A DNA stretch of 64,000 nucleotides from the IMG/VR virus record IMGVR_UViG_3300037067_008306, positions 977 through 64,976 of that record; one strand, 5' to 3'. The position numbers were made by a program, and so were the translations under genes. Below are positions 1 through 64,000 of this stretch, in pieces. The notes below the pieces were generated by a model. The model made no database searches. It was not told where the DNA came from and worked only from the letters and a program-made list of their open reading frames with translations. This DNA is from a virus (taxonomy: Duplodnaviria > Caudoviricetes). Numbering within the stretch: the first letter of the stretch is position 1; the number at the start of each line of letters is the position of its first letter.

Positions 1-123
1 ACGCTGGCCTAATTCTTTATTTGCCAGGTTTATTGATTTTATTTTCTTCTGGCAGAATAATCACGTTCTCAATGCCTGGAAGAATGAACAGACTGAGTCG
101 ATAGGAAATGAAGATTTAATAAA

Positions 124-384
124 ATGAAATCAGCTCTACTTAAAATGATGTTTTATCGCCGGGGCAGATTGTTTATGCCTTATGTTTATGCTTTCATGTT
201 TCTGAAAATGATTTATATTTACATGTGGGTACGATTGCTTTCTCCTCTAGGAAGTGCAGACAAAATAAATATATCAGATGTATTGATGTCAATACTATTT
301 GCAGAAGTAATCGCTTTTATTAAAATATCCACATGGGGTCAGAAAGATATTTATTATGACGGAGAGGAAAAAAGAAATCAATGA
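124..384 (+). CDS. small membrane protein, possible holin
   Basis: 86 aa with two hydrophobic segments and a charged C-terminus (DGEEKRNQ); lies at the apparent end of the late operon. Confidence 0.4.
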   Translation: MKSALLKMMFYRRGRLFMPYVYAFMFLKMIYIYMWVRLLSPLGSADKINISDVLMSILFAEVIAFIKISTWGQKDIYYDGEEKRNQ

Positions 385-812
385 AAACTAAACATATGAT
401 AATATCCTGGCTAGGTTCAATTTTAATTGCTTCCGGAGCAACTTGGTATATTACTAAAGACTATTATAATAAACCCATTCCCGATCCCAATGATCCGGTA
501 GTAACTCCTGTAGTTTCTAAGCCTGTAGAAAGACCGAAAAACTTGGAATGTGAATTGGCAAAAGATTTTCTCTGGCATTATGATAATGATCCTTTTATCA
601 TTGAATGGAAAACATTAAAGCAGACCCGAACGGAATTGAATTTGGGAATAGAAGGGTCTCTATATCAAAGAAGTTTTTCCCAGGAAGCTACCATTCCTAT
701 TATTCAAAGTAGTTCAGGTAATTGGAAATTATATTTGGGATTCGGAATAGGAACTATAGCCACCGCGGGTGCTGTTTACGGCGGCTATAAATTATTTAAG
801 TTACTGAAGTAA
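381..812 (+). CDS. membrane protein with N- and C-terminal hydrophobic helices, possibly lysis/spanin-like
   Basis: N-terminal TM (IISWLGSILIASGATWY), Pro-rich linker, C-terminal TM (LYLGFGIGTIATAGAVYGGY); ATGA overlap with the upstream gene. Confidence 0.35.
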   Translation: MKTKHMIISWLGSILIASGATWYITKDYYNKPIPDPNDPVVTPVVSKPVERPKNLECELAKDFLWHYDNDPFIIEWKTLKQTRTELNLGIEGSLYQRSFSQEATIPIIQSSSGNWKLYLGFGIGTIATAGAVYGGYKLFKLLK

Positions 813-813
813 C

Positions 814-1092
814 TTAATTTTTAAATGTTGGTTTGAATTCTGCTCCTTTTTCTTTAGAAGTATCAAATTCAGGGACATCCATAATAGGAGATCCTGCCAC
901 TTCAAGTCTATTTATATCAAACCAGTTTTGATCTCTTAATTTTCCTTCATTATCAATTCCAGGATTTAAAAGTGCTTGATTGCATCCATATAAATCAAAA
1001 GCTATAGATGTAATCACCCCTTGAAAATTTGTAACCTTATCTTTGGCATGTCTTCCTAATAGATTAAGCTTTTCTTTTACATTTATTATCAT
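814..1092 (-). CDS. hypothetical phage protein
   Basis: 92 aa ORF with RBS (AAGGAGGA) upstream; last gene of the minus-strand arm. Confidence 0.6.
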   Translation of the reverse strand: MIINVKEKLNLLGRHAKDKVTNFQGVITSIAFDLYGCNQALLNPGIDNEGKLRDQNWFDINRLEVAGSPIMDVPEFDTSKEKGAEFKPTFKN

Positions 1093-1103
1093 ACATCCTC
1101 CTT

Positions 1104-3797
1104 TTAATTTAAAAGCTTCTTAGCTTTTTTATAATCTCCTAATTCTTTATAACATAAGGCCAGTTTAGTATTCACAGCATTGTCAGCCGGAAAACATTTC
1201 TTATATTCTTCATAGGCTTTCTTTGCTTCCGCATAATTAGCAATCTCATAATAAAGATGTCCCAGGTCTTTCAGGAAATGATTAAATTCACTCGTTCCCA
1301 CCATTGCTTCAGATACATATTTTAATCCCTCTTTTATATCATTGGGATTATCCTCAATGAGTGCCAATCCGTATTCAAATTTGATTCTGGGAAACTCCGG
1401 GAAGTCCGTATGAAGTTTCTTATAATATTTAATACTCTTATCTAGTTCCCTTTCATGGAAGTATGCAGAAGCCAATCCCCAACGGGCATCAAACTTTTCC
1501 GGGAATAATTTTTCTGCTTTCTTAAATAGCTTTATAGCTTCCGGAAATTTCTTTTCTTCCCTTCCTAGTTTTTGTCCATCTTCCATGTATCGGAGATAAT
1601 CAAAGATGTCCTGCCGTCTTTCCTCTTTAGCTTTCTTGTCTGCTTCATCTATATCTGTCTGACACATTTGTTTGGCTTTTGCAAATACATTAGAAATATT
1701 CAAATAAGGACTTTCTGGATAATTAGAAATCTTTTTACAATCTACTAACACATGTGCCCAGTTCCCGGCAGCCAGATATTTTTCAGCATCTGACAAGTCA
1801 ATCTCCTGTTCAATCATGCTTACAAATAAAGATTCATCTTTTGTTTCCTGATATGTTTCAAATATTTTTAAAACATCTTCATACATCGGAATAAGTTTTT
1901 CTGAAGCATCCCGCGCTGCTTCCATTATCATTTTACTTTTCCCGATAGCTGCTATCCGGTATTCTACATTTTTAAATAGATAATTTTCTACATACTCTTT
2001 TCTTTCTTCTACGGAATTAAACTTTCTTTTATTCACAGCATCCAGAATATATTCCTTGCTGTATATCTTTCGGCTGGCATGAAATATAGCAATCCCAACT
2101 ATAGGATTCTGCTTTGCCAGTTCATGTGCAGCATTAGCAAACTTTTCATTTAGTTTGCTTGATTCAGAAAACTCTTTTTTATCCATATCAAGACTAGTCA
2201 TTGTTTCCGCTACTTTTATTCCCTCATTACAATTGAAGATCAGTTCATTCAGGTTATGAATTTCTTTTTTGAGAAGATCAATTGTCTTAAATATTTTATC
2301 TTCATAATCCGGGGACAAAGAAAGAAAAGGATTCAAAACAGTTTTATCAATTTTCTTTTTGCAGTAAGTTTCTATATACTTTTCCAGTGTTAATAATTCT
2401 GTTCCTTTCTTTTTTGAACCACCTTCCGTGGAATCAAATATCATTTTTTCTTTATCCGTATTATGAATCATTTCATATATCTTTTCAAAGGAAGTAATAA
2501 AAGTGGCCAGGCCTACATTAGTGGGAACCATTCCCCCGAATTGATCCGGGGCATACGTGATATAACCCATGCAATGATCCTTATCTTTTAATGTACTGCG
2601 GGGATCTTTTATTTTCCACTGGATCATTCCATTCTCATCTACCTTTACAGCTCCCCCCGCATCCACCTGAGGAATATGGGATTTAAAGTCAGGGCTATAA
2701 GCCAGATCAAGGCCGATAGTTGTAATCGGGTTGCATCCAAGATGATAAGCAATACCGAATGCCAGGTGAGATACACTACCGCCAGTTTCAACACTTCCTT
2801 TATCATATAAGACCCCTGCAACCGTATTTTCCGATCCGGGACTGGGACTGACTGTAATGAATTTCGGACCCTGCCATTCTTTTAGTATCGGGGCATAAGT
2901 CCGGTTCAATGCTACTAAAGGAACATCAGTGTCCATCAGTCCGTTAAAATGCTCATAATTGACTTCCCCATAATCTACTGTACAAATAAAATCTGGTTTA
3001 ATATCATAAGCCAGTAACACTCTCAGGGCCTGAGCCACTGCCACAATAATTACTTTGTCCTGAACTTCTTTAAGCAGGTGAATATTCTTAGTAAGGCTAG
3101 GCCCTGTGTTTACTGTCACCGCTGGCTTTCCTTTGTATAAATCCTTTATGTCAGTAATGCCCCGGTGACGGATACAATAGGGAAGATTTTTAATATCATT
3201 CTCTGCTATGATTGCCCCGGCTCCCATGACTGTTCCTGTTCCACATCTTTCCTGATTCAGCATTTCTATTGTATGAGGAATTATATCCGCGTACTCTTCA
3301 CAGAGCATTGTATATTTATCGGTTAAGGTTATCCAGTTTTGAATTACAAAAATCCCATCCATTTCCCCGATAGCAATACTGACTTCATTCTTATCCGTGG
3401 CAATCATTATCCTTCCAGCTTCAATAAACTCAGTAAAATTATACCGGCAGAAAGCTTCCTGAATAAATTTCAGGACTGGTTCTACTACAATTATTTTATG
3501 TCCGAATTCTGAATTTTTTAAAATGTGGTAAGCCATGTGGCCCAGTCCCATTCCTATCAATACTGTGCATCCGTCTTTCGGGTAAATATTTTGTTTGCTT
3601 ATAGCAATGCATTCCTTCTTTGGAAACTTTAAAGGATATGCCGGGACAATTCTATTTCCTTTTTTAATCAGGAAATTATCTCCTTTTATTTCTGCCCAGT
3701 CCAGGTTCCTGGCATTTTGTATCCTGAGAAGTACTTCAGAATTGGCCCAATACTTCTTTAATGTTTCTACATTCTTTTTGAGTAGTATGTTAATCAT
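1104..3797 (-). CDS. maf: Maf-family (DUF115/MAF_flag10) nonulosonic acid glycosyltransferase with C-terminal TPR repeats
   Basis: Maf core motifs NTGPSLTKNIHLLK, IKPDFICTVD, GGSVSHLAFGIAYHLGCNPITTIGLDLAY; TPR-like helices in the last ~170 aa; downstream of pse-like genes. Confidence 0.85.
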   Translation of the reverse strand: MINILLKKNVETLKKYWANSEVLLRIQNARNLDWAEIKGDNFLIKKGNRIVPAYPLKFPKKECIAISKQNIYPKDGCTVLIGMGLGHMAYHILKNSEFGHKIIVVEPVLKFIQEAFCRYNFTEFIEAGRIMIATDKNEVSIAIGEMDGIFVIQNWITLTDKYTMLCEEYADIIPHTIEMLNQERCGTGTVMGAGAIIAENDIKNLPYCIRHRGITDIKDLYKGKPAVTVNTGPSLTKNIHLLKEVQDKVIIVAVAQALRVLLAYDIKPDFICTVDYGEVNYEHFNGLMDTDVPLVALNRTYAPILKEWQGPKFITVSPSPGSENTVAGVLYDKGSVETGGSVSHLAFGIAYHLGCNPITTIGLDLAYSPDFKSHIPQVDAGGAVKVDENGMIQWKIKDPRSTLKDKDHCMGYITYAPDQFGGMVPTNVGLATFITSFEKIYEMIHNTDKEKMIFDSTEGGSKKKGTELLTLEKYIETYCKKKIDKTVLNPFLSLSPDYEDKIFKTIDLLKKEIHNLNELIFNCNEGIKVAETMTSLDMDKKEFSESSKLNEKFANAAHELAKQNPIVGIAIFHASRKIYSKEYILDAVNKRKFNSVEERKEYVENYLFKNVEYRIAAIGKSKMIMEAARDASEKLIPMYEDVLKIFETYQETKDESLFVSMIEQEIDLSDAEKYLAAGNWAHVLVDCKKISNYPESPYLNISNVFAKAKQMCQTDIDEADKKAKEERRQDIFDYLRYMEDGQKLGREEKKFPEAIKLFKKAEKLFPEKFDARWGLASAYFHERELDKSIKYYKKLHTDFPEFPRIKFEYGLALIEDNPNDIKEGLKYVSEAMVGTSEFNHFLKDLGHLYYEIANYAEAKKAYEEYKKCFPADNAVNTKLALCYKELGDYKKAKKLLN

Positions 3798-4000
3798 TTA
3801 GCAAGCTCCTTACTTAGTTTATTTATTTCTGAATCGTTATGACAAATATCTTTGAATATTATTCTTGATTCTTCCGGGGCATATTTAAAAGCGATTTGTA
3901 AAAGATTCATCCAGGCAATATTATTTCTTGCCCTGATTTTTTGAATTTTATTTATTATCTGTTTATCTGTTTCCAATGATCCTCCATTATAGAATAACAA
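3794..4000 (-). CDS. hypothetical protein
   Basis: 68 aa ORF overlapping both neighbours (RARNNIAWMNLL). Confidence 0.5.
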   Translation of the reverse strand: MLFYNGGSLETDKQIINKIQKIRARNNIAWMNLLQIAFKYAPEESRIIFKDICHNDSEINKLSKELAK

Positions 4001-4545
4001 TTTATATTTCTATATTTTCCATTTAAGAAAATCCCATCATAGAAGATTCCCTCTAAAGTCATTCCGAGTTTCATACAAAGTTTATTCATACCTTCATTAC
4101 TGGATGCCGTTCCTGTCCAGATGCGGTGTAGGTTCAATTTATCAAATCCATGCTTGAATAGTATTGTTAAAGCCTCAAATCCAATACCGGATTTCCAATA
4201 ATCTTTTTCTCCGATAATGATTGCAAATTCGGCACTTCGATATATCCAATTGATTCTTTGTAGGGAAATATTTCCTATGTGCTGTTCCCAATACCTTTTT
4301 CGCTTTTTATCTACATATTCTATTTTTTTATAAACTATCCCCCAAACAATATCTTCTTTCCCTGATTCACACATATCAAGATACTTTTCAAATCTTTCTT
4401 TTCCATAAGGGAAAAGACCATGTGAATTATACCGGGTTACTTCAGAATCATAAAACCATTTTTTATATTTGGATTCTGTTTCCTGAATCAGTTCCCGGTT
4501 GAACGGTACTAGAATAAATCTTTCTGTTTCATAAATTATTTGCAT
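3955..4545 (-). CDS. GNAT (RimJ/RimL-type) N-acetyltransferase, PseH-like
   Basis: HIGNISLQRINWIYRSAEFAIIIGEKDYWKSGIG and LNLHRIWTGTASSNEGM are RimL-type motifs; adjacent to pseB. Confidence 0.8.
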   Translation of the reverse strand: MQIIYETERFILVPFNRELIQETESKYKKWFYDSEVTRYNSHGLFPYGKERFEKYLDMCESGKEDIVWGIVYKKIEYVDKKRKRYWEQHIGNISLQRINWIYRSAEFAIIIGEKDYWKSGIGFEALTILFKHGFDKLNLHRIWTGTASSNEGMNKLCMKLGMTLEGIFYDGIFLNGKYRNINCYSIMEDHWKQINR

Positions 4546-5494
4546 GTATTAACTCCTTTATTTCTTCTTTAGTTAATTGCCACTCATTAGTATCTGTATA
4601 ATATGCCCAATTATTAAACTTTGTTTTTGCTTCATCTAAAGGGGATAATACATAGTAGTAATTATTATCAGCAAGAAATCTACTCTCTTCAAAAGTTATT
4701 AAGCACTCATGAACTTTTTCTCCTTTACGAATTCCCGTTAATAGTATTTCAGCTTCCGGCGCGACCACCTGAGCAATATCAAATACTTTAGCAGTCGGCA
4801 TTTTAGGAATAAATATTGAACCAGCTTCTCTTCCGTTAAATGTAAATCTCTCAATAATAAATCTCGCAACTGCATCAAGAGTAATCCAGAAGCGTGTCAT
4901 TTTTCCGTCTGTCAGGGTGATCATTCCTGACTTGGCCTGTTCCCGGAAAAGCGGAATGATACTGCCCCGGCTGCCTAGTACATTTCCATATCTACATACA
5001 TTAAACTTTGTTCCATTGTTTCCTGAATAAGTATTTCCATATATGAAAAGACTTTCGGCAACTGCTTTTGTCTTACCGTAAAGATTCACTGGATAGACAG
5101 CCTTGTCCGTACTTACATGCATACAGGCTTGTACTCCGTTATCTATACAGGCATTTATTAAATTCTTAGCTCCGATTATATTTGTCTCAATCGCCTCAAA
5201 GGGATTAGATTCACAGGACGGAACCTGCTTCATAGCAGCGCAGTTTATTACTATATCTACGTGCTGACAGGCTCTTTCAAGTCGTTCTTTATCCCGTACA
5301 TCACCGAGTAGAAAAGCAATCGGAATATTAGTGTTCCATTTCTTAATCTCATTCTGTAATTCCCATTGTTTTAATTCATCCCGGCTAAATATGCGTATTC
5401 CTTTTGGTTGATATTCAGTAGCCAATATTTTTAAAAGGGTTTTTCCAAGGCTTCCTGTCCCACCCGTAATTAAAATTTCCTTCCCGTTAAGCAT
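4529..5494 (-). CDS. pseB: UDP-N-acetylglucosamine 4,6-dehydratase (inverting)
   Basis: ITGGTGSLG, FSRDELKQ, AAMKQVPSCE.NP.E, STDKAVYPVNLYGKTK and RYGNVLGSRGS are PseB/FlaA1 signatures. Confidence 0.9.
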   Translation of the reverse strand: MLNGKEILITGGTGSLGKTLLKILATEYQPKGIRIFSRDELKQWELQNEIKKWNTNIPIAFLLGDVRDKERLERACQHVDIVINCAAMKQVPSCESNPFEAIETNIIGAKNLINACIDNGVQACMHVSTDKAVYPVNLYGKTKAVAESLFIYGNTYSGNNGTKFNVCRYGNVLGSRGSIIPLFREQAKSGMITLTDGKMTRFWITLDAVARFIIERFTFNGREAGSIFIPKMPTAKVFDIAQVVAPEAEILLTGIRKGEKVHECLITFEESRFLADNNYYYVLSPLDEAKTKFNNWAYYTDTNEWQLTKEEIKELIHANNL

Positions 5495-6140
5495 AATATA
5501 TTATCTCCTTAGCAAATAATAATTCTTTTTTCATTTCCTCTATACTTTCAAAAGTAGCTTCCAGAATAATAGGATACTTTTTCAAATTCAGATTAAATCG
5601 AAAACAATCTTTATAATGCATAGGAATATGTTTTTTAACCGGATCATATCCTGAGAAATGAATCTGTTCAATTTGTCTTTCATACTTTTTGAAATATTCA
5701 AAAGCTCTTCCGGGAAGAGATAAGGCATGAGCTATATCAAAACATACAGCATCAGAATTTAAAAAAGGATATTCATGACCTTCTATATTTTCAAATAAAA
5801 GGCTTTTCCAATATTTTTTTATAAAGTCCTCAGTCAGAATTCTTTTTTTATCAATGTGGCAGATAAATTTATTTATGAAAGGAAGTTGCTTTATTACTTT
5901 CATTGTATCTGTATGGCATTGGGTCAGGTGATAGCTTAGATACTTCATTCCACAAAGCCATTTATAATTCTCTTTGGAAAGCTGAAAATGTTCTTCCTGC
6001 TCCGGGGTCATTACTAATTCTAAGGCATTAAAATATCCGATTTCCTTTTGATAATTCCGCCACCATGTTATATAATTATCAGCGGCAACAGGTGTTCCAG
6101 ATACTTTCCAACAGCTTCCGATACTGAATCCTATTTGCAT
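5487..6140 (-). CDS. TIM-barrel metalloenzyme (xylose isomerase/AP endonuclease 2-like)
   Basis: ENI..., CFDIAHA, QIHFSG, IILEA metal-ligand pattern. Confidence 0.6.
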   Translation of the reverse strand: MQIGFSIGSCWKVSGTPVAADNYITWWRNYQKEIGYFNALELVMTPEQEEHFQLSKENYKWLCGMKYLSYHLTQCHTDTMKVIKQLPFINKFICHIDKKRILTEDFIKKYWKSLLFENIEGHEYPFLNSDAVCFDIAHALSLPGRAFEYFKKYERQIEQIHFSGYDPVKKHIPMHYKDCFRFNLNLKKYPIILEATFESIEEMKKELLFAKEIIYYA

Positions 6141-6961
6141 GGTTCAGCCTCCAGTTTAGTAGCCTGTATTTTATTATTTATTTTTAACAATTCCGGATTC
6201 TCCTGAAGGTAATTTATTACTTCATCATAATGAAAATGTATTCCTTCAAAATGTTTATATATTTCTGTAATCACTTTCAGGTCTTCCAGGGTGTCTAGAG
6301 TCAATCGCCATTCCGGAAAATAATGTTCCGGCTTTGCCTGCATATTTATTATCCGGGGTTTGGGATTTAGATTTTCCCGACAATGCCAGATATTCCAGCC
6401 TGTCCAGTAGGGCTTCCAATACAGTCCGTGCATATAAGTTTCCCCATATACTTCTGTTGTATATACCTGAATATCAAAACCGTCAGGAAAAGATCGAGTA
6501 ATACAATTCGCGGAATAGTCAGCTTTATAATACATTAAATCTTCAATCAATCTGTCCGCGAGAAAGGGATCAAAGAGAGAACAGCAATGGCTTATATCAA
6601 CTATAATATCTATGTTGAAAGTATGAGCAGCATTTAAGGTTCTCTGAAAAATATTATTATGATTTCCAGAATACATATTAACTTTAGTATTCCTGTCTTC
6701 ATTATGTATTGTACTATACCAATTTAATATCTCTGCACAATCACCTTCCGACACAGCAAGAATAATTTTCTTTATATATTTTGATTGATTTGCTCTTTCA
6801 ATAATTCTTTCCAGGTTAGATTTTCCATTTATATCAATCAATACTTTTCCCGGCAGCCGTTCACTGTGATAGCGGGTAGGGATTATTAGTCCAATATTAG
6901 GATTAGATTTCATTATATATTTCCTCCAGTTGTTTAGGTGTACGTGCAAAGGTCCCGGCAT
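6131..6961 (-). CDS. SpsF/PseF-like cytidylyltransferase (copy 2); true start probably MKSNP
   Basis: IIPTRYHSERLPGKVL, DYSANCITRSFPDGFDIQV, RLTLDTLEDL. Confidence 0.8.
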   Translation of the reverse strand: MPGPLHVHLNNWRKYIMKSNPNIGLIIPTRYHSERLPGKVLIDINGKSNLERIIERANQSKYIKKIILAVSEGDCAEILNWYSTIHNEDRNTKVNMYSGNHNNIFQRTLNAAHTFNIDIIVDISHCCSLFDPFLADRLIEDLMYYKADYSANCITRSFPDGFDIQVYTTEVYGETYMHGLYWKPYWTGWNIWHCRENLNPKPRIINMQAKPEHYFPEWRLTLDTLEDLKVITEIYKHFEGIHFHYDEVINYLQENPELLKINNKIQATKLEAEPCK

Positions 6962-7625
6962 CGGGGCCTGTAGAATCCTCTAACTTAAAATGGCATTCGT
7001 AAGCAACTGGTTTATATTTCTGGTATAAATCCCAGTTGGTTGTATGATCTGAAATACCTTTTTTTAATTCTTGTTTATAGTGATGATGAGAAGGGTTTTC
7101 TCTTTCTTTATAAAATTCTTTTTCATATTGTTTTAAGTAAGCAGGATAATGAGATACACAACATAAAATAATATTATTTTTAATTTTATTCCAATTTCTT
7201 TTGTATGTAAAAGGATCATTTTCATCTACTCTTTTTTTAGTAAAATCAAAGCCTGTAATAAAAGGTTTTGTTACATCCCAACTTATTATCACAGGAATTT
7301 TTCTAGGCACTTCCCCGATCAGCCAATATAAATCCGGTCTGTTAGCAATCTTAATAAATGGAACATCATAATTTAAAAGAAATTTTAAAGACTCGAGATC
7401 AAAGACAGAAGCTGTTGTTTTGTATCCGAGTTCCTTTGCATGATTATAAATATAATCAAAGGCTTCCCATTCTAAAGGAATATTATCCCCTGCCTGTTTA
7501 AAGAGTTGCCACTTGATTATAAATTTTCTTTTGGGATCAATTTGAGAAAGACAATTAACCATATGTTCCATGTAAGAAATATTATTCTTTCCCGTGTTGC
7601 CTGAACCGAAATCTAAAATAAACAT
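6903..7625 (-). CDS. NeuB/PseI-like nonulosonic acid synthase, divergent, lacking the C-terminal AFP-like domain
   Basis: KWQLF, ASVFDLESL, FIKIA, CVSHYPA, GISDHT, ECHFKL, GPD match the NeuB barrel; only 240 aa. Confidence 0.75.
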   Translation of the reverse strand: MFILDFGSGNTGKNNISYMEHMVNCLSQIDPKRKFIIKWQLFKQAGDNIPLEWEAFDYIYNHAKELGYKTTASVFDLESLKFLLNYDVPFIKIANRPDLYWLIGEVPRKIPVIISWDVTKPFITGFDFTKKRVDENDPFTYKRNWNKIKNNIILCCVSHYPAYLKQYEKEFYKERENPSHHHYKQELKKGISDHTTNWDLYQKYKPVAYECHFKLEDSTGPDAGTFARTPKQLEEIYNEI

Positions 7626-7969
7626 TATTGGATCTCCTTTTTACATTCTGACAATTCCCATTCTCTAACTATCTTTTCTTCATATAAAGAATTATTTGTA
7701 GTGGCATTTCCCCCATGTCCTATTCCTGTACTTCCCCCAATAGCAATTTGAATTTCTGATTTTTTATCATTTGCAAAATTCACCATATACCAAAATTGAG
7801 GTGTGTTATCATCAGCCCATGCATCAACATTATTATGAACAAAAGAAATAATTCCTTTTCTCCCATCCAATTTCATACAAACAATATCTCCAACTTTATA
7901 TTTAGCTGGAATAGTTCTTTCACAACTTAGAAAAGATAATAAAATAATTAAGAATATAAATTTTCTCAT
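7625..7969 (-). CDS. predicted lipoprotein/secreted hypothetical protein
   Basis: MRKFIFLIILLSFLSC signal with lipobox-like Cys; very AT-rich, no CCGG. Confidence 0.5.
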   Translation of the reverse strand: MRKFIFLIILLSFLSCERTIPAKYKVGDIVCMKLDGRKGIISFVHNNVDAWADDNTPQFWYMVNFANDKKSEIQIAIGGSTGIGHGGNATTNNSLYEEKIVREWELSECKKEIQ

Positions 7970-9270
7970 ATCAATTCCTCCCGGTTCTCAAAGACCTTAT
8001 AAAAAGCATCTGATATATCTTTTCTGTCCTGATCGTTAAGATCAAGACCGTTAAGCGTCCATAGAAACAAATCCTCTTTCCACAGCCTTTCAGCTACTGG
8101 GCAAGGCATTGCATTATAGTTATGATCCTTTAATGCCCAGTGTTTTCTATTCTGAAATAAAGGCATTTTATAAAGAGGCTTAATATATCCGCAACCTATG
8201 GGCACTCCCAAATCCACCCGACCTTCCTGCGGTTTAAGCTCCGCTTTCACCGCCTGGATAAATTTATCCCTATGTATTCCATCCATCATATCAGAATTAT
8301 AAAAGAAAGCCTGAACATAAAAAGAATGAATACATCCCGTGCGAATCGGGGCGGGAGTAATTCCCGGAATCTTGCCTAATTCATTCATAAAATAAAAAGC
8401 ATTAGCCTGTCTTCTGTAAACAAATTCAGGAAGCTTTTTTAATTGTTCCATGAGAATAACTGCCTGTAATTCCGTTAAGCGCATATTAAATCCAATCATG
8501 TTTTCTACATCTGTATACATATCATTATTCATATCGGAAATAACAGCCTCAGCATGATTCCTTAATAGCTGAAGATTTGTTTTATATTCTGAATCAATAG
8601 ATACGGCCATGCCCCCTTCCCCGGCTGTCAAGTGTTTTCCCTGCGTAAAGCTGAAGCATCCTATATGTCCTAGAAAGCCAGCCGGAATATTTTTATAATA
8701 AGATCCTATTGCCTGAGCGGCATCTTCTATAATTATCAGGTGATGCTTTTTAGCAATCTCAAGAATTTCTTCTGCAAAGGGCTGTCCGAATAGATCGACT
8801 ACTATTATGGCTTTGGTCTTTTCTGTTATTCTTTGTTCAATAGAAATTGGATCAAGACAGAAATACAGAGGCTCAATGTCTGCAAATACCGGGGTTGCTC
8901 CGTATATTATCGGGGCTGTAGCTGAGCAGGACATGCTCCACGGAGTTACAATGACCTCATCCCCCGGCTGCAATCCTATCGCGCCACAGGCGAGCTGTAA
9001 TGCAGATGTACAGCTGTTTACTGATATAGCTTCCCATCCATCCTTTTTCTTAAATACATTTTTAAACATATCCTCAAACTGTCGGACATAATGACCACCA
9101 TAAAAGGCTTCCGAGCTATTCCCCCGGAATCCGGAAAGCGGTTGATGATTTCCAACTACCTTTTTCATTAAGGATTCTACAGCATCCTTTTCCTCTTTTC
9201 CTATTGTTACCTGAGCAGGTAATAAACCATTGCGGATAGGTATTCCCCCATTGATGGCTAATTTGTTCAT
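7966..9270 (-). CDS. DegT/DnrJ/EryC1/StrS PLP aminotransferase, PseC-like
   Basis: NSCTSAL, IIEDAAQAIG, FSFTQGKHLTAGEGG, GFNMRLTELQA. Confidence 0.9.
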   Translation of the reverse strand: MNKLAINGGIPIRNGLLPAQVTIGKEEKDAVESLMKKVVGNHQPLSGFRGNSSEAFYGGHYVRQFEDMFKNVFKKKDGWEAISVNSCTSALQLACGAIGLQPGDEVIVTPWSMSCSATAPIIYGATPVFADIEPLYFCLDPISIEQRITEKTKAIIVVDLFGQPFAEEILEIAKKHHLIIIEDAAQAIGSYYKNIPAGFLGHIGCFSFTQGKHLTAGEGGMAVSIDSEYKTNLQLLRNHAEAVISDMNNDMYTDVENMIGFNMRLTELQAVILMEQLKKLPEFVYRRQANAFYFMNELGKIPGITPAPIRTGCIHSFYVQAFFYNSDMMDGIHRDKFIQAVKAELKPQEGRVDLGVPIGCGYIKPLYKMPLFQNRKHWALKDHNYNAMPCPVAERLWKEDLFLWTLNGLDLNDQDRKDISDAFYKVFENREELI

Positions 9271-9272
9271 TG

Positions 9273-10277
9273 CTATTCTCCTTTTAAGTGTTCTATTATT
9301 TTATGTACTTGTAAAGCGTCTTCAGGTTTGCATAAACTATTATTAAAATAATTCATTAAAGTTGGTGATAAAAGATATGATAAAACATTTTGTAATAAAT
9401 ATTCCAATGATCTATTCAATTGGGTCTTTGTTCTGCTTTCCATATCCTTAGAAAGAATTTTAAATCCACCCCAGATCGGTTCCTCAATCAGCGGATAAAA
9501 ATCAATATACATTCCGTGCTGACTTAATATTATTTTTCCTTTTTCGGTCATTATTTCAAGCTGAAATACTTTATATTGTCTCCCATCGCAGGGGGAAAGA
9601 AAAATATGATGGCAACTTTTAAAAGATAGATAAGCAGCATAAGTTGAATCATTTTTATCTCTGTCAGGTATGCCGTGACCAGGTTGCTCTATATGACCCC
9701 CTTCATATTCTCCAAATAGGAATCTGCATAAATCAATCCCATGACACATCTCGTGGCGAAGGCCTCGCGTGTAGTGGAAGGTTGCAGAATATATTTTTCC
9801 ATATTTCTCATTATCAATATCCTTTTTAAGTTGCTGAATTTCCGGGACATATCGCCGTGGATAATTTATGATAATAGGGATATTTGCTTTCTTATATGCT
9901 TCAATAACTTCTTCAGCTTCCTTTGAGTTACTACAGAAAGGCTTTTCAGCTATGACGATTTTGGGATTTACTTCATATTGTAAAATATCAAGTAAGACTT
10001 CTTTATGTGTTTCAGTTGGGGTACAAATAGATACAATATCAATTTGTTCTTTTTCCCAGTCAATGTCCGTAAAATCTAAGTCCCATTTACATTTCCATTT
10101 ATTACTCGCAGAAACAGACCGTTCTATAATTTTATCAAATATTCCTACTAACTCAACTTCAGGATGATTATGATACATATGAGCATGAGTCAGTATATTC
10201 TCTCCGCCGGGAGAATCATATTTATCTTCTTTTATTGCCCCAATACTGCCCGCACCTATTACAATTGCTTTATACAT
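9273..10277 (-). CDS. Gfo/Idh/MocA NAD(P)-dependent oxidoreductase
   Basis: IGAGSIG Rossmann motif, ICTPTETH, AEKP, NYPRRY. Confidence 0.85.
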   Translation of the reverse strand: MYKAIVIGAGSIGAIKEDKYDSPGGENILTHAHMYHNHPEVELVGIFDKIIERSVSASNKWKCKWDLDFTDIDWEKEQIDIVSICTPTETHKEVLLDILQYEVNPKIVIAEKPFCSNSKEAEEVIEAYKKANIPIIINYPRRYVPEIQQLKKDIDNEKYGKIYSATFHYTRGLRHEMCHGIDLCRFLFGEYEGGHIEQPGHGIPDRDKNDSTYAAYLSFKSCHHIFLSPCDGRQYKVFQLEIMTEKGKIILSQHGMYIDFYPLIEEPIWGGFKILSKDMESRTKTQLNRSLEYLLQNVLSYLLSPTLMNYFNNSLCKPEDALQVHKIIEHLKGE

Positions 10278-10416
10278 TTTTATTCCTTTTATCTAAAATA
10301 TTATTTATTTTAGTCACTATATTCAAACATTCATTTCTTAATTCATATAAATCTTCTTTTGTTAAAAGTTCCAAATCAGGATAGGTTAAAAGTTTTTTGA
10401 TTTTAATATCATCCAT

Positions 10417-11154
10417 TTATTCCTTCCCCGGTACTTTCTGCTGTACCCTTTTATTTATTTCTAATAGATGTAAATTCTTTTCCAAAAACTTTATAACATC
10501 CCCCGCACTGAATTTATTATTTTTAAAATGATCGAAAATAATTCTCATCAATTGGTAATCGGCTTCCTCATCAATGCACAGTCTCCAGTCCTGATAATCT
10601 TTTCCATAGATAAAACTGAATTGTTTCCGGTGATCTTCCCGGATCATTATGTTCCAGCCGGAATGGGTCTTGTGAACATAATTAGTTATTTCATTAGAAG
10701 CTATTAAAAGGGTTGTAGGAGAATATATTTGAATATCAAATCCGCGCGGATAGGATCTATTTATAACATTGCTGACATAGGTAAAAGCAGGGAAGTTTTT
10801 AAACTTCTTTACCATTACATCAATATGCTTCGGATCAATCAGAGGACAGTCTGCTGTAACATCTACAATAGCCTGCACCTTATGATATATACAGGCATTC
10901 AGAATATTATCCAGAACAAATTCCTTTTTTCCTCTCCAGCATTTACATCCCATTCTTTTAGTAAATACTTCCAGAATATTATCTTCCGGCTCGTCAGTAG
11001 TTACAATTAAAATATCATCTACTGTCTTTGCTCTTTTTATTCTTTCAATGAGATGCTGAAGTACTGGCTTATGTTCCTTACCCAACGGGTATAGAACCTT
11101 GCCCGGAAGCCTATTGCTACCCATACGTGCCTGTATTACTGTCGTGATTTTCAT
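10417..11154 (-). CDS. SpsF/PseF-like cytidylyltransferase (copy 1)
   Basis: IQARMGSNRLPGKVL, DVTADCPLIDP, YPRGFDIQ, RLCIDEEADY. Confidence 0.9.
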   Translation of the reverse strand: MKITTVIQARMGSNRLPGKVLYPLGKEHKPVLQHLIERIKRAKTVDDILIVTTDEPEDNILEVFTKRMGCKCWRGKKEFVLDNILNACIYHKVQAIVDVTADCPLIDPKHIDVMVKKFKNFPAFTYVSNVINRSYPRGFDIQIYSPTTLLIASNEITNYVHKTHSGWNIMIREDHRKQFSFIYGKDYQDWRLCIDEEADYQLMRIIFDHFKNNKFSAGDVIKFLEKNLHLLEINKRVQQKVPGKE

Positions 11155-11167
11155 TCCTTTTCCCCCT

Positions 11168-11446
11168 TTACTTATGACTTTTGCAATACCATTTAACCTG
11201 AGTGTAACGTATTCTCTTTATTGTTTTTTTAGAGATTTTAGGAATCATATTTTCTTTCACATTAAAAACTTTGCATCTTTTCCCTTCTATTATTTCCGAG
11301 CATTGAACAATTTTATTTTTTCTGTTTAGATTGCTTTGGATTAACTTTTTTTCTTTTCTTTGTTTTCTTAGGTTCATTAAGTCGCTGTGGACTTTGTTCT
11401 TGCAATTTATTTGATTTTCCTGTATTTTTTCCTTGCTGTATAACAT
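11168..11446 (-). CDS. small basic hypothetical protein (overlaps the sbcC C-half by 134 nt)
   Basis: 92 aa with C-x8-C...WYCKSH; the long overlap makes the start uncertain. Confidence 0.35.
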   Translation of the reverse strand: MLYSKEKIQENQINCKNKVHSDLMNLRKQRKEKKLIQSNLNRKNKIVQCSEIIEGKRCKVFNVKENMIPKISKKTIKRIRYTQVKWYCKSHK

Positions 11447-12044
11447 GAGATTTTCCCTTTCTTATGGAGACTTCAAATATTTTATCTGCTCCCTTTTCAA
11501 TCTCTTCTAATGGAACCCTTTCATCATGTATCATTATGATTTGTAATTTCAATTTTTCAGATAATAGTTTTATCATCTGAATTACTCTTTCATTTTCTTC
11601 CCGGCCCTTGAGATGCTTGAAAGCCTCATCCAATATCAATACATTTCTTGATTTAGGATTCTTAATATTCCATAGGGCAATACGCAGAGCAAATCCAGCT
11701 ACATCAACAACCCCCACTCCGGTCTCATCTGTCCTATTTCCATTACGGGAAAAATAAAGATCAGCAACCGTCCCGGAATTCCTTTCATTGATCTCAATAT
11801 GAAATTTATAAGGATCATCGAAAACTGATTCCAGGGCCATTGTAACTATTTCGGAAATTCTAAATTCAATCTGCTGCTGAGTCTTTTTTGCTACAGTTTG
11901 GATTATCACCTGAGCTTCTTCTGTATTTTTATAATCCCGGTTAAGCTGCTGGATTTCTTCTTTCAGGGCAGAGACGTCCTGAAAGACCTGATTGCGCTGG
12001 CCTTTCTGTTGTTCTAAACTATTTCTGTATGATTGTATGTTCAT
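11313..12044 (-). CDS. sbcC: SbcC/Rad50-like ATPase, C-terminal half
   Basis: coiled coil, degenerate signature (GVGVVDVAGFALRIAL), Walker B/D-loop ILDEAFKHL, H-loop MIHD; no Walker A. Confidence 0.8.
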   Translation of the reverse strand: MNIQSYRNSLEQQKGQRNQVFQDVSALKEEIQQLNRDYKNTEEAQVIIQTVAKKTQQQIEFRISEIVTMALESVFDDPYKFHIEINERNSGTVADLYFSRNGNRTDETGVGVVDVAGFALRIALWNIKNPKSRNVLILDEAFKHLKGREENERVIQMIKLLSEKLKLQIIMIHDERVPLEEIEKGADKIFEVSIRKGKSHVIQQGKNTGKSNKLQEQSPQRLNEPKKTKKRKKVNPKQSKQKK

Positions 12045-12271
12045 ATATCATATTCCTTCTCCAGGGCTTCAGCATCCTCTTCAATCTCAGCTTCCAAAGT
12101 GGAAATCTTTTTCTTGAGCTTTTCCATTTCTTCTTTTGCTTCATCAAAAGTCATTCCGAGATTTTCCAGAGCTGAATCAAGTTTTGCTTTAAGTCTGATT
12201 CCTTCCTCTTCCGTTTCCTTAACTTCTTTTTTAAGGTCTAAAAGTTTGTTAGCTAAATCCATGTTACTCAT
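12041..12271 (-). CDS. small coiled-coil protein
   Basis: 76 aa heptad-rich ORF coupled to the sbcC C-half. Confidence 0.6.
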   Translation of the reverse strand: MSNMDLANKLLDLKKEVKETEEEGIRLKAKLDSALENLGMTFDEAKEEMEKLKKKISTLEAEIEEDAEALEKEYDI

Positions 12272-12419
12272 TTTAATCCCCTTTATATATTACGAAGTTC
12301 ATTTAAAGTTTCTACATCCTCTTCTATTGTTTTTATGCTTTTTCCCTGCTTCAATATTAGTATTAAATTTATAACAGAAACAATTATAAGTATTATTACC
12401 ATAATGTTTGTTATGATAT

Positions 12420-13286
12420 TCATTTTTCTAATGCCTCCCAGCATATTTCCTGTACAGGTTTTCTGATCTTCTGTGATCGAAAAAAGTTTTCAAGATTTTT
12501 CTCAAAGTTTAAATCCATTTCCGCGTCATTCTCTCCGAATCTATTTACAAAAGATTCCACCCGGTTATCTCTTTCCTTTTCAATCTCAATATAGCTACGG
12601 TCAATTACATCTTTCTCAATAGGATAGGGAATTGTATGTACTATAATAGTATCTTTCATTTCTATGTAATAAAAAGCCGGGTAATAATCAATTTGATCTG
12701 CCGACATACGCATCATAGAACCACAATTGATAAGTCCTCTTTTATTATTTGTGTATTCAATAAAAGGTCTATGATTATCCCCGGAAATTATTATTCTTGC
12801 TTCAGGATTATCTTTTAATAATTTAATAGCCTTTGTACTTCCTTGCACTCCGGGAATAGGAATATCCTGATGAATCATTTTATGTATAAGCATTATTCCA
12901 TGATCTTCAAAAAAGAAAGGTTGTTCAAAAGGAGTAGACGATAAATCAATAACTTCAGCTTGTCTTAATACCCATAAAGAAGAATGTTCAAGTAATTCTA
13001 TATTATGATTAGGAAGATCATGCTGTCCTGGTATTACATGAAATTTTAACCCTTCGTTTTTCAAATCTTGTAATTGTTCAATTATCCAGGCCTCAAGAAA
13101 GGAACTGCTCTTTGCCCGATGAAAAAAATCCCCAGCGCAATATATATCACAATTCTTTTCATTAGCTGTATCAATAAGAAATCGAAATTTCTTTTCCTGA
13201 GCCTTCCAGTAATCATCTGTACGGGCATGGGGAATAGAATCCCGGAGATGTAAATCGGCACAAGCTATAAAATTATATGTTTTCAT
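12420..13286 (-). CDS. sbcD: SbcD/Mre11-like metallophosphoesterase nuclease
   Basis: ADLHL, AGDFFH, PGQHD, GDNH and NCGS motifs. Confidence 0.9.
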   Translation of the reverse strand: MKTYNFIACADLHLRDSIPHARTDDYWKAQEKKFRFLIDTANEKNCDIYCAGDFFHRAKSSSFLEAWIIEQLQDLKNEGLKFHVIPGQHDLPNHNIELLEHSSLWVLRQAEVIDLSSTPFEQPFFFEDHGIMLIHKMIHQDIPIPGVQGSTKAIKLLKDNPEARIIISGDNHRPFIEYTNNKRGLINCGSMMRMSADQIDYYPAFYYIEMKDTIIVHTIPYPIEKDVIDRSYIEIEKERDNRVESFVNRFGENDAEMDLNFEKNLENFFRSQKIRKPVQEICWEALEK

Positions 13287-13374
13287 ATTCTCCTTAATAA
13301 GAATAAAATATCTTCATCCTGAGTCAGAGAAAATCTTATCAATAAAGATCGTTTGATCTTGTCTTTTGCTTTCT

Positions 13375-14298
13375 CTATTTTTTCGGCATCTTCTGGTTGC
13401 ACAGTGGACAGGTCTCCGGTGTAAGTTTATCAAGCATTTCTTTTTTCTTACTATATTTTTTTCTCATGTCCGATAATTGAATTTTTAAAGTTTCAATTTT
13501 TCTTACCTGAGAATTTAAAGTCTCATAAGAATCATTTAGTTTTTCCAGTTGCTCTGTTTTCTTTATATAGGAATCAATTTCTTTTTCTGAAGGATAATTC
13601 TTTTTATTAGCTTCAATATCTTTCTGTATAGATTCAATCAGCTGAATAGATTTAAAGAGAGATGTATATTTATCCTTTAAAGAAATAAAGAAATTATTTT
13701 TCTTTTCCAGGGCTTTCAGATCGATTTCAAAGTCATCAATATAATCATATTTTTTTAAACTCTCTTCTTTCTTCTCAAGATCATAAGTCCGGGATTTTAT
13801 TGTTCTGTTTAGATCATTCTTTTTTGTTTTTACATAAGACTGTGCCCGGTCGATAGCTTCCCAGTTTACAATCTTGTTCAAATACTTTGCTACTTCCCCC
13901 GGAGTATTAAGCAACAGGAAAGGTCTGTCCAATTGATATTGAGTATTTATTTCATCAATGTTCAGTAGCTGAGCAACGGGTTCCGGGACAGTGGTACCAG
14001 GAGCCTCTAAAGAATTTGGGGTAGTAGAAATTCTATAACAATTATCTTTAGCAGATTTTCCTTTTTCTCTTACTACTTGAAAATCATTTTCTAGTGTAAG
14101 AGCAACAGAAGTATCACCGCCCCAGTGACTGCGGAAAGAATCCCCCAGGGGTCTGTTAGCAAGTAGCCATTTCAAGGCGCGGATTATTCCTGACTTTCCA
14201 TTATCCGTACTGCCAATAAAAACATTGACCCCTGGGGAAAGTTCTATGTCAGTATGCTCATGGCTTTCAAAATTTTGAATAGTGATAGAAGAAATCAT
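13375..14298 (-). CDS. sbcC: SbcC/Rad50-like ATPase, N-terminal half ending in a zinc hook (start corrected to MISSITIQNF)
   Basis: IQNFESH, Walker A GSTDNGKS, Q-loop QLD, coiled coil, C-terminal CPLC. Confidence 0.85.
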   Translation of the reverse strand: MISSITIQNFESHEHTDIELSPGVNVFIGSTDNGKSGIIRALKWLLANRPLGDSFRSHWGGDTSVALTLENDFQVVREKGKSAKDNCYRISTTPNSLEAPGTTVPEPVAQLLNIDEINTQYQLDRPFLLLNTPGEVAKYLNKIVNWEAIDRAQSYVKTKKNDLNRTIKSRTYDLEKKEESLKKYDYIDDFEIDLKALEKKNNFFISLKDKYTSLFKSIQLIESIQKDIEANKKNYPSEKEIDSYIKKTEQLEKLNDSYETLNSQVRKIETLKIQLSDMRKKYSKKKEMLDKLTPETCPLCNQKMPKK

Positions 14299-14300
14299 AG

Positions 14301-14558
14301 TTACCTTATAATTAAATGCTTTTCTAAAACATATTTTAAATCTTCTGCAAACATAGGTGATATATTCCCTATACTTATCATTTTTTTGCAAAAACAATCT
14401 ATATCAAATTTTATTTTTTCTTTTAATAAATTTGGATCTGATTTTATACTACCAATATATTTATCTTCCATGTAGGATAAAAAATCAGAGAGATTAGTAT
14501 AAGAAGACCTTTGCTTTACTACTAATTCTGTTTTAATTTTAAATATGTTATTTAGCAT
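14301..14558 (-). CDS. hypothetical protein
   Basis: 85 aa ORF whose stop lies 2 nt before the corrected sbcC-N start. Confidence 0.45.
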   Translation of the reverse strand: MLNNIFKIKTELVVKQRSSYTNLSDFLSYMEDKYIGSIKSDPNLLKEKIKFDIDCFCKKMISIGNISPMFAEDLKYVLEKHLIIR

Positions 14559-14704
14559 CTTTTATCTTCTCCGGGAATAATATTTTTCTTGCCGACTCCT
14601 TCGCAGTAGAGCTTGAATATTTTTTAGTAAATAAATTATGCCTCTGCTTCTTTCTCAGTCTTCTTCTTTGCTTTCTGTTTAAAAAAGTATTATGTATTGG
14701 AGCA

Positions 14705-15070
14705 TTACTTGCCATGAATAAGTTCCTCCATTATATTAAAAAATACATTGGCGTCTAAAATAACAATAGGGACATTTCTGTTTTTCTTATGAATTAAAAG
14801 CCAGTTCCGAGTTGGGCTTGTATTTGTTTTAGCTTGTTCAATATCTTTATAAAGATTTATTTTTTCTGTTGCTTTACATTCAACATCAAATAGAAATTGA
14901 TCTTTTGCTTCCATTCTTAATACTACATCAGTTCCTGACTGTCCCATAAGTCTTGGTTGAATCAATTTTTCATCTTCGTATCCCCATGGAATAAATAATA
15001 ATTTAGAAATCTGTTCACAGGCCCATTTTTGAAGGTTCCTTCCTTTTGCCTTTGCAGAAGATGTTTTCAT
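14705..15070 (-). CDS. PD-(D/E)xK Holliday junction resolvase (Hjc-like)
   Basis: AKAKGRNLQ, GQSGTDV, DVECK, WLLIHKKNR. Confidence 0.8.
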   Translation of the reverse strand: MKTSSAKAKGRNLQKWACEQISKLLFIPWGYEDEKLIQPRLMGQSGTDVVLRMEAKDQFLFDVECKATEKINLYKDIEQAKTNTSPTRNWLLIHKKNRNVPIVILDANVFFNIMEELIHGK

Positions 15071-15104
15071 GTTCTCTCCTCAATTTCTTTTAAATTGGCT
15101 TCAT

Positions 15105-16157
15105 TTACCATTTCTTTTTCCTACCCGCGCTGGAAATTGAATCCTCTATTTTTTCCCATTTATCAATTACTTTCTGAGCCAGTTCCTTTTCCAGGTTGTT
15201 ACTTTCAATATGATGTATTAAGCCTTTCAGGGAAAATTCATTATTATCCCACTGAAATAATTCACTTTCCACTTTTGCTTTATGCTTGCCCAGGTCTGTA
15301 TATAAATTATATAGGTATAAAATATTTGTTCTGATATTATCTACACCATAATCAAAAAGGATTTCCATGTATGCTTCCCGAAATGGTTTGTCATTTCCTA
15401 TCTTTGTAATTCTGGCCTTTGTAGTAATCCCATATACACGTCCTTTCTTCCGGTGCTTCTCAGTCTCAGCTAGCCATATAATAAGAGAAGCCATGTGATC
15501 CAGAGCCTTACCCCCGGTTCTGTAATATTTAGGCCCGTAAGTAACACCGATATTTTCCCGGACTTGTGATATAATAATAAGAATACATTTTTTATCTCTT
15601 ATATCTTTCATTCTTAACCGGAAAAATTTCCCCAGGTTTTTAACTTTCTCCAGGTTGTAAGTTCCTTTATCTTCTTTGTCCTTATCCCTTTCCATTTCCG
15701 CTTTACTGGATAGCATATCAAAGCAATCCAAAACATAGATAAGGGTTTTTCCTTCAGGCAACCGGGATAATTTACTTTTTAAATTTCCCGTGAAATCCTC
15801 TATGGTATGACTATTGATCTGATCTTTTTTTATAATATCAATTCCATAAAGGTCTCTGGTGTTAAAGGAATACCTGTTTTCAACATCATCATAAAACCAT
15901 TCCAGCTTATTTCCTAATAGTCGATAAGCAGCAGCAATAAATTCAGAAGCCAGGAAAGTCTTACCTGATGAAGAGTCCCCGACAATATTAGAAATTTGTC
16001 CGATAGAGACCCCTCCCGACAAAGCGCAGTCCAGCGGAGTTATGCTTGTCGGGAGGGTGGGGATTAAGGGTTTTGATCTGGGTGTTCGGGCAGATTCCTT
16101 CACCTGTTCAACAATCTTTTTTCTTGTCTTTTTTAGATGGTCTGCCTTGGTTTTCAT
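15105..16157 (-). CDS. recA: RecA/UvsX-like recombinase
   Basis: Walker A GDSSSGKT, LDCFD, ISQVRENIGVTYGP, TGGKALDH, KIGNDKPFR. Confidence 0.9.
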   Translation of the reverse strand: MKTKADHLKKTRKKIVEQVKESARTPRSKPLIPTLPTSITPLDCALSGGVSIGQISNIVGDSSSGKTFLASEFIAAAYRLLGNKLEWFYDDVENRYSFNTRDLYGIDIIKKDQINSHTIEDFTGNLKSKLSRLPEGKTLIYVLDCFDMLSSKAEMERDKDKEDKGTYNLEKVKNLGKFFRLRMKDIRDKKCILIIISQVRENIGVTYGPKYYRTGGKALDHMASLIIWLAETEKHRKKGRVYGITTKARITKIGNDKPFREAYMEILFDYGVDNIRTNILYLYNLYTDLGKHKAKVESELFQWDNNEFSLKGLIHHIESNNLEKELAQKVIDKWEKIEDSISSAGRKKKW

Positions 16158-16323
16158 ATGTCAATTCCCCATTTAAAACTTTTTGTAGCATATCGGAATA
16201 AACTTCATAGCGTCCGGCGATCTTCTTTCCGATCTTGAAATCCTCTATCCATGTCCGGATTGTCTCAGTAGACTTCTTTGCCTTCTTTGCAGCTTCCGGG
16301 ACTGTTAATTTAATCCTTTCCAT
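16108..16323 (-). CDS. MerR/excisionase-type HTH DNA-binding protein (start corrected to MERIKL)
   Basis: LTVPEAAKKAKKSTETIRTWI...GKKIAGRYEV. Confidence 0.7.
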   Translation of the reverse strand: MERIKLTVPEAAKKAKKSTETIRTWIEDFKIGKKIAGRYEVYSDMLQKVLNGELTYENQGRPSKKDKKKDC

Positions 16324-17521
16324 AGGCTTCTGAACAATCATCCCAGAGTTTGCATTTTGAGCAATCTTTTTGGTATTCATCACAATCTTCTCCGAATTTA
16401 TGCCCACTAGGACATTTCTGTTTTCCTTTTTTCTTTGAAGGCGGTTCGTCATCATCGTCATCATCAGCAGGTTTTCTGCTCTTCTTTTTTACGGAAGATT
16501 GTTTTGGTTTTTCATCTTCATCATCGTCCTCATCAACAGGCTTCCGGGATTTCTTTTTAACAGGTTCCTCCTCATCATCATCGTCATCATCTTTGGAAAC
16601 TGCTTTTTTAAATCCTTTGTCCAGATCATCATCATCTGAATCATTGTCCTCATCTTCTGAATCTTTATCTTCCTCCGACTCTTCCTCATCATCATCTACT
16701 GGCTTTTTAGATTTCTTTTTTACTGGTTCATCATCGTCATCATCTGTTTCTTCTTTCGAGGAAATCCCATATAAATCTTTTTCCATTTCTTCATAATCCG
16801 GGATTACCAGCAAGGCATCCAATGAAGGAACTTCATCAAATATTTCCGGGTCAACAGGTTCCCGATCTTTGAAGCGGAATCCGGTAGGCTTGTAAGTTGT
16901 ATTTTTAAATTCACCTTCTCTTTCTTCCCCGTAAAAAATTATAGCTTTCCCTTCATCCGGGTCGGCAAAAGGAATAACCCCTTCCCCGTCAGTATCTCTT
17001 TCAGCTTCGGCTAAAACTTCTTTCAGAAATTCCCAGTGGCTTAAATCAAGAAGATAAAATTTATCATCATTCTTCATTAAGTCCTGAATGATGAATACTT
17101 CCCTCTGCTGTGCCCGCATGTCTTTTACTTCCTTGTCTTTGTAGGTATATTCTTTTGAATCTACCATCTTTTTTATTTCTTTACAACCGGGACAGGGCTG
17201 ATTAAAAGTTTCTTTCATACAAAGATAATTTCCTTCACTTTCTCCGAAAAAGCGATGTACAAATACAGCCAGCTTGTAATCTGTCTTTCCTTTCTCCCGG
17301 CCTTTGGGGTGATTGTCTGTAGTGATTCTGTATTGAAGAATCCCGATTTTGTTTTTGTCTTTCTTTACTTTGTAGAATTCAAGATCAGGGTAATCAGACA
17401 GGTCAAGATAATTTGCTCTATTACCTCCGCTGCCCTTATCCTTATTTTTGAAATCGTCTTCGTATACATCGGACAATTTGTATTTTTCTTTTCCTGATTT
17501 ATTTTTATTAAGAGACGACAT
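16310..17521 (-). CDS. gp32-like single-stranded DNA-binding protein with long acidic/basic repeat tail and C-terminal Cys cluster
   Basis: HRFFG...YLC...PCPGC Zn-type motif, acidic tail, position between UvsY-like and RecA genes. Confidence 0.7.
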   Translation of the reverse strand: MSSLNKNKSGKEKYKLSDVYEDDFKNKDKGSGGNRANYLDLSDYPDLEFYKVKKDKNKIGILQYRITTDNHPKGREKGKTDYKLAVFVHRFFGESEGNYLCMKETFNQPCPGCKEIKKMVDSKEYTYKDKEVKDMRAQQREVFIIQDLMKNDDKFYLLDLSHWEFLKEVLAEAERDTDGEGVIPFADPDEGKAIIFYGEEREGEFKNTTYKPTGFRFKDREPVDPEIFDEVPSLDALLVIPDYEEMEKDLYGISSKEETDDDDDEPVKKKSKKPVDDDEEESEEDKDSEDEDNDSDDDDLDKGFKKAVSKDDDDDDEEEPVKKKSRKPVDEDDDEDEKPKQSSVKKKSRKPADDDDDDEPPSKKKGKQKCPSGHKFGEDCDEYQKDCSKCKLWDDCSEAYGKD

Positions 17522-17523
17522 TT

Positions 17524-18024
17524 TTATTTGATCCTCTTTTTAGATTTTTTATCAATAGCATCCATCTGATGCTTGTCTGCTGCTCTTTCCCTGATATTTT
17601 CTTTCGTGTCTTTCGGCTGCCGGGGCGTGGAATTATAATTTGCTAATTCTAATTGACACATATATTCAAGTGCTTTCTTTCGGTGATCCATTGCCATCTT
17701 ATTAGCATTGTTTAACACTCGCGCCTCATGCTCTGCTTCCAGGTAATCTTCCATTGCCTTCGTATGTCTCTTGTCCATTATGATTTCATTAGCAATAGAT
17801 TTCTCCGTGACCTTAGCTTCATTCATAGAGGCATTAAATCTGAGTTCCTTGTCAATCTCAGCATCAACTACTTTTAATGCTTCACTTGCTTTGTCCGCAT
17901 CCCTTCGGGCTTCCTCAGCTACAGTGGCAAAATACCGATACATTGCAGGCTGCCTCAGCCACTCTTCATCAAGAGCTAATCGATCAATATTGTCGATGTC
18001 TTGAACAGTAAATTCTTTACTCAT
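17524..18024 (-). CDS. UvsY-like recombination mediator
   Basis: helical protein with LDEEWLRQPAMY and KVTEKSI motifs, next to SSB and RecA. Confidence 0.6.
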   Translation of the reverse strand: MSKEFTVQDIDNIDRLALDEEWLRQPAMYRYFATVAEEARRDADKASEALKVVDAEIDKELRFNASMNEAKVTEKSIANEIIMDKRHTKAMEDYLEAEHEARVLNNANKMAMDHRKKALEYMCQLELANYNSTPRQPKDTKENIRERAADKHQMDAIDKKSKKRIK

Positions 18025-18043
18025 ACTTTTTCTCCTCTTATAT

Positions 18044-18076
18044 ATTATACAAAATAAATAAAAAATTTAAAGAAAA
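18044..18076 (-). promoter_or_regulatory. promoter TTTAAA-N16-TATAAT upstream of the UvsY-like gene
   Basis: 32/33 nt identical to 29436-29468; -10 at 18044-18049, -35-like hexamer at 18066-18071; SD follows immediately. Confidence 0.7.
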
Positions 18077-18083
18077 ATTTTAT

Positions 18084-19004
18084 TTATTGCATTACTGATC
18101 TGAAAGCCGATAGTATCAATCCGGCTTTTCCGCTGTCATAATAATTATCAGTAAAATTTTCAATAATCATAGCCGATCGCAGAGCTGTTTTCTTATCCTT
18201 AGAATTTAAAGCAATGGTGGTAAAATATCCCAGCACAGCGCGCCGAATGGATTCAGGTTCTGCTTCTATACTTTTTATTATTCCTGCTATTTGATTCCAT
18301 GCCCTTCCCTCGTTGAGGGCCCGGCATAAATCTATGACCTGCTTCTGGTCTGTCTTTATAGATTGAATTATCTTGATTGCTTTATCTGCTTCTTTAATCC
18401 CGATAATTTGTTGCAACATTATTAAGGCTTGTCGGGGGATTCCTTCCGATTCCTCTGCTATCTTTTCCAGTACATCTATATTGATTTTTATTTTCCGGGG
18501 AGAAAGAACATTGTCCAGTAATCTCATTATCATCTTAATATTTAATTTATGAACCTCAAACCTGGAACATCTATTTAAAATAGTCTTGAGCAGTTTCTCC
18601 GGCTCCGTAGTACACAAAATAAAAAATACATGTTTTGGAGCATCTTCCAATGCCTTAAGCATGGCGTGCTGGAAATCCTTTGTAGTGGCATGAACCTCAT
18701 CCAGTATATAAACTTTACATTTGCCCTGAAGTGGCTTGAAAGACATCTGAGAAATAATATCACGGGCAGTATCTATTCCTCTATTATTGCTCGAATTTAG
18801 CTCGATCCGATCATATTCAGAACATCCTAATTCATTGGCCACTATACGGGCCAGGGTAGTCTTCCCACAGCCCGTCAGGCCGGAGAATAGGAACGTATGT
18901 GGAGGGTCTTTCTGCTGTAATAAAGACTGTAAGGATTCTACAGTGTCCCGGTTTCCTATTATCTCATTAAAAGTTTTAGGTCTGAATTCAATATTATAAG
19001 CCAT
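18084..19004 (-). CDS. dnaX: DNA polymerase III gamma/tau-like clamp loader ATPase
   Basis: FRPKTFNEIIGN, GLTGCGKTT, ILDEVH, CTTEPEKLLKTILNRC. Confidence 0.9.
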   Translation of the reverse strand: MAYNIEFRPKTFNEIIGNRDTVESLQSLLQQKDPPHTFLFSGLTGCGKTTLARIVANELGCSEYDRIELNSSNNRGIDTARDIISQMSFKPLQGKCKVYILDEVHATTKDFQHAMLKALEDAPKHVFFILCTTEPEKLLKTILNRCSRFEVHKLNIKMIMRLLDNVLSPRKIKINIDVLEKIAEESEGIPRQALIMLQQIIGIKEADKAIKIIQSIKTDQKQVIDLCRALNEGRAWNQIAGIIKSIEAEPESIRRAVLGYFTTIALNSKDKKTALRSAMIIENFTDNYYDSGKAGLILSAFRSVMQ

Positions 19005-19173
19005 TGTTATTTCTCCTTTTTACTTGCAGGGCATTCTTTGCAATAACAAAAGGAAGGAATAGAAGCACTTCCTTTCTGTACTTTATAATGACCACATTCT
19101 AAGATTATTTTTACATTTGATCCTTGTGAAAAATGTCTTGTTTCGGTTTTTGTAACTTTTCTTTTAGGGTTTT

Positions 19174-21672
19174 TCATATTTTTATTTCCTCCATTTCTGC
19201 CCAGTTCCCATTCACATCAGAAATTTTTGCATCTATATTCATAGGCACGATAATCCATTTCCAATGCTCCAGTAAATCTATTGTACTGATTTTCCGGATA
19301 ATAGGAAATAGCTTTTTCTTTTCTTCCGGGACAAGATCAAATATCTGTGAGTCATGTATCTGTCCCAGGATAGTAGTATCAAAATTATTTTCAGGTAAAT
19401 ATTTTTGTAATTGAATTAAGCTCCATAGCAGGCAATGAAATGCCGGGCCCTGAATAGGATAATTGGCAACTTGTTTCCTGTCTAAATGCCCTGAAATCTT
19501 AAATCCGGTTACTGTATATATTACTCCGTCTTTTTGAAACTTTTTCCAGATGTCTTTTTTCCATTGATTGTAAACCCGGAAACGCTTATTCCAAAAATCA
19601 TCTTCCACTTCCTGAACATGTCTTTCCCATTTAGAATACTTACTAAAAGGGATTGAGCCTTCAGGAGAATTTTTCCAGAGTGCTTCAGCTGTCATTACAT
19701 AATAGGAACCATAGAACTCAGCAAAAACAAAATTGTTTTTAGCGGCATATCTTTCATCTTTGCTGACTTCCTTTTTTATAAATAATTGCTTCGCTACATC
19801 CCGATGCATATCGGAAGTTGGGTCATTTATATATTTAATCATTACAGGGTCTTTATGGACACAGGCTGATACGCGTACTTCCATTCCGGAATAGTCCACT
19901 TCCAGTAGTTGCCGACCGGGGGAAGGCTTTATTCCTGACCGGGTATACTTCTGTGCTTCCTCGTCATGCACCGGGACATTCTGGAAGTTCGGCCCATCTG
20001 AACTCGATCTATAAGACTTGACCAGATTCAGATTGAAAGAAGGATTCATTTTCCCATTAAAAGAATTTCTTAAAAAGCCTGTCAGGTAAGTTCCTTTTAT
20101 TTTATCCAGTTTTTTAAATTGTAAAATCTTATCTGTAAAGGGGGTTGCTATTTTCTTTAATACTTCCTGATCTGTAGATTCATTATCCCCGCCTTTTGTT
20201 TTCTTGATGGAATTATATCCCAGGTCAATAAATAATAATTGTCTCAATTGATTGGAGCTATTAAAATTAAATTCCCCTTTCCAGTTTTCTAATTCTTTAC
20301 TAGCAAGAATTTTTTTAGTGAGAAGGTTTTGTTTTTTAGTAATATCTTCAATTGTTCTTTCATAATACTTAGTATCAATACAAATTCCCTTTTGCTCAAT
20401 ACTGGAGAAGGCTTGCTGTCCTTCCATAAATAAATTAAATCCTTTTATGTTTCCTTTTTCCAGGCCCTGATCTAAAAATAATCTGTAGGAAAATATAGTA
20501 TCCATTCCGCAATATTCTAACATTGAATCAAGTGGAACTTCCTCCATCCGGTTAAATCCATAAGAGTCATCGCCAACTAATTCAATAAAGTTTTCTACTT
20601 CTTTATTATAACTAGATACTCCGTAATGAACATAGGTCTGAAATTTTAATCCTGTTATTCCGGTCTGAAGGTCTTCACAATGGGCAGCAATCATTGTATC
20701 CCAAATCCAACCTTCAATATTACAATTTAAAATTACTGAACTCCATATATTTTCAAATTTGATATTATGCCCGATCTTTTTAATTTTGGGATTCTTCAGG
20801 AACTTTTTTAATGACAACATAAAACTTTTGTCTTCATAGAAGATTGGGAAAGCTGTCGCGCTTTCTATTCCAGTAGACACTGCCATACATAATATCTTAT
20901 GCCCTGGGGCTTGGGGCTTCTTTCCGGTAGTCTCAAAGTCAATAGCCATAGGAGTCAAAGAAGTTTTCAATGAATCTAAAAATATAGAAGCTTCTAATGG
21001 CTTTGTTAATTTAACAACATTTGTTTTTATTTTCGGAAATTCTTTGTTCCAGTCAAACGCTTCTCTCAATGCTTTAATAAAAATCTTTCTTAATACAATA
21101 TCATCTTTATTATAGTTCAGATATTGGGGGTGATTATTAGGGAATATCCAACATCCCAAATCCTGATCCGGGATCTTCCACCCTACCCACTTTTCAATTC
21201 CTTTGAGGTCTTCCTTTTCACCTATGAGGGATTGAAGAGGGGTCTTGCCAAGTGTAATTATCTTTTCGGGTTTTAATTCCTGAATAGTTTTGAATAGGTT
21301 AGGTCGGCAGTAATTGATCTGCTGATTTGTGGGGGTTTTATTTCTCCCCCTGTCATCTATTGATCGGCATATTATCGCGTTAGTAGCAAAGCAATCTCTC
21401 CTGAAATCAATTCCTATTTCATCGAGACATTCCCAAAGAGTACCTCCAGCTTCAGCTTCTCTTACAAACTGCATTCCCTTTTCATCTTCTTTCCGGCCGG
21501 GAGCTTCCCCGATAATAAGAATATTCTTTTTCCCCCTTCCAGTCACTTTCATTTTTGGGGTTCGACATTTCTTGTACAATCCGCAAGCCTCACAGGGATT
21601 AGAAAATTCCTGAACTTTCTTTTTGCTGGTAGATTTCCGGGGCTTTTCTTTTTCTACAAAGAAACCTTTCAT
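19174..21672 (-). CDS. polA: family A DNA polymerase with N-terminal family-4 uracil-DNA glycosylase-like domain and 3'-5' exonuclease
   Basis: UDG4: CEACGLYKKC, GEAPG, NAIICR, HPQY; exo: DFETTG, HNIKFE, YCGMD; pol: DYSGMEVR, RYAAKNNFVFAEFYG, NYPIQG, QIHDS. Confidence 0.95.
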   Translation of the reverse strand: MKGFFVEKEKPRKSTSKKKVQEFSNPCEACGLYKKCRTPKMKVTGRGKKNILIIGEAPGRKEDEKGMQFVREAEAGGTLWECLDEIGIDFRRDCFATNAIICRSIDDRGRNKTPTNQQINYCRPNLFKTIQELKPEKIITLGKTPLQSLIGEKEDLKGIEKWVGWKIPDQDLGCWIFPNNHPQYLNYNKDDIVLRKIFIKALREAFDWNKEFPKIKTNVVKLTKPLEASIFLDSLKTSLTPMAIDFETTGKKPQAPGHKILCMAVSTGIESATAFPIFYEDKSFMLSLKKFLKNPKIKKIGHNIKFENIWSSVILNCNIEGWIWDTMIAAHCEDLQTGITGLKFQTYVHYGVSSYNKEVENFIELVGDDSYGFNRMEEVPLDSMLEYCGMDTIFSYRLFLDQGLEKGNIKGFNLFMEGQQAFSSIEQKGICIDTKYYERTIEDITKKQNLLTKKILASKELENWKGEFNFNSSNQLRQLLFIDLGYNSIKKTKGGDNESTDQEVLKKIATPFTDKILQFKKLDKIKGTYLTGFLRNSFNGKMNPSFNLNLVKSYRSSSDGPNFQNVPVHDEEAQKYTRSGIKPSPGRQLLEVDYSGMEVRVSACVHKDPVMIKYINDPTSDMHRDVAKQLFIKKEVSKDERYAAKNNFVFAEFYGSYYVMTAEALWKNSPEGSIPFSKYSKWERHVQEVEDDFWNKRFRVYNQWKKDIWKKFQKDGVIYTVTGFKISGHLDRKQVANYPIQGPAFHCLLWSLIQLQKYLPENNFDTTILGQIHDSQIFDLVPEEKKKLFPIIRKISTIDLLEHWKWIIVPMNIDAKISDVNGNWAEMEEIKI

Positions 21673-21740
21673 TTTATTATCTTTCCTCCGGATTTTTTAA
21701 ATAATTCTCTTTTATGTCTTTTCTTAAATTCTTCAATACG
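21667..21740. repeat. 74-nt direct repeat, copy 1 (3' end of MTase + RBS + start of polA)
   Basis: 71/74 identical to 24961-25034. Confidence 0.95.
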
Positions 21741-22382
21741 CTTACAAGCTGCATTATAATAATCCTTATCCAACTCACACCCGACATATTCAAAGCCCTC
21801 TTCTATACAGGCTATAAGGCTTGAGCCACTGCCGACATGACTGTCAAATATCTTGTCGCCTTTCTTGGCGTAGTTTATTAAAAGCCAGCGGTAAAGGGCA
21901 ACGGGTTTTTGAGTGGGATGAATCTTAGTCTTGCCTTCATGTGAATTTAAATAATCAAATCCTATCCATCCATATTTAAAATATTTCAATACCTTATTAA
22001 ATGAAGTCCATATTAACTCACCATCTGAAAAAGTAGGCCCTTGTGTTTGATGTTCTTTTTTATGCCAAAAAATCCATCCTTTAGATAAAGGTAAATTAAA
22101 ATAATTTCCACCACATATTATTTGATTTATTGAAATTCTGAATAATTCATCAAAATAAATTTTATCTGGAATTTTATAATCCCAATTTTTTTTATCATAT
22201 AATTTTTTATTTTTATCAAATCCTCTTTTCGTTCCACCCCTACCACATATTGAAAAATGACCATCAAATCCTATCCCATACGGCGGATCGACAATCGCAA
22301 GCTTAAAATATTTATCTGGTACGGTCTTCATGTATTCCATGCAATCACAATTTAGGAATTGATGGATTGGATTGGTTTTCAT
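21669..22382 (-). CDS. beta-class N6-adenine/N4-cytosine DNA methyltransferase
   Basis: motif IV DPPY, HPTQKP, motif I DSHVGSGS. Confidence 0.9.
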   Translation of the reverse strand: MKTNPIHQFLNCDCMEYMKTVPDKYFKLAIVDPPYGIGFDGHFSICGRGGTKRGFDKNKKLYDKKNWDYKIPDKIYFDELFRISINQIICGGNYFNLPLSKGWIFWHKKEHQTQGPTFSDGELIWTSFNKVLKYFKYGWIGFDYLNSHEGKTKIHPTQKPVALYRWLLINYAKKGDKIFDSHVGSGSSLIACIEEGFEYVGCELDKDYYNAACKRIEEFKKRHKRELFKKSGGKIIK

Positions 22383-23380
22383 TTCTCCTCTTCTAATAGC
22401 ATCATCAAATGAGAAAAGTTTTTCATTGTAAAAATTATTTTTCTTCCGTCAGTAAAAACTTCAGAAGACAGTTTTAATATTTCCATAAAGAAATAAGGAT
22501 TTATTAGAAAGGAAATATTTTTGTCTGTATCAATTTTAATATTGCTTTCAATCCATCCTGTTTCATTCTCGGCCCGGCATTTCATTATTCCTTTATTGAT
22601 AGAAACTTTTATTTTTTTATCCAGTAAAAAATCCCCCTCAGCCAGTACCGACACCAGCGATATGGTTTTGCTGAGCTCTTCCGGAAGTGTAAATTTATCT
22701 TTCTTTTTCGTCTCGAAAAATGAAGACACGTCTGGATATTCTTTACAATCCATAATCCGGCAATGTATTATAGATTTATCTTCATTCCGGAAATGAACCA
22801 TATTTTCTTCTAAGAAATAATAATTGGTTTTTTGATTAGATAATATTACAGCTGAAGGAAGTGGCAAAAGAAAATTTTTCATACTTTCTTTCATGTCATA
22901 TAGACTGATACGGAAATTGTCCGTAGATTGTATCGTATTTCCGTCTATATATACTGCATTAAACTGTTCCATTGTTATATCTTTAGACGCGGAAAAGATA
23001 CAAAGTTTTACCCCCTTGTTAAAATGATCCGGAGCCTTTTCCCACTTGGCTTTCATCTTGAGAGCTTTTATCATTTCTTCATTCCATTCATAGCTGCTTA
23101 TCTGTGCTTGCACCCCGGAAGTTTTTATCAATAAGGAATTTTCCTTGGAATGGAAAATAACTTTTTCTGATTCTATTCCGTTTATTATTTTTAAGGTTTC
23201 CTCAGATGGCACCATAATTTGTATTCCGGATTCAAAAGGAATCTCCAGGGAATAATTTTTATTGATAACAATTATTCTATCATTATCAAAAATAAAACTC
23301 TTGTAAATCTCTTCTGCGTCCCGGCTGGATGTATGTTTATATGCTGAATTTAAAACTTCTTTTAATTTAGCTGTTTCCAT
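22379..23380 (-). CDS. dnaN: DNA polymerase III beta sliding clamp-like protein
   Basis: 333 aa three-domain size, STDNFRIS, EYPDV, FLINPYFFMEIL resemble DnaN; clamp loader is nearby. Confidence 0.75.
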   Translation of the reverse strand: METAKLKEVLNSAYKHTSSRDAEEIYKSFIFDNDRIIVINKNYSLEIPFESGIQIMVPSEETLKIINGIESEKVIFHSKENSLLIKTSGVQAQISSYEWNEEMIKALKMKAKWEKAPDHFNKGVKLCIFSASKDITMEQFNAVYIDGNTIQSTDNFRISLYDMKESMKNFLLPLPSAVILSNQKTNYYFLEENMVHFRNEDKSIIHCRIMDCKEYPDVSSFFETKKKDKFTLPEELSKTISLVSVLAEGDFLLDKKIKVSINKGIMKCRAENETGWIESNIKIDTDKNISFLINPYFFMEILKLSSEVFTDGRKIIFTMKNFSHLMMLLEEEK

Positions 23381-23388
23381 ATTGTCTC

Positions 23389-24108
23389 CTATAATGTTGT
23401 ATATATATTATAAACCATTTCTGGATTAAGTCTCATTTTAAATTTGTATAAATCCGGATTGTCTAAGCTCCCCCCGTCATTTACTTTCTTTCCGGAATTT
23501 AATATTTCCGGATCGGTGTAAAATCTATATCTCATATATTCACTCAGGAAAGGGATGTTCTGACAAAAACAATATCGATAATTTATGAACATATAATTTT
23601 CATCCCATATATTAACCCCATAGATATTATCATTGTCAAATAAAAATCTTTTATTCTTTCCGTCTGTTACATATTTCAGAATTACATCGTCATCATGTAT
23701 TACTTCATCTGCTTTTCTATTATTTAGCCAACATGACAAGGCTTCTAATCCCCCCTGAGCCCCGAAAAGCTCTTCATAAAATAAATTTTTATTTACGGGA
23801 AATTTTTTTATATTCTTTCTAAACACAGTCCACTTTCCCCCGGATAAATTTAAAAAGGCTTTAGGGTCATAAATGAAATTATGATCCAGAAATTTTTCTT
23901 GACTCCTTTCTTTAAAAGGAAGGGATGCCCAATAAGGAATAACTGGAAGAATGGGAAGAGAGGGCAACATATTTATTCCTTCAGAATCCTGAATTCTTAT
24001 TATTCCCAAATCGTCTTCTATTTCTTCCCATCCAGCCTTTTCAAAATATTCTTCACTACACCAGAAGTTGGGAACAATTTTATTTTTTTCTAACAGTTGT
24101 AGATACAT
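23389..24108 (-). CDS. DUF2156-like GNAT-fold protein (MprF C-terminal, aminoacyl-tRNA-dependent transferase superfamily)
   Basis: NFIYDPKAFLNLSGGKWTVFRKNIKKF and VNDGGSLDNPDLYKFKMRLNP resemble the DUF2156 DY.Y..L.G....RN.I..F and IN...G..GL...K..Y.P motifs; no membrane domain. Confidence 0.6.
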   Translation of the reverse strand: MYLQLLEKNKIVPNFWCSEEYFEKAGWEEIEDDLGIIRIQDSEGINMLPSLPILPVIPYWASLPFKERSQEKFLDHNFIYDPKAFLNLSGGKWTVFRKNIKKFPVNKNLFYEELFGAQGGLEALSCWLNNRKADEVIHDDDVILKYVTDGKNKRFLFDNDNIYGVNIWDENYMFINYRYCFCQNIPFLSEYMRYRFYTDPEILNSGKKVNDGGSLDNPDLYKFKMRLNPEMVYNIYTTL

Positions 24109-24241
24109 TTTCTTTTATCAACCCCAGATTACTTGAATTAGAAGTCTTACTTTTGTTAATACATTTCTCTCCCTGCTGCGCTTTAATTCTTTGTATTAAA
24201 GCCTTGCTCACTCCCCCAGTCTTTCTGCTTTTCCCCCCCAT
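24080..24241 (-). CDS. 53-aa basic peptide MGGKSRKTGGVSKALIQRIK... (not in the ORF track)
   Basis: hand translation; TAATG overlap with the upstream stop and GGAGG SD 8 nt upstream. Confidence 0.6.
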   Translation of the reverse strand: MGGKSRKTGGVSKALIQRIKAQQGEKCINKSKTSNSSNLGLIKENVSTTVRKK

Positions 24242-24966
24242 TATTTTTCCTCCGTTAAATAGTTAATCGTGCCCAGGTCATCATACAAGCACGTGGCAAT
24301 AAATCCGGTCATGTTCATTTTATCTCCCTGAAAATAAACAAAGCCCTTATCAGATATTTGGAAATCAATTTTCTGAACGAAAGTAAACAGCCCCAGAAAG
24401 TCCCCTGTGCGTAGTCCTATGGCAGACGTGTTCTTGATTATCTTATCCGAGTGAAGTTGAAAGATCCCTTTGGATTCTTTCTTTTTCACATTGATAAGGG
24501 TTCCTGTAAATATGTCGCGCTGTACCAGTTCAAATTCCCCTTTCTGCATTATTATTTCTACATGAGACAAATTCTCATCCAGGACTTCCTTCACTGAAGA
24601 AGTGATAGTCACCTGATTACACTTGTCCAGACTGGCTTTCATTTTCTTATACAATAGATTCATCTTTTTAAAAGACATATCTGGAGTGCGGCAGCTTTTC
24701 TTTCTTTCATATTCTTCATTCCCGGAAATGAATATGATCTTTCCATTCTGTTCCTCAAACTGACTGGACTCATAATCATTAGCATAAAAAGAATAATCTC
24801 CGGGAAAAAGATTTTCCTTTATTTTAAAATGGATTAAGATAGTAGAATCAGCATTGACTATTATTACCTGATCCCCACTACAACATATTATATTTTTAGA
24901 TCGGCTATTCTGTTCCAGTGCTACTGCTAAGGCAAATAAATTTTCTACATAAGATTTGATTTTCAT
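24241..24966 (-). CDS. hypothetical protein (possibly degenerate clamp-like beta fold)
   Basis: 241 aa, translationally coupled to the MTase; no recognised catalytic motif. Confidence 0.55.
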   Translation of the reverse strand: MKIKSYVENLFALAVALEQNSRSKNIICCSGDQVIIVNADSTILIHFKIKENLFPGDYSFYANDYESSQFEEQNGKIIFISGNEEYERKKSCRTPDMSFKKMNLLYKKMKASLDKCNQVTITSSVKEVLDENLSHVEIIMQKGEFELVQRDIFTGTLINVKKKESKGIFQLHSDKIIKNTSAIGLRTGDFLGLFTFVQKIDFQISDKGFVYFQGDKMNMTGFIATCLYDDLGTINYLTEEK

Positions 24967-25034
24967 TTTATTATCTTTCCTCCGGATTTTTTAAATAATT
25001 CTCTTTTATGCCTTTTCTTAAATTCCTGAATACG
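24961..25034. repeat. 74-nt direct repeat, copy 2
   Basis: 71/74 identical to 21667-21740. Confidence 0.95.
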
Positions 25035-25649
25035 TTTATCTGCCTCTTGATAATAATATTTATCCGTTTCAAAAGCAATATAATCATATCCTTCCTCGAT
25101 GCATGCACAAATTAAAGATCCGCTTCCCATATGAGTATCTAAAATCAATTGCCCCGGTCGGGCATACTTTTGCAGACACCATTTATATAACGCTATGGGT
25201 TTTTGTGTAGGATGAATTTTTATTTCTTTCTCTTTTAAATTTTCTTGAAGAAAACCATTCCATAAATATCGAAATATTCGTACATGGTTTTCCAAACCAC
25301 AAAAAGCTATTTCTGCATCAGAAAAAGAACTGGTAGAATTTTTTTTGTCCCATATAATTCTCCCGGGTCCTATATATTTTATATGAAAATAATTTATTCC
25401 CCATATAATTTGATTAGCACTGACTTTTAATAATTCATTAAAATAATTTTGTTTTGGAACTTCCCATTTTTCTATGGACGAATAATCTATATATTTTTTA
25501 GAATTACCCCCTTTATAATAATTTTTTTTATTAGGTCCTGAAAAGAATGGGGGATCTACTATTGCTAATACTTCTCTATTTAATTCAGGAATAAAAGGCA
25601 TTCCCTTCATACAATCTATATTATATATAGTATTGATTTTTAATTTCAA
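24963..25649 (-). CDS. second beta-class N6-adenine/N4-cytosine DNA methyltransferase (TTG start)
   Basis: DPPF, HPTQKP, DTHMGSGS. Confidence 0.9.
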   Translation of the reverse strand: MKLKINTIYNIDCMKGMPFIPELNREVLAIVDPPFFSGPNKKNYYKGGNSKKYIDYSSIEKWEVPKQNYFNELLKVSANQIIWGINYFHIKYIGPGRIIWDKKNSTSSFSDAEIAFCGLENHVRIFRYLWNGFLQENLKEKEIKIHPTQKPIALYKWCLQKYARPGQLILDTHMGSGSLICACIEEGYDYIAFETDKYYYQEADKRIQEFKKRHKRELFKKSGGKIIK

Positions 25650-27040
25650 TTTAAAATTCCTTCCACAAGTTCTTTTCGGAAATCTGTTTCTCTATAAGTC
25701 CATACAATCCCGTCTTGATCATTTCCATAGGCTTCAATTCCTTGAGCCCAATTTAGGAACCATGCAGCATCCCCCCGGAGATTCCATAATTGCTTTACAT
25801 CAGCTTTTATATCCTCAGAAAGAAATCCTCCTTTCTTAGTTACCCATTTTTCAAAATCCCCCCATGTGGTGGGTTTTCCCTTTCTGCTTACGATAAACCG
25901 GATTGCGCTTGTTCCGCAGCCGTAATTAAAACCACCTTGAAACCAATCTCCCACACTGCAGCATATATCATCAGCATTAACAGGAACATTCCCCGCGTCA
26001 AACGTACTGCAATGAATTCCTTTCTCTTCAAAATATTCCATCATCTTTCCGAGCATGAAAGAAGATATGGCCTGAGCTTCACTGCTTAAAGAAAACATTC
26101 TTCTGAAATCAATATCAGCCTGAGAGAAGGAAGAATCAATTGAAGAACTATTTGCTGAATAGGAATATGTGTCCCATGTTATATGCTTCACCCCGGCTTC
26201 TTTCATCTTCCCAATATAATGATCCACCTTATCTTTTTCATCATTTATAAAAATCATAAAGGGTTCAATCCGGGCAATAGCTCTTATTCCGGCCCCAGTA
26301 ATATTTTTCAAAGCCTTCCACCGTCTATCGAAAGACGGTGCCCCAGGCTCAATTCTTTTTAACAATTCATTATCAGAAGAAATAAGGGTGATGTGAACTG
26401 CACTCCGGGCCTTGTTAGAAGATAATGCTTTCAAATAAATATCTTCCCCCACCAGGTCAGACTTTGTATTGATCATTACTGGATAAGAATATTCAGATAA
26501 ATATTTTAACAGTTGTAATGATATACCTTCCTTTTTTTCTATTGGGGCAAAATCCTCAAACCGGATTCCCAGCCTCATAGGTATTTCCATGCGTACAGCA
26601 TTGAGCACCTTGTCTGTTAATACTTCTTTCTTTCCCCGGTATTTCATAACTCGGTCTAGTTCCTTTTTATATGATTCTACATTACAGTGACGAAATTTTA
26701 TTTGATTTGGATTATCAAAAAAACTTGTGTACAAACTATATTTAAAATAATCCGCATAACAATACCGGCACTGAAAGGGGCAATGTAACCCATCCCATAC
26801 ATCTATGTTCAGGGGCATGGGACAGCTCTGCGCCCGAAGAGATACTTCCAGAAAGCTTTTTATTTCAGAAGTATCTAACAACCTTTCGATCTTCTTAAAT
26901 TCCTTATCCTGAAGATGGAATTGTTGATAATTTTTCTTTCTCCCCTTTTCCTTCATTTTATTCTTTTCTGAAGGTTTGTAAAACTTAGAAACACGGGGAA
27001 GCAGTTTTTTTAATTCTTTTCGGTAATCCCAATAGTTCAT
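25646..27040 (-). CDS. radical SAM enzyme, spore photoproduct lyase-like
   Basis: CPMPLNID..., CPFQCRYC cluster motif, MINTKS, EPGAPS...R, ARIEP. Confidence 0.85.
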   Translation of the reverse strand: MNYWDYRKELKKLLPRVSKFYKPSEKNKMKEKGRKKNYQQFHLQDKEFKKIERLLDTSEIKSFLEVSLRAQSCPMPLNIDVWDGLHCPFQCRYCYADYFKYSLYTSFFDNPNQIKFRHCNVESYKKELDRVMKYRGKKEVLTDKVLNAVRMEIPMRLGIRFEDFAPIEKKEGISLQLLKYLSEYSYPVMINTKSDLVGEDIYLKALSSNKARSAVHITLISSDNELLKRIEPGAPSFDRRWKALKNITGAGIRAIARIEPFMIFINDEKDKVDHYIGKMKEAGVKHITWDTYSYSANSSSIDSSFSQADIDFRRMFSLSSEAQAISSFMLGKMMEYFEEKGIHCSTFDAGNVPVNADDICCSVGDWFQGGFNYGCGTSAIRFIVSRKGKPTTWGDFEKWVTKKGGFLSEDIKADVKQLWNLRGDAAWFLNWAQGIEAYGNDQDGIVWTYRETDFRKELVEGILN

Positions 27041-28089
27041 TTGAATAGTCCTTTTTCTTTTATATCCTTCAATGAATACATTCCCGGCTTTTTTCCCTCA
27101 AACAATTTCTTTCCCTCTTCATAATCCCCGATTCCATCCCATGATTTTTCTAAAATAGAATATGAAAATCCAGTTTTTTTCATTATCTTTTTCCAGTACA
27201 CCACGTTGAAGGTAGTAGGCTTCTTTACATTCACCCCGCAGCATGTGTTAGAGTCTTCCTGATAAGAACCGGAGTTGACGAAATCCGGGCAGCCTAATCG
27301 GATATTATATTTTTTAGCAATAGCAATGAGCTGGGGTAATATTTTTTTCCATTGAGCATCCTGATTCATAAACCATATTTTTTCAATGTCCAATCCAATA
27401 TGATGAAGATTCTTTGCCACCCAATCATTTAGATGAAGATTGTATGTATTGTAACTTTTTATTTTACAAGTTTTTAAAAGTTTTATTATATCTTCAAAAT
27501 CCTTTACGGTGTGAAATCCGGGAATGAATGGCTCCCCATTTACCCCGACATTCAAATTTTTTCTTTGTAAATGAACAGCGTGTTTCAATCGCATCATGGG
27601 GGGAGTGGTTGCCCCTTTCTCTAATACTTCCCAGTCCCGATCTAAGCCAGGAGAAATTACTGGCATTATATTTGCTTTCATAGATAAGAGAATATCTTCA
27701 TCTGCCATTAAATTTTCCGTGAATCTAGTCTGAATAATTACATCCCAATGATACTTTTTAAGAATTTGAAGGGCTTTTCTTGTAACTCTCTTAGTTTTTT
27801 CCACAGTCTGATATGGGTCTGTCTTGTTCCCCACCCGGATTGTGTTCCTATTATGTATAGCAGTGGAGATAGATGCCCTGGGAGATGTATTTTTAATACC
27901 ATTTTCCAGCTTTTTTCGGAAAAGTTCAATATCAAGTGGTTTTAAATCATTTCCCCACACGTGGTTGAGCCTTCGGAAATAACAATGATAGCAATATGTT
28001 AAACAGTTACCATATGTATCTAAAGTAAAGGAAAGAGGACAATATAAACTATCTCCCCGGATTCCCAATCCATTTTTTAATTCTTTCAT
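27037..28089 (-). CDS. radical SAM enzyme, spore photoproduct lyase-like (second paralog)
   Basis: CPLSFTLDTYGNCLTYCYHC, GNKTDPYQ, EKGATTP..R, NGEPFIPG. Confidence 0.85.
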   Translation of the reverse strand: MKELKNGLGIRGDSLYCPLSFTLDTYGNCLTYCYHCYFRRLNHVWGNDLKPLDIELFRKKLENGIKNTSPRASISTAIHNRNTIRVGNKTDPYQTVEKTKRVTRKALQILKKYHWDVIIQTRFTENLMADEDILLSMKANIMPVISPGLDRDWEVLEKGATTPPMMRLKHAVHLQRKNLNVGVNGEPFIPGFHTVKDFEDIIKLLKTCKIKSYNTYNLHLNDWVAKNLHHIGLDIEKIWFMNQDAQWKKILPQLIAIAKKYNIRLGCPDFVNSGSYQEDSNTCCGVNVKKPTTFNVVYWKKIMKKTGFSYSILEKSWDGIGDYEEGKKLFEGKKPGMYSLKDIKEKGLFK

Positions 28090-28922
28090 GCGCCTATGTT
28101 CCAGAATAAAATATTTTTATTTTTGGGAAGCTTTTCGATATTTTCTGTTAACCATTTCCACGCCTTGAGATCATAATAAGGATTACAGGGAAAGGGACAA
28201 TCTATTTTTACAAAATCCTTGTATTGATATCCTTCATCTATGATTTCCATTTCAATTCTAGTGTTTCCGGGATGTGCTATATTGGGTTGTAATATTTTAT
28301 TTAATTTATTATAAACAGTTTCATAGCTTCGGGAATACCCCATATGAATTATAAAATAATTATTGCTATTAGTTAAATTAAATCCTTTCATCACTCCTGC
28401 TGTTATTGTACCAGAAGAAATAGAAATAATTACAATGGTGTCTTTTTGAAATTTTATCGGGGTATAATAAAAAGCCTCCCCACAATTCTCTTCAATGCTT
28501 TCCGGGATTTGTAAAGCATTGGGCATCATGTAACTATCTTCATGCATTTCTTTTAATTCTTTTTTTGCCTGATGATATAATATAGCACTGCGCCCGGCTT
28601 GTAAAGGAACAACCCCGGCTTTTTCTTCCTGACATTTTCTTTGTAAGGGCCGAAGCTTTATTTCACCTTTATACTTAGGATAAAAGACAACCACGTGCTT
28701 CCCCAAGTCTCTTCCTATTACGCTCACAGCCCACCCCGCCTTGCTGTGGAAGGTGTCCAACACCCCAATTACAGATTCTTTTCTCTTTTTTAAATGAGAA
28801 TAAATTCCCCGTGCTTTAGAGAAAGAAATGCGATCAATGCATAAATCCTCTCTTTTAACATACACGGTTCTGCCTTTTATTTTATAAGGCACAATCGGGG
28901 TGTTGTTCCTGATTTCAATCAT
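28086..28922 (-). CDS. fold-type II PLP-dependent enzyme
   Basis: VYVKREDL, FSKARG (PLP lysine), HSKAGWAVS, ISSGTITAG, CNPYYDLKAW, LFWNIG. Confidence 0.8.
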   Translation of the reverse strand: MIEIRNNTPIVPYKIKGRTVYVKREDLCIDRISFSKARGIYSHLKKRKESVIGVLDTFHSKAGWAVSVIGRDLGKHVVVFYPKYKGEIKLRPLQRKCQEEKAGVVPLQAGRSAILYHQAKKELKEMHEDSYMMPNALQIPESIEENCGEAFYYTPIKFQKDTIVIISISSGTITAGVMKGFNLTNSNNYFIIHMGYSRSYETVYNKLNKILQPNIAHPGNTRIEMEIIDEGYQYKDFVKIDCPFPCNPYYDLKAWKWLTENIEKLPKNKNILFWNIGA

Positions 28923-29407
28923 ATAATCATGATTCCATCTTTATTTATTTTTGCCGGTTTTCCGAAGGGGGACCATTTTTCACTTTTACAATCTGACAGG
29001 ATTGTGCTAATGGTGGCTGGTTTTTTATCCGGGAACTTTTTGGTCAATAATTCTTTTATTTTTTCCGGAGTGTATTTCTTTTCCTTCAGAAGCTTTTCCA
29101 ATTCTTCTTTTAATCCGGGGCCTTTGGAAGATAGTGCCTTGGGTTTGAATGTTTTTGTTTCCTTGGAAGTAGGCTTCTGATTTTTTATTTTTATTTCCGC
29201 AAGCACATCAACTTCCAATTCCATTAAAACATCGTAAGTCTCCTGAGAAATGGCATCACTCTTTTCCAAAAGTTCCGCGGTAGCAATTATTTCTTCTGTT
29301 AGGTCTTCCGCAGTACTTCTGGATTTAATCTTAATGGGCGGATCGGGATTAGCAACTTTGTTTAATTCCATAGCTGCTCTTTTTAATACATCAACTGTGA
29401 TCTTCAT
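28919..29407 (-). CDS. putative DNA-binding protein (start corrected to MKITVD)
   Basis: AAGGAG SD before 29407; Lys-rich linker and HTH-like C-terminus (TPEKIKELL...ATISTIL). Confidence 0.5.
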   Translation of the reverse strand: MKITVDVLKRAAMELNKVANPDPPIKIKSRSTAEDLTEEIIATAELLEKSDAISQETYDVLMELEVDVLAEIKIKNQKPTSKETKTFKPKALSSKGPGLKEELEKLLKEKKYTPEKIKELLTKKFPDKKPATISTILSDCKSEKWSPFGKPAKINKDGIMII

Positions 29408-29435
29408 TTTACTTCTCCTTTTTAGTTTATATATT

Positions 29436-29468
29436 ATTATACAAAACAAATAAAAAATTTAAAGAAAA
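29436..29468 (-). promoter_or_regulatory. promoter TTTAAA-N16-TATAAT heading the modification/polymerase operon
   Basis: 32/33 nt identical to 18044-18076. Confidence 0.7.
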
Positions 29469-29469
29469 T

Positions 29470-30846
29470 TTATAATCCTTCAACATTTTTTGCCCATTTA
29501 CTATCCAGGCATACTTTCCCGATGCTCCGGCATTCCAACACTATCACTTCATCATCCACATGAAATTCATCATCCCTTGCCACCAGCATACTCACTCGCA
29601 TAATACTATTCTTTTTATCTTCCCGGCTCTGATTCAATGCCATGACGTGAGTGGCATGCGCCAGCTTTCTTATATCTTCAGCAATAGTATCTTCCTCAAT
29701 ATTCTTTTTGAATGTACTGCGGTCGGTTTGTGTAGCGGAAATCACTACACAATTCTTTTCCTGTGCTAGTCCCCGGAGAGCTTCCTGCGTAGCATTTAGT
29801 TTTTGTCTATGTTCTTTATCTCCTGATTCTGGGGACATGATGTCTGCATAATCCACAATAATAATATCAGGAATAAATTTATTATAATGCTCCAGGTTAC
29901 TAAGATGTGTCTTTATATCCTTTACATTGATAGAGCCTGTGGGATAGCAGCAAAGCCGGAAAGAATTTCCTGATAACATTCCCTCAATCTGCTTTTTCTT
30001 TTTTTGAATAGCTCCGGCACTCAATCCTTTTTTAAATAATTCCTTGTAATCAATTTCATTTTCTTTAGTAAAGAAGGGAAAATGTTCAATGGTCTTTTCA
30101 ATCCGGGACTCACCTAAAAAGTATTGATAAATTCTATTAAGCATTTTCTTTTCACTCATTTCCAGTGAGTAATAAATTATATTAAGTCCCCTCATCAGTC
30201 CCCGCAGCCCGAACTCAGCCAACCAGAAAGACTTCCCGCGCTTCATCGGGGCAGCAATCAGAATATAATCCTGACGGCATATTGTTCCGAACATCTTGCC
30301 CAGGTCTCCGGGAAAGTCAAAAAGGTTATCATCTTCAGCGAAAAGAATATTTAGAATATTATCCCGGACAATATCAATACCAATTGTCTGAGCCCTTTCT
30401 GTTCTCTTAAATTCTGCAATAGCCTTGTGTGCATCCTTTATTTTATTATTTACTAGTAATACAGAAAGACTATCTTTTAAAATTTCTACTTCCCGCGCCT
30501 GAAAATAAAGTTCTGCTTTATCAACTTTGTATTTTACATTATTAGCTTTCTCATACCGGGTGGAAAGCCCGGAAAGGAATTTTCCTATGAGTTCGATCTG
30601 TGCCGGGTCTGCTTTATTATCATTACAGTATGTATCATACATTCCCTGTATATCTGAGCCGGGGGCCTTTTTATATTTCTGATAATAATCAAAGCACCAC
30701 TTGCTGACAGTCTTAGCAAAAGGGATTTGTAATAATTCCTTTTTAAATATGGGAAGTATTTCTATGGTGTACCGGGGATCAGTTATCAGTCCGGTAATTA
30801 TTTCTTTTTCTACATCGACATCAATCAGTGAGTTTTTAAAGGCCAT
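29470..30846 (-). CDS. dnaB: replicative DnaB-like helicase
   Basis: APMKRGKS, SLEMS, IIVDYADIM, ATQTDR. Confidence 0.9.
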   Translation of the reverse strand: MAFKNSLIDVDVEKEIITGLITDPRYTIEILPIFKKELLQIPFAKTVSKWCFDYYQKYKKAPGSDIQGMYDTYCNDNKADPAQIELIGKFLSGLSTRYEKANNVKYKVDKAELYFQAREVEILKDSLSVLLVNNKIKDAHKAIAEFKRTERAQTIGIDIVRDNILNILFAEDDNLFDFPGDLGKMFGTICRQDYILIAAPMKRGKSFWLAEFGLRGLMRGLNIIYYSLEMSEKKMLNRIYQYFLGESRIEKTIEHFPFFTKENEIDYKELFKKGLSAGAIQKKKKQIEGMLSGNSFRLCCYPTGSINVKDIKTHLSNLEHYNKFIPDIIIVDYADIMSPESGDKEHRQKLNATQEALRGLAQEKNCVVISATQTDRSTFKKNIEEDTIAEDIRKLAHATHVMALNQSREDKKNSIMRVSMLVARDDEFHVDDEVIVLECRSIGKVCLDSKWAKNVEGL

Positions 30847-30849
30847 ATA

Positions 30850-31053
30850 TTATATTCCAAAACCTTTTTTCATATTTTCAAAAATTTCATTTTGTCTTTC
30901 AATAGTTATATTAGTTCTGTATGCCCCGTATTTGCATTTAGAATTTGCAGAATAAGATTTATTATGTTGTGCTCTTTTCTTTTTATTTTTTGCTAATTTT
31001 TTCTGCCTTAATTTTTCATTTCTCATTTTACTCCTACAAGAACATCCCCACAC
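30850..31053 (-). CDS. small basic hypothetical protein
   Basis: K/R-rich ORF, probable start MRNEKL. Confidence 0.4.
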   Translation of the reverse strand: MWGCSCRSKMRNEKLRQKKLAKNKKKRAQHNKSYSANSKCKYGAYRTNITIERQNEIFENMKKGFGI

Positions 31054-31640
31054 CAGTAATCGAAAGTCACCGGATAGATATTCTTTATTCTTGTATCATT
31101 CCAGATTATACTATTAAATCCTAGACCATCATTCATTACATTTACATCTACATATCGGACAAGTCCTGTTCTCTTATTTACCTTTACAAGCACCGCCATA
31201 TGTCCGTTGTCTCCCACACGATTAAATATTATAACATCCCCAACTTCTATATCTCTTAAATATTTTCGCGGAGTAGTTATTCTTTTTAATCGATTCTCGG
31301 AATCTTCCGTATTTTCAAAAACAACATTACTTTCTAACCTTCTAAAAAATCTCCATGAAGCTGATGAACAATCATACTTATCAAATTTCATATCCCCATT
31401 TAATTTATACTCAGCATCAAAGAACATATCATTCCAGATTACTAAAAGCTCCTTGCCGGTTAAAGATTTATATTGGGCATAACTGACTTGCAATTTCTGA
31501 ACGGCTTTTGGAATAGGTAGGGTGGTCTGATAATCTTTACAACTTAAAGAAATAAAACAGGCCCCCCAACCGACTAATAAAGACATAAGTATAATTGTAA
31601 ATAGACGGATGTTCCTTGTTAAAGGATTTTTTTTATTCAT
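31023..31640 (-). CDS. NlpC/P60-like cell-wall peptidase with N-terminal TM/signal
   Basis: YDCSS catalytic Cys, GDVIIF, GHMAV catalytic His; hydrophobic N-terminus. Confidence 0.7.
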   Translation of the reverse strand: MNKKNPLTRNIRLFTIILMSLLVGWGACFISLSCKDYQTTLPIPKAVQKLQVSYAQYKSLTGKELLVIWNDMFFDAEYKLNGDMKFDKYDCSSASWRFFRRLESNVVFENTEDSENRLKRITTPRKYLRDIEVGDVIIFNRVGDNGHMAVLVKVNKRTGLVRYVDVNVMNDGLGFNSIIWNDTRIKNIYPVTFDYWCGDVLVGVK

Positions 31641-31790
31641 CCTTTCCTCCTATGATGTTATATAATTTATTATTCCAAGATAAAAGAATAATAATATAAA
31701 TCCGATTACAACCCCCAGGATAAGACAAATATATCTATCAATATTTTTCTTAAAGTGTTTATACTTTTTCATTTATTTATTCCTGTTCTT

Positions 31791-32759
31791 TTATCCGAAT
31801 TTTTCCATAAACTCATCTGTTTCTTTTATTCCGGGTATATTATGAAATTCCTCTTCTGACATCTTTCCTCTGTTCTTATAAGCTCTTTCATTATCCCCCT
31901 GCTCCTCGGTCTTTTCCTGATTCATGGGCCGGGGAGGATGAGTAAATACATGTAACAGCCAACTGGTATTAGTCCGGGAATTATAAATCAATGTTGGCAG
32001 GTCTTTAGGAAGCCATTTCTTATCCGGGGGCCAATATCCTTCTATGAATAATTTAGGAAGCCTTTCAATACAGATTTTGATTTCCTGCTTAGTGAATTGT
32101 TTTTCTAATAGAGAAAATCGGATATGATTCTTTTTCATGAATTCAGGATTGATGTGATAATGATCTCCGAAGGTTCCGTTCTTTAGATGTTGTATCATGG
32201 AAGCAGCTTTCTGATATACTTTCTTTTCTGGGTTATTATGTTGTTGCAGCATAGAATATTTTTCTTTTAGGGAATTCCAGAGTTCTAAATAAATAGATGT
32301 TTTAAAAGTTTGAGTTTTCTTAAAACTCTTATCTATATCTTTAGATATAGACTTAGTAGAATAATCTTTGGTTCGAAGTTGACTTTGAGTGGGGGGGTCA
32401 ATTTTAACTTTGAGTGGGTCAGTATTTTCTTTTATTAACTGGGAATAGCTTTTTTCTATAAATCTATAATATGTATAAGTTCCCTGAGCGCTTTTTTCTA
32501 AATAAAAATCCATTAAATTGCAATCCACATATTTTTTAAATCTGTTAGCTAGGGCAGCTTTAGCAATATTGAGGATTGGAATTTCTTCTAAGATAGTTTT
32601 ATAATGAACCCAGAAATATCTAGCCCCATTAACTTCTAACTTTTTCATTTTTTCTGTATGGAAAAAATCGATTAAAAATCGAATAATAACAGCATCAGCA
32701 GAATCCAATTTCCATTCTAATAATTTTGATTGTTGCAATCCTTCTATTGTATATTTCAT
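31791..32759 (-). CDS. phage replication initiator/replisome organiser (N-terminal winged HTH)
   Basis: MKYTIEG.QQ..L...LD..D..I.RFLIDF N-terminus typical of phage initiators; internal direct repeats. Confidence 0.6.
   Translation of the reverse strand: MKYTIEGLQQSKLLEWKLDSADAVIIRFLIDFFHTEKMKKLEVNGARYFWVHYKTILEEIPILNIAKAALANRFKKYVDCNLMDFYLEKSAQGTYTYYRFIEKSYSQLIKENTDPLKVKIDPPTQSQLRTKDYSTKSISKDIDKSFKKTQTFKTSIYLELWNSLKEKYSMLQQHNNPEKKVYQKAASMIQHLKNGTFGDHYHINPEFMKKNHIRFSLLEKQFTKQEIKICIERLPKLFIEGYWPPDKKWLPKDLPTLIYNSRTNTSWLLHVFTHPPRPMNQEKTEEQGDNERAYKNRGKMSEEEFHNIPGIKETDEFMEKFG
32382..32418. repeat. two 12-bp direct repeats ACTTTGAGTGGG inside the initiator gene (iteron-like)
   Basis: copies at 32382-32393 and 32407-32418. 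Confidence 0.6.
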
Positions 32760-33628
32760 TTATTTTCCTCAGCAATTCTTTTCAATTCTTCTTTATCCAT
32801 ATTTTCTTTTATTGTTTCCAGGTGATAGGTTTCTGCATCTGTCAAAGAATCTATTTCTTTTTGGATTAAATTAACTATGACAGAAGGTTCCAATGCGTCT
32901 AGTTCCCAACTTTCCTTTCCATATTTCTTATAGTAAGAATGAAATCGGGAATCTGTAGACTTAGCAGGATTGGGTGGGGGATTATATTTTTTTATTTGAT
33001 CATAATTTAAAGCAATTCTCCGGATATCAAAAGGAAAATCATCACCAACAAATAATCTTATCCGATCAGTAATATCACGGGACATATCTATTCCGGAAGG
33101 ATCGTGATCCCCTAAGTGAATTATTATAGCTTCTTTTTGTTCATTTTCTATTCTCCGGGCAGCAGCCCACATTTCAGATTGACTTGTATACCCGCGGCAG
33201 GAAAAATAAGGAATATCATTATTTAAACATACTTCAGATATTACCCCTGATAGAGCATCCTTCTCAATCCAAATTTCAATATAATAGTTCTGGGTGCTTC
33301 TTTTATTTATTTGATATTGAAGTGCAGCTGATTCAATTATTTCAGAAGGGGAAGACCAATGAGAATTTGATTTAACATTTCTTGTTCTGTCTACAATAAC
33401 ATTCCAGTCAATCAATCCGGCTAGGCGGGCATCATTTATAATGCTTCCCAATTTATTATATTCAGCTTGCTTGTTAGGAATAATATCTCTAGATACGAAC
33501 TGATAATATAATTGTCTTAATGTAAGATCAAATCCCGCATTCTGATATTCTGTTATTATCTGGTTAGCTGTTTCAATTATTATTAAAGATTTTTTATTAA
33601 ATCTTTTTGAGATATATTGAATTTTCAT
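32756..33628 (-). CDS. Topoisomerase VI-A/Spo11-like TOPRIM nuclease (DUF2399/JetD-related)
   Basis: LTLRQLYY winged helix with Tyr, IWIEKDAL, GDHDPSG (DxD), WELDAL. Confidence 0.7.
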   Translation of the reverse strand: MKIQYISKRFNKKSLIIIETANQIITEYQNAGFDLTLRQLYYQFVSRDIIPNKQAEYNKLGSIINDARLAGLIDWNVIVDRTRNVKSNSHWSSPSEIIESAALQYQINKRSTQNYYIEIWIEKDALSGVISEVCLNNDIPYFSCRGYTSQSEMWAAARRIENEQKEAIIIHLGDHDPSGIDMSRDITDRIRLFVGDDFPFDIRRIALNYDQIKKYNPPPNPAKSTDSRFHSYYKKYGKESWELDALEPSVIVNLIQKEIDSLTDAETYHLETIKENMDKEELKRIAEENK

Positions 33629-33819
33629 TTCTTTTTCTCAGCTCTCTTTTTCTGTAGAATCTCATTCAAGCGGGATTTGACTTCGATAGTCAGCTTGGCA
33701 AAATCTTCATAGTAGGTCTTCGGGGTGGTTTTGACCCGCAAGCAGAATTTATAATTATCAAATCCATGTGAAGATAATTCCTGGTATTCCATTTCCAATA
33801 CTTCTAATTCTTTATCCAT
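33625..33819 (-). CDS. hypothetical protein
   Basis: 64 aa ORF with AAGGAG SD. Confidence 0.5.
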   Translation of the reverse strand: MDKELEVLEMEYQELSSHGFDNYKFCLRVKTTPKTYYEDFAKLTIEVKSRLNEILQKKRAEKKK

Positions 33820-33836
33820 TTGTTTCTCCTTTTATT

Positions 33837-34100
33837 TTAATAAAATATTCCTTTCTTCTTTTTCTCAAATTCAAGTATTGTAGAATTATCTACTAACCAT
33901 CCTGAGCATGTAAATATTTGTTCATCATCATACGAAATAATTACTTTGCTGTTTTCTTTTTTAATAGATTTTATATTCTTATCCTTTAATAATTCCTGCT
34001 GAAAATATTGTAATCTTTTCTGCAATTGCTTTTCAGTAAATTTATAATTTACCTGATGCCTTGCATAAGTATTAGGAGTAAAGAAAGTTTCTATTTTCAT
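33837..34100 (-). CDS. hypothetical protein
   Basis: 87 aa ORF. Confidence 0.5.
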   Translation of the reverse strand: MKIETFFTPNTYARHQVNYKFTEKQLQKRLQYFQQELLKDKNIKSIKKENSKVIISYDDEQIFTCSGWLVDNSTILEFEKKKKGIFY

Positions 34101-34456
34101 AATTTATAATGCCTTGCCTGTCTAGTTCCAGGCTGCCAGGCTCTAAGGGAATTGCCTCTGTAAATCACCCTTCTTAGTTTAAATATTTAAAGTAAGTTAA
34201 TTAGAGTTTATAAAATTTAATATATAGTTTTTTATTCTTTCAAGTCCATGTCATAGAAGACAGCCTCCTCATACCCCGGTTTATAATTGGTATTTTAATA
34301 ATTATAATTTTTAGCCAAACTAATTAAGTAAATTTAATATATAATTGTTTTATTTTTGTACATGCCCTTTTCCCTTAGCTACCGCACGGGTCAGCAGACT
34401 ACGACTGCCGGGGCAACCTCATAATAATCACCTCCTTCTTTTATTTTCTCTCCCGG

Positions 34457-34523
34457 AAATAAAAAAGCTTGAACAAAGTCCCCCACCCTTCCGGGTCTCA
34501 CAAGGAGGAATTTATTCAAGCTT
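34457..34523 (-). terminator. long hairpin plus U-tract (intrinsic terminator or ncRNA 3' end)
   Basis: 17-bp stem 34465-34481/34507-34523 (one G-U and one mismatch on the minus strand) followed by UUUUAUUU. Confidence 0.6.
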
Positions 34524-34713
34524 TCTTCTCATCTTTAATTGATCTTGTGAGGAACCAATTAAATTATTTTATGAATTCCCTGAGCCCTTTATTAAAAGGA
34601 GAGAGATGGGGCTCAGGGTTGATTCATATATGTTAAGTATCGTTCATGCCGGAGAATTTTTCCGGCCCGTCTATATATAATATATAGAATTAGAAAAAAT
34701 ATTAAAGTATTTT

Positions 34714-35598
34714 TTAATATCGTAGGAATTTTTTTCTTATTTCTACAATTTCCTTTTTGTTCATTTCTCCTGGATCTTTCACCCCATAATCATAAATGTA
34801 TTCCACATGATTTATTAAAGCTGCTAATTGAAAGCCCAGCAGCCGGGCTTCTTTCTCTGCTTTCCTGTCATACATTATAAAAGCAGAATCCAAAATTCCG
34901 GATAAAAATAAAACCTGTTGGGGGGAAAAGCCTGTGCCGAAAGTAGCCAGGGCCCCCGGTCCGATCTTCCAGGTATCCAGAGGACCTTCTACAATGATTG
35001 CTCTTTTGTATTTAATGAAGTCTGAGCCATAACAAACGTGCTTATGATGTATGACTTCATTTTCAATAGAGCAGGACTTGTAACGTAATTCTGCACGGTC
35101 TGTAATATCGCGGGAAGTAAAAGAAATTATCTGTTCATCAATTATAATTGGAATTATTATTCTATGTTTATAAGGGCCATGCATTCCGGTTCCCTGAACG
35201 CCCCATGTTTTGATTATCTCATCAGGATCATATCCCCGGTTAATTAAATATTTCCTATGTGCCTTTTGTAAATCAGTAGTTCCTTTCGGAAAAATAATTT
35301 TATTGGCTTTTGGGACTTTCTTTCTTTCTTCCCTCATCACCGCAGCAACTTCATATTCATCCATGATCTTTCGGGCCTGCCATGGTGTGCAATCCAGTAG
35401 CAGGGAAAGAACCTGATCCATATGATGTCCTTTGCATTGCCAACATGAATAATATCCTTTAGTAATATTAAATCCGCCATGTGAAGATTTATCGTCACAA
35501 AATGGACACTGGATATTAATCCAGCCACGTTGAGTATTTTTGCCCTCAGTGAATACGGGAATATTATAATCATCCAGAAGCTGTTTAATATTTACCAT
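34714..35598 (-). CDS. DNA primase (Zn finger + TOPRIM)
   Basis: CPFC...CWQC, IIVEGPLD, YD. Confidence 0.85.
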   Translation of the reverse strand: MVNIKQLLDDYNIPVFTEGKNTQRGWINIQCPFCDDKSSHGGFNITKGYYSCWQCKGHHMDQVLSLLLDCTPWQARKIMDEYEVAAVMREERKKVPKANKIIFPKGTTDLQKAHRKYLINRGYDPDEIIKTWGVQGTGMHGPYKHRIIIPIIIDEQIISFTSRDITDRAELRYKSCSIENEVIHHKHVCYGSDFIKYKRAIIVEGPLDTWKIGPGALATFGTGFSPQQVLFLSGILDSAFIMYDRKAEKEARLLGFQLAALINHVEYIYDYGVKDPGEMNKKEIVEIRKKFLRY

Positions 35599-35804
35599 TC
35601 TGAATATCCTTAACAGTATCCTTCTTTTTTTTATCCCAGAATCCTTTTATATATAACCAGATAAAAAGAACTAACCCTATAGCAGATAGTACAGCAACAG
35701 CACCCAAAACACCCATTATAATAGGTTCCATTTTACAAGCCTCTCTTTTTATTATTTTTCATCATCTTCTTAAGAAATTTCCCAAGTATTTCCAATTTCC
35801 ATTT

Positions 35805-37400
35805 TCATAGCTCCTCTAAATCCCCGTCATTTATGACGGAGATGTTTTTTATTTTTTCTGTTACCCGGTCTGCTACTTCCTCTTCTACTGTGCCCGCAGC
35901 GAACACAATTTTTTGGATTACTTTACTCTTTGCCCCGGTTCTAGGAAGTCTTCCCAATACCTGTTTCAAAGTCTGCGCTGAATAAGTAGGGGAAATTAAA
36001 GACAACCTGGGATAATTTCCAAACTCATCATGTAGGTCAATACTTTCCCCCCCGGCCTGAGTATTTAAAATAATTATTCTTTCCTTTCCTTTCTGAAAAG
36101 ACATTCTGTTTTTCTCTCTATCAGCAGCAGAAACTTTTCCTGTGATAATGCAATCAATTTTTAGTCTTTCAGATAAGGCTTTCACGCTTTCTTCAAAGTT
36201 TAAAAATATAGCAACACTCATTCCCTCTTCCACAGCATCCTCAGCCATTTCTACAAATGCCGGGATCTTTAATAATTCTATTTCCTGCCGGGCCCTGAGC
36301 CTTTCTACCAGGTGCTGCCCCTGTCCTTCTTTCTTATCCTCTTTTTTCCTGCTGTGTAATTTTTCCAATTCATAATACATATGATCATAAACACTTTGTA
36401 TCTGCTTTGAATTTCCCATCTCGTAAGCATCAGAAATAATTAAATTCTCCGGGAACCCTTCTACTTCAGAAGTAGTAATGCGGTGCCCATGATGAGGAAA
36501 AATATCATTATGTACTTTTGCCAAATCTTTTTTTGTTCCTGAAAATTCCAATCCAAAGAATGATCTACTTACTCCGCGCTTGTAACACCATGAATAAAAT
36601 CCCCTCTCATCTTTAAATAATCCTAAAGCAATTCCTAATGCATACATCTGTAAAGGATTATCCGCAATTGTAGCGGAAAGACAAAGAACATGCTTGGTAG
36701 CAGAAAGAACAGAAGTTAATAATCTGGAATTCTGAGTGTTCCTATTCTTACAGCGGTGAGCTTCATCAAATATTATAATACGCTCTTTTTCAAATTCCCA
36801 TTTAAAATTTACTTCCTCATAAGGAATTTCATCATAGGTTAATCCGTCAGGGTTCTTTTTCTTTTTTATTTTCTGAATAGTAAAGGGCTGACAGAAAGGA
36901 GTATTTCCATTTTTGAATTGTTCATAATTACTTACAAATACTTTTACCCCGAATATCTTAGCAACTTTTTTCCATTTAGGGATTGCTGTCTTGGGAACTA
37001 AGATCATAGCAGGAAGATTAAAATATCTTGCTATTGCTAAGGCTGTATACGTTTTTCCTGCACCTGTGTCTGAGGCGTCTAGAGCATTTCCGGATTCTAT
37101 CATATCAGAAATTAAAATTTTGGTATGGTCTATTTGAAAATTAAGAAGTCCGGAAGTATTCAGCTTTATATCTTTAATATTTAATTCCTGCTGTGTTACT
37201 TTTTCAGATTTAATAATGATCCATTTTCCGGAAGTCTTTTTAATAGAGATTCCCTGATCTTTCAATTTCTCTTTATACAGTCTCCAGATTCCCCAGAAGG
37301 ATTCCGGGACAACTGCCTCAAAAGTTTGCAGTGCCCCGTCTTCTGTATAAAGAATCCTTCCGGGCTGAAATTTAATTTCTTGTAGGGCTTCCTGAAACAT
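35805..37400 (-). CDS. SF2/SNF2-like helicase
   Basis: DTGAGKT, DEAH, LSATI, GESIDL, QVLGRLPR. Confidence 0.9.
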   Translation of the reverse strand: MFQEALQEIKFQPGRILYTEDGALQTFEAVVPESFWGIWRLYKEKLKDQGISIKKTSGKWIIIKSEKVTQQELNIKDIKLNTSGLLNFQIDHTKILISDMIESGNALDASDTGAGKTYTALAIARYFNLPAMILVPKTAIPKWKKVAKIFGVKVFVSNYEQFKNGNTPFCQPFTIQKIKKKKNPDGLTYDEIPYEEVNFKWEFEKERIIIFDEAHRCKNRNTQNSRLLTSVLSATKHVLCLSATIADNPLQMYALGIALGLFKDERGFYSWCYKRGVSRSFFGLEFSGTKKDLAKVHNDIFPHHGHRITTSEVEGFPENLIISDAYEMGNSKQIQSVYDHMYYELEKLHSRKKEDKKEGQGQHLVERLRARQEIELLKIPAFVEMAEDAVEEGMSVAIFLNFEESVKALSERLKIDCIITGKVSAADREKNRMSFQKGKERIIILNTQAGGESIDLHDEFGNYPRLSLISPTYSAQTLKQVLGRLPRTGAKSKVIQKIVFAAGTVEEEVADRVTEKIKNISVINDGDLEEL

Positions 37401-37970
37401 TTATTTATCCATTAGAAAAGTTAATATTTTTTTGCCTCTTTCATTCCACCATTCTTGTTCATTATGTTTAATAGATAAATCAATCTGGAATTGCTCATTA
37501 GACCATATTTCCATAGAATGAATTTCACATCCGATACGGATAAAAGTTGTTTCTGTCTCAGTATCAAAATATATATTGCAAGAATATTTTGAAATAATAC
37601 ATTCTATCCGAACATCAGAGTCTATCCGAACACCAGAGCCTATCCGAACACCAGAGCCTATCCAAACACCAGAGCCTATCCGAACATCAGAGTCTATCCG
37701 AACACCAGAGCCTATCCGAACACCAGAGCCTATCCAAACACCAGAGCCTATCCAAACACCAGAGTCTATCTGAACATCAGAGTCTATCCGAACACCAGAG
37801 CCTATCCGAACACCAGAGCCTATCCAAACACCAGAGCCTATCCGAACATCAGAGTCTATCCGAACACCAGAGCCTATCCAAACATCAGAGTCTATTTCAA
37901 TTGATAGTTCAATCAACTTTGAATCTCCCCGTTCTACTTCAATCCATTCTTTTTTGTAATAAATTTTCAT
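37401..37970 (-). CDS. hexapeptide-repeat (left-handed beta-helix-like) protein
   Basis: 15 x V[RWQ]I[GD]S[GD], then an IRIGCEIH..E.W domain. Confidence 0.85.
   Translation of the reverse strand: MKIYYKKEWIEVERGDSKLIELSIEIDSDVWIGSGVRIDSDVRIGSGVWIGSGVRIGSGVRIDSDVQIDSGVWIGSGVWIGSGVRIGSGVRIDSDVRIGSGVWIGSGVRIGSGVRIDSDVRIECIISKYSCNIYFDTETETTFIRIGCEIHSMEIWSNEQFQIDLSIKHNEQEWWNERGKKILTFLMDK
37614..37883. repeat. 18-nt tandem repeat, 15 units
   Basis: units such as ACCAGAGCCTATCCGAAC / ATCAGAGTCTATCCGAAC; no unique spacers. Confidence 0.95.
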
Positions 37971-37989
37971 AAAATTTATCTCTCCTTTT

Positions 37990-38062
37990 ATATATTTTGT
38001 AAAGCTATTTGAATCTCATTAAAGCAATTCAGAATATCCGTATATGTCCAATCTATATTTCG
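37990..38062 (-). pseudogene. duplicated 3' remnant of the sigma-like gene
   Basis: translates RNIDWTYTDILNCFNEIQIALQNI* versus sigma RGLDWKFTDILNCFNEISLALERM*; 26-nt exact repeat 38013-38038 = 38635-38660. Confidence 0.85.
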
Positions 38063-38088
38063 TATAGAGAATCCTTCCGGGTTGGAAT

Positions 38089-38607
38089 TTAATTTCCTAT
38101 AGGGCTTGTTGGAACATTATTTATTTCCTTTATTATTTTTCTTTCTTCTTCAGAAATTAGTTTTTTTAATTCTCCTGTCCAAGAATCATTTAATTTTTTT
38201 CTTCTTTTGATTAAAGGATTTCCTTCTGTATCAATTTTATTTTCATAGAATTTATGTTCTTTTCTCCATTGAATTCTTTCTAAATTTATTCTTTTTTTAT
38301 TTTTTATGGCTATAGGGATTAATTTTTTGATATCAATAATTTTTCCAGAAATAAGCCAAGTATAGAATTGATGAAAAAAATCATCTTCTTTATCATAATC
38401 ATAATCAAAAGGCTTGTAATGTTTTAAATAAAAAACTTCATGTTCTGTTTCATTTACAGGTTTTAAAGATATTCTTCCTAATTGTACTTTATTTTGGAGT
38501 ATAAAAAGTCTATACCAATTATTTCCGACTTTTACTAATTTAAAAGAGTATAGTGGAAAAGAAATTTCTAATTTGATTTTAAATTCTTCTACATTAAAGA
38601 TTTTCAT
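38089..38607 (-). CDS. hypothetical protein (AT-rich insertion)
   Basis: 172 aa K/I-rich ORF with no CCGG, flanked by duplicated sigma 3' ends. Confidence 0.6.
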   Translation of the reverse strand: MKIFNVEEFKIKLEISFPLYSFKLVKVGNNWYRLFILQNKVQLGRISLKPVNETEHEVFYLKHYKPFDYDYDKEDDFFHQFYTWLISGKIIDIKKLIPIAIKNKKRINLERIQWRKEHKFYENKIDTEGNPLIKRRKKLNDSWTGELKKLISEEERKIIKEINNVPTSPIGN

Positions 38608-38609
38608 TT

Positions 38610-39107
38610 TTACATCCTCTCCAGTGCCAGGCTTATCTCATTAAAGCAATTCAGAATATCAGTAAACTTCCAATCCAATCCCCGCAGATAAGCAGTCAGG
38701 CTTTTCTTTGTTATCTTATTTTTTCCGGAAGAAATAAATCCTGTATCCGTATTAAATATAATATCTATTATCTTCTGAGACTTCTGACTTAAACTTTTCA
38801 GCCAATCTGGATAATTTATCATCATATCTATCCGGGAATTTTCTATAAAAATATATTCCTGAAGTTCATCCCAGTCTTTTACAAAGTAGACAAGGAAGTT
38901 TTCAAAATTATTTTTCAGGCATGTATTCAGGTAGGTAGTAAAAGAAGCTCCACGATCCGGTTTGTATTCATTAAGACACTGGACAAAAGTTTCATTAGCT
39001 TCACTTTCCAAATCCTCTACCGGGACATGTGGGACGCGGTTATGATACTCTCTGATTTTACCTTTAATAGTTTTTTGGTTTGCTAAATACAGTTCTGTTG
39101 GGGACAT
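38610..39107 (-). CDS. sigma70-family (region 2) RNA polymerase sigma-like factor
   Basis: VEDLESEANETFVQCLNEYKPDRGASFTTYL. Confidence 0.75.
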   Translation of the reverse strand: MSPTELYLANQKTIKGKIREYHNRVPHVPVEDLESEANETFVQCLNEYKPDRGASFTTYLNTCLKNNFENFLVYFVKDWDELQEYIFIENSRIDMMINYPDWLKSLSQKSQKIIDIIFNTDTGFISSGKNKITKKSLTAYLRGLDWKFTDILNCFNEISLALERM

Positions 39108-39128
39108 ATTATTTCTCTCCTTTATATA

Positions 39129-39329
39129 TTATTTATTGTTACAAGTACATAATGGATCATAATATTCATCATGTGCTTCTTGCCAACCCTTATCAAATGC
39201 AATTTTTATTTCCTTATCTATCATAGTAGCAAGATTTTTAACTCCATCTTTATCTACAGAAGATAAATGAATATAAGGGAATTGTTTATTATATTCCCTA
39301 ACTATTTTTTGACCTGTTGTTTCTGCCAT
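39129..39329 (-). CDS. hypothetical protein
   Basis: 66 aa ORF with AGGAG SD. Confidence 0.5.
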   Translation of the reverse strand: MAETTGQKIVREYNKQFPYIHLSSVDKDGVKNLATMIDKEIKIAFDKGWQEAHDEYYDPLCTCNNK

Positions 39330-39339
39330 ATCTTTCTCC

Positions 39340-39564
39340 TTATATATTTTTTAATTCTTTTTTAAAGCATGACGGACAATATCCATGACTGATATTTCCG
39401 TACATTCCCGGAATAGCGTTTTCCGGTTCTATGTAAAGCCAGAACTTGAAAAATAAAAATTTATGCTTGAATTTCTTACAGACGCAACATTGAGTTACTA
39501 ATTTCCTTCTCATATTATTTTCCTTGTGCATTACAGCGGGACTAATGCCCGCTTGACTCTGCAT
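39340..39564 (-). CDS. small Zn-finger-like protein
   Basis: CCVC...SHGYCPSC. Confidence 0.5.
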   Translation of the reverse strand: MQSQAGISPAVMHKENNMRRKLVTQCCVCKKFKHKFLFFKFWLYIEPENAIPGMYGNISHGYCPSCFKKELKNI

Positions 39565-39568
39565 TAAC

Positions 39569-39802
39569 TTATTGATAATGAAAAAAATCCGCTGATTCTA
39601 TGATTTGATGCGTTTCTTCAATTTTTGATAAATAATTATTATACTCTTCATATTCCCCAACCGTGAGCAGGCCTAATAATTTTGAATGTTCTATGTTTGT
39701 GATCTGATATAACTTATTTTCAATAACTACTTTTATTCCTTTTAATTTTGCCATATTTCCTCTTTTTATCCTGCTATTTTCTGCCCGGCAGGACTCGGAC
39801 AA
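39569..39802 (-). CDS. hypothetical protein
   Basis: 77 aa ORF, probable start MAKLK. Confidence 0.45.
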   Translation of the reverse strand: MSESCRAENSRIKRGNMAKLKGIKVVIENKLYQITNIEHSKLLGLLTVGEYEEYNNYLSKIEETHQIIESADFFHYQ

Positions 39803-40019
39803 AGTTTGTTAATTATTTTTTAATATGTTTTTTCTTTTGTACATCTACGCATTTAGAACAAATATAAGTTAAGTCAATGTTTGCATCTTTCATTTTTAAA
39901 TATTCTATTACTGTTATACTGTTTCCATTGCACTGATGAGATTTGCAAATAATATTATTTGTTGATTCGGAATATAAATGAGTTTTCATTCTCTTTCTCC
40001 TGTTTTTAAATTTATTTAA

Positions 40020-40170
40020 TCTCTCTAATAGATATATTATAAAAGACCATTATAAAAGTCAAGTAAAAAAGATAAAAAAGTTAAAAAAGATTGAATTTTT
40101 TTATAAAAAGTAAGAAAAAAAGCTATTATAATCAGCCGGAAGTATATTTATTATAATTGAGAGGATAATA
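40020..40170. promoter_or_regulatory. AT-rich divergent promoter region between early and late arms
   Basis: strand switch; minus-strand TTGACT (40057-40062)...TATAAT (40036-40041, 15-nt spacer); plus-strand TATAAT at 40127 and 40152. Confidence 0.5.
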
Positions 40171-40650
40171 ATGCGTAAACTTGCTAACAAGCTACCTAAA
40201 AAGAAAAGGGGCGGAGTAATAGTTAAAAAAGCAGATAAGCGGGATAAGCGGAGAGCAAAGCCAGGAAATCCAAAAGGGAAAGGTGGATTTGCTAAAGGCT
40301 TTTCTGGTAATCCTAATGGCAGACCGAAAGATACCCCGGAAATAAAAGCTAGCAGGGAAAGTGTAAGAAGTAAATTTATAACTACCTTTGAATGGTTGTC
40401 TAATCTGCCTTATGATGAATTAAATAAGATACCAAAAAGAAAATTAACTCTCATGGAAGGTGGGATGCTTCAGGCTTTAAAGAATCATTATAAATCTGGA
40501 AATTATGAATGGGTGCGTTTTCCGTATGAACATGTAATGGGAAAAGCAATTCAAGCAGTAGACATTGATACAAACGGAGGAGCTATTGTATATAATTTTA
40601 ATCCTGATTTTATGCCTAAACTTAATAATGCCCCAGATAATAAATCTTAA
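40171..40650 (+). CDS. terminase small subunit
   Basis: GFAKGFSGNPNGRPK (DUF5681-like) immediately before terL. Confidence 0.75.
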   Translation: MRKLANKLPKKKRGGVIVKKADKRDKRRAKPGNPKGKGGFAKGFSGNPNGRPKDTPEIKASRESVRSKFITTFEWLSNLPYDELNKIPKRKLTLMEGGMLQALKNHYKSGNYEWVRFPYEHVMGKAIQAVDIDTNGGAIVYNFNPDFMPKLNNAPDNKS

Positions 40651-41869
40651 CGATTATTATCAGACCTCAGAATGTCATAAACAATTTCACCAGTCTACAG
40701 ATAGACGGTTATTGTTTTATGGCAGCAAGGGTTCCGGGAAGTCTTATTCCGTAGCTGATAAGTTATTACATCAGCCCGGAATCCAATCCCATCTGGCAAA
40801 GAAAACAATAAAATTAAAATCAGTAGTCATTCGTCAATCCATGCCCAGCCTTAAGCGTTCCTGTATAGAATTACTTCAGGAACGTGCAGACCTTTTTAAA
40901 ATGCCTTATCATCTTAATAAATCGGATTTTGTAGCCACATACGGGAACGGTAGCAGGATTATTTTTATTGGTCTGGATGAAGCAAAGTCTTATCAGAAAT
41001 TACAGTCTATTACTAATGTTGATTTTGTTTGGATTGAGGAAATGCCGGAGCTGTTGGAAAGGACTTATGAGAATGCGGATTTAATTCTCAGGGGCGGTCA
41101 GGGATTATACAAACAATTGATAGGGACATTTAACCCGGTATCAGTAGCCAGCTGGGTGTATCATAGGTGGTGGGAACAGAAGAATGAAAAAATCAGAGCT
41201 ATCCTGGCCCGCGCGGAAGATAATAGATTTATAGATCCTGAATATTTAGACACATTAAAAAATCTCCAATACTCTAATTATTCTTTGTATCTGGTTTATT
41301 ATCTAGGGCAGTGGGGAATTCTGGAAGGTGTTATTTATGACAATATTGATGAAGCTGAGAAAGTAGGAAAATATGATGAGGTAATTTATGGATTAGATTT
41401 CGGATTCAATGTAGAATCGGCCCTAGTTAAAATGTATATTAAACAGATAGGGCAGAAACAATGGGAAGTATGGTGTGAACAGAAATTATATAAAACAGGT
41501 CTGACTAACACTAAGCTAGTAGCGGAATTGAAAAAAATAAAAATAGAAAAGAATGCCCCAATCTATTGTGATTGTGCTGAACCGGATAAGATACAGGAAT
41601 TATTTGATGCCGGATTTAATGCCCTGCCCTGTGATAAGGATGCCAAGCCGAAAGTACAAATTGATTTTTGTAAGAGTCAGAAAATTCATTATCTGAAAGA
41701 TTCCTATGACCTGATAAAAGAAAAAGCCGGGTATGTTTGGGCAGTTGATAAGGACGGAAAGAAATTAGATGAGCCAACTAAATTTATGGATCATCTTATG
41801 GACGGGAAAAGATATGGATTATGGACACATCTTAGAAAATTTGTAAATGCTAATATAAGGGAAATATGA
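40628..41869 (+). CDS. terminase large subunit, PBSX-like (start corrected to MPQIIN)
   Basis: YGSKGSGKS, WIEE, TFNP, GLDFGF, DHLMDGKRY. Confidence 0.9.
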   Translation: MPQIINLNDYYQTSECHKQFHQSTDRRLLFYGSKGSGKSYSVADKLLHQPGIQSHLAKKTIKLKSVVIRQSMPSLKRSCIELLQERADLFKMPYHLNKSDFVATYGNGSRIIFIGLDEAKSYQKLQSITNVDFVWIEEMPELLERTYENADLILRGGQGLYKQLIGTFNPVSVASWVYHRWWEQKNEKIRAILARAEDNRFIDPEYLDTLKNLQYSNYSLYLVYYLGQWGILEGVIYDNIDEAEKVGKYDEVIYGLDFGFNVESALVKMYIKQIGQKQWEVWCEQKLYKTGLTNTKLVAELKKIKIEKNAPIYCDCAEPDKIQELFDAGFNALPCDKDAKPKVQIDFCKSQKIHYLKDSYDLIKEKAGYVWAVDKDGKKLDEPTKFMDHLMDGKRYGLWTHLRKFVNANIREI

Positions 41870-43671
41870 AACTTTACGAACTTGATAGATCAGTATTTCC
41901 TCCGCTTATCTCTGATAAGTTAACAGAGAGAGGTATATACTCTAAATTGGCCATGATAGTGAAGACTGGAAGCGCCCCGCCTGCAGGAAATTATGTATCA
42001 TCTGTTACAAAGAATAATATAACTTGGACATTTGACACTAATTACCTGGTCGGACAATTCGCGACTGGTGATTATTATGTAGTTGCTCCTGACGGATTAA
42101 ATATAATAGATATTGACCCTCTTCCTACTAATTCTCCAAGGATTATGAACGGATCAATGATAAATCCTACATTTACCGGATCTAATAGGAATCGTCAAGG
42201 GTATGATGCCGGACTTGCTACAACTTATGAAAGTACTTTAGAGAATACCGTAGGGATAGGCGTATCTACCGAAACACCGTTGCACGTTGCCGCTGGATCG
42301 TCTTTAATATCAAGTGAAAGTATTGCTACGGTTCAAGCCGTTCCTAATCCTCAACTACAATCGGTTGAGATACTCACAGTATTGGCATCTACTCCAGCTT
42401 CTGGAAGTTTTAGACCACCTTATTGTGGAAGCGATAAGACTATAAATTTTAACGTAAGCGATATAGACTACGAAATTTTGCCATCATTATCTTTGTCTGG
42501 CATTTCACTTCCATCACCTACCACTCTTTATGAATCCAGATTGGGTAATATAACTTCAAGAATGAGACATGCAACAGTAGATCATTTTAGAAGTATAGGA
42601 GCTTTTACTCAAGGTGCATCTGCAATAGATAATTATCCAAACTACGGACGAGAGTTTAGCTCATTAGTCGGAACACTCTCTTTATTATTAATGTTAGACT
42701 CAGCTGCGATGGAAGCTGCATTAAGTGTTACAAGAGCAGAAATAGCAATTAGTCTTATTCAAATGGGTATTGATTTATATGGTACAGTAGTAGCTGGTAA
42801 TTACTGGCATTCCGTGGGAGGACTGAACTCAGGTCGCAAATGGCCTATAATGTTTGCTGGTTTATTATTAGACAATACAGCAATGAAAAATATCGGAAGT
42901 TATGCCTTCACTCCTTTTAATGATGGAATAGATAGTTATTATAATGGAATTTTTGGTGATTCTCAATGGACTACTACAAAACCATTTCAGGAAGATGGGC
43001 AGTGTTTTTATGTAGGAACGAAAGACTACAATAGTACTCATCTACCTTATTGGGGAGACACTGGACATTCTCCTTTTGTTGGGCCTTTTCATAACCAGGC
43101 ACTTTGTGAACCATATCTCGTTTCAGATTATGGCCTTCCAGAATGGGGTGAGAATGAAATGGGGTTGCCAGCCGTAAGTGATAAATATTTTAGTTTGGAA
43201 ACTTACCGTCTCACTACTAATACAAATGGATGGGTAGGAATTGCTCTTTGTTTGCATATTTTGGATTCCACCTGTGGAACTAAAGCTTTATGGAATAATA
43301 ATGCTTTTATTGATTTAATGGATAGATCATTAGCTTTAACTACTCGTAGAGCATGGCAAAGATCATGGTCTGCATTCCAAGAGGATATGTGGGATGTATA
43401 TCGTGGTACTTATGGTGATGGATTTATTGGACAAGTCTATGTAAACGGTACAACTGTCATAACAAATACTATTTCACCAGTAGCGGGAACAAGTTATGCC
43501 GGAGTCGCAGGGACAGAAGATTCTCACACAGATAATAATTATTGTAATTATATAATTCGAGAAAGTGTATTTAGTGACATAACTGGCTATATTGGAAATA
43601 GCAACGAAGTAGTAAATGCAAATTGCAGACGCTTATATGGCAACTGCGCAACTTATGGAATAGTAAAATAG
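41866..43671 (+). CDS. hypothetical 601-aa protein, possible carbohydrate-active/virion accessory protein
   Basis: S/T/G-rich, aromatic-rich C-half (GRKWPIMFAG, PEWG, W..N.AFIDLMDR); family not confidently recognised. Confidence 0.5.
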   Translation: MKLYELDRSVFPPLISDKLTERGIYSKLAMIVKTGSAPPAGNYVSSVTKNNITWTFDTNYLVGQFATGDYYVVAPDGLNIIDIDPLPTNSPRIMNGSMINPTFTGSNRNRQGYDAGLATTYESTLENTVGIGVSTETPLHVAAGSSLISSESIATVQAVPNPQLQSVEILTVLASTPASGSFRPPYCGSDKTINFNVSDIDYEILPSLSLSGISLPSPTTLYESRLGNITSRMRHATVDHFRSIGAFTQGASAIDNYPNYGREFSSLVGTLSLLLMLDSAAMEAALSVTRAEIAISLIQMGIDLYGTVVAGNYWHSVGGLNSGRKWPIMFAGLLLDNTAMKNIGSYAFTPFNDGIDSYYNGIFGDSQWTTTKPFQEDGQCFYVGTKDYNSTHLPYWGDTGHSPFVGPFHNQALCEPYLVSDYGLPEWGENEMGLPAVSDKYFSLETYRLTTNTNGWVGIALCLHILDSTCGTKALWNNNAFIDLMDRSLALTTRRAWQRSWSAFQEDMWDVYRGTYGDGFIGQVYVNGTTVITNTISPVAGTSYAGVAGTEDSHTDNNYCNYIIRESVFSDITGYIGNSNEVVNANCRRLYGNCATYGIVK

Positions 43672-43678
43672 GGGTATT

Positions 43679-44758
43679 ATGGCATTTGTATTAAAAGATA
43701 GTCAGGAAACGGATAACGATTATTGGTATGTAGGACAGGGTGCTGCAACTAAATATCGTGGTGGATCATTTATAGCTGGGTCGTCTTATCTACTTGCAAA
43801 AGTTGCTTTAAAACTGCGTAGAGAATACTCACCAAATAATTTAATGACATTGTTGCTTTATAGTGATTCAGGTGGAGATGCATCTAGTTTATTAGCAACA
43901 TCAACAAATACGGTTAACATGTCTACTCTTAGTAATATAGCAGCAGATTGGACGGCAGAGTGGTTATTTAATAATTATTCACTAGTATCCGGTACTAAGT
44001 ATCATTTCGAAATATTATCTGCATCTGTTGACGGAAGTAGTTATGCAACAATAAGGGTTAATAATGCAGTAGCTGGTCAAAGTGTAGAACTTGATGCCGA
44101 TGGAGTAGCTCCGTTTACGGTTTCAGATAGCTCAGCACAGATAAATTTTAGAACTTATGCAGAGGACGCCATTCTACCTTCCTATCCTACAAAAACAATC
44201 GTAGTCGGAGGACAGGGGGATCGTTCCGGTGCAAGTGATGATAATGGAGGAGCATATAGTTCAGACATTGATTATACTTCTTTTCAAGGCGTCAATGGTG
44301 GTCCTCTTTATGCAGTAGCCGGATGCGCTTATGATACGGCAACTGGAAAGATTACTAAATCAGCTTCCTTTGCAACCGGATTAGAAGGTTGCTGGGTAAA
44401 TACCAGAGAAGGCGCAGCTGGAGCATGGGTTGAAAAAAGATATTATATACAAGCCAGTGATGCTGATTCAATTACCATCGGAGCTGGACTTGGTTCCAAT
44501 GCTGATATTGATGTATGGGTAGGCGGGGCATTAAAAACTATTGAGGAAGCATTAACGGAAGCTGCTGAGGCTTCTGGGTCTTTTGATAGTGGATATGATG
44601 CCGGGTATGATATTCATTATGGGGCTACCACGATCAGGATAGATTATCCTGACGGCTCCTTGGAATTATCAAATGGGGATTCTGTAACTTTAGATGTTCC
44701 GGCAGGAAGTGGTGGTGCAGGAAGCTTGATAAACGGAGGATTAATAAATGCAATTTAA
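43679..44758 (+). CDS. beta-rich virion structural/decoration protein
   Basis: S/G/A/T-rich, within the late operon. Confidence 0.5.
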   Translation: MAFVLKDSQETDNDYWYVGQGAATKYRGGSFIAGSSYLLAKVALKLRREYSPNNLMTLLLYSDSGGDASSLLATSTNTVNMSTLSNIAADWTAEWLFNNYSLVSGTKYHFEILSASVDGSSYATIRVNNAVAGQSVELDADGVAPFTVSDSSAQINFRTYAEDAILPSYPTKTIVVGGQGDRSGASDDNGGAYSSDIDYTSFQGVNGGPLYAVAGCAYDTATGKITKSASFATGLEGCWVNTREGAAGAWVEKRYYIQASDADSITIGAGLGSNADIDVWVGGALKTIEEALTEAAEASGSFDSGYDAGYDIHYGATTIRIDYPDGSLELSNGDSVTLDVPAGSGGAGSLINGGLINAI

Positions 44759-46421
44759 AGCGTTAGAAAGTACTTTTTATTTTCATTATGGCTTAAATGA
44801 TATTACGGGGGCAGGGGCAGATGGAGCAACCCCATTATTCTACGTTCGATTATGTGGAGCAGCAGCAGGGGCAGCTCCTGTCTATTCTGGTACACCTACT
44901 TTATTAACACATGCCGATTATCCTAATGGGGCATTTGAAATTGCAGTACCTGGGACAACTGCTAATGGGTTTATAGCAGATAATCAATATGGAGTTTTCT
45001 GTACAGGTTTAGTGAGTGCGGTTAATCCTACCGGATTTGTGGGGGAATTTACTACAACAGCTTTAATGAATGAAACAGATATAACTACAGCCGCATCTGC
45101 TGCTACACCTGCGGTTACAGTTTCTGATAAGACCGGATTCAGTCTATCAGCAGCTGGAATACTTGCAATATGGGATCAATTACTTTCTGGGTTAGTTGCC
45201 GTAGGAAGTATTGGAAAGAAATTAGCTGATTGGGTCGTAGGGACAATAGATACTTATACAGGGAACACAAAACAGACGGGCGATACTTATGCCAGGTTGG
45301 GACTTCCTGCCGGAGCTTCTATTGCAGCGGACTTAGCTGTTATAAATGGATATGTAGATAGCTTAGAGACAAGATTAACAGCAGCCCGTGCCGGATACCT
45401 AGATGAATTAGGAGCTGCTAATATTCCTGCTGATATTGATACCTTGCTAACAAGAATAGTAGGTACATTATTGACAGGCAATCATAGTCCACAATCTGGT
45501 GATGGTTATGCAATAGTAAGTAATGTAACATATGGAAATTCTGCAATAAGGGCAATTGTAGCAACAATAGCAACATATCTTGATACTGAAATATCTGATA
45601 TGTTAACTATTATGAATAAACTTGATGCTATGATAGGGGTTGATGGGGCTTATACGGCAGCCTCTTTAGTTAATGCTCCTACGGGGGTGGGCGGATTTAC
45701 AGTTGATGATGCAGCAAGATTATTAAGCATATTTAATAAACTCCCAAGTAAGGCAACTATAACAGGTACGGATAATGCTGATGGTAATATTCAAATAGAT
45801 GAAGCCACGGGAGTTCCCGCTGATTCCGCGGGAATAACTACTTTGTTGACTAGAGTTACGGCGGTTGTTGCTCTTGCTACTGAATTGGCTCTTGTTAAAG
45901 CAAAGACAGATCAATTAACATTTACTGATCCTCTCCGGGTTGACGCTTCTACAACAGGTGGTGGAGGCTCTGGGGATGCTACACTGGCGCATCAGGTTGA
46001 TATGATAGATAAATTGAAAGGCATGATGAGCAAGGTATATACAATGCTTACAGCAGTGGGGACTTTTGATCCTGCTACGGATTCCCTTGAAGCAATTAGG
46101 GAAAGAATAGAACAGACAAATATTATTCCTGTTTCTTCAGTTTGTTGTAGAGTATATGAATATTGTTTTATGCCGGATGGTGTAACTCCGGCTGCCAGTG
46201 TAAGCGGAGAAGCTCAGGTTGTTTCCCTTCCTGAGAATACGGGAACAATGCTCATTACAGGACAGATAATAAAACCTGTTTATGATTCCAGTACGGGATT
46301 ATTATATTGGGATTTAACAATTGGTGCAGAAGTAGTATTTAATTTATCGGCTTATGGTTATGTTAATTATACCAAGACTATACCAGATGCAAGCGCAGTA
46401 AGATTATCAGCAATAATATAA
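44748..46421 (+). CDS. A/G/T-rich virion structural protein (fibre-like)
   Basis: RLTAARAGYLDEL and IDTLLTR helical repeats; late operon. Confidence 0.5.
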   Translation: MQFKALESTFYFHYGLNDITGAGADGATPLFYVRLCGAAAGAAPVYSGTPTLLTHADYPNGAFEIAVPGTTANGFIADNQYGVFCTGLVSAVNPTGFVGEFTTTALMNETDITTAASAATPAVTVSDKTGFSLSAAGILAIWDQLLSGLVAVGSIGKKLADWVVGTIDTYTGNTKQTGDTYARLGLPAGASIAADLAVINGYVDSLETRLTAARAGYLDELGAANIPADIDTLLTRIVGTLLTGNHSPQSGDGYAIVSNVTYGNSAIRAIVATIATYLDTEISDMLTIMNKLDAMIGVDGAYTAASLVNAPTGVGGFTVDDAARLLSIFNKLPSKATITGTDNADGNIQIDEATGVPADSAGITTLLTRVTAVVALATELALVKAKTDQLTFTDPLRVDASTTGGGGSGDATLAHQVDMIDKLKGMMSKVYTMLTAVGTFDPATDSLEAIRERIEQTNIIPVSSVCCRVYEYCFMPDGVTPAASVSGEAQVVSLPENTGTMLITGQIIKPVYDSSTGLLYWDLTIGAEVVFNLSAYGYVNYTKTIPDASAVRLSAII

Positions 46422-46441
46422 AATATTAAGGAGAAAAGAAA

Positions 46442-46816
46442 ATGTCATTTACAGAAACTTATCTTGACCCGCAAAGATGGACGGAATTTTCATTCTTTGC
46501 TACCGGGGGAGTAGATGGAGCTATTTCGGAATCAGTAGCTCCGGGAAAACCTTTTAAAATTCATGAATTCAGAATACATAACAGTATTGCTATTGCTAGT
46601 GCCGGGGATTTAGTAATCCGGTTAAGTGCAGCTCAAGGATCAGCTCATAATATGGTGTTTATCAGCAAGGCAATGTTGGGTTCTACAGATTACTGGTTGC
46701 TGTTTAGTAACCCTTTAATATTTCAGTCTGATGACCAGATAGTTGTTACTTACAGTATGAAATCAGCTGTGAATGTAATGGGAATAAATGTTGTGGGATG
46801 GGCAGTAAGAGGATGA
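46442..46816 (+). CDS. small beta-sandwich structural protein
   Basis: 124 aa, AAGGAG SD. Confidence 0.5.
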   Translation: MSFTETYLDPQRWTEFSFFATGGVDGAISESVAPGKPFKIHEFRIHNSIAIASAGDLVIRLSAAQGSAHNMVFISKAMLGSTDYWLLFSNPLIFQSDDQIVVTYSMKSAVNVMGINVVGWAVRG

Positions 46817-46867
46817 ACAAAGATAAAGCAAAAAGACCTTGCGTAAATTGTAAAAAGGATAAAGCGA

Positions 46868-48256
46868 ATGAAATTAAATCTGGTGGAAAAATACTTTCTA
46901 AACAGAATACTGAGCAAAGAAGAAAAGCAAAGTAAAACAACCGGGGCAATAATGACTGGGATTCCGGGTGGAGTTGTTTGGCCTACCAGGGATTATGAAA
47001 ACTTTTCCCGTGAAACATACATGAAGAATGTCATTGCTTTCTGCTGTATTGATATTACTTCTAAGTCGGTAGCTTCTGTCCCCTGGAAGTTATTTCAGTC
47101 CGTTATTGATCCAAAGACCCAAAAATTAAAAAGAGAAACAGTCAAGAAACATCCTATCAATGCTATATTGAAAAGAGCCAATCCTAGAGAGTCTTTCACC
47201 TTTGTAGTATTATCTCATATGTGCTATCTTCTTATTTCGGGTAATGCTTTTATAGAACGTGTAGGACCTTCTACTGGGGATAATCAGGGAATAATAAAAG
47301 AATTATATACTTTGCGCCCGGATAGAATGAAAATTCTTACAAATGCTTTAGGAATATCCGGATATGAATATCAGACTAATGGGCAGACAATAATATTTCC
47401 AGCTGATCCGGTTACAGGAAAATGTGATATATTACATATGAAGCTTTTTCATCCCCTTGATGATTTTTGGGGCATGTCTACAACGGAACCTGCTGCAATA
47501 AATATTGATTCTCATAATACCAGTTCAATGTGGAATAAAAATCTGACTGAGAATGAAGCCCGTCCCGGTGCTTTATTTCTATTTGAAAATACTTTGAATG
47601 ATGAAGTATTTAATAGATTAAAAAAACAAATTACTGAAAAAAGAGAAGGTGCAAGGTTTGCTGGAAAATCTTTAATTGTGGATGGTGGGGTGAAAGATGT
47701 GAAGCCTTATGGATTCAGCCCGAAAGAAATGGACTGGTTAAAATCCAATATCGAATTAGCAAGAAATATTTGTAATGCTTATCATGTCCCCCCTCAGATG
47801 ATAGGAATTCCGGACACAAGTACATATAGTAATTATCAGGAAGCACGTCAGGCATTCTGGGAAGAGACAGTAACATTCTATTTACAATACCTGGCAGATG
47901 AATTAAATTACTGGTTGTTTCCAAATGAGAACTTAGACACGGAAGAGAATGAGCAGCCTTTCATTGATTATTTATTGAATGATGTTCCGGCTTTTGAAAA
48001 GAAAAGGAATGATAAATGGGATAGAATACAGAAATCTGATTTTCTTAAGATCAATGAAAAGAGGGAAGCTGTTGATTATGAAGGTGTTGATGAGGGGGAT
48101 GTTCTTCTGGTGTCCGCAACTATGATTCCTTTGGGTGAGGAACAAAATACAGAAGATGAAACAGCAAAGCAGGAAGAGGAAACAGTCAAGAAGCTTATGG
48201 AACAGGGATATACAAGAGAAGAGGCCCTGGAACAGATAGGAGTACCTGTTGAATGA
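46868..48256 (+). CDS. HK97-family portal protein
   Basis: SGNAFI, LYTLRPDRM, HMKLFHPLDDFWGMS, ICNAYHVPP, YSNYQEAR. Confidence 0.95.
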   Translation: MKLNLVEKYFLNRILSKEEKQSKTTGAIMTGIPGGVVWPTRDYENFSRETYMKNVIAFCCIDITSKSVASVPWKLFQSVIDPKTQKLKRETVKKHPINAILKRANPRESFTFVVLSHMCYLLISGNAFIERVGPSTGDNQGIIKELYTLRPDRMKILTNALGISGYEYQTNGQTIIFPADPVTGKCDILHMKLFHPLDDFWGMSTTEPAAINIDSHNTSSMWNKNLTENEARPGALFLFENTLNDEVFNRLKKQITEKREGARFAGKSLIVDGGVKDVKPYGFSPKEMDWLKSNIELARNICNAYHVPPQMIGIPDTSTYSNYQEARQAFWEETVTFYLQYLADELNYWLFPNENLDTEENEQPFIDYLLNDVPAFEKKRNDKWDRIQKSDFLKINEKREAVDYEGVDEGDVLLVSATMIPLGEEQNTEDETAKQEEETVKKLMEQGYTREEALEQIGVPVE

Positions 48257-49071
48257 TAATTGATATTCATAGCAATGTAGGGAAACGGCGCGCGCGTACG
48301 GCGCAGGAAAGAAGGCAGCTTGTTTTTCTGAAAAGATTTTACAAAGCAATTCTTCCTATACTGAAAAAGCAGTACAGGGATGCTGCTGATAATATTGAGA
48401 GTTATGAATTTAATTTTAACTACGCTATTGAAAAATATAATAAGGATTTACGAAATATTTACAGGGTAAATTACCAGAGAATTTTAAAGGAGTTTGGTGA
48501 AAATTTATTTAAAGTTTTTTCAGAGGGGAAGACTTATATTAAATATGAGAGTAAATCTTTTATTGATGATTTTTGGAGGTATGCAATTCCCTGGATGAAT
48601 ATCAATACGGCAACAAAGGTTACCCAGATAAATGAGACTACAAAAAAGCGTATCAATTTAATTGTGAAGAAAGGAATGAGAACAGATAGTACAAATAAAG
48701 AGATTGCCGATAAGATAAAACAGATTGCTGAGATTTCTTTGCCATTCCGGGCCCAGAGAATTGCTAGAACAGAAACTCATAGTGCAGCGAACTGGGCCAC
48801 TGATAAGGCAATGGATTCCAGCCGGATGATGAAGGAAAAGGAATGGATCAGTGCATTGGATGAGAGAACAAGAACAATAGGAAAGGGTGCGGACTTTGAC
48901 CATGTGGCTGCGAATGGGGAAAGAGTTGCAATGGATGATACATTTAAAGGAACAGGAGAAAATTTAAGGTATCCTGGAGACTATGAAAATGGAAGTCCCG
49001 GAAATATAATAAATTGTAGATGTCAGGCATTATATTTTACTAATGTTCAGGTAAGGAGGAGCGGAGAATGA
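48253..49071 (+). CDS. minor head protein (SPP1 gp7/Mu gpF-like)
   Basis: RAQRIARTETH, KEWISALDERTR, H...NG, NIINCRC. Confidence 0.9.
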   Translation: MIIDIHSNVGKRRARTAQERRQLVFLKRFYKAILPILKKQYRDAADNIESYEFNFNYAIEKYNKDLRNIYRVNYQRILKEFGENLFKVFSEGKTYIKYESKSFIDDFWRYAIPWMNINTATKVTQINETTKKRINLIVKKGMRTDSTNKEIADKIKQIAEISLPFRAQRIARTETHSAANWATDKAMDSSRMMKEKEWISALDERTRTIGKGADFDHVAANGERVAMDDTFKGTGENLRYPGDYENGSPGNIINCRCQALYFTNVQVRRSGE

Positions 49072-49754
49072 ACAATGAATTTATTGATGTGCCTTTTCAA
49101 TTTGAATCCAAGTCATTAACTGAGGATGGAACCTTTGAAGGATACGGAAGTATGTTTGGAGGAGAGCCGGACGCGTATGGTGACGTAGTCGTGAAAGGAG
49201 CTTTCAAAAAAACCATATCCAAAGGGGGCCGGAACGGATTTGGAATTGCTATGTTATATCAGCATGATCCTAAACAGCCTATCGGTACATGGCAGACACT
49301 CCGGGAAGATGATAAGGGATTATATGTGAAAGGTAAATTGATAAGGGGTGTTCAGAAAGCAGATGAGGCATATTTGCTTATGAAGGAAAATGTTTTGAGG
49401 GGATTGTCTATTGGTTATGATACTATAGATCATGAGATTGTAGAAGATAAAAAAAGAAATACCCGGACAAGATTTTTGAAGGAAGTGAGTTTGTGGGAAA
49501 TTTCCCCGGTCACATTTCCAGCTCTTGTTCGTGCACAGATAACAAATGTAAAAAGTTTAATCCGCGATTCCAAAGATGAAAGAAGCCTTGAGGCAGCCTT
49601 GCGAGAGGCTGGGCTGTCCAATGGTGAAGCTAAGGACATCGTATTTATGTGTCGGCCTTATCTGAGAGGGATAAGTAATTCGGGACAGGGATTAAAAGAA
49701 ATTTTACAGGGATTATCTAAAAAGAATACAGAATTGCTAAAAGTGTTACAGTAA
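49068..49754 (+). CDS. HK97-family prohead protease
   Basis: FEGYGS, MLYQH, GLSIGY, WEISPVTFPA. Confidence 0.95.
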   Translation: MNNEFIDVPFQFESKSLTEDGTFEGYGSMFGGEPDAYGDVVVKGAFKKTISKGGRNGFGIAMLYQHDPKQPIGTWQTLREDDKGLYVKGKLIRGVQKADEAYLLMKENVLRGLSIGYDTIDHEIVEDKKRNTRTRFLKEVSLWEISPVTFPALVRAQITNVKSLIRDSKDERSLEAALREAGLSNGEAKDIVFMCRPYLRGISNSGQGLKEILQGLSKKNTELLKVLQ

Positions 49755-49776
49755 AAAATTATAAGGAGGAAATGAT

Positions 49777-51201
49777 ATGCCTATCAAGTTAAATGAATTA
49801 GGTACATTATCAGAACCGGAAGTTGCAAAAGCGGTAGTTGAAGAAGTAAATGCTCTCGGAGATAATATAAAAAGCATTTACGAAAAAATGAGAACCAATT
49901 ATGAGGAACTCAAGCACACAGTTGATGATATTCCGAAGGATACATTGGCCCTGGAAAAATATCAGAAGCTGGGTGAGGATATTACTATCCGGCAGCAGGC
50001 TCTAGATAAAGAGTACATCAAGAACAGGGATGATTTTACAAAGAGAATGGATTCTATTGAAGTGGCTCTGAAGAGACCGGGACTTGGTTCTGGTAATTCG
50101 GATGATAAGGAATCAAAAGAAATTAAACAATTCCTTATCGAGAATCTTTCTGTACATCGGAAGAGTGATGAGGGGGTTTCCTTTGAGGAAGTTTCCAAAA
50201 TCATGAGTGAAAAGAGCGTGGGGGAATACCGGGAATATAAAAAAGCTTTTGAAGCTTATTGCCGGAAGTATGGCGGTAATCGTGAATTGATTATTGACCC
50301 GAATTACATAAAAGCTCTTCAGGTTGGTATTGATCCGGATGGTGGAATAACAGTTCCGGTAGCAATGTCCAATCGTATGACTGAGATTATTTATGAAACA
50401 GATCCAGTCCGTCAGTTGGCTTCTGTAGAATCTATTACAACTGGTAAAATTGAATGGATGGCGGAATGGGATGAGGCCGGGTACAACTGGGAAGGTGAGA
50501 CTCATGGTGAAACAACTATGCCGGGAGAAACTTCAACCCCGACATGGAAGAAAAGAGCCATTTCAGTTCATACCTTATCAGCAAGACCGAGAGCCACTCA
50601 GACTCTTCTGGAAGATTCCGGAATAAATGTAGAACAGTGGCTGGCCAGGAAAGTAGCAGACAAGTTTTCCAGAGCAGAAGCAGCAGCCTTTGTTACTGGT
50701 AACGGTATAGGAAAACCGAAAGGCTTTTTGACCTATGCTAACGGAACATCATTCGGAACAATTGAGCAGGTTGCTATGGGTGCAGCTGATGCACTTACGG
50801 CAGACGGATTCCTGGCAATAAAATATGCTATGAAAGAATATTACATTGAAAGAGGAACTTGGTTGATGAACAGAAGCACGGTTCTTGCAGCCCTGAAGCT
50901 TAAATATGGTGATGGTACTTACATATGGAATCCGGGTCAGTTCGGTTCTGGTAATACTATCGGAAACATCCTGGGTCTTCCTGTAAGAATGTCCACTACA
51001 ATGCCGGAAGTCGCTGCTGATGCATTATCGATTGTTCTGGCAGACTGGAAAGCAGCGTATTTGATTATAGACAGACTGGGTATTACTATCCAGCGCGACC
51101 CATACACAGTAAAACCGTTTGTTGAATTTTATACTCGTAAGAGAGTCGGCGGTGACGTGGATAATTGGGAAGCAATAAAAATCGGAAAAATTTCGGCATA
51201 A
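49777..51201 (+). CDS. HK97-fold major capsid protein
   Basis: N-terminal coiled-coil delta domain, DGGITVP, AAFVTGNGIGKPKGFL, RDPYTVKPFVEFYTRKRVGG. Confidence 0.95.
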   Translation: MPIKLNELGTLSEPEVAKAVVEEVNALGDNIKSIYEKMRTNYEELKHTVDDIPKDTLALEKYQKLGEDITIRQQALDKEYIKNRDDFTKRMDSIEVALKRPGLGSGNSDDKESKEIKQFLIENLSVHRKSDEGVSFEEVSKIMSEKSVGEYREYKKAFEAYCRKYGGNRELIIDPNYIKALQVGIDPDGGITVPVAMSNRMTEIIYETDPVRQLASVESITTGKIEWMAEWDEAGYNWEGETHGETTMPGETSTPTWKKRAISVHTLSARPRATQTLLEDSGINVEQWLARKVADKFSRAEAAAFVTGNGIGKPKGFLTYANGTSFGTIEQVAMGAADALTADGFLAIKYAMKEYYIERGTWLMNRSTVLAALKLKYGDGTYIWNPGQFGSGNTIGNILGLPVRMSTTMPEVAADALSIVLADWKAAYLIIDRLGITIQRDPYTVKPFVEFYTRKRVGGDVDNWEAIKIGKISA

Positions 51202-51212
51202 GGAGGAAATAA

Positions 51213-51740
51213 ATGAGTAACATAAAAAGAGACTTATATTCAAATTTAAAGTTCTTTCAGGCTATGACTCCGCAGGATGTAGCTTCAGGAGCTGCTACCA
51301 ACGGATTAGCAATTGATACATTAGGATATGACGGTGTGGTCTTTGTTATCAATTGTGGAGCAATGACTTCCGCAGGTTCTTTAGCAGCAGCAGAACGTTG
51401 GCAGTTAAAGCTGGAGCATGCTCTGGCAGATACCTATGATACTGCCGCGAGCGCTAGCGCGGGAACATGGTCTGAAGTATATCCTTCACAGATGATACAT
51501 TCTGTGATAGGAATGGCCGGGGCTTACAGTACATTGAATTCCGGTATATTCCAGAGTATAGCTTCTGTGGCTGATATTTCAATTACAGGCAAGCTGTTCT
51601 TTGTTGGGTATAAAGGCCCGAGACGTTTTGTCCGAATAGCTTTTTCGGAAGTAGGTGGAGCATCTACCATATCAGCGAGCGCAATTGCTGTTCTGGGTGG
51701 TGCACAGATATGGCCTGTCAACTCACCTGTTGGTGATTAA
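51213..51740 (+). CDS. capsid-associated/decoration protein
   Basis: follows the MCP; IDTLGYD, VGYKGPRRFVR. Confidence 0.6.
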   Translation: MSNIKRDLYSNLKFFQAMTPQDVASGAATNGLAIDTLGYDGVVFVINCGAMTSAGSLAAAERWQLKLEHALADTYDTAASASAGTWSEVYPSQMIHSVIGMAGAYSTLNSGIFQSIASVADISITGKLFFVGYKGPRRFVRIAFSEVGGASTISASAIAVLGGAQIWPVNSPVGD

Positions 51741-51750
51741 GGGGACTTTG

Positions 51751-51782
51751 CACTGGGGATGAAAATTCTCCAGTGACTTTTT
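51751..51782 (+). terminator. putative intrinsic terminator after capsid genes
   Basis: CACTGGGGA-7nt-TCTCCAGTG stem followed by ACTTTTT. Confidence 0.55.
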
Positions 51783-51798
51783 AAATGGGGGAAAAATA

Positions 51799-52323
51799 AT
51801 GGGAAAAAGTGATAGTAAATATCAGAATACAAAAATACAGATTCCTCAAGGCGCAGACAGACTGAGTATTGACTCCGATGCATACTTTGATTTTTTCGGA
51901 CAGACGGTAACCGGGGCAATCTTGAAAAAGATATTATATAGCAATCAGCAGGAATTAGAAATTCTTACTTCTGCATTGATAATGTCTACAGTTAATCTTC
52001 CGGCCAATGGATTTGTATTTTTAAATTTATCAGTAAGTACAGTAAATGCTTCTATGTGGCTGCCTTCCTGCGTTGAGGGTGATGCTCTGGTAATAGCTGT
52101 GAGAAATTATGCGTTAAATAGTTTGAACAGTGTATTTATTTCCACATCCGGATGTACGATAAAAGGATTGGAATATTCCGGGGTATCCAATATTGGTTTG
52201 CATACTTCAGTAGTAAGTATAGGAACTCAGCCTGTTGTAGCTTTGAAATGCTTTACTGACGGGGAATGGACAATTGTGGGGGCTTCCCCGAGACAAATTG
52301 TTATTGAGCATCCGTCAACATAA
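51799..52323 (+). CDS. hypothetical structural protein
   Basis: 174 aa in the head-neck region. Confidence 0.55.
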   Translation: MGKSDSKYQNTKIQIPQGADRLSIDSDAYFDFFGQTVTGAILKKILYSNQQELEILTSALIMSTVNLPANGFVFLNLSVSTVNASMWLPSCVEGDALVIAVRNYALNSLNSVFISTSGCTIKGLEYSGVSNIGLHTSVVSIGTQPVVALKCFTDGEWTIVGASPRQIVIEHPST

Positions 52324-52335
52324 GGAGGACAAAAG

Positions 52336-52587
52336 ATGCAAGTTATAATGAAAGAAACAAAGAAAGGTTCTCCGAATGGTATTACAGTTAATGTATATGT
52401 TAAAGATCAGGAATATGATCTTCCGGAGAGTCTGACAAAAACTTTTCTGAAAATGGGGGCATGTAAAATGGTTGTAGCAAAAGAAAATAAAGATGCAGGC
52501 CCTGCTCCTCAGAATAAAGATGTAGAACCTGAGAAAGTAGAAAAGAAAAAGAAAGACAAGAAAGATAAAGAGGGAAATGATAAATGA
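52336..52587 (+). CDS. small head-associated hypothetical protein
   Basis: 83 aa, AAGGAGG SD, Lys-rich tail. Confidence 0.55.
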   Translation: MQVIMKETKKGSPNGITVNVYVKDQEYDLPESLTKTFLKMGACKMVVAKENKDAGPAPQNKDVEPEKVEKKKKDKKDKEGNDK

Positions 52588-53177
52588 TAATGTCATCTGA
52601 AATCGATGAGAATATGGTATGGGATGTTACTACACCCCCGGCCATTGAGCCTGTTTCCTTAGAAGAATTCAAAATGTTTGCCAGGATTGACGGCAATGAT
52701 GAAGATTCTCAGTTGTTGAGTTTTTTAATCACTGCCCGATCCCTGATAGAAAAATATTTGAACCGGGCCCTCATTGAACAGACGATTACGTTAAAAATGG
52801 ATTCATGGCCTGAGAAAGAAGTAATTGAACTTCCCAGGCCCCCTCTTATCTCTATAACAGCTGTAGAAACATTAAATGAATCGGATGTTGCTACTGTATA
52901 TTCAAGCAGTAATTATTATATTATCAAGAATAAAGAGCCGGGGTTGTTAGTATTAAAGTTTGGAGTAACTCCCCCGCAGAATACAGAAAGATATTATGGT
53001 GGGTATCAGGTAAGATATAAAGCAGGATACGGGTCAACGTCTGCAAGTGTTCCTAATGTATTGAAAGATTGTATCAAACAGTGGGCTATGACTATGTATG
53101 AAAATAGGGCTATTGTAGAAGAGCCTCCCGCTGAAGTTAAGGCATTATTAAGTAATTACCGGATTTATTATATATGA
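52584..53177 (+). CDS. head-tail connector (HK97 gp6/phiE125 gp8-like)
   Basis: EPVSLEEFK..ARID...ED, ALIEQT, Y.AGYG, MYENR. Confidence 0.85.
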   Translation: MIMSSEIDENMVWDVTTPPAIEPVSLEEFKMFARIDGNDEDSQLLSFLITARSLIEKYLNRALIEQTITLKMDSWPEKEVIELPRPPLISITAVETLNESDVATVYSSSNYYIIKNKEPGLLVLKFGVTPPQNTERYYGGYQVRYKAGYGSTSASVPNVLKDCIKQWAMTMYENRAIVEEPPAEVKALLSNYRIYYI

Positions 53178-53623
53178 AACTAGCTCATAAATTAAAACAC
53201 CGGATTCAGATATGTGAAGGGATTCAAGACCCTAATTCCACCGGTGGATTTGACCGGACATATAAAACATTAACCACTGTATGGGCTGGTATAGAAATCA
53301 TGTCTGAATATTTAAGAAGTATGTCGCGGATACGCGGGGGGAATGATTCAGACGGGAAATCCCCTACCCATAGATTTATTGTGCGATGGGCAGCCGTACA
53401 GAATATGGGAAAGGAAATGAACAGTGCTTTCAGTTCCGGTTTTAATTCGATAGCAGATTTAATTCCTTTGAAGTCTGATATGTTTGTTTTTATGGAAGTG
53501 GGTTCTCAATACAAAGGAAGATTATTTCAGATTATGGATATTTATCCGGATGAACAGAATAAGGAATTCATAAAATTTACTAGTGTTGAAATAGAAGAAA
53601 AAGGAACAGGATACCCGGAATGA
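53174..53623 (+). CDS. head-tail adaptor/head closure (SPP1 gp16-like)
   Basis: LKHRIQI...GG...TVWA.I, THRFIVR. Confidence 0.75.
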   Translation: MKLAHKLKHRIQICEGIQDPNSTGGFDRTYKTLTTVWAGIEIMSEYLRSMSRIRGGNDSDGKSPTHRFIVRWAAVQNMGKEMNSAFSSGFNSIADLIPLKSDMFVFMEVGSQYKGRLFQIMDIYPDEQNKEFIKFTSVEIEEKGTGYPE

Positions 53624-54111
53624 CTGGAATAACTTCTAAAAGCTTAAAAGAATTAAATAGAAAATTAAAAAATATAAGTAAACAATTTATTACCCGATCT
53701 GCCCACAAGCGTCAGGAAATTTATAATGCTTTATTTGAAGATGGTAACAATATGAGGAATTATATTATTACCAGTATGCGAAATACTACGCGTGCGCCCT
53801 GGTCATATAGGAAAACAAAGGATGGTAAGAGACATCACCCATCTATGCCGGGAAGTTTCCCAGCTGTGGATACGGGAGAAGGGATAAGGTCTATTGCTGC
53901 TGATGTAAGTATGAAAGAAGGCGTACGATTGGAGATTGGAGTCAATACGGGAGCACCTTATTTAAAATTTTTGGAAGAGGGTACTAAAAGAACGGATGCC
54001 CGGCCGTGGCTTGAACCCACAGTGCAGGAATTTAAACCGGGGATTATAAATAAATTGGAAAAGATTGTTCCTACTAATGTTGTAGATTTCTTTGTACAGG
54101 GGATGAAATGA
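53620..54111 (+). CDS. HK97 gp10-like neck/tail completion protein
   Basis: PAVDTG, YLKFLEEGT...ARPWLEP. Confidence 0.8.
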   Translation: MTGITSKSLKELNRKLKNISKQFITRSAHKRQEIYNALFEDGNNMRNYIITSMRNTTRAPWSYRKTKDGKRHHPSMPGSFPAVDTGEGIRSIAADVSMKEGVRLEIGVNTGAPYLKFLEEGTKRTDARPWLEPTVQEFKPGIINKLEKIVPTNVVDFFVQGMK

Positions 54112-54821
54112 AATTATCTTATATTGTAACAAGAATAAGATTAGCAAATACTATATTTGGAAATTATGTAGGTGGCAGTGCTGAACTTGACTTGGCTATT
54201 ACTAAAAATACTTTGACTCGTAAAGAAATAGCTTTTGTTGTGCCAGTTACAGAAGATGCCACTGCTAATAAATTGGATTCAGGTATCAGTCAGTTGATAA
54301 CAGAAAAGTTTGCTGTTATAGTTGCTCTGGCTAATGATTCATCGCAGGCAGATAAGACTGGCTTAACATCATATGATTTACTTCATAATATAAGATCAGA
54401 ATTATTTCGGTCTCTGGTAGGATGGCAGATTAAAGGGGCTGAAAGTTTAATTGAGTATGCAGGTGGCAGATTTATTTCAGTAAGAAATAGTTATCTATGG
54501 TGGGAATTTGATTTCAGATATTCCATCAGGCTTCAGGATTGGGAAGGATATTATTGTGACACGGAATCTATTGAAGATTTTATTGAAAGGAAACAGCCTT
54601 CCAAGATGGATGATTTTAATAGTATTTCTTCCAAGTATATTTTCTGGCCGAGTGAAAATCTACCATGGAAAGGAACTTATGATGAAGTAACCGGGGATAT
54701 ATCCCAGATGGAAACATGGATTGACTTAACTAAAGACCCGGATGCTGGGGCTTATGGCCGTGGCTTTGATAGTGGGTTTGATTTTTATAGGATCTTGAAT
54801 CGGAGCAATGATCCTAAGTAA
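54108..54821 (+). CDS. tail terminator/completion protein (Mu gp37-like)
   Basis: position before the sheath; ELFRSLVGW, LWWEFDF. Confidence 0.6.
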   Translation: MKLSYIVTRIRLANTIFGNYVGGSAELDLAITKNTLTRKEIAFVVPVTEDATANKLDSGISQLITEKFAVIVALANDSSQADKTGLTSYDLLHNIRSELFRSLVGWQIKGAESLIEYAGGRFISVRNSYLWWEFDFRYSIRLQDWEGYYCDTESIEDFIERKQPSKMDDFNSISSKYIFWPSENLPWKGTYDEVTGDISQMETWIDLTKDPDAGAYGRGFDSGFDFYRILNRSNDPK

Positions 54822-54837
54822 AATAAAAGGAGGAGAT

Positions 54838-55044
54838 ATGGAAGCAGAATTTAGAAGGGTAAAACCCAAAGAAGGGTTGAAAGTAAGGTATCCCAGGAAC
54901 TATGCCATACTGCCGGAGGCAGGGGCAGTGGTTCCATGGATCGGACCTGATGGCAGGTATTGGAGACGCAGATTCAATTCCGGTGATATAATTATTATTG
55001 AGGAAGAAAAGAAAAATAATTTTAAAGGAAAGGAGGGAAAATAA
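54838..55044 (+). CDS. DUF2635 (Mu gp38-like) protein (start corrected)
   Basis: VKPKEGLKV..P...LP..G..V...YWRRR..GD. Confidence 0.75.
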   Translation: MEAEFRRVKPKEGLKVRYPRNYAILPEAGAVVPWIGPDGRYWRRRFNSGDIIIIEEEKKNNFKGKEGK

Positions 55045-56547
55045 ATGTCAATTGTATTTAATAATATTCCCGATACAATCAGGACTCCCGGAGCATATAC
55101 TGAAGTAGATAATTCCAGAGCGTTGAAAGGATTAGTAGCAAATCCCCATAAGGCTCTTATTATCGGGCAGAAAACATCTTCCGGGACTGCTTCTGTTGAT
55201 ATTGTAAAACAAATAACATCAGACGGACTGGCAGACGGATTTTTTGGAGTCGGTTCTATTCTTGCGAGAATGTGCAATGTATTCAAACAGAATAATCCTA
55301 ACACCGAATTACATGCTATGGCTTTGAGTATATCCACCGGGGGAGTAAAAGCAACAGGAATAATTAAATTTGAATCAGGACTTTCCGCAACAGCTGATGG
55401 TTATTATTACCTAATGGTAAATGGAACAGCCTGTTATGTTCCTATCACTTCAGCATGGAGCATTACTGATGTATGTGCTGCTATTGTAGCTAAGATAAAT
55501 TCAATGGATATGCTTCCGGTAGTTGCTTCTGTGTCTGCTAGTGCTGTGGGTAGTAATCATGTTAATGTTACTGCAAAGATTTCCGGAAGCTTGGGAAATT
55601 ATATTAACATAAGAGCTAATTATTATACAGGTCAAAATAACCCGGCTGGATGGAGTGTTAATGGTATTACTCATCCTACTATGGCTTCAGGTTCCGGGGC
55701 TCCTGAACTAGATGAGGCGTGGGCAGTAATTGCAGGAACTCAGTATCAACATATTATTCAGCCTTATGATGACGCTGCGAATTTAACTTCTCTGGAAAAT
55801 GAACTGGAAGATAGATTCGGGCCTCTTATTGATCTTCAGGGTCATGGATATGTAGGGGTGAGGGGAACACAGGCCGAATTAACTACTTTAGGAAATTCCA
55901 GAAACAGTCCTCACAATACAATAATCGGGGCTGATGATAGCCCTACTAGTCCTGAAGAATGGGCTGCCGCTGCGGGTGCGGTTGCTGCATGGAATCTGAA
56001 TAATGATCCGGCAAGACCTCTTTATGGATTAAAGCTGAAGGGGATTCTTGCTCCGCCTGATGCTGGTAGATTTACCCGGGCTGAAAGAGATATTCTTTTA
56101 TATGATGGAATATCTACATGGATATGTGATGTTTCCGGCAATGTATTACTGGAAAGATTGTTAACAACTTATCAGACAAATCTTACAGGCTCAATTGATC
56201 CGAGTTATCTGGATATATGTACAATGCTTACGCTTATGGAAATCAGGTACCAATACAAAGCAAGGATGACTACCCGGTTTATTACTCAAAGATTTAAACT
56301 GGCAGATGATGGATTTCCCGTCCAGCCCGGCAGTTATGTAGTTGTTCCCAAAACGGTGAAGTCAGAAATAATTGCATTGTTTGCGGAATTACAGGATGCT
56401 GGATTGATTGAGAATCTAAATGATTTTAAAAACAATCTTATTGTACAAAGAAACTCCGCTGACAAGACCAGGGTTGATGTTATATTGCCTCCTGATCTTG
56501 TTAACCAGTTTAATATTATAGCTTCAGTAATACAATTCATTTTATAA
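55045..56547 (+). CDS. contractile tail sheath (Mu gpL-like)
   Basis: IPDTIRTPG.Y.E.D, FGVGSILARM, DPARPL, R..LLYDGIST, LPPDLVNQF. Confidence 0.95.
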   Translation: MSIVFNNIPDTIRTPGAYTEVDNSRALKGLVANPHKALIIGQKTSSGTASVDIVKQITSDGLADGFFGVGSILARMCNVFKQNNPNTELHAMALSISTGGVKATGIIKFESGLSATADGYYYLMVNGTACYVPITSAWSITDVCAAIVAKINSMDMLPVVASVSASAVGSNHVNVTAKISGSLGNYINIRANYYTGQNNPAGWSVNGITHPTMASGSGAPELDEAWAVIAGTQYQHIIQPYDDAANLTSLENELEDRFGPLIDLQGHGYVGVRGTQAELTTLGNSRNSPHNTIIGADDSPTSPEEWAAAAGAVAAWNLNNDPARPLYGLKLKGILAPPDAGRFTRAERDILLYDGISTWICDVSGNVLLERLLTTYQTNLTGSIDPSYLDICTMLTLMEIRYQYKARMTTRFITQRFKLADDGFPVQPGSYVVVPKTVKSEIIALFAELQDAGLIENLNDFKNNLIVQRNSADKTRVDVILPPDLVNQFNIIASVIQFIL

Positions 56548-56559
56548 GGAGAAAAAATA

Positions 56560-56949
56560 ATGGGAAAGATTACAGGCAGAATTGAAGTAATAGTTAATGG
56601 TCAGACACTTCTCAATAAAGCCGGGGCCGTAGCATCAGGCCTCGGCCTCAGTGGTGAACCTAACTTTGAATTAAAAGAAGTCATGGGTGATACGGGATTA
56701 CATGGATTTACGGAAGATCCGATTGTTGCCCGGTGCGCTGTTACTATTACCGATAGGGATGATATCTCCCTTGATACGCTCGCGCGCGTACGCGAGAACG
56801 GAACAGTAATATTCCGGTCAGCCAGTGGTGGAAAGGCTTACACTATGAATAAGGCTACATGTAAACGAAACTTTACTTTAACTGGGGGTGAGGGGGAAAC
56901 TCAGGTTGAGTTTATAGGGCCTAACTGGATTGAAGGAGTTGAGTCGTAA
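56560..56949 (+). CDS. tail tube protein (Mu gpM-like)
   Basis: 129 aa directly after the sheath; ITG...VNG, G.HG.TE. Confidence 0.8.
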   Translation: MGKITGRIEVIVNGQTLLNKAGAVASGLGLSGEPNFELKEVMGDTGLHGFTEDPIVARCAVTITDRDDISLDTLARVRENGTVIFRSASGGKAYTMNKATCKRNFTLTGGEGETQVEFIGPNWIEGVES

Positions 56950-57266
56950 TGGAAGAAGAAAAAAAGAAAATTATTTTAAAACATCCCGTAGTCATCAAAC
57001 AGGAAGACGGCAGCGAACAAGTTTATAAGGAAATTTTTATTGGGAGAATTAAGAATAAACATTTAAAATTACTTCCTAAAAATTTCGTAGAAAGTAATGG
57101 GAAAATTCCACCGGATAAATTATCAAAAGTTATTTCAGTAATTGCAGATATTCCGGTGGAAGTGGCTGATGAAATTGATCTAGAAGATACTTTTTCAATA
57201 GCTGAGGTGATGGACAGTTTTTTCGGGCAATCCCAGCCAACTGGGAACAATACATCTGGTTCATAG
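56949..57266 (+). CDS. tail assembly chaperone
   Basis: between tube and tape measure; ends at a slippery site. Confidence 0.75.
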   Translation: MEEEKKKIILKHPVVIKQEDGSEQVYKEIFIGRIKNKHLKLLPKNFVESNGKIPPDKLSKVISVIADIPVEVADEIDLEDTFSIAEVMDSFFGQSQPTGNNTSGS

Positions 57267-57364
57267 CTCATGAATTTAGTTTTACTCAGACTGAAATATG
57301 GGAAATGGATTGGATAGAAACTTTATTTTGGTATTCTGGAATAGAATGGATGGCAGAAAAGTAA
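57218..57364 (+). other. -1 programmed frameshift site T TTT TTC and chaperone extension (GpE'/GT-like)
   Basis: slippery heptamer at 57218-57224; the -1 frame reads FRAIPANWEQYIWFIAHEFSFTQTEIWEMDW...AEK* and stops 1 nt before the TMP ATG. Confidence 0.8.
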
Positions 57365-58933
57365 ATGGCAGATAATCGGCAATTTGTACTCAGTGCAATA
57401 GTTCAGGTTTTGGATAAAGCTACTGGTCCCCTTCAGAAGATTGGAAGGGGCTTTGGAACTGCATCCCTACAACTGGACAGAACTGCTAATAGACTTAATG
57501 CTATATCAGAAAGAACAAAGAAGATGGGAGATTCTTTTTCCAGTGCTGGGAGAACATTAACAACGGGAATTACCCTTCCTATTATCGGGGCCGGAATAGC
57601 TGCTTTGAAAACCTTTGGTGATTTTGAAATGATGACTGCTAACTTTACTACTATGTTTCAGGGAAATGAAAAAGCAGCCAAGGGGTTTTTAAAAACCATT
57701 GAAGACTATGCTAATGTAACCCCATATACTACTCGTGGACTTGCTAAGAATGCTCAGACTATGTTACAGTTTGGGATAAGTTCTGAAAAGGTAATGCCTA
57801 TATTAAAACAATTAGGAGATATTGCCGGGGGTAATACAGAAAGAATGGATGCCCTTGCTCTGGCTTTTTCTCAGGTATCTTCCGCGGGAAGATTGCAGGG
57901 TCAGGATTTACTTCAGATGGTCAATGCCGGATTTAATCCTTTACAGATAATAAGCCAGAAGACTGGAAAGTCAATGGCTGAATTAAAAGATATAATGAGT
58001 AAAGGGGGCATCAGTGCTAATGCAGTAGCGGAAGCATTTAAACTTGCTACAGAGAAAGGTGGATTATTTTATAAGGGGGCTGAAAGAGGATCTAAAACTT
58101 TATATGGATTATTTTCTACTTTAAAGGATGAGGGTGAAAAATCTTTGAGAATGTTAGGAGAGTCTATAAAAGATTCTTTAAATCTTTCTGAAGAATTACC
58201 TAAGTTGGCAAAAAGAATATCTGAGGTGACAAAAAAAGTATCAGAATGGATAAAAGAAAATCCCGAATTGACTAAATTTCTTATAAAGTTTTTATTGATA
58301 TCTGCTACAGTCGGTCCGACTCTTTTAGTGTTTGGAAAATTGATGTCAACAGTTTCCGTAATTACTAAAGGATTTTCCATTGCTTCTAGAGGAGCGGGGG
58401 CCTTTTTAAAAGTACTGGGATTATTAGGAAAGACTAATATGACCTCAGTATTAGGAAAATTTTCTGCTCTTGGAAAAGTTCTTGGCCCGATTGGAATTGC
58501 AATAGGATTGTTTGAGGGAATGGATCTCATACTGGAATCCATTCAAAAGAAAATGGAAGCTATTCCCGGATTATTTGACGCTATCGGGCAGCATGCTGCT
58601 ATACTGACAGCAGGTATTCCTATATTGAGTCAATTCGGTTTTGGCTGGCAAATGAAAGCTAATCAGAATGCTAAGGCACGATCTAAAATTACAGCCGATC
58701 AGAAAAAGGAAATTGAAAAGCTTGCTAATGATATTATAAAAACATCCAGTGATCCGGAAAAAATAAAAAGGGCTCAGGAAATACTCAAATCTTCTCAAAC
58801 AGAGATTACAATAAAAGTACAGGCTGAAGAAGGTACATCAGCTAATGTGGATAAGATTAAATCAAAAGGAAATACAAAACCTAAAGTCAGTTATGAAGGT
58901 TATACTGGAAATATATATTTATACGGAAACTAA
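57365..58933 (+). CDS. tape measure protein
   Basis: tape-measure domain (ANVTPY..., FSQVSSAGRLQGQDLLQMVNAG), TM-like segments. Confidence 0.9.
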   Translation: MADNRQFVLSAIVQVLDKATGPLQKIGRGFGTASLQLDRTANRLNAISERTKKMGDSFSSAGRTLTTGITLPIIGAGIAALKTFGDFEMMTANFTTMFQGNEKAAKGFLKTIEDYANVTPYTTRGLAKNAQTMLQFGISSEKVMPILKQLGDIAGGNTERMDALALAFSQVSSAGRLQGQDLLQMVNAGFNPLQIISQKTGKSMAELKDIMSKGGISANAVAEAFKLATEKGGLFYKGAERGSKTLYGLFSTLKDEGEKSLRMLGESIKDSLNLSEELPKLAKRISEVTKKVSEWIKENPELTKFLIKFLLISATVGPTLLVFGKLMSTVSVITKGFSIASRGAGAFLKVLGLLGKTNMTSVLGKFSALGKVLGPIGIAIGLFEGMDLILESIQKKMEAIPGLFDAIGQHAAILTAGIPILSQFGFGWQMKANQNAKARSKITADQKKEIEKLANDIIKTSSDPEKIKRAQEILKSSQTEITIKVQAEEGTSANVDKIKSKGNTKPKVSYEGYTGNIYLYGN

Positions 58934-58936
58934 TAT

Positions 58937-60358
58937 ATGAGCTGGAGAGATAGATTACAATGGGCTTCGCAGGGAAAAGGAAAAGCTTCTTTTCGGGGAG
59001 CTTCTTTCTTTATTGAATCCAGCGAGATCGGTGTTGGCCGACAAATTGAAATGCATGGTATTTTTCAGGATAAGAAAGAAGGTGGAACAACTGAAATTGA
59101 TTCCCTGATGGGTGTTTCCGGAAATACTAAAAAAGGAAAAAAGAATATAGGTGGAATTTATGCTGAAGACCTCGGCCCGGATGCTGATGAATTTATTGTA
59201 ATAGGATATGTAGTTCAAAATACAGAAAATGGGTTGGATCATTTTCCCGAAAGAGATGCTTTAATTTCTGCGCTTAAGACCTGGGGGCCGGGGGAATTAG
59301 TTCATCCTTCTTATGGGAAAATAAAAGTTTCCTTATCTGAGAAAGCAAGAATAACAGAAAGTTTTAAAAATGATCTTGGTATTGCCCGGTTTGAAATGAC
59401 TTTTGTTCAATACTTTAAATCTATTTTTAAAACCCAAACACCGGATTATAAACAAAAGATAGATACTTCAGTATTAGGTACGGTTAATGCAGCGCTGGAT
59501 GGATTTACAGACAAGATGAGAACAGCCGGAGCCTTTCTAAATACTCTTGTTAATCCTATGATAAATACAATATCAAAAATTCAAACTGCGGTAGCTTCCG
59601 TTCAGGGGGCTCTTGCTTCTACTATCAATGCAGCACTCAGCACAATAAGTTCTATTCTTAATCTGGCAGATACTTTACTGGATGCCCCCTGTGACTTAGC
59701 TAACCAGCTGATAGCAGCCGGGCAGGCAGCTCAGTCTTTAGTCGGCATGGCCGGAGAAGTAGTGTCAGGGGGAATAGTAGGCGGATGCAGTGGAGAGACT
59801 CGCGGGGATATTATAACAATGTCCGGGGATAATGTATCAGAAAACCTGGGAATTTCTATTTGTAAGAATTTAACGGAAGCTGCTCAGTATGATACAGACG
59901 ACCTGGAAGGGGTTCCCGTAGAGCAGCAGAATAATTTATCTTTAATTGCCACTATATCTCAGGTGGGGATGATAACAACAGCTGCTCAAATAGCAATCAG
60001 GATTTTATTCAGCAATCAGGAAGACATGGAAAAAGTTTTAAAATATATTACTGATGCTATGGATTATTTATTACTGAGGCTAGGGTCTGTTAATGGTGAG
60101 ATTGATGATCCTTTATTGTTCCAGAAATTATCCCAGCTGAGAAGTGATTTTATTTTTTCTATGTATAAGAAGAATACAGACCTTGCTAAGCAGATTGATT
60201 ATACAGTGCCTTCAGGAATTAAATCAACTTTAGTATTGGCTTATGAACAATACGGAGATATTGAAAGAGAAGAAGAGGTTTTTCAGCGTAATAAAGAAAT
60301 AATAAAACACCCCGGATTCTTACCCGGTGGTGAAATATTGAGGGTATTAAGTGAGTAA
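58937..60358 (+). CDS. Mu gpN-like DNA circularisation/tail protein
   Basis: MSW...ASFRGASF, EDLG, GPGELVHP.YG, IKHPGFLP. Confidence 0.85.
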   Translation: MSWRDRLQWASQGKGKASFRGASFFIESSEIGVGRQIEMHGIFQDKKEGGTTEIDSLMGVSGNTKKGKKNIGGIYAEDLGPDADEFIVIGYVVQNTENGLDHFPERDALISALKTWGPGELVHPSYGKIKVSLSEKARITESFKNDLGIARFEMTFVQYFKSIFKTQTPDYKQKIDTSVLGTVNAALDGFTDKMRTAGAFLNTLVNPMINTISKIQTAVASVQGALASTINAALSTISSILNLADTLLDAPCDLANQLIAAGQAAQSLVGMAGEVVSGGIVGGCSGETRGDIITMSGDNVSENLGISICKNLTEAAQYDTDDLEGVPVEQQNNLSLIATISQVGMITTAAQIAIRILFSNQEDMEKVLKYITDAMDYLLLRLGSVNGEIDDPLLFQKLSQLRSDFIFSMYKKNTDLAKQIDYTVPSGIKSTLVLAYEQYGDIEREEEVFQRNKEIIKHPGFLPGGEILRVLSE

Positions 60359-61400
60359 TTTTTCATTAAATATAGGCGGGGTATCTTATTCCGGATTTGA
60401 GACGATTGATATTTATAAATCAATGCTCATAGGCGCGGGAACTCTTGTAGTGTCCCTGAGCAACTATAAAGAATTATCCAGTGTAAAGATTGGGGATTCT
60501 ATTGTAGCAGAGATTGACGGACAGAAAGTCCTGACCGGAATAATAGATAAGATGCCTGTTATGTATGGAAAAAATTATAATCGAATGGATATTGGGGCAA
60601 GAGATAAGACCTGTGATCTGGTAGATTGCAGTTTTAATTTTGTTCCTAATGAATGGAAGAAGCAGACAGTTGAAAATATTATAAAAAATTTATGTAATCC
60701 TTTTTCTGTTTCCGTATCTGTTGAGGATATAGTAAGAGCGGAAACTAATATTAAGATTGATACTTATAAAGCGAATGAAGGGCAGTCTGTATTTGAAGAC
60801 ATTGCTGAACTGTGCCGGGATTATGCTATTCTCCCGGTTGTATATGGGGATGGGAAAATAACCCTTACTAAGGTAACAAGTAACAGGTCATCTAATGATG
60901 GTATTATACAGGGAGTAAATGTAGAAGCCTGTTATTCTATGAATGATAATGAAAACAGGTATTCTGATTATATAATAAAAGGTCAGGGAATTGGTAATGA
61001 TAATAAAGAATTAAATGATTATATTTCATGCTCTGGAAAGTTTTCTGACCCTGTAATATCCAGAGTTCGCCCGATGATAATATTTGCTGACCTTCCTACT
61101 ACTCTAGGGGGGTGTCAGAAGCGCGCTAAATGGGAAGCAAGAATACATGCTGGGTTATCTAGAGCAATTGAATACCAGATTCCGGGATGGGTTCAGTCAA
61201 ATAATAAAATATGGGAAATAAATTCTCTTGTTCCCGTACAGGATTCTAATTTAAAAGAAGATGCTACAAAATTGGTACTCAGTATTCGTTATCATTTTGA
61301 AAGAAGCACGGGAGAGATTTCTAAAATAACAGTTGTTGATAAGGATACTTTTAATTTAAGCAGTAATGTTATAAATATAAAATCAGGATATGATGACTAA
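60351..61400 (+). CDS. baseplate hub (Mu gpP/gp44-like)
   Basis: GARDKTCDLVDCS, RYSDYII.GQ, RAKWEAR, WEINSLV. Confidence 0.9.
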   Translation: MSNFSLNIGGVSYSGFETIDIYKSMLIGAGTLVVSLSNYKELSSVKIGDSIVAEIDGQKVLTGIIDKMPVMYGKNYNRMDIGARDKTCDLVDCSFNFVPNEWKKQTVENIIKNLCNPFSVSVSVEDIVRAETNIKIDTYKANEGQSVFEDIAELCRDYAILPVVYGDGKITLTKVTSNRSSNDGIIQGVNVEACYSMNDNENRYSDYIIKGQGIGNDNKELNDYISCSGKFSDPVISRVRPMIIFADLPTTLGGCQKRAKWEARIHAGLSRAIEYQIPGWVQSNNKIWEINSLVPVQDSNLKEDATKLVLSIRYHFERSTGEISKITVVDKDTFNLSSNVINIKSGYDD

Positions 61401-61833
61401 AGATATTTACAGGCTAATAGATTCTATTAAAAGAAAAATATTTCTTCTTATCGGAAGAGCTATATTAACAGCAATAGATAATTCCGGGAAGACTATGACT
61501 GTTCAGGTAACCGGGTTAAAAGATGAAACAATTACTGGGATAGAAAGATTTCAGGAATATGGATTTGAAAGTTATCCTAAAATAGGAACGGCAGAATGTG
61601 TTATCGGATTTATAAATGGAAACAGGGAACATGGAATTGTTTTATGTATACATGACCGGGAATATAGGCCTCTTGATCTGGAATCCGGAGATACAAGACA
61701 ATATGATTATCGCGGAAATAAAATAACATGTAAAAGTACGGGAATAGAGATTGAATGTCTGAATGGAAATAAAATTGAAATGATTTCCGGGGAAGTAAAA
61801 GTAAATGGTACTAATCTTGAGGTATTATTATGA
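61390..61833 (+). CDS. baseplate spike (Mu gp45-like)
   Basis: ERFQEYGFES.P, GNREHG...DREYRP. Confidence 0.9.
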   Translation: MMTKDIYRLIDSIKRKIFLLIGRAILTAIDNSGKTMTVQVTGLKDETITGIERFQEYGFESYPKIGTAECVIGFINGNREHGIVLCIHDREYRPLDLESGDTRQYDYRGNKITCKSTGIEIECLNGNKIEMISGEVKVNGTNLEVLL

Positions 61834-62201
61834 GTCTTGAAATAGTAAATGAGGATTTTACTATGACCATAACACCAAATGGGGCATGGGTTCCGGCTAA
61901 TCCTGTTTATACTATGTTCAAAGCTACTAAGCTAAAAGTGAATACAAAGTTTGCTTTAATATGGCATTTACTTTGGGATATAACTGGATGTGTTCTGGCT
62001 GGATATACTCATGTAAGTGGAGCAGGGGTAATATTTCCTACCGGAACAAAATGTTTTACTAATAGTGATAATCCATTACGCAGAACAGATTCGGGACAAT
62101 GTTCCGGAACATTTACTAAAAATTCTGATGGTTCTATTTTAAATTGTAGTTGTGGATATGAAATAACAAATGCCGGACAAGATAAAGCAAGGTGTGAATA
62201 A
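61830..62201 (+). CDS. possible spike-tip (PAAR-like) protein
   Basis: follows the spike; Cys-rich, ends in C.C.YEITNAGQDK. Confidence 0.5.
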   Translation: MSLEIVNEDFTMTITPNGAWVPANPVYTMFKATKLKVNTKFALIWHLLWDITGCVLAGYTHVSGAGVIFPTGTKCFTNSDNPLRRTDSGQCSGTFTKNSDGSILNCSCGYEITNAGQDKARCE

Positions 62202-62689
62202 TGGCTGAAGATATTAAGATACAGTGGAATGAAACTTTTAATGAAGGTGATATAAAGTTCAGTGGCGGGGATCTTATCCGGGAACTAGGACTGAGAACTG
62301 CTGTAATGATGTCTATGTATACGGACAGGCGTGCTGATCCCAGTGATGTTCTTCCTGATTCTTTGAATAATGATCGCCGGGGATGGTGGGGGGATCAGAT
62401 CAATTTAGATTATGAAGATGATCAGATCGGGAGCAGATTATGGTTACTGGAAAGAGCTAAGACTACGGAACAAACATTAGCAGATGCTAAATTTTATACT
62501 GAAGAATGTTTACAATGGATGATAGATGATGAAGTTGTTCAGGATATTGAAGTGGAAATAGAAAGACAAAACAGGAAAGATGGAACAGCAACACTAGCAG
62601 GCAGGATAAGTATAAAACAGTCGGATGGAACAAATAAAGCTTTTAAGTTTGATGATCTTTGGAAAGCAGAAATACTGGAGGCGGCTTAA
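62201..62689 (+). CDS. baseplate wedge protein (Mu gp46-like)
   Basis: LRTAVMMSMYTDRRA, RRGWWGD, GSRLWLLER. Confidence 0.9.
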   Translation: MAEDIKIQWNETFNEGDIKFSGGDLIRELGLRTAVMMSMYTDRRADPSDVLPDSLNNDRRGWWGDQINLDYEDDQIGSRLWLLERAKTTEQTLADAKFYTEECLQWMIDDEVVQDIEVEIERQNRKDGTATLAGRISIKQSDGTNKAFKFDDLWKAEILEAA

Positions 62690-63792
62690 TGGCTTGGGAA
62701 AGACAAACATTAACGGAAATAATATCTCAAATAAAAGCTGATATAGTTTCTCGTATAACCGGGGCAACTACATTATTAAGAAGATCAATATTAACAATAA
62801 TAAGTTATGCTCTCGGTGGGGCTGTTCATCTTCTTTACGGAAATATAGAATATAATAAAGCTCAATTATTTATGTCTACAGCGGATTCTGAGTCATTGGA
62901 AAAACATACTAATGAATATGGAATAAGCAGAACAGCAGCGGTAAAAGCTACTTGTGCAAGTGTAACAGCAACCGGGACAGATGGAACAGTAATTCCTAAA
63001 TATAGTGAACTTCAAAGTGCAACCGGGCAGGTATATTTAACTGATGATGCTGGAATAATAGCTGGGGGATTATCCGTATTGAGTATTACAGCAAAAGTAG
63101 CTGGGGAAGATGGGAATGATGATCCGGGAATTTCTTTGACTTTTGTTTCTCCTATAAGTGGAGTGAATACAACAGCTACAGTAGGAAGTGCCGGAATAGA
63201 TGGGGGATCTGATGAAGAGGATGATGAGTCCTTACGCGCACGCGGGCTTACGAGAAAAAGGTATCCTCCGCATGGCGGAGCTGACTTTGATTATGAAGCA
63301 TGGATGAGGGAAGTTGCCGGAGTTACAAGAGCATGGTGCATTCCTAAATATCAGGGGTTGGGAACTGTAGGATGTGCTTTTGTCCGGGATGGTGATGATA
63401 ATATAATCCCATCAGACGCGGAAATGCTAACAGTAAAAAATTACCTAATAAGTCATACTGATCCTATAACCGGAAAGACAATAGGTATTCCCGTGGATGC
63501 CATTGATGGACTGTACATGATTACATTAGCTAATAAGGCAATAAATTTTACTATAGGTTTATCTCCTAATGATGGTGATACTCAGGCTGAAGTACTAAGC
63601 CAGTTGCAGGATTTAATCAGTGTTGACGGAGGACCTGAGCAGACTATCAGGCTTTCCCGGATAAGGGCTGCAATCAGTGCGGCAGTAGGTGAGGAGTTTC
63701 ATAATTTAGTATATCCTACATCTGATGATACCGCAGCGGCAAATCAGATTCATGTTTTAGGTTCAATTACTTTTCAGGAGTATAGCGGATAA
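62689..63792 (+). CDS. baseplate J-like protein (Mu gp47-like; start corrected to MAWERQ)
   Basis: QLFMSTAD, GG.DEE.DE.LR.R, PPHGGA..DY..W..EVAGV.RAW. Confidence 0.9.
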   Translation: MAWERQTLTEIISQIKADIVSRITGATTLLRRSILTIISYALGGAVHLLYGNIEYNKAQLFMSTADSESLEKHTNEYGISRTAAVKATCASVTATGTDGTVIPKYSELQSATGQVYLTDDAGIIAGGLSVLSITAKVAGEDGNDDPGISLTFVSPISGVNTTATVGSAGIDGGSDEEDDESLRARGLTRKRYPPHGGADFDYEAWMREVAGVTRAWCIPKYQGLGTVGCAFVRDGDDNIIPSDAEMLTVKNYLISHTDPITGKTIGIPVDAIDGLYMITLANKAINFTIGLSPNDGDTQAEVLSQLQDLISVDGGPEQTIRLSRIRAAISAAVGEEFHNLVYPTSDDTAAANQIHVLGSITFQEYSG

Positions 63793-63797
63793 AATAT

Positions 63798-64000
63798 ATG
63801 CCTAAAAGTTATGTAGATTATAGAAAGCTTTTGCAATCTCTTTTACCGCGCGGAAAGTTCTGGACACGGGATGAAAACGCAGACCTTACAAAATTATTAA
63901 ATGGTCTGGGAGAAGAATTAAGCCGGGTGGAAGGAAGGGCAGAAGATTTAATTGAGGAAGCTTTTCCAACCCGGATACAGGAAACTTTTGAGGAATGGGA
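63798..64000 (+). CDS. DUF2313 (Mu gp48-like) baseplate protein, truncated by the window edge
   Basis: MPKSYVDYRKLLQSLLPRGKFW...ELSRVEGRA..LIEE..P...EEW. Confidence 0.8.
   Translation, partial: MPKSYVDYRKLLQSLLPRGKFWTRDENADLTKLLNGLGEELSRVEGRAEDLIEEAFPTRIQETFEEW

Follow-up and report, generated by a model that had tools for sequence, protein, structure and literature searches.

What does a phage encode in a short chain of genes that joins a PLP enzyme, two radical SAM (rSAM) enzymes and a putative aminoacyl transferase to its replication proteins? The question is raised by the minus strand of the window, a stretch of 64,000 nucleotides of tailed phage DNA (IMG/VR record IMGVR_UViG_3300037067_008306). 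Between positions 23389 and 28922, genes for the PLP enzyme, both rSAM enzymes, an N6/N4 methyltransferase and ORFs of 241, 53 and 239 aa form one overlapping chain; the 239-aa gene is followed by that for a β clamp, and then by UDG-PolA and a clamp loader (Table 1). A first-pass annotation, made from the sequence alone, had proposed that this is a coupled operon for a novel DNA hypermodification, in which an amino acid is loaded onto a base and then remodeled. Our best reading, about as likely as not, is a post-replicative thymidine hypermodification module with a new front end, in which an amino-acid adduct would be formed on the C5-methyl group of thymine and then tailored.

Organization and conservation of the module

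The operon itself is borne out. The ORFs lie on the minus strand at the coordinates first given, and because adjoining genes overlap by 1–29 nt or sit 2–8 nt apart, the coupling is real. The promoter placed at 29436–29468 fared less well: a TTTAAA-16-TATAAT site is present at 29463–29436, but such sites are no more common in the region than in shuffled sequence (58 versus 49 ± 7), and it is thus a candidate promoter only. For the ORF upstream of the PLP gene, the ATG at 29407, preceded by AAGGAG, is the more likely start. This ORF matched none of the families searched, has homologues at only 2 of 84 related loci and lies outside the conserved module.

Table 1. Features of the minus-strand gene chain and its surroundings (window positions)
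Feature	Position	Strand	Basis
Promoter-like site TTTAAA-16-TATAAT	29436..29463	-	In 62-nt gap after dnaB
Lys-rich ORF, 162 aa, first in chain	28919..29407	-	ATG at 29407 and AAGGAG ribosome-binding site
PLP enzyme, 278 aa, fold type II	28086..28922	-	phrog_7093 9.9e-72; PALP 1.4e-8
Small rSAM, 350 aa	27037..28089	-	phrog_13321; motif CLTYCYHC
Big rSAM, 464 aa	25646..27040	-	Radical_SAM 4.2e-7; phrog_13321 6.6e-23; motif CPFQCRYC
N6/N4 DNA methyltransferase, 228 aa, accessory insert	24963..25649	-	PF01555 5.9e-17
Two-domain sliding-clamp-fold protein, 241 aa, core	24241..24966	-	AF2 model and Foldseek
53-aa peptide	24080..24241	-	Conserved GGKSRK motif
DUF2156/MprF-C/FemX-fold protein, 239 aa, soluble	23389..24108	-	Family profile and AF2 model
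β-type sliding clamp, 333 aa	22379..23380	-	phrog_947 4.6e-31
Second N6/N4 DNA methyltransferase, 237 aa, accessory	21669..22382	-	PF01555 8e-17
DNA polymerase A with N-terminal family-4-type UDG domain	19174..21672	-	UDG, exonuclease and PolA domain matches
Clamp loader, AAA+	18084..19004	-	DNA_pol3_delta2 2e-23

Two sets of related loci were compared, 84 picked by the DUF2156-like gene and 65 picked by the big rSAM. Gene order is kept in more than 100 metagenomic phage contigs and runs from the small rSAM through a variable slot, the big rSAM, the clamp-like protein, the peptide and the DUF2156-like protein to the β clamp and a UDG-polymerase. The neighborhood check suggested at the outset has therefore come out in favor of the module, its genes co-occurring across a large phage clade, although the co-occurrence is partly inherited because all of the loci belong to one clade with a shared replication module. 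The big rSAM, found at 74/84 loci, belongs to the core of the module and is accompanied at every locus of its own set (65/65) by the clamp-like, peptide and DUF2156-like genes. The clamp-like protein (79/84 and 65/65 loci) and the peptide (GGKSRK motif at 80/84 loci, peptide gene at 65/65) are likewise core members, and a methyltransferase occurs at only about 15/84. The β clamp gene is present at 81/84 loci, always immediately downstream of the DUF2156-like gene, and a UDG-fused polymerase at 79/84, as PolA, split PolA or PolIII-α. In the window, the UDG domain keeps its GEAPG motif at residue 55. UDG-fused polymerases mark T-modified phages (PMC13697223).

A putative soluble transferase of the DUF2156 fold

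No Pfam match was obtained for the 239-aa protein of the window itself; PF09924 was matched by 31 of 47 homologues (best E-value 4.5e-7), and the family profile matches the DUF2156 structure 2hqy. An AF2 model (pLDDT 96) gave Foldseek matches to 2hqy, MprF C-domains, L-/A-PGS, FemX and Sbb17 (6e-8 to 3e-5, TM about 0.6), and at E < 1e-3 the matches are to amino-acid-transferring enzymes only. The DUF2156-like call of the first-pass annotation thus holds at the level of family and fold, and the protein is a putative soluble, aminoacyl-tRNA-dependent transferase of the DUF2156/MprF-C/FemX fold as modeled. It shares this fold with the MprF C-domain, L-PGS/A-PGS, FemX, Sbb17/Sba18 and stand-alone DUF2156 (2hqy), and differs in its reduced first lobe, its lack of a membrane domain and its setting in a phage replication operon. 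The family comprises 457 clusters at 50% identity (228–307 aa in the best 150 of the 457); no fused forms were found in it, and a search of GenBank phages found none with a DUF2156-like protein.

Elp3 combines rSAM and GNAT domains and adds a radical of acetyl-CoA to tRNA uridine at C5; Mu Mom has a GNAT fold and acts on DNA adenine. By analogy, and not on the basis of sequence relatedness, the window proteins may resemble Elp3 in pairing a GNAT-type fold that binds an acyl donor with radical reactions at the C5 substituent of a pyrimidine, and Mom in presenting a GNAT fold to a DNA substrate. Unlike both, they are separate proteins, the GNAT-type fold is of DUF2156, not KAT, lineage, and its donor is probably aminoacyl-tRNA, not acetyl-CoA. 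Mom had also been named in the first-pass annotation as a precedent for the use of Gly-tRNA on DNA; this was mistaken, as the enzyme uses acetyl-CoA and iron, and nucleoside fragmentation data excluded glycyl-adenine, the product expected from glycyl-tRNA chemistry (PMC7261163).

One of the complete relatives, G017, a genome of 64 kb with terminal repeats, carries the DUF2156-like gene, the β clamp and UDG-PolA but no rSAM, PLP, clamp-like or peptide gene. It follows that the transferase can function, or at least persist, outside the pathway and need not be confined to it. This genome favors an alternative that we consider doubtful: that the rSAM enzymes and the tailoring enzyme are the whole pathway, the big rSAM for example joining glycine, in its free form, straight to the methyl group of thymine, while the DUF2156-like protein is an enzyme associated with the replisome that acts on some unrelated acceptor, for instance a protein or nucleotide. 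Its constant position beside the β clamp gene would be explained in the same way, and adjacency is in any case weak evidence, because all of the window genes share one replication operon. Against this alternative, the big rSAM is never seen without the DUF2156-like gene, the conserved core holds no other amino-acid-handling enzyme, and, at E < 1e-3, the fold of the 239-aa protein has matches among amino-acid-transferring enzymes alone.

Radical SAM enzymes and the variable tailoring slot

The 5-NedU pathway of phage M6 employs the dUMP hydroxymethylase gp58, the 5hmdU kinase (5-HMUDK) gp54 and the amino acid:DNA transferase gp51, followed by the rSAM gp53, a Nα-to-Cα glycinyl-thymidine isomerase with about two clusters, and the PLP enzyme gp52, which decarboxylates the DNA-bound glycine (PMC8989533). 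The small rSAM of the window has a CX3CX2C motif at residue 29 and conserved extra cysteines C17, C267, C283 and C284; its profile aligns with gp53 over 256 columns (hhalign 96% probability, E 1.4e-9), which marks it as a remote homologue of this GlyT isomerase. In the big rSAM, which is 49–64% identical within the clade, the motif lies at residue 87 and the extra cysteines are C73, C119, C360 and C361; alignment with gp53 is poorer (79% probability, E 1.6e-5), and its resemblance to gp53 or to spore photoproduct lyase (SPL) is distant only. Both enzymes share the neighborhood and the CX3CX2C motif of SPL and the SplB-like families (COG1533; PA0069/Rv2578c), but differ from them in their extra cysteines, long extensions and lack of a repair context, and score far under the family cut-offs, as do the matches of the small rSAM to NCBIfam PA0069 and Rv2578c.

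Homology of the PLP enzyme to gp52 is clear (46.5% identity across 99% of its length), and the adjacency of its gene to that of the small rSAM is also as in M6. Its best GenBank phage match is from Bordetella phage LK3 (47.2% identity), and all 67 such matches are full-length, with Pseudomonas (M6/YuA-like) and Bordetella phages foremost. Thus the remodeling step first assigned to it is backed by homology, but the step is accessory, the gene occurring at only 31/84 loci picked by the DUF2156-like gene and 37/65 picked by the big rSAM; elsewhere a flavoenzyme like PaMx11 gp47 and other genes take its place. Across the relatives, the slot holds the PLP gene, an FAD enzyme with an aldo-keto reductase, an FtsJ-like gene with an aldo-keto reductase, or nothing. 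One flavoenzyme from the slot (L077:5612-6553) shares 27% identity with gp47 across 91% of its length (E 4e-22) and has 20 phage matches, each with at least 80% query coverage and, among the matches listed, mostly from Pseudomonas phages, PaMx11 included. In the 5-AcNmdU pathway of PaMx11, gp46 is the amino acid:DNA transferase (ADDT), gp47 a flavin lyase of Nα-GlyT, gp48 an acetyltransferase and gp49 a kinase. The clade thus repeats the PLP-or-flavin swap that separates M6 from PaMx11. Unlike PaMx11, the window lacks a gp47 homologue, an ADDT and a kinase, and the relatives that have the homologue pair it with the aldo-keto reductase and retain both rSAMs.

Absence of the known front end

Models PF00303, PF18748, PF18724 and PF12851 found no match on the contig, and no spare Walker-A (P-loop) protein was found in the minus arm. 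The first-pass annotation had likewise seen no 5hmdU machinery; since the contig is only 58% complete (CheckV), the window alone is unable to prove absence, and the observation gains its force from relatives. Twelve that are at least 90% complete, 5 of them with terminal repeats, were searched with the same four models and contained no thymidylate-synthase homologue, 5hmdU kinase (HMUDK), ADDT or TET/JBP; in the M6 record, used as a positive control, the kinase and transferase models both matched. Unlike M6, then, the window module has no thymidylate-synthase homologue, kinase or ADDT and adds a second rSAM together with the DUF2156-fold and clamp-like proteins and the conserved peptide. Like M6, it probably acts on DNA after replication, its substrate probably being T rather than 5hmdU.

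These searches bear on a further alternative, a known type of pathway with an unrecognized front end, in which a divergent T-dioxygenase, a ThyX-like hydroxymethylase or the host would supply the 5hmdU, and activation and transfer would fall to unrecognized proteins, possibly encoded in the missing part of the contig. That missing part, the several window ORFs without assignment, and the presence of ThyX in 5/21 and dCMP deaminase in 4/21 relatives lend it some credence, as does the fact that some of the phage T-dioxygenases escape PF12851, about 17% of 5mYOX contigs being without this annotation (PMC13229309). We nevertheless regard it as distinctly unlikely, given the near-complete relatives, the positive controls for the kinase and transferase models, the lack of a spare P-loop protein, and a conserved core in which every protein has a fold assignment and none is a kinase, ADDT or dioxygenase. 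ThyX, a dTMP synthase, lies within the module at some loci and may have an unusual activity; its location fits T being incorporated first.

A second clamp and a conserved peptide

The first-pass annotation assigned no role to the 241-aa ORF or the 53-aa peptide. The AF2 model of the former (pLDDT 90) matches yeast PCNA (Foldseek 2.7e-9) and the T4-type sliding clamp of Synechococcus virus S-PRM1 (8.3e-10), and the protein is predicted to be a second sliding clamp, T4 gp45/PCNA-like. The peptide, as conserved as the enzymes, begins with a near-invariant MGGKSRKxGGxS+xLI (invariant residues G2, G3, K4, S5, R6, K7, G9 and L15), followed by a Lys-rich linker and, near the C terminus, a short hydrophobic motif, NLGLI in the window phage; hydrophobic residues cluster in the tail of 49/53 sequences, compared with 23 ± 3 in shuffles.

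An rSAM gene next to a small peptide is the typical layout of a RiPP cluster, and peptides or small amines serve FemX- and Sbb17-type enzymes as acyl acceptors. Together with the near-invariant N terminus, this could suggest a RiPP-like or scaffold-peptide pathway in which the target is the peptide and not DNA: the DUF2156-like enzyme would aminoacylate it, and its further conversion by the rSAM and PLP enzymes would yield a modified peptide or small molecule. We think this very improbable: the tailoring enzymes are homologous to gp52, gp53 and gp47, whose action on DNA has been demonstrated, the rSAMs resemble SplB and matched no SPASM or RRE family in profile searches, the core includes a sliding-clamp-fold protein, the module is located between helicase and polymerase, and G017 retains the transferase without the peptide.

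A proposed route to modified thymine

What stands of the pathway first proposed is the transferase fold, the co-occurrence of the genes, the absence of the known front end and the homology of the PLP and rSAM enzymes to the glycine-reworking enzymes of M6. Spore photoproduct lyase chemistry proceeds via a thymine methyl radical on DNA, and MprF forms esters on hydroxyl groups. In the thymidine hypermodification that we favor, the big rSAM would abstract a hydrogen from the methyl group of thymine in DNA and, with an extra iron-sulfur cluster, oxidize the carbon to a hydroxymethyl or methylene state. The DUF2156-like enzyme, we infer, would supply an amino acid from aminoacyl-tRNA; esterification of 5hmdU would activate the carbon while also bringing in the amine, and Nα-aminoacyl-thymidine, with its carboxylate free, would then arise by an O-to-N shift. 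The small rSAM would isomerize this adduct and the PLP enzyme then decarboxylate it, with the clamp-like protein and peptide keeping the enzymes on DNA; in the window phage, the route would end in an amine resembling 5-(2-aminoethyl)uracil. Against this scheme, aminoacyl-tRNA transferases usually give a carboxyl-linked ester or amide, which an α-decarboxylase does not accept as such, and we know of no precedent for the proposed O-to-N shift.

The phage thymine dioxygenases (5mYOX, TET/JBP) also start hypermodification from T in finished DNA (PMC13229309), but they are oxygen-dependent Fe/2-oxoglutarate enzymes, none of which was detected in the window phage, whereas the route proposed here would be an oxygen-independent one of radical SAM chemistry. 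If the proposal is correct, thymine would be modified from T itself, and the first step may be new chemistry, because every enzyme known to start such pathways is absent.

Gene order of the module and its conservation

On the minus strand, a single tightly packed chain runs from the 62-nt gap after dnaB (29470) to the clamp loader (18084), within which neighbors share 1-29 nt or are spaced by 2-8 nt. The Lys-rich ORF at its head was considered as a member of the module and set aside, its homologues being present in 2 of 84 related loci. No tRNA gene is encoded in the window.

Features of the chain in transcriptional order, with the number of related loci (of 84) in which each is found, followed by two features elsewhere in the window
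Feature	Position	Strand	Loci (of 84)	Remarks
Promoter-like site	29463-29436	minus		sites of this type not enriched relative to shuffles
Lys-rich ORF, 162 aa	ATG 29407 (likelier start)	minus		AAGGAG in front of ATG
PLP enzyme	28086-28922	minus	31	
Small radical SAM enzyme, 350 aa		minus		next in chain; CLTYCYHC
Big radical SAM enzyme, 464 aa		minus	74	next in chain; CPFQCRYC
N6/N4 methyltransferase		minus		after big radical SAM enzyme
241-aa ORF (clamp-like)		minus	79	first of three consecutive ORFs
53-aa ORF (peptide)		minus	80 (motif)	second of three
239-aa ORF (DUF2156-like)		minus		third of three
Beta-type clamp		minus	81	first of the four genes ending the chain
Second methyltransferase		minus		second of four
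UDG-PolA		minus	79	third of four
Clamp loader		minus		fourth of four
Nonulosonic-acid (pseudaminic-like) sugar pathway	1104-11154	minus		same arm
Hexapeptide-repeat (LbH) acyltransferase	37401-37970			directly upstream of SNF2-type helicase

The DUF2156-like gene led to 84 loci, 80 on IMG/VR contigs and 4 in other assemblies, which share a fixed order: small radical SAM enzyme, a variable slot, big radical SAM enzyme, clamp-like protein, peptide, DUF2156-like protein, beta clamp, UDG-fused polymerase, and clamp loader. In the reverse test, which started from the big radical SAM enzyme and used loci whose sequence extends at least 3 kb downstream of it, the DUF2156-like, clamp-like, and peptide genes were found in 65 of 65 loci and the PLP gene in 37. 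The co-occurrence in related phages on which the first-pass annotation had staked its proposal is thereby borne out, although neither count represents independent events, because all loci come from one phage clade. In all, over 100 metagenomic phage contigs carry the module.

Several variations on this arrangement were observed. UDG is fused to a polymerase of one of three types, namely PolA, split PolA, or PolIII-alpha (PHP/DnaE) (for example at L002:13579-16830), a pattern suggesting that a glycosylase at the fork has been selected for repeatedly. Mobile elements were seen at L005:6185-8663 and in the modules of L040, L041, and L072: an intein (Hint/Intein_splicing) lies inside the big radical SAM gene of some relatives, and insertions of GIY-YIG homing-endonuclease genes occupy several points of the module. 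Extra genes can also separate the DUF2156-like gene from the beta clamp (L006:11021-12481, L014, L018, L074, and L083): in some relatives a third SplB-like radical SAM enzyme of 484-520 aa, and in one a PAPS-reductase-like gene.

One related genome, G017 (locus L056:9379-10777), is complete at 64 kb with terminal repeats, and departs from the pattern. It contains the DUF2156-like gene, the beta clamp, and UDG-PolA, and lacks the radical SAM enzymes (it has no CX3CX2C ORF at all), the PLP enzyme, the clamp-like gene, and the peptide. The DUF2156-like transferase can persist without the radical SAM enzymes, clamp-like protein, and peptide, and these were lost or gained together, since all are missing jointly. 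A 206-aa ORF upstream of the transferase gene in G017, considered as a diverged clamp, proved unrelated (hhalign probability 0.7%). Retention of the transferase beside replication genes agrees with an alternative in which the radical SAM enzymes and the tailoring enzyme constitute the whole pathway and the transferase, as an accessory of the replisome, has no part in it; set against the outcome of the reverse test, this alternative appears unlikely.

Elsewhere in the window, the sugar pathway comprises a PseB-like dehydratase, a DegT aminotransferase, a GNAT, a short NeuB, two cytidylyltransferases, a Gfo/Idh/MocA oxidoreductase, and an 897-aa MptE/Maf-like protein with TPR repeats. The LbH acyltransferase could be a member of this pathway or, by analogy with gp48 of the Pseudomonas phage PaMx11, could acylate an amine-bearing base. 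At ~35% GC, the window (1-64000) contains CCGG 341 times, compared with 89 for GGCC, 55 for GCGC, and 58 for CGCG; a second-order Markov expectation absorbs most of this excess (observed/expected 1.08), and so CCG and CGG are themselves enriched.

Tailoring enzymes shared with known pathways

Over its full length, the PLP enzyme shares 46.5% identity with gp52 of the Pseudomonas phage M6, and its 67 matches in GenBank phages are all full-length, with Pseudomonas (M6/YuA-like) and Bordetella phages on top. The two radical SAM enzymes are distant paralogues (21% identity). The family profile of the small enzyme matches M6 gp53 (hhalign probability 96%, E 1.4e-9, 256 columns), and that of the big enzyme does so more weakly (79%, E 1.6e-5), a relation visible by profile comparison only, as the BLASTP match was not significant. 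The CX3CX2C motif is invariant in both families, and each enzyme has four further conserved cysteines, which could accommodate a second cluster like that of gp53. Both lie close to the SplB-like PA0069 and Rv2578c families, far under the cut-offs (the best scores, 55-59 bits, are to PA0069, whose cut-off is 360), and TIGR03886, the spore photoproduct lyase model, is matched solely by a third paralogue in a relative (17.5 bits). Sequence and profile searches of the PDB with both enzymes gave nothing meaningful. Among GenBank phages, no carrier of the small enzyme was found, and the big enzyme has two weak partial matches only, both to uncultured phages of human faeces recorded as "Bacteriophage sp."

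The M6 pathway starts from 5hmdU, which the amino acid:DNA transferase (ADDT) gp51 and the 5hmdU DNA kinase gp54 turn into Nalpha-glycinyl-thymidine; the radical SAM enzyme gp53 then isomerizes this to the Calpha-linked form, and gp52 decarboxylates it to 5-(2-aminoethyl)uracil (PMC8989533). The slot between the two radical SAM genes of the present clade holds a gp52-like PLP enzyme in some loci and, in others, an FAD enzyme with an aldo-keto reductase, an FtsJ-like gene with or without an aldo-keto reductase, a 223-aa gene, or nothing. With 27% identity at 91% coverage (E 4e-22), the FAD enzyme is homologous to PaMx11 gp47, the flavin lyase that converts Nalpha-glycinyl-thymidine in DNA (PMC8989533). 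M6 and PaMx11 differ by a PLP-or-flavin swap, and the same swap is seen across the slot of this clade. Of the comparative evidence, this swap argues most strongly that the conserved core would make a DNA-bound amino-acid adduct of thymine.

The stand-alone DUF2156-like protein

The 239-aa protein of the window has no match to PF09924 (DUF2156/LPG_synthase_C) at E <= 0.1; 31 of 47 of its homologues match this model (best 4.5e-7), and the DUF2156 structure 2hqy matches the family profile at 1.7e-5. The AF2 model of the protein (pLDDT 96) gave 27 Foldseek matches at E <= 1e-3, all of them chains of 2hqy, the MprF C-domain, PGS (L-PGS and A-PGS), FemX, or the aminoacyl-tRNA-dependent peptide synthases Sbb17 and Sba18, with acyl-CoA GNATs appearing solely above E 1e-3. 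The double GNAT-like fold of MprF-C and FemX is present in the model, with the first lobe shortened. The assignment of this protein to the DUF2156/MprF-C type, originally a guess from sequence, was right, because both the model and the family profile match DUF2156, MprF, and FemX structures.

A first search returned 138 homologues, and an exhaustive search 457 clusters at 50% identity; the 150 representatives listed span 228-307 aa. Longer fused forms were searched for and none was found, so that, unlike MprF proper with its membrane flippase domain and lipid acceptor, the family is stand-alone and soluble. No GenBank phage with a DUF2156-like protein was found, and no paper in the literature searched ties DUF2156 to phage DNA modification. 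The first-pass annotation had cited Mom of phage Mu as a precedent for the use of Gly-tRNA on DNA. This precedent fails, because Mom uses acetyl-CoA as donor, plus iron, and fragmentation data ruled out glycyl-adenine, the outcome expected of glycyl-tRNA chemistry (PMC7261163). Mom, a GNAT fold acting on DNA, and Elp3, which combines radical SAM and GNAT domains to act on uridine C5, are mechanistic analogues only.

A clamp-like protein and a conserved peptide

The AF2 model of the 241-aa protein (pLDDT 90) shows a two-domain sliding-clamp fold, for which Foldseek gave PCNA of yeast (2.7e-9) and the sliding clamp of a T4-type phage (8.3e-10) as best matches, at TM 0.55-0.65; a PDB search with the family profile found nothing meaningful. 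On the predicted structure, it is a sliding-clamp-fold protein of the T4 gp45/PCNA type, which, together with the beta-type clamp, would give the phage two clamps.

The 53-aa ORF is a genuine gene and is conserved. Its N terminus, MGGKSRKxGGxS+xLI, is near-invariant, whereas the enzymes of the family have diverged to 31-64% identity. Downstream lies a Lys-rich linker, followed by a short hydrophobic motif of the GLGL, LFD, or LLDE type, which we take to resemble clamp-binding motifs; hydrophobic clustering is seen in 49 of 53 tails compared with 23 +/- 3 in shuffled tails. An ESM Atlas search with the peptide returned unnamed clusters only, below 0.9, and prediction of a three-chain complex with the 241-aa and 239-aa proteins, the peptide as partner, scored 0.20 against a mark of 0.32, a value that speaks neither for nor against the complex. 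The presence of a conserved peptide in the module also raises the alternative of a pathway directed at a peptide and not at DNA; no match to a SPASM or RRE family, the marks of RiPP maturases, was found in the module, and we regard this alternative as very improbable.

The search for a known front end

To our knowledge, all characterized thymidine hypermodifications begin from 5hmdU. This is supplied by a homologue of thymidylate synthase (TS) before replication or, as recently shown, by oxygen-dependent dioxygenases; the next steps fall to a kinase and a dedicated transferase. The markers used here were PF00303 for the dUMP hydroxymethylase (TS homologue), PF18748 for the kinase (families PF18748 and PF18723), PF18724 for ADDT (aGPT-Pplase2), and PF12851 for TET/JBP. 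The contig has no match to a TS homologue, 5hmdU kinase, ADDT, or TET/JBP, and no spare Walker-A/P-loop protein. The window is the entire 64,976-base record minus 976 bases, with a CheckV completeness of 58%; since the contig may be incomplete, 20 related IMG/VR records were also searched, 12 of which are at least 90% complete and 6 of which have terminal repeats (5 of these among the 12).

PF00303 was matched in 0 of the 12 complete relatives, and its lone match in the 20 records is a broken frame. The kinase model PF18748 was matched in 0 of 21 records (contig plus relatives). Searches with M6 gp54, gp55, and gp51 (phmmer) each gave 0 of 84 loci. As positive controls, PF18748 and PF18724 find their targets in M6. 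With these models, the claim that 5hmdU machinery is lacking accordingly held for the contig and the 12 complete relatives. A known-type pathway with a cryptic front end would have its opening in the reach of two of the models: PF18724, the model of the aGPT-Pplase2 clade among the aGPT-Pplase clades, was matched in 0 of 21 records, and PF12851, matched in neither the contig nor any of the 20 relatives, misses part of the phage T-dioxygenases (PMC13229309). Weighed with the kinase and TS results, such a pathway seems decidedly unlikely. Tailoring enzymes are shared with the M6/PaMx11-type pathway (gp52, gp53, and, in relatives, gp47), whereas its TS homologue, kinase, and ADDT are without counterpart here.

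A proposed mechanism

In the mechanism that we consider most likely, T would be incorporated normally, with which the ThyX of some relatives (5 of 21 records, and within the module in 7 of 84 loci) fits; dCMP deaminase is found in 4 of 21 records. The UDG domain of the polymerase retains GEAPG and would serve to exclude uracil, a role put forward for phages with modified T (PMC13697223). The big radical SAM enzyme would take a hydrogen off the thymine methyl, the site of the thymine methyl radical in spore photoproduct lyase chemistry, and its auxiliary cluster would then oxidize the methyl carbon. The DUF2156-fold enzyme would bring an amino acid from aminoacyl-tRNA, the MprF-type ester on the 5-hydroxymethyl group substituting for phosphorylation and ADDT, and an O-to-N shift would yield Nalpha-aminoacyl-thymidine with a free carboxylate. 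This adduct would be isomerized by the gp53-like small radical SAM enzyme and, in this phage, decarboxylated by the PLP enzyme to a 5-NedU-like base, with the gp45/PCNA-like protein and the peptide tethering the enzymes to DNA. The boldest form of the scheme, in which radical SAM enzymes functionalize the ordinary thymine methyl in finished DNA without oxygen or pool 5hmdU, an MprF/FemX-type enzyme uses aminoacyl-tRNA for the base, and the machinery has its own clamp and adaptor peptide, is advanced tentatively, as a possibility and not as the expected outcome.

Implications

The module probably represents a form of phage thymidine hypermodification, with possibly new front-end chemistry. It retains known downstream enzymes without any known starting enzyme, and the DUF2156-like family alone amounts to hundreds of protein clusters. 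If the scheme is true, C-H activation of thymine in DNA could be studied in a testable system that needs no oxygen, and this would be the first such activation by a radical SAM enzyme to initiate DNA hypermodification. Charged tRNA would be used in DNA modification for the first time, possibly linking the translation apparatus to DNA chemistry. The module would also exemplify modification machinery equipped with a sliding clamp of its own and provide new enzymes for site-directed DNA functionalization. Screens for hypermodified phages by TS-homologue, kinase, and ADDT markers would then be missing a whole group.
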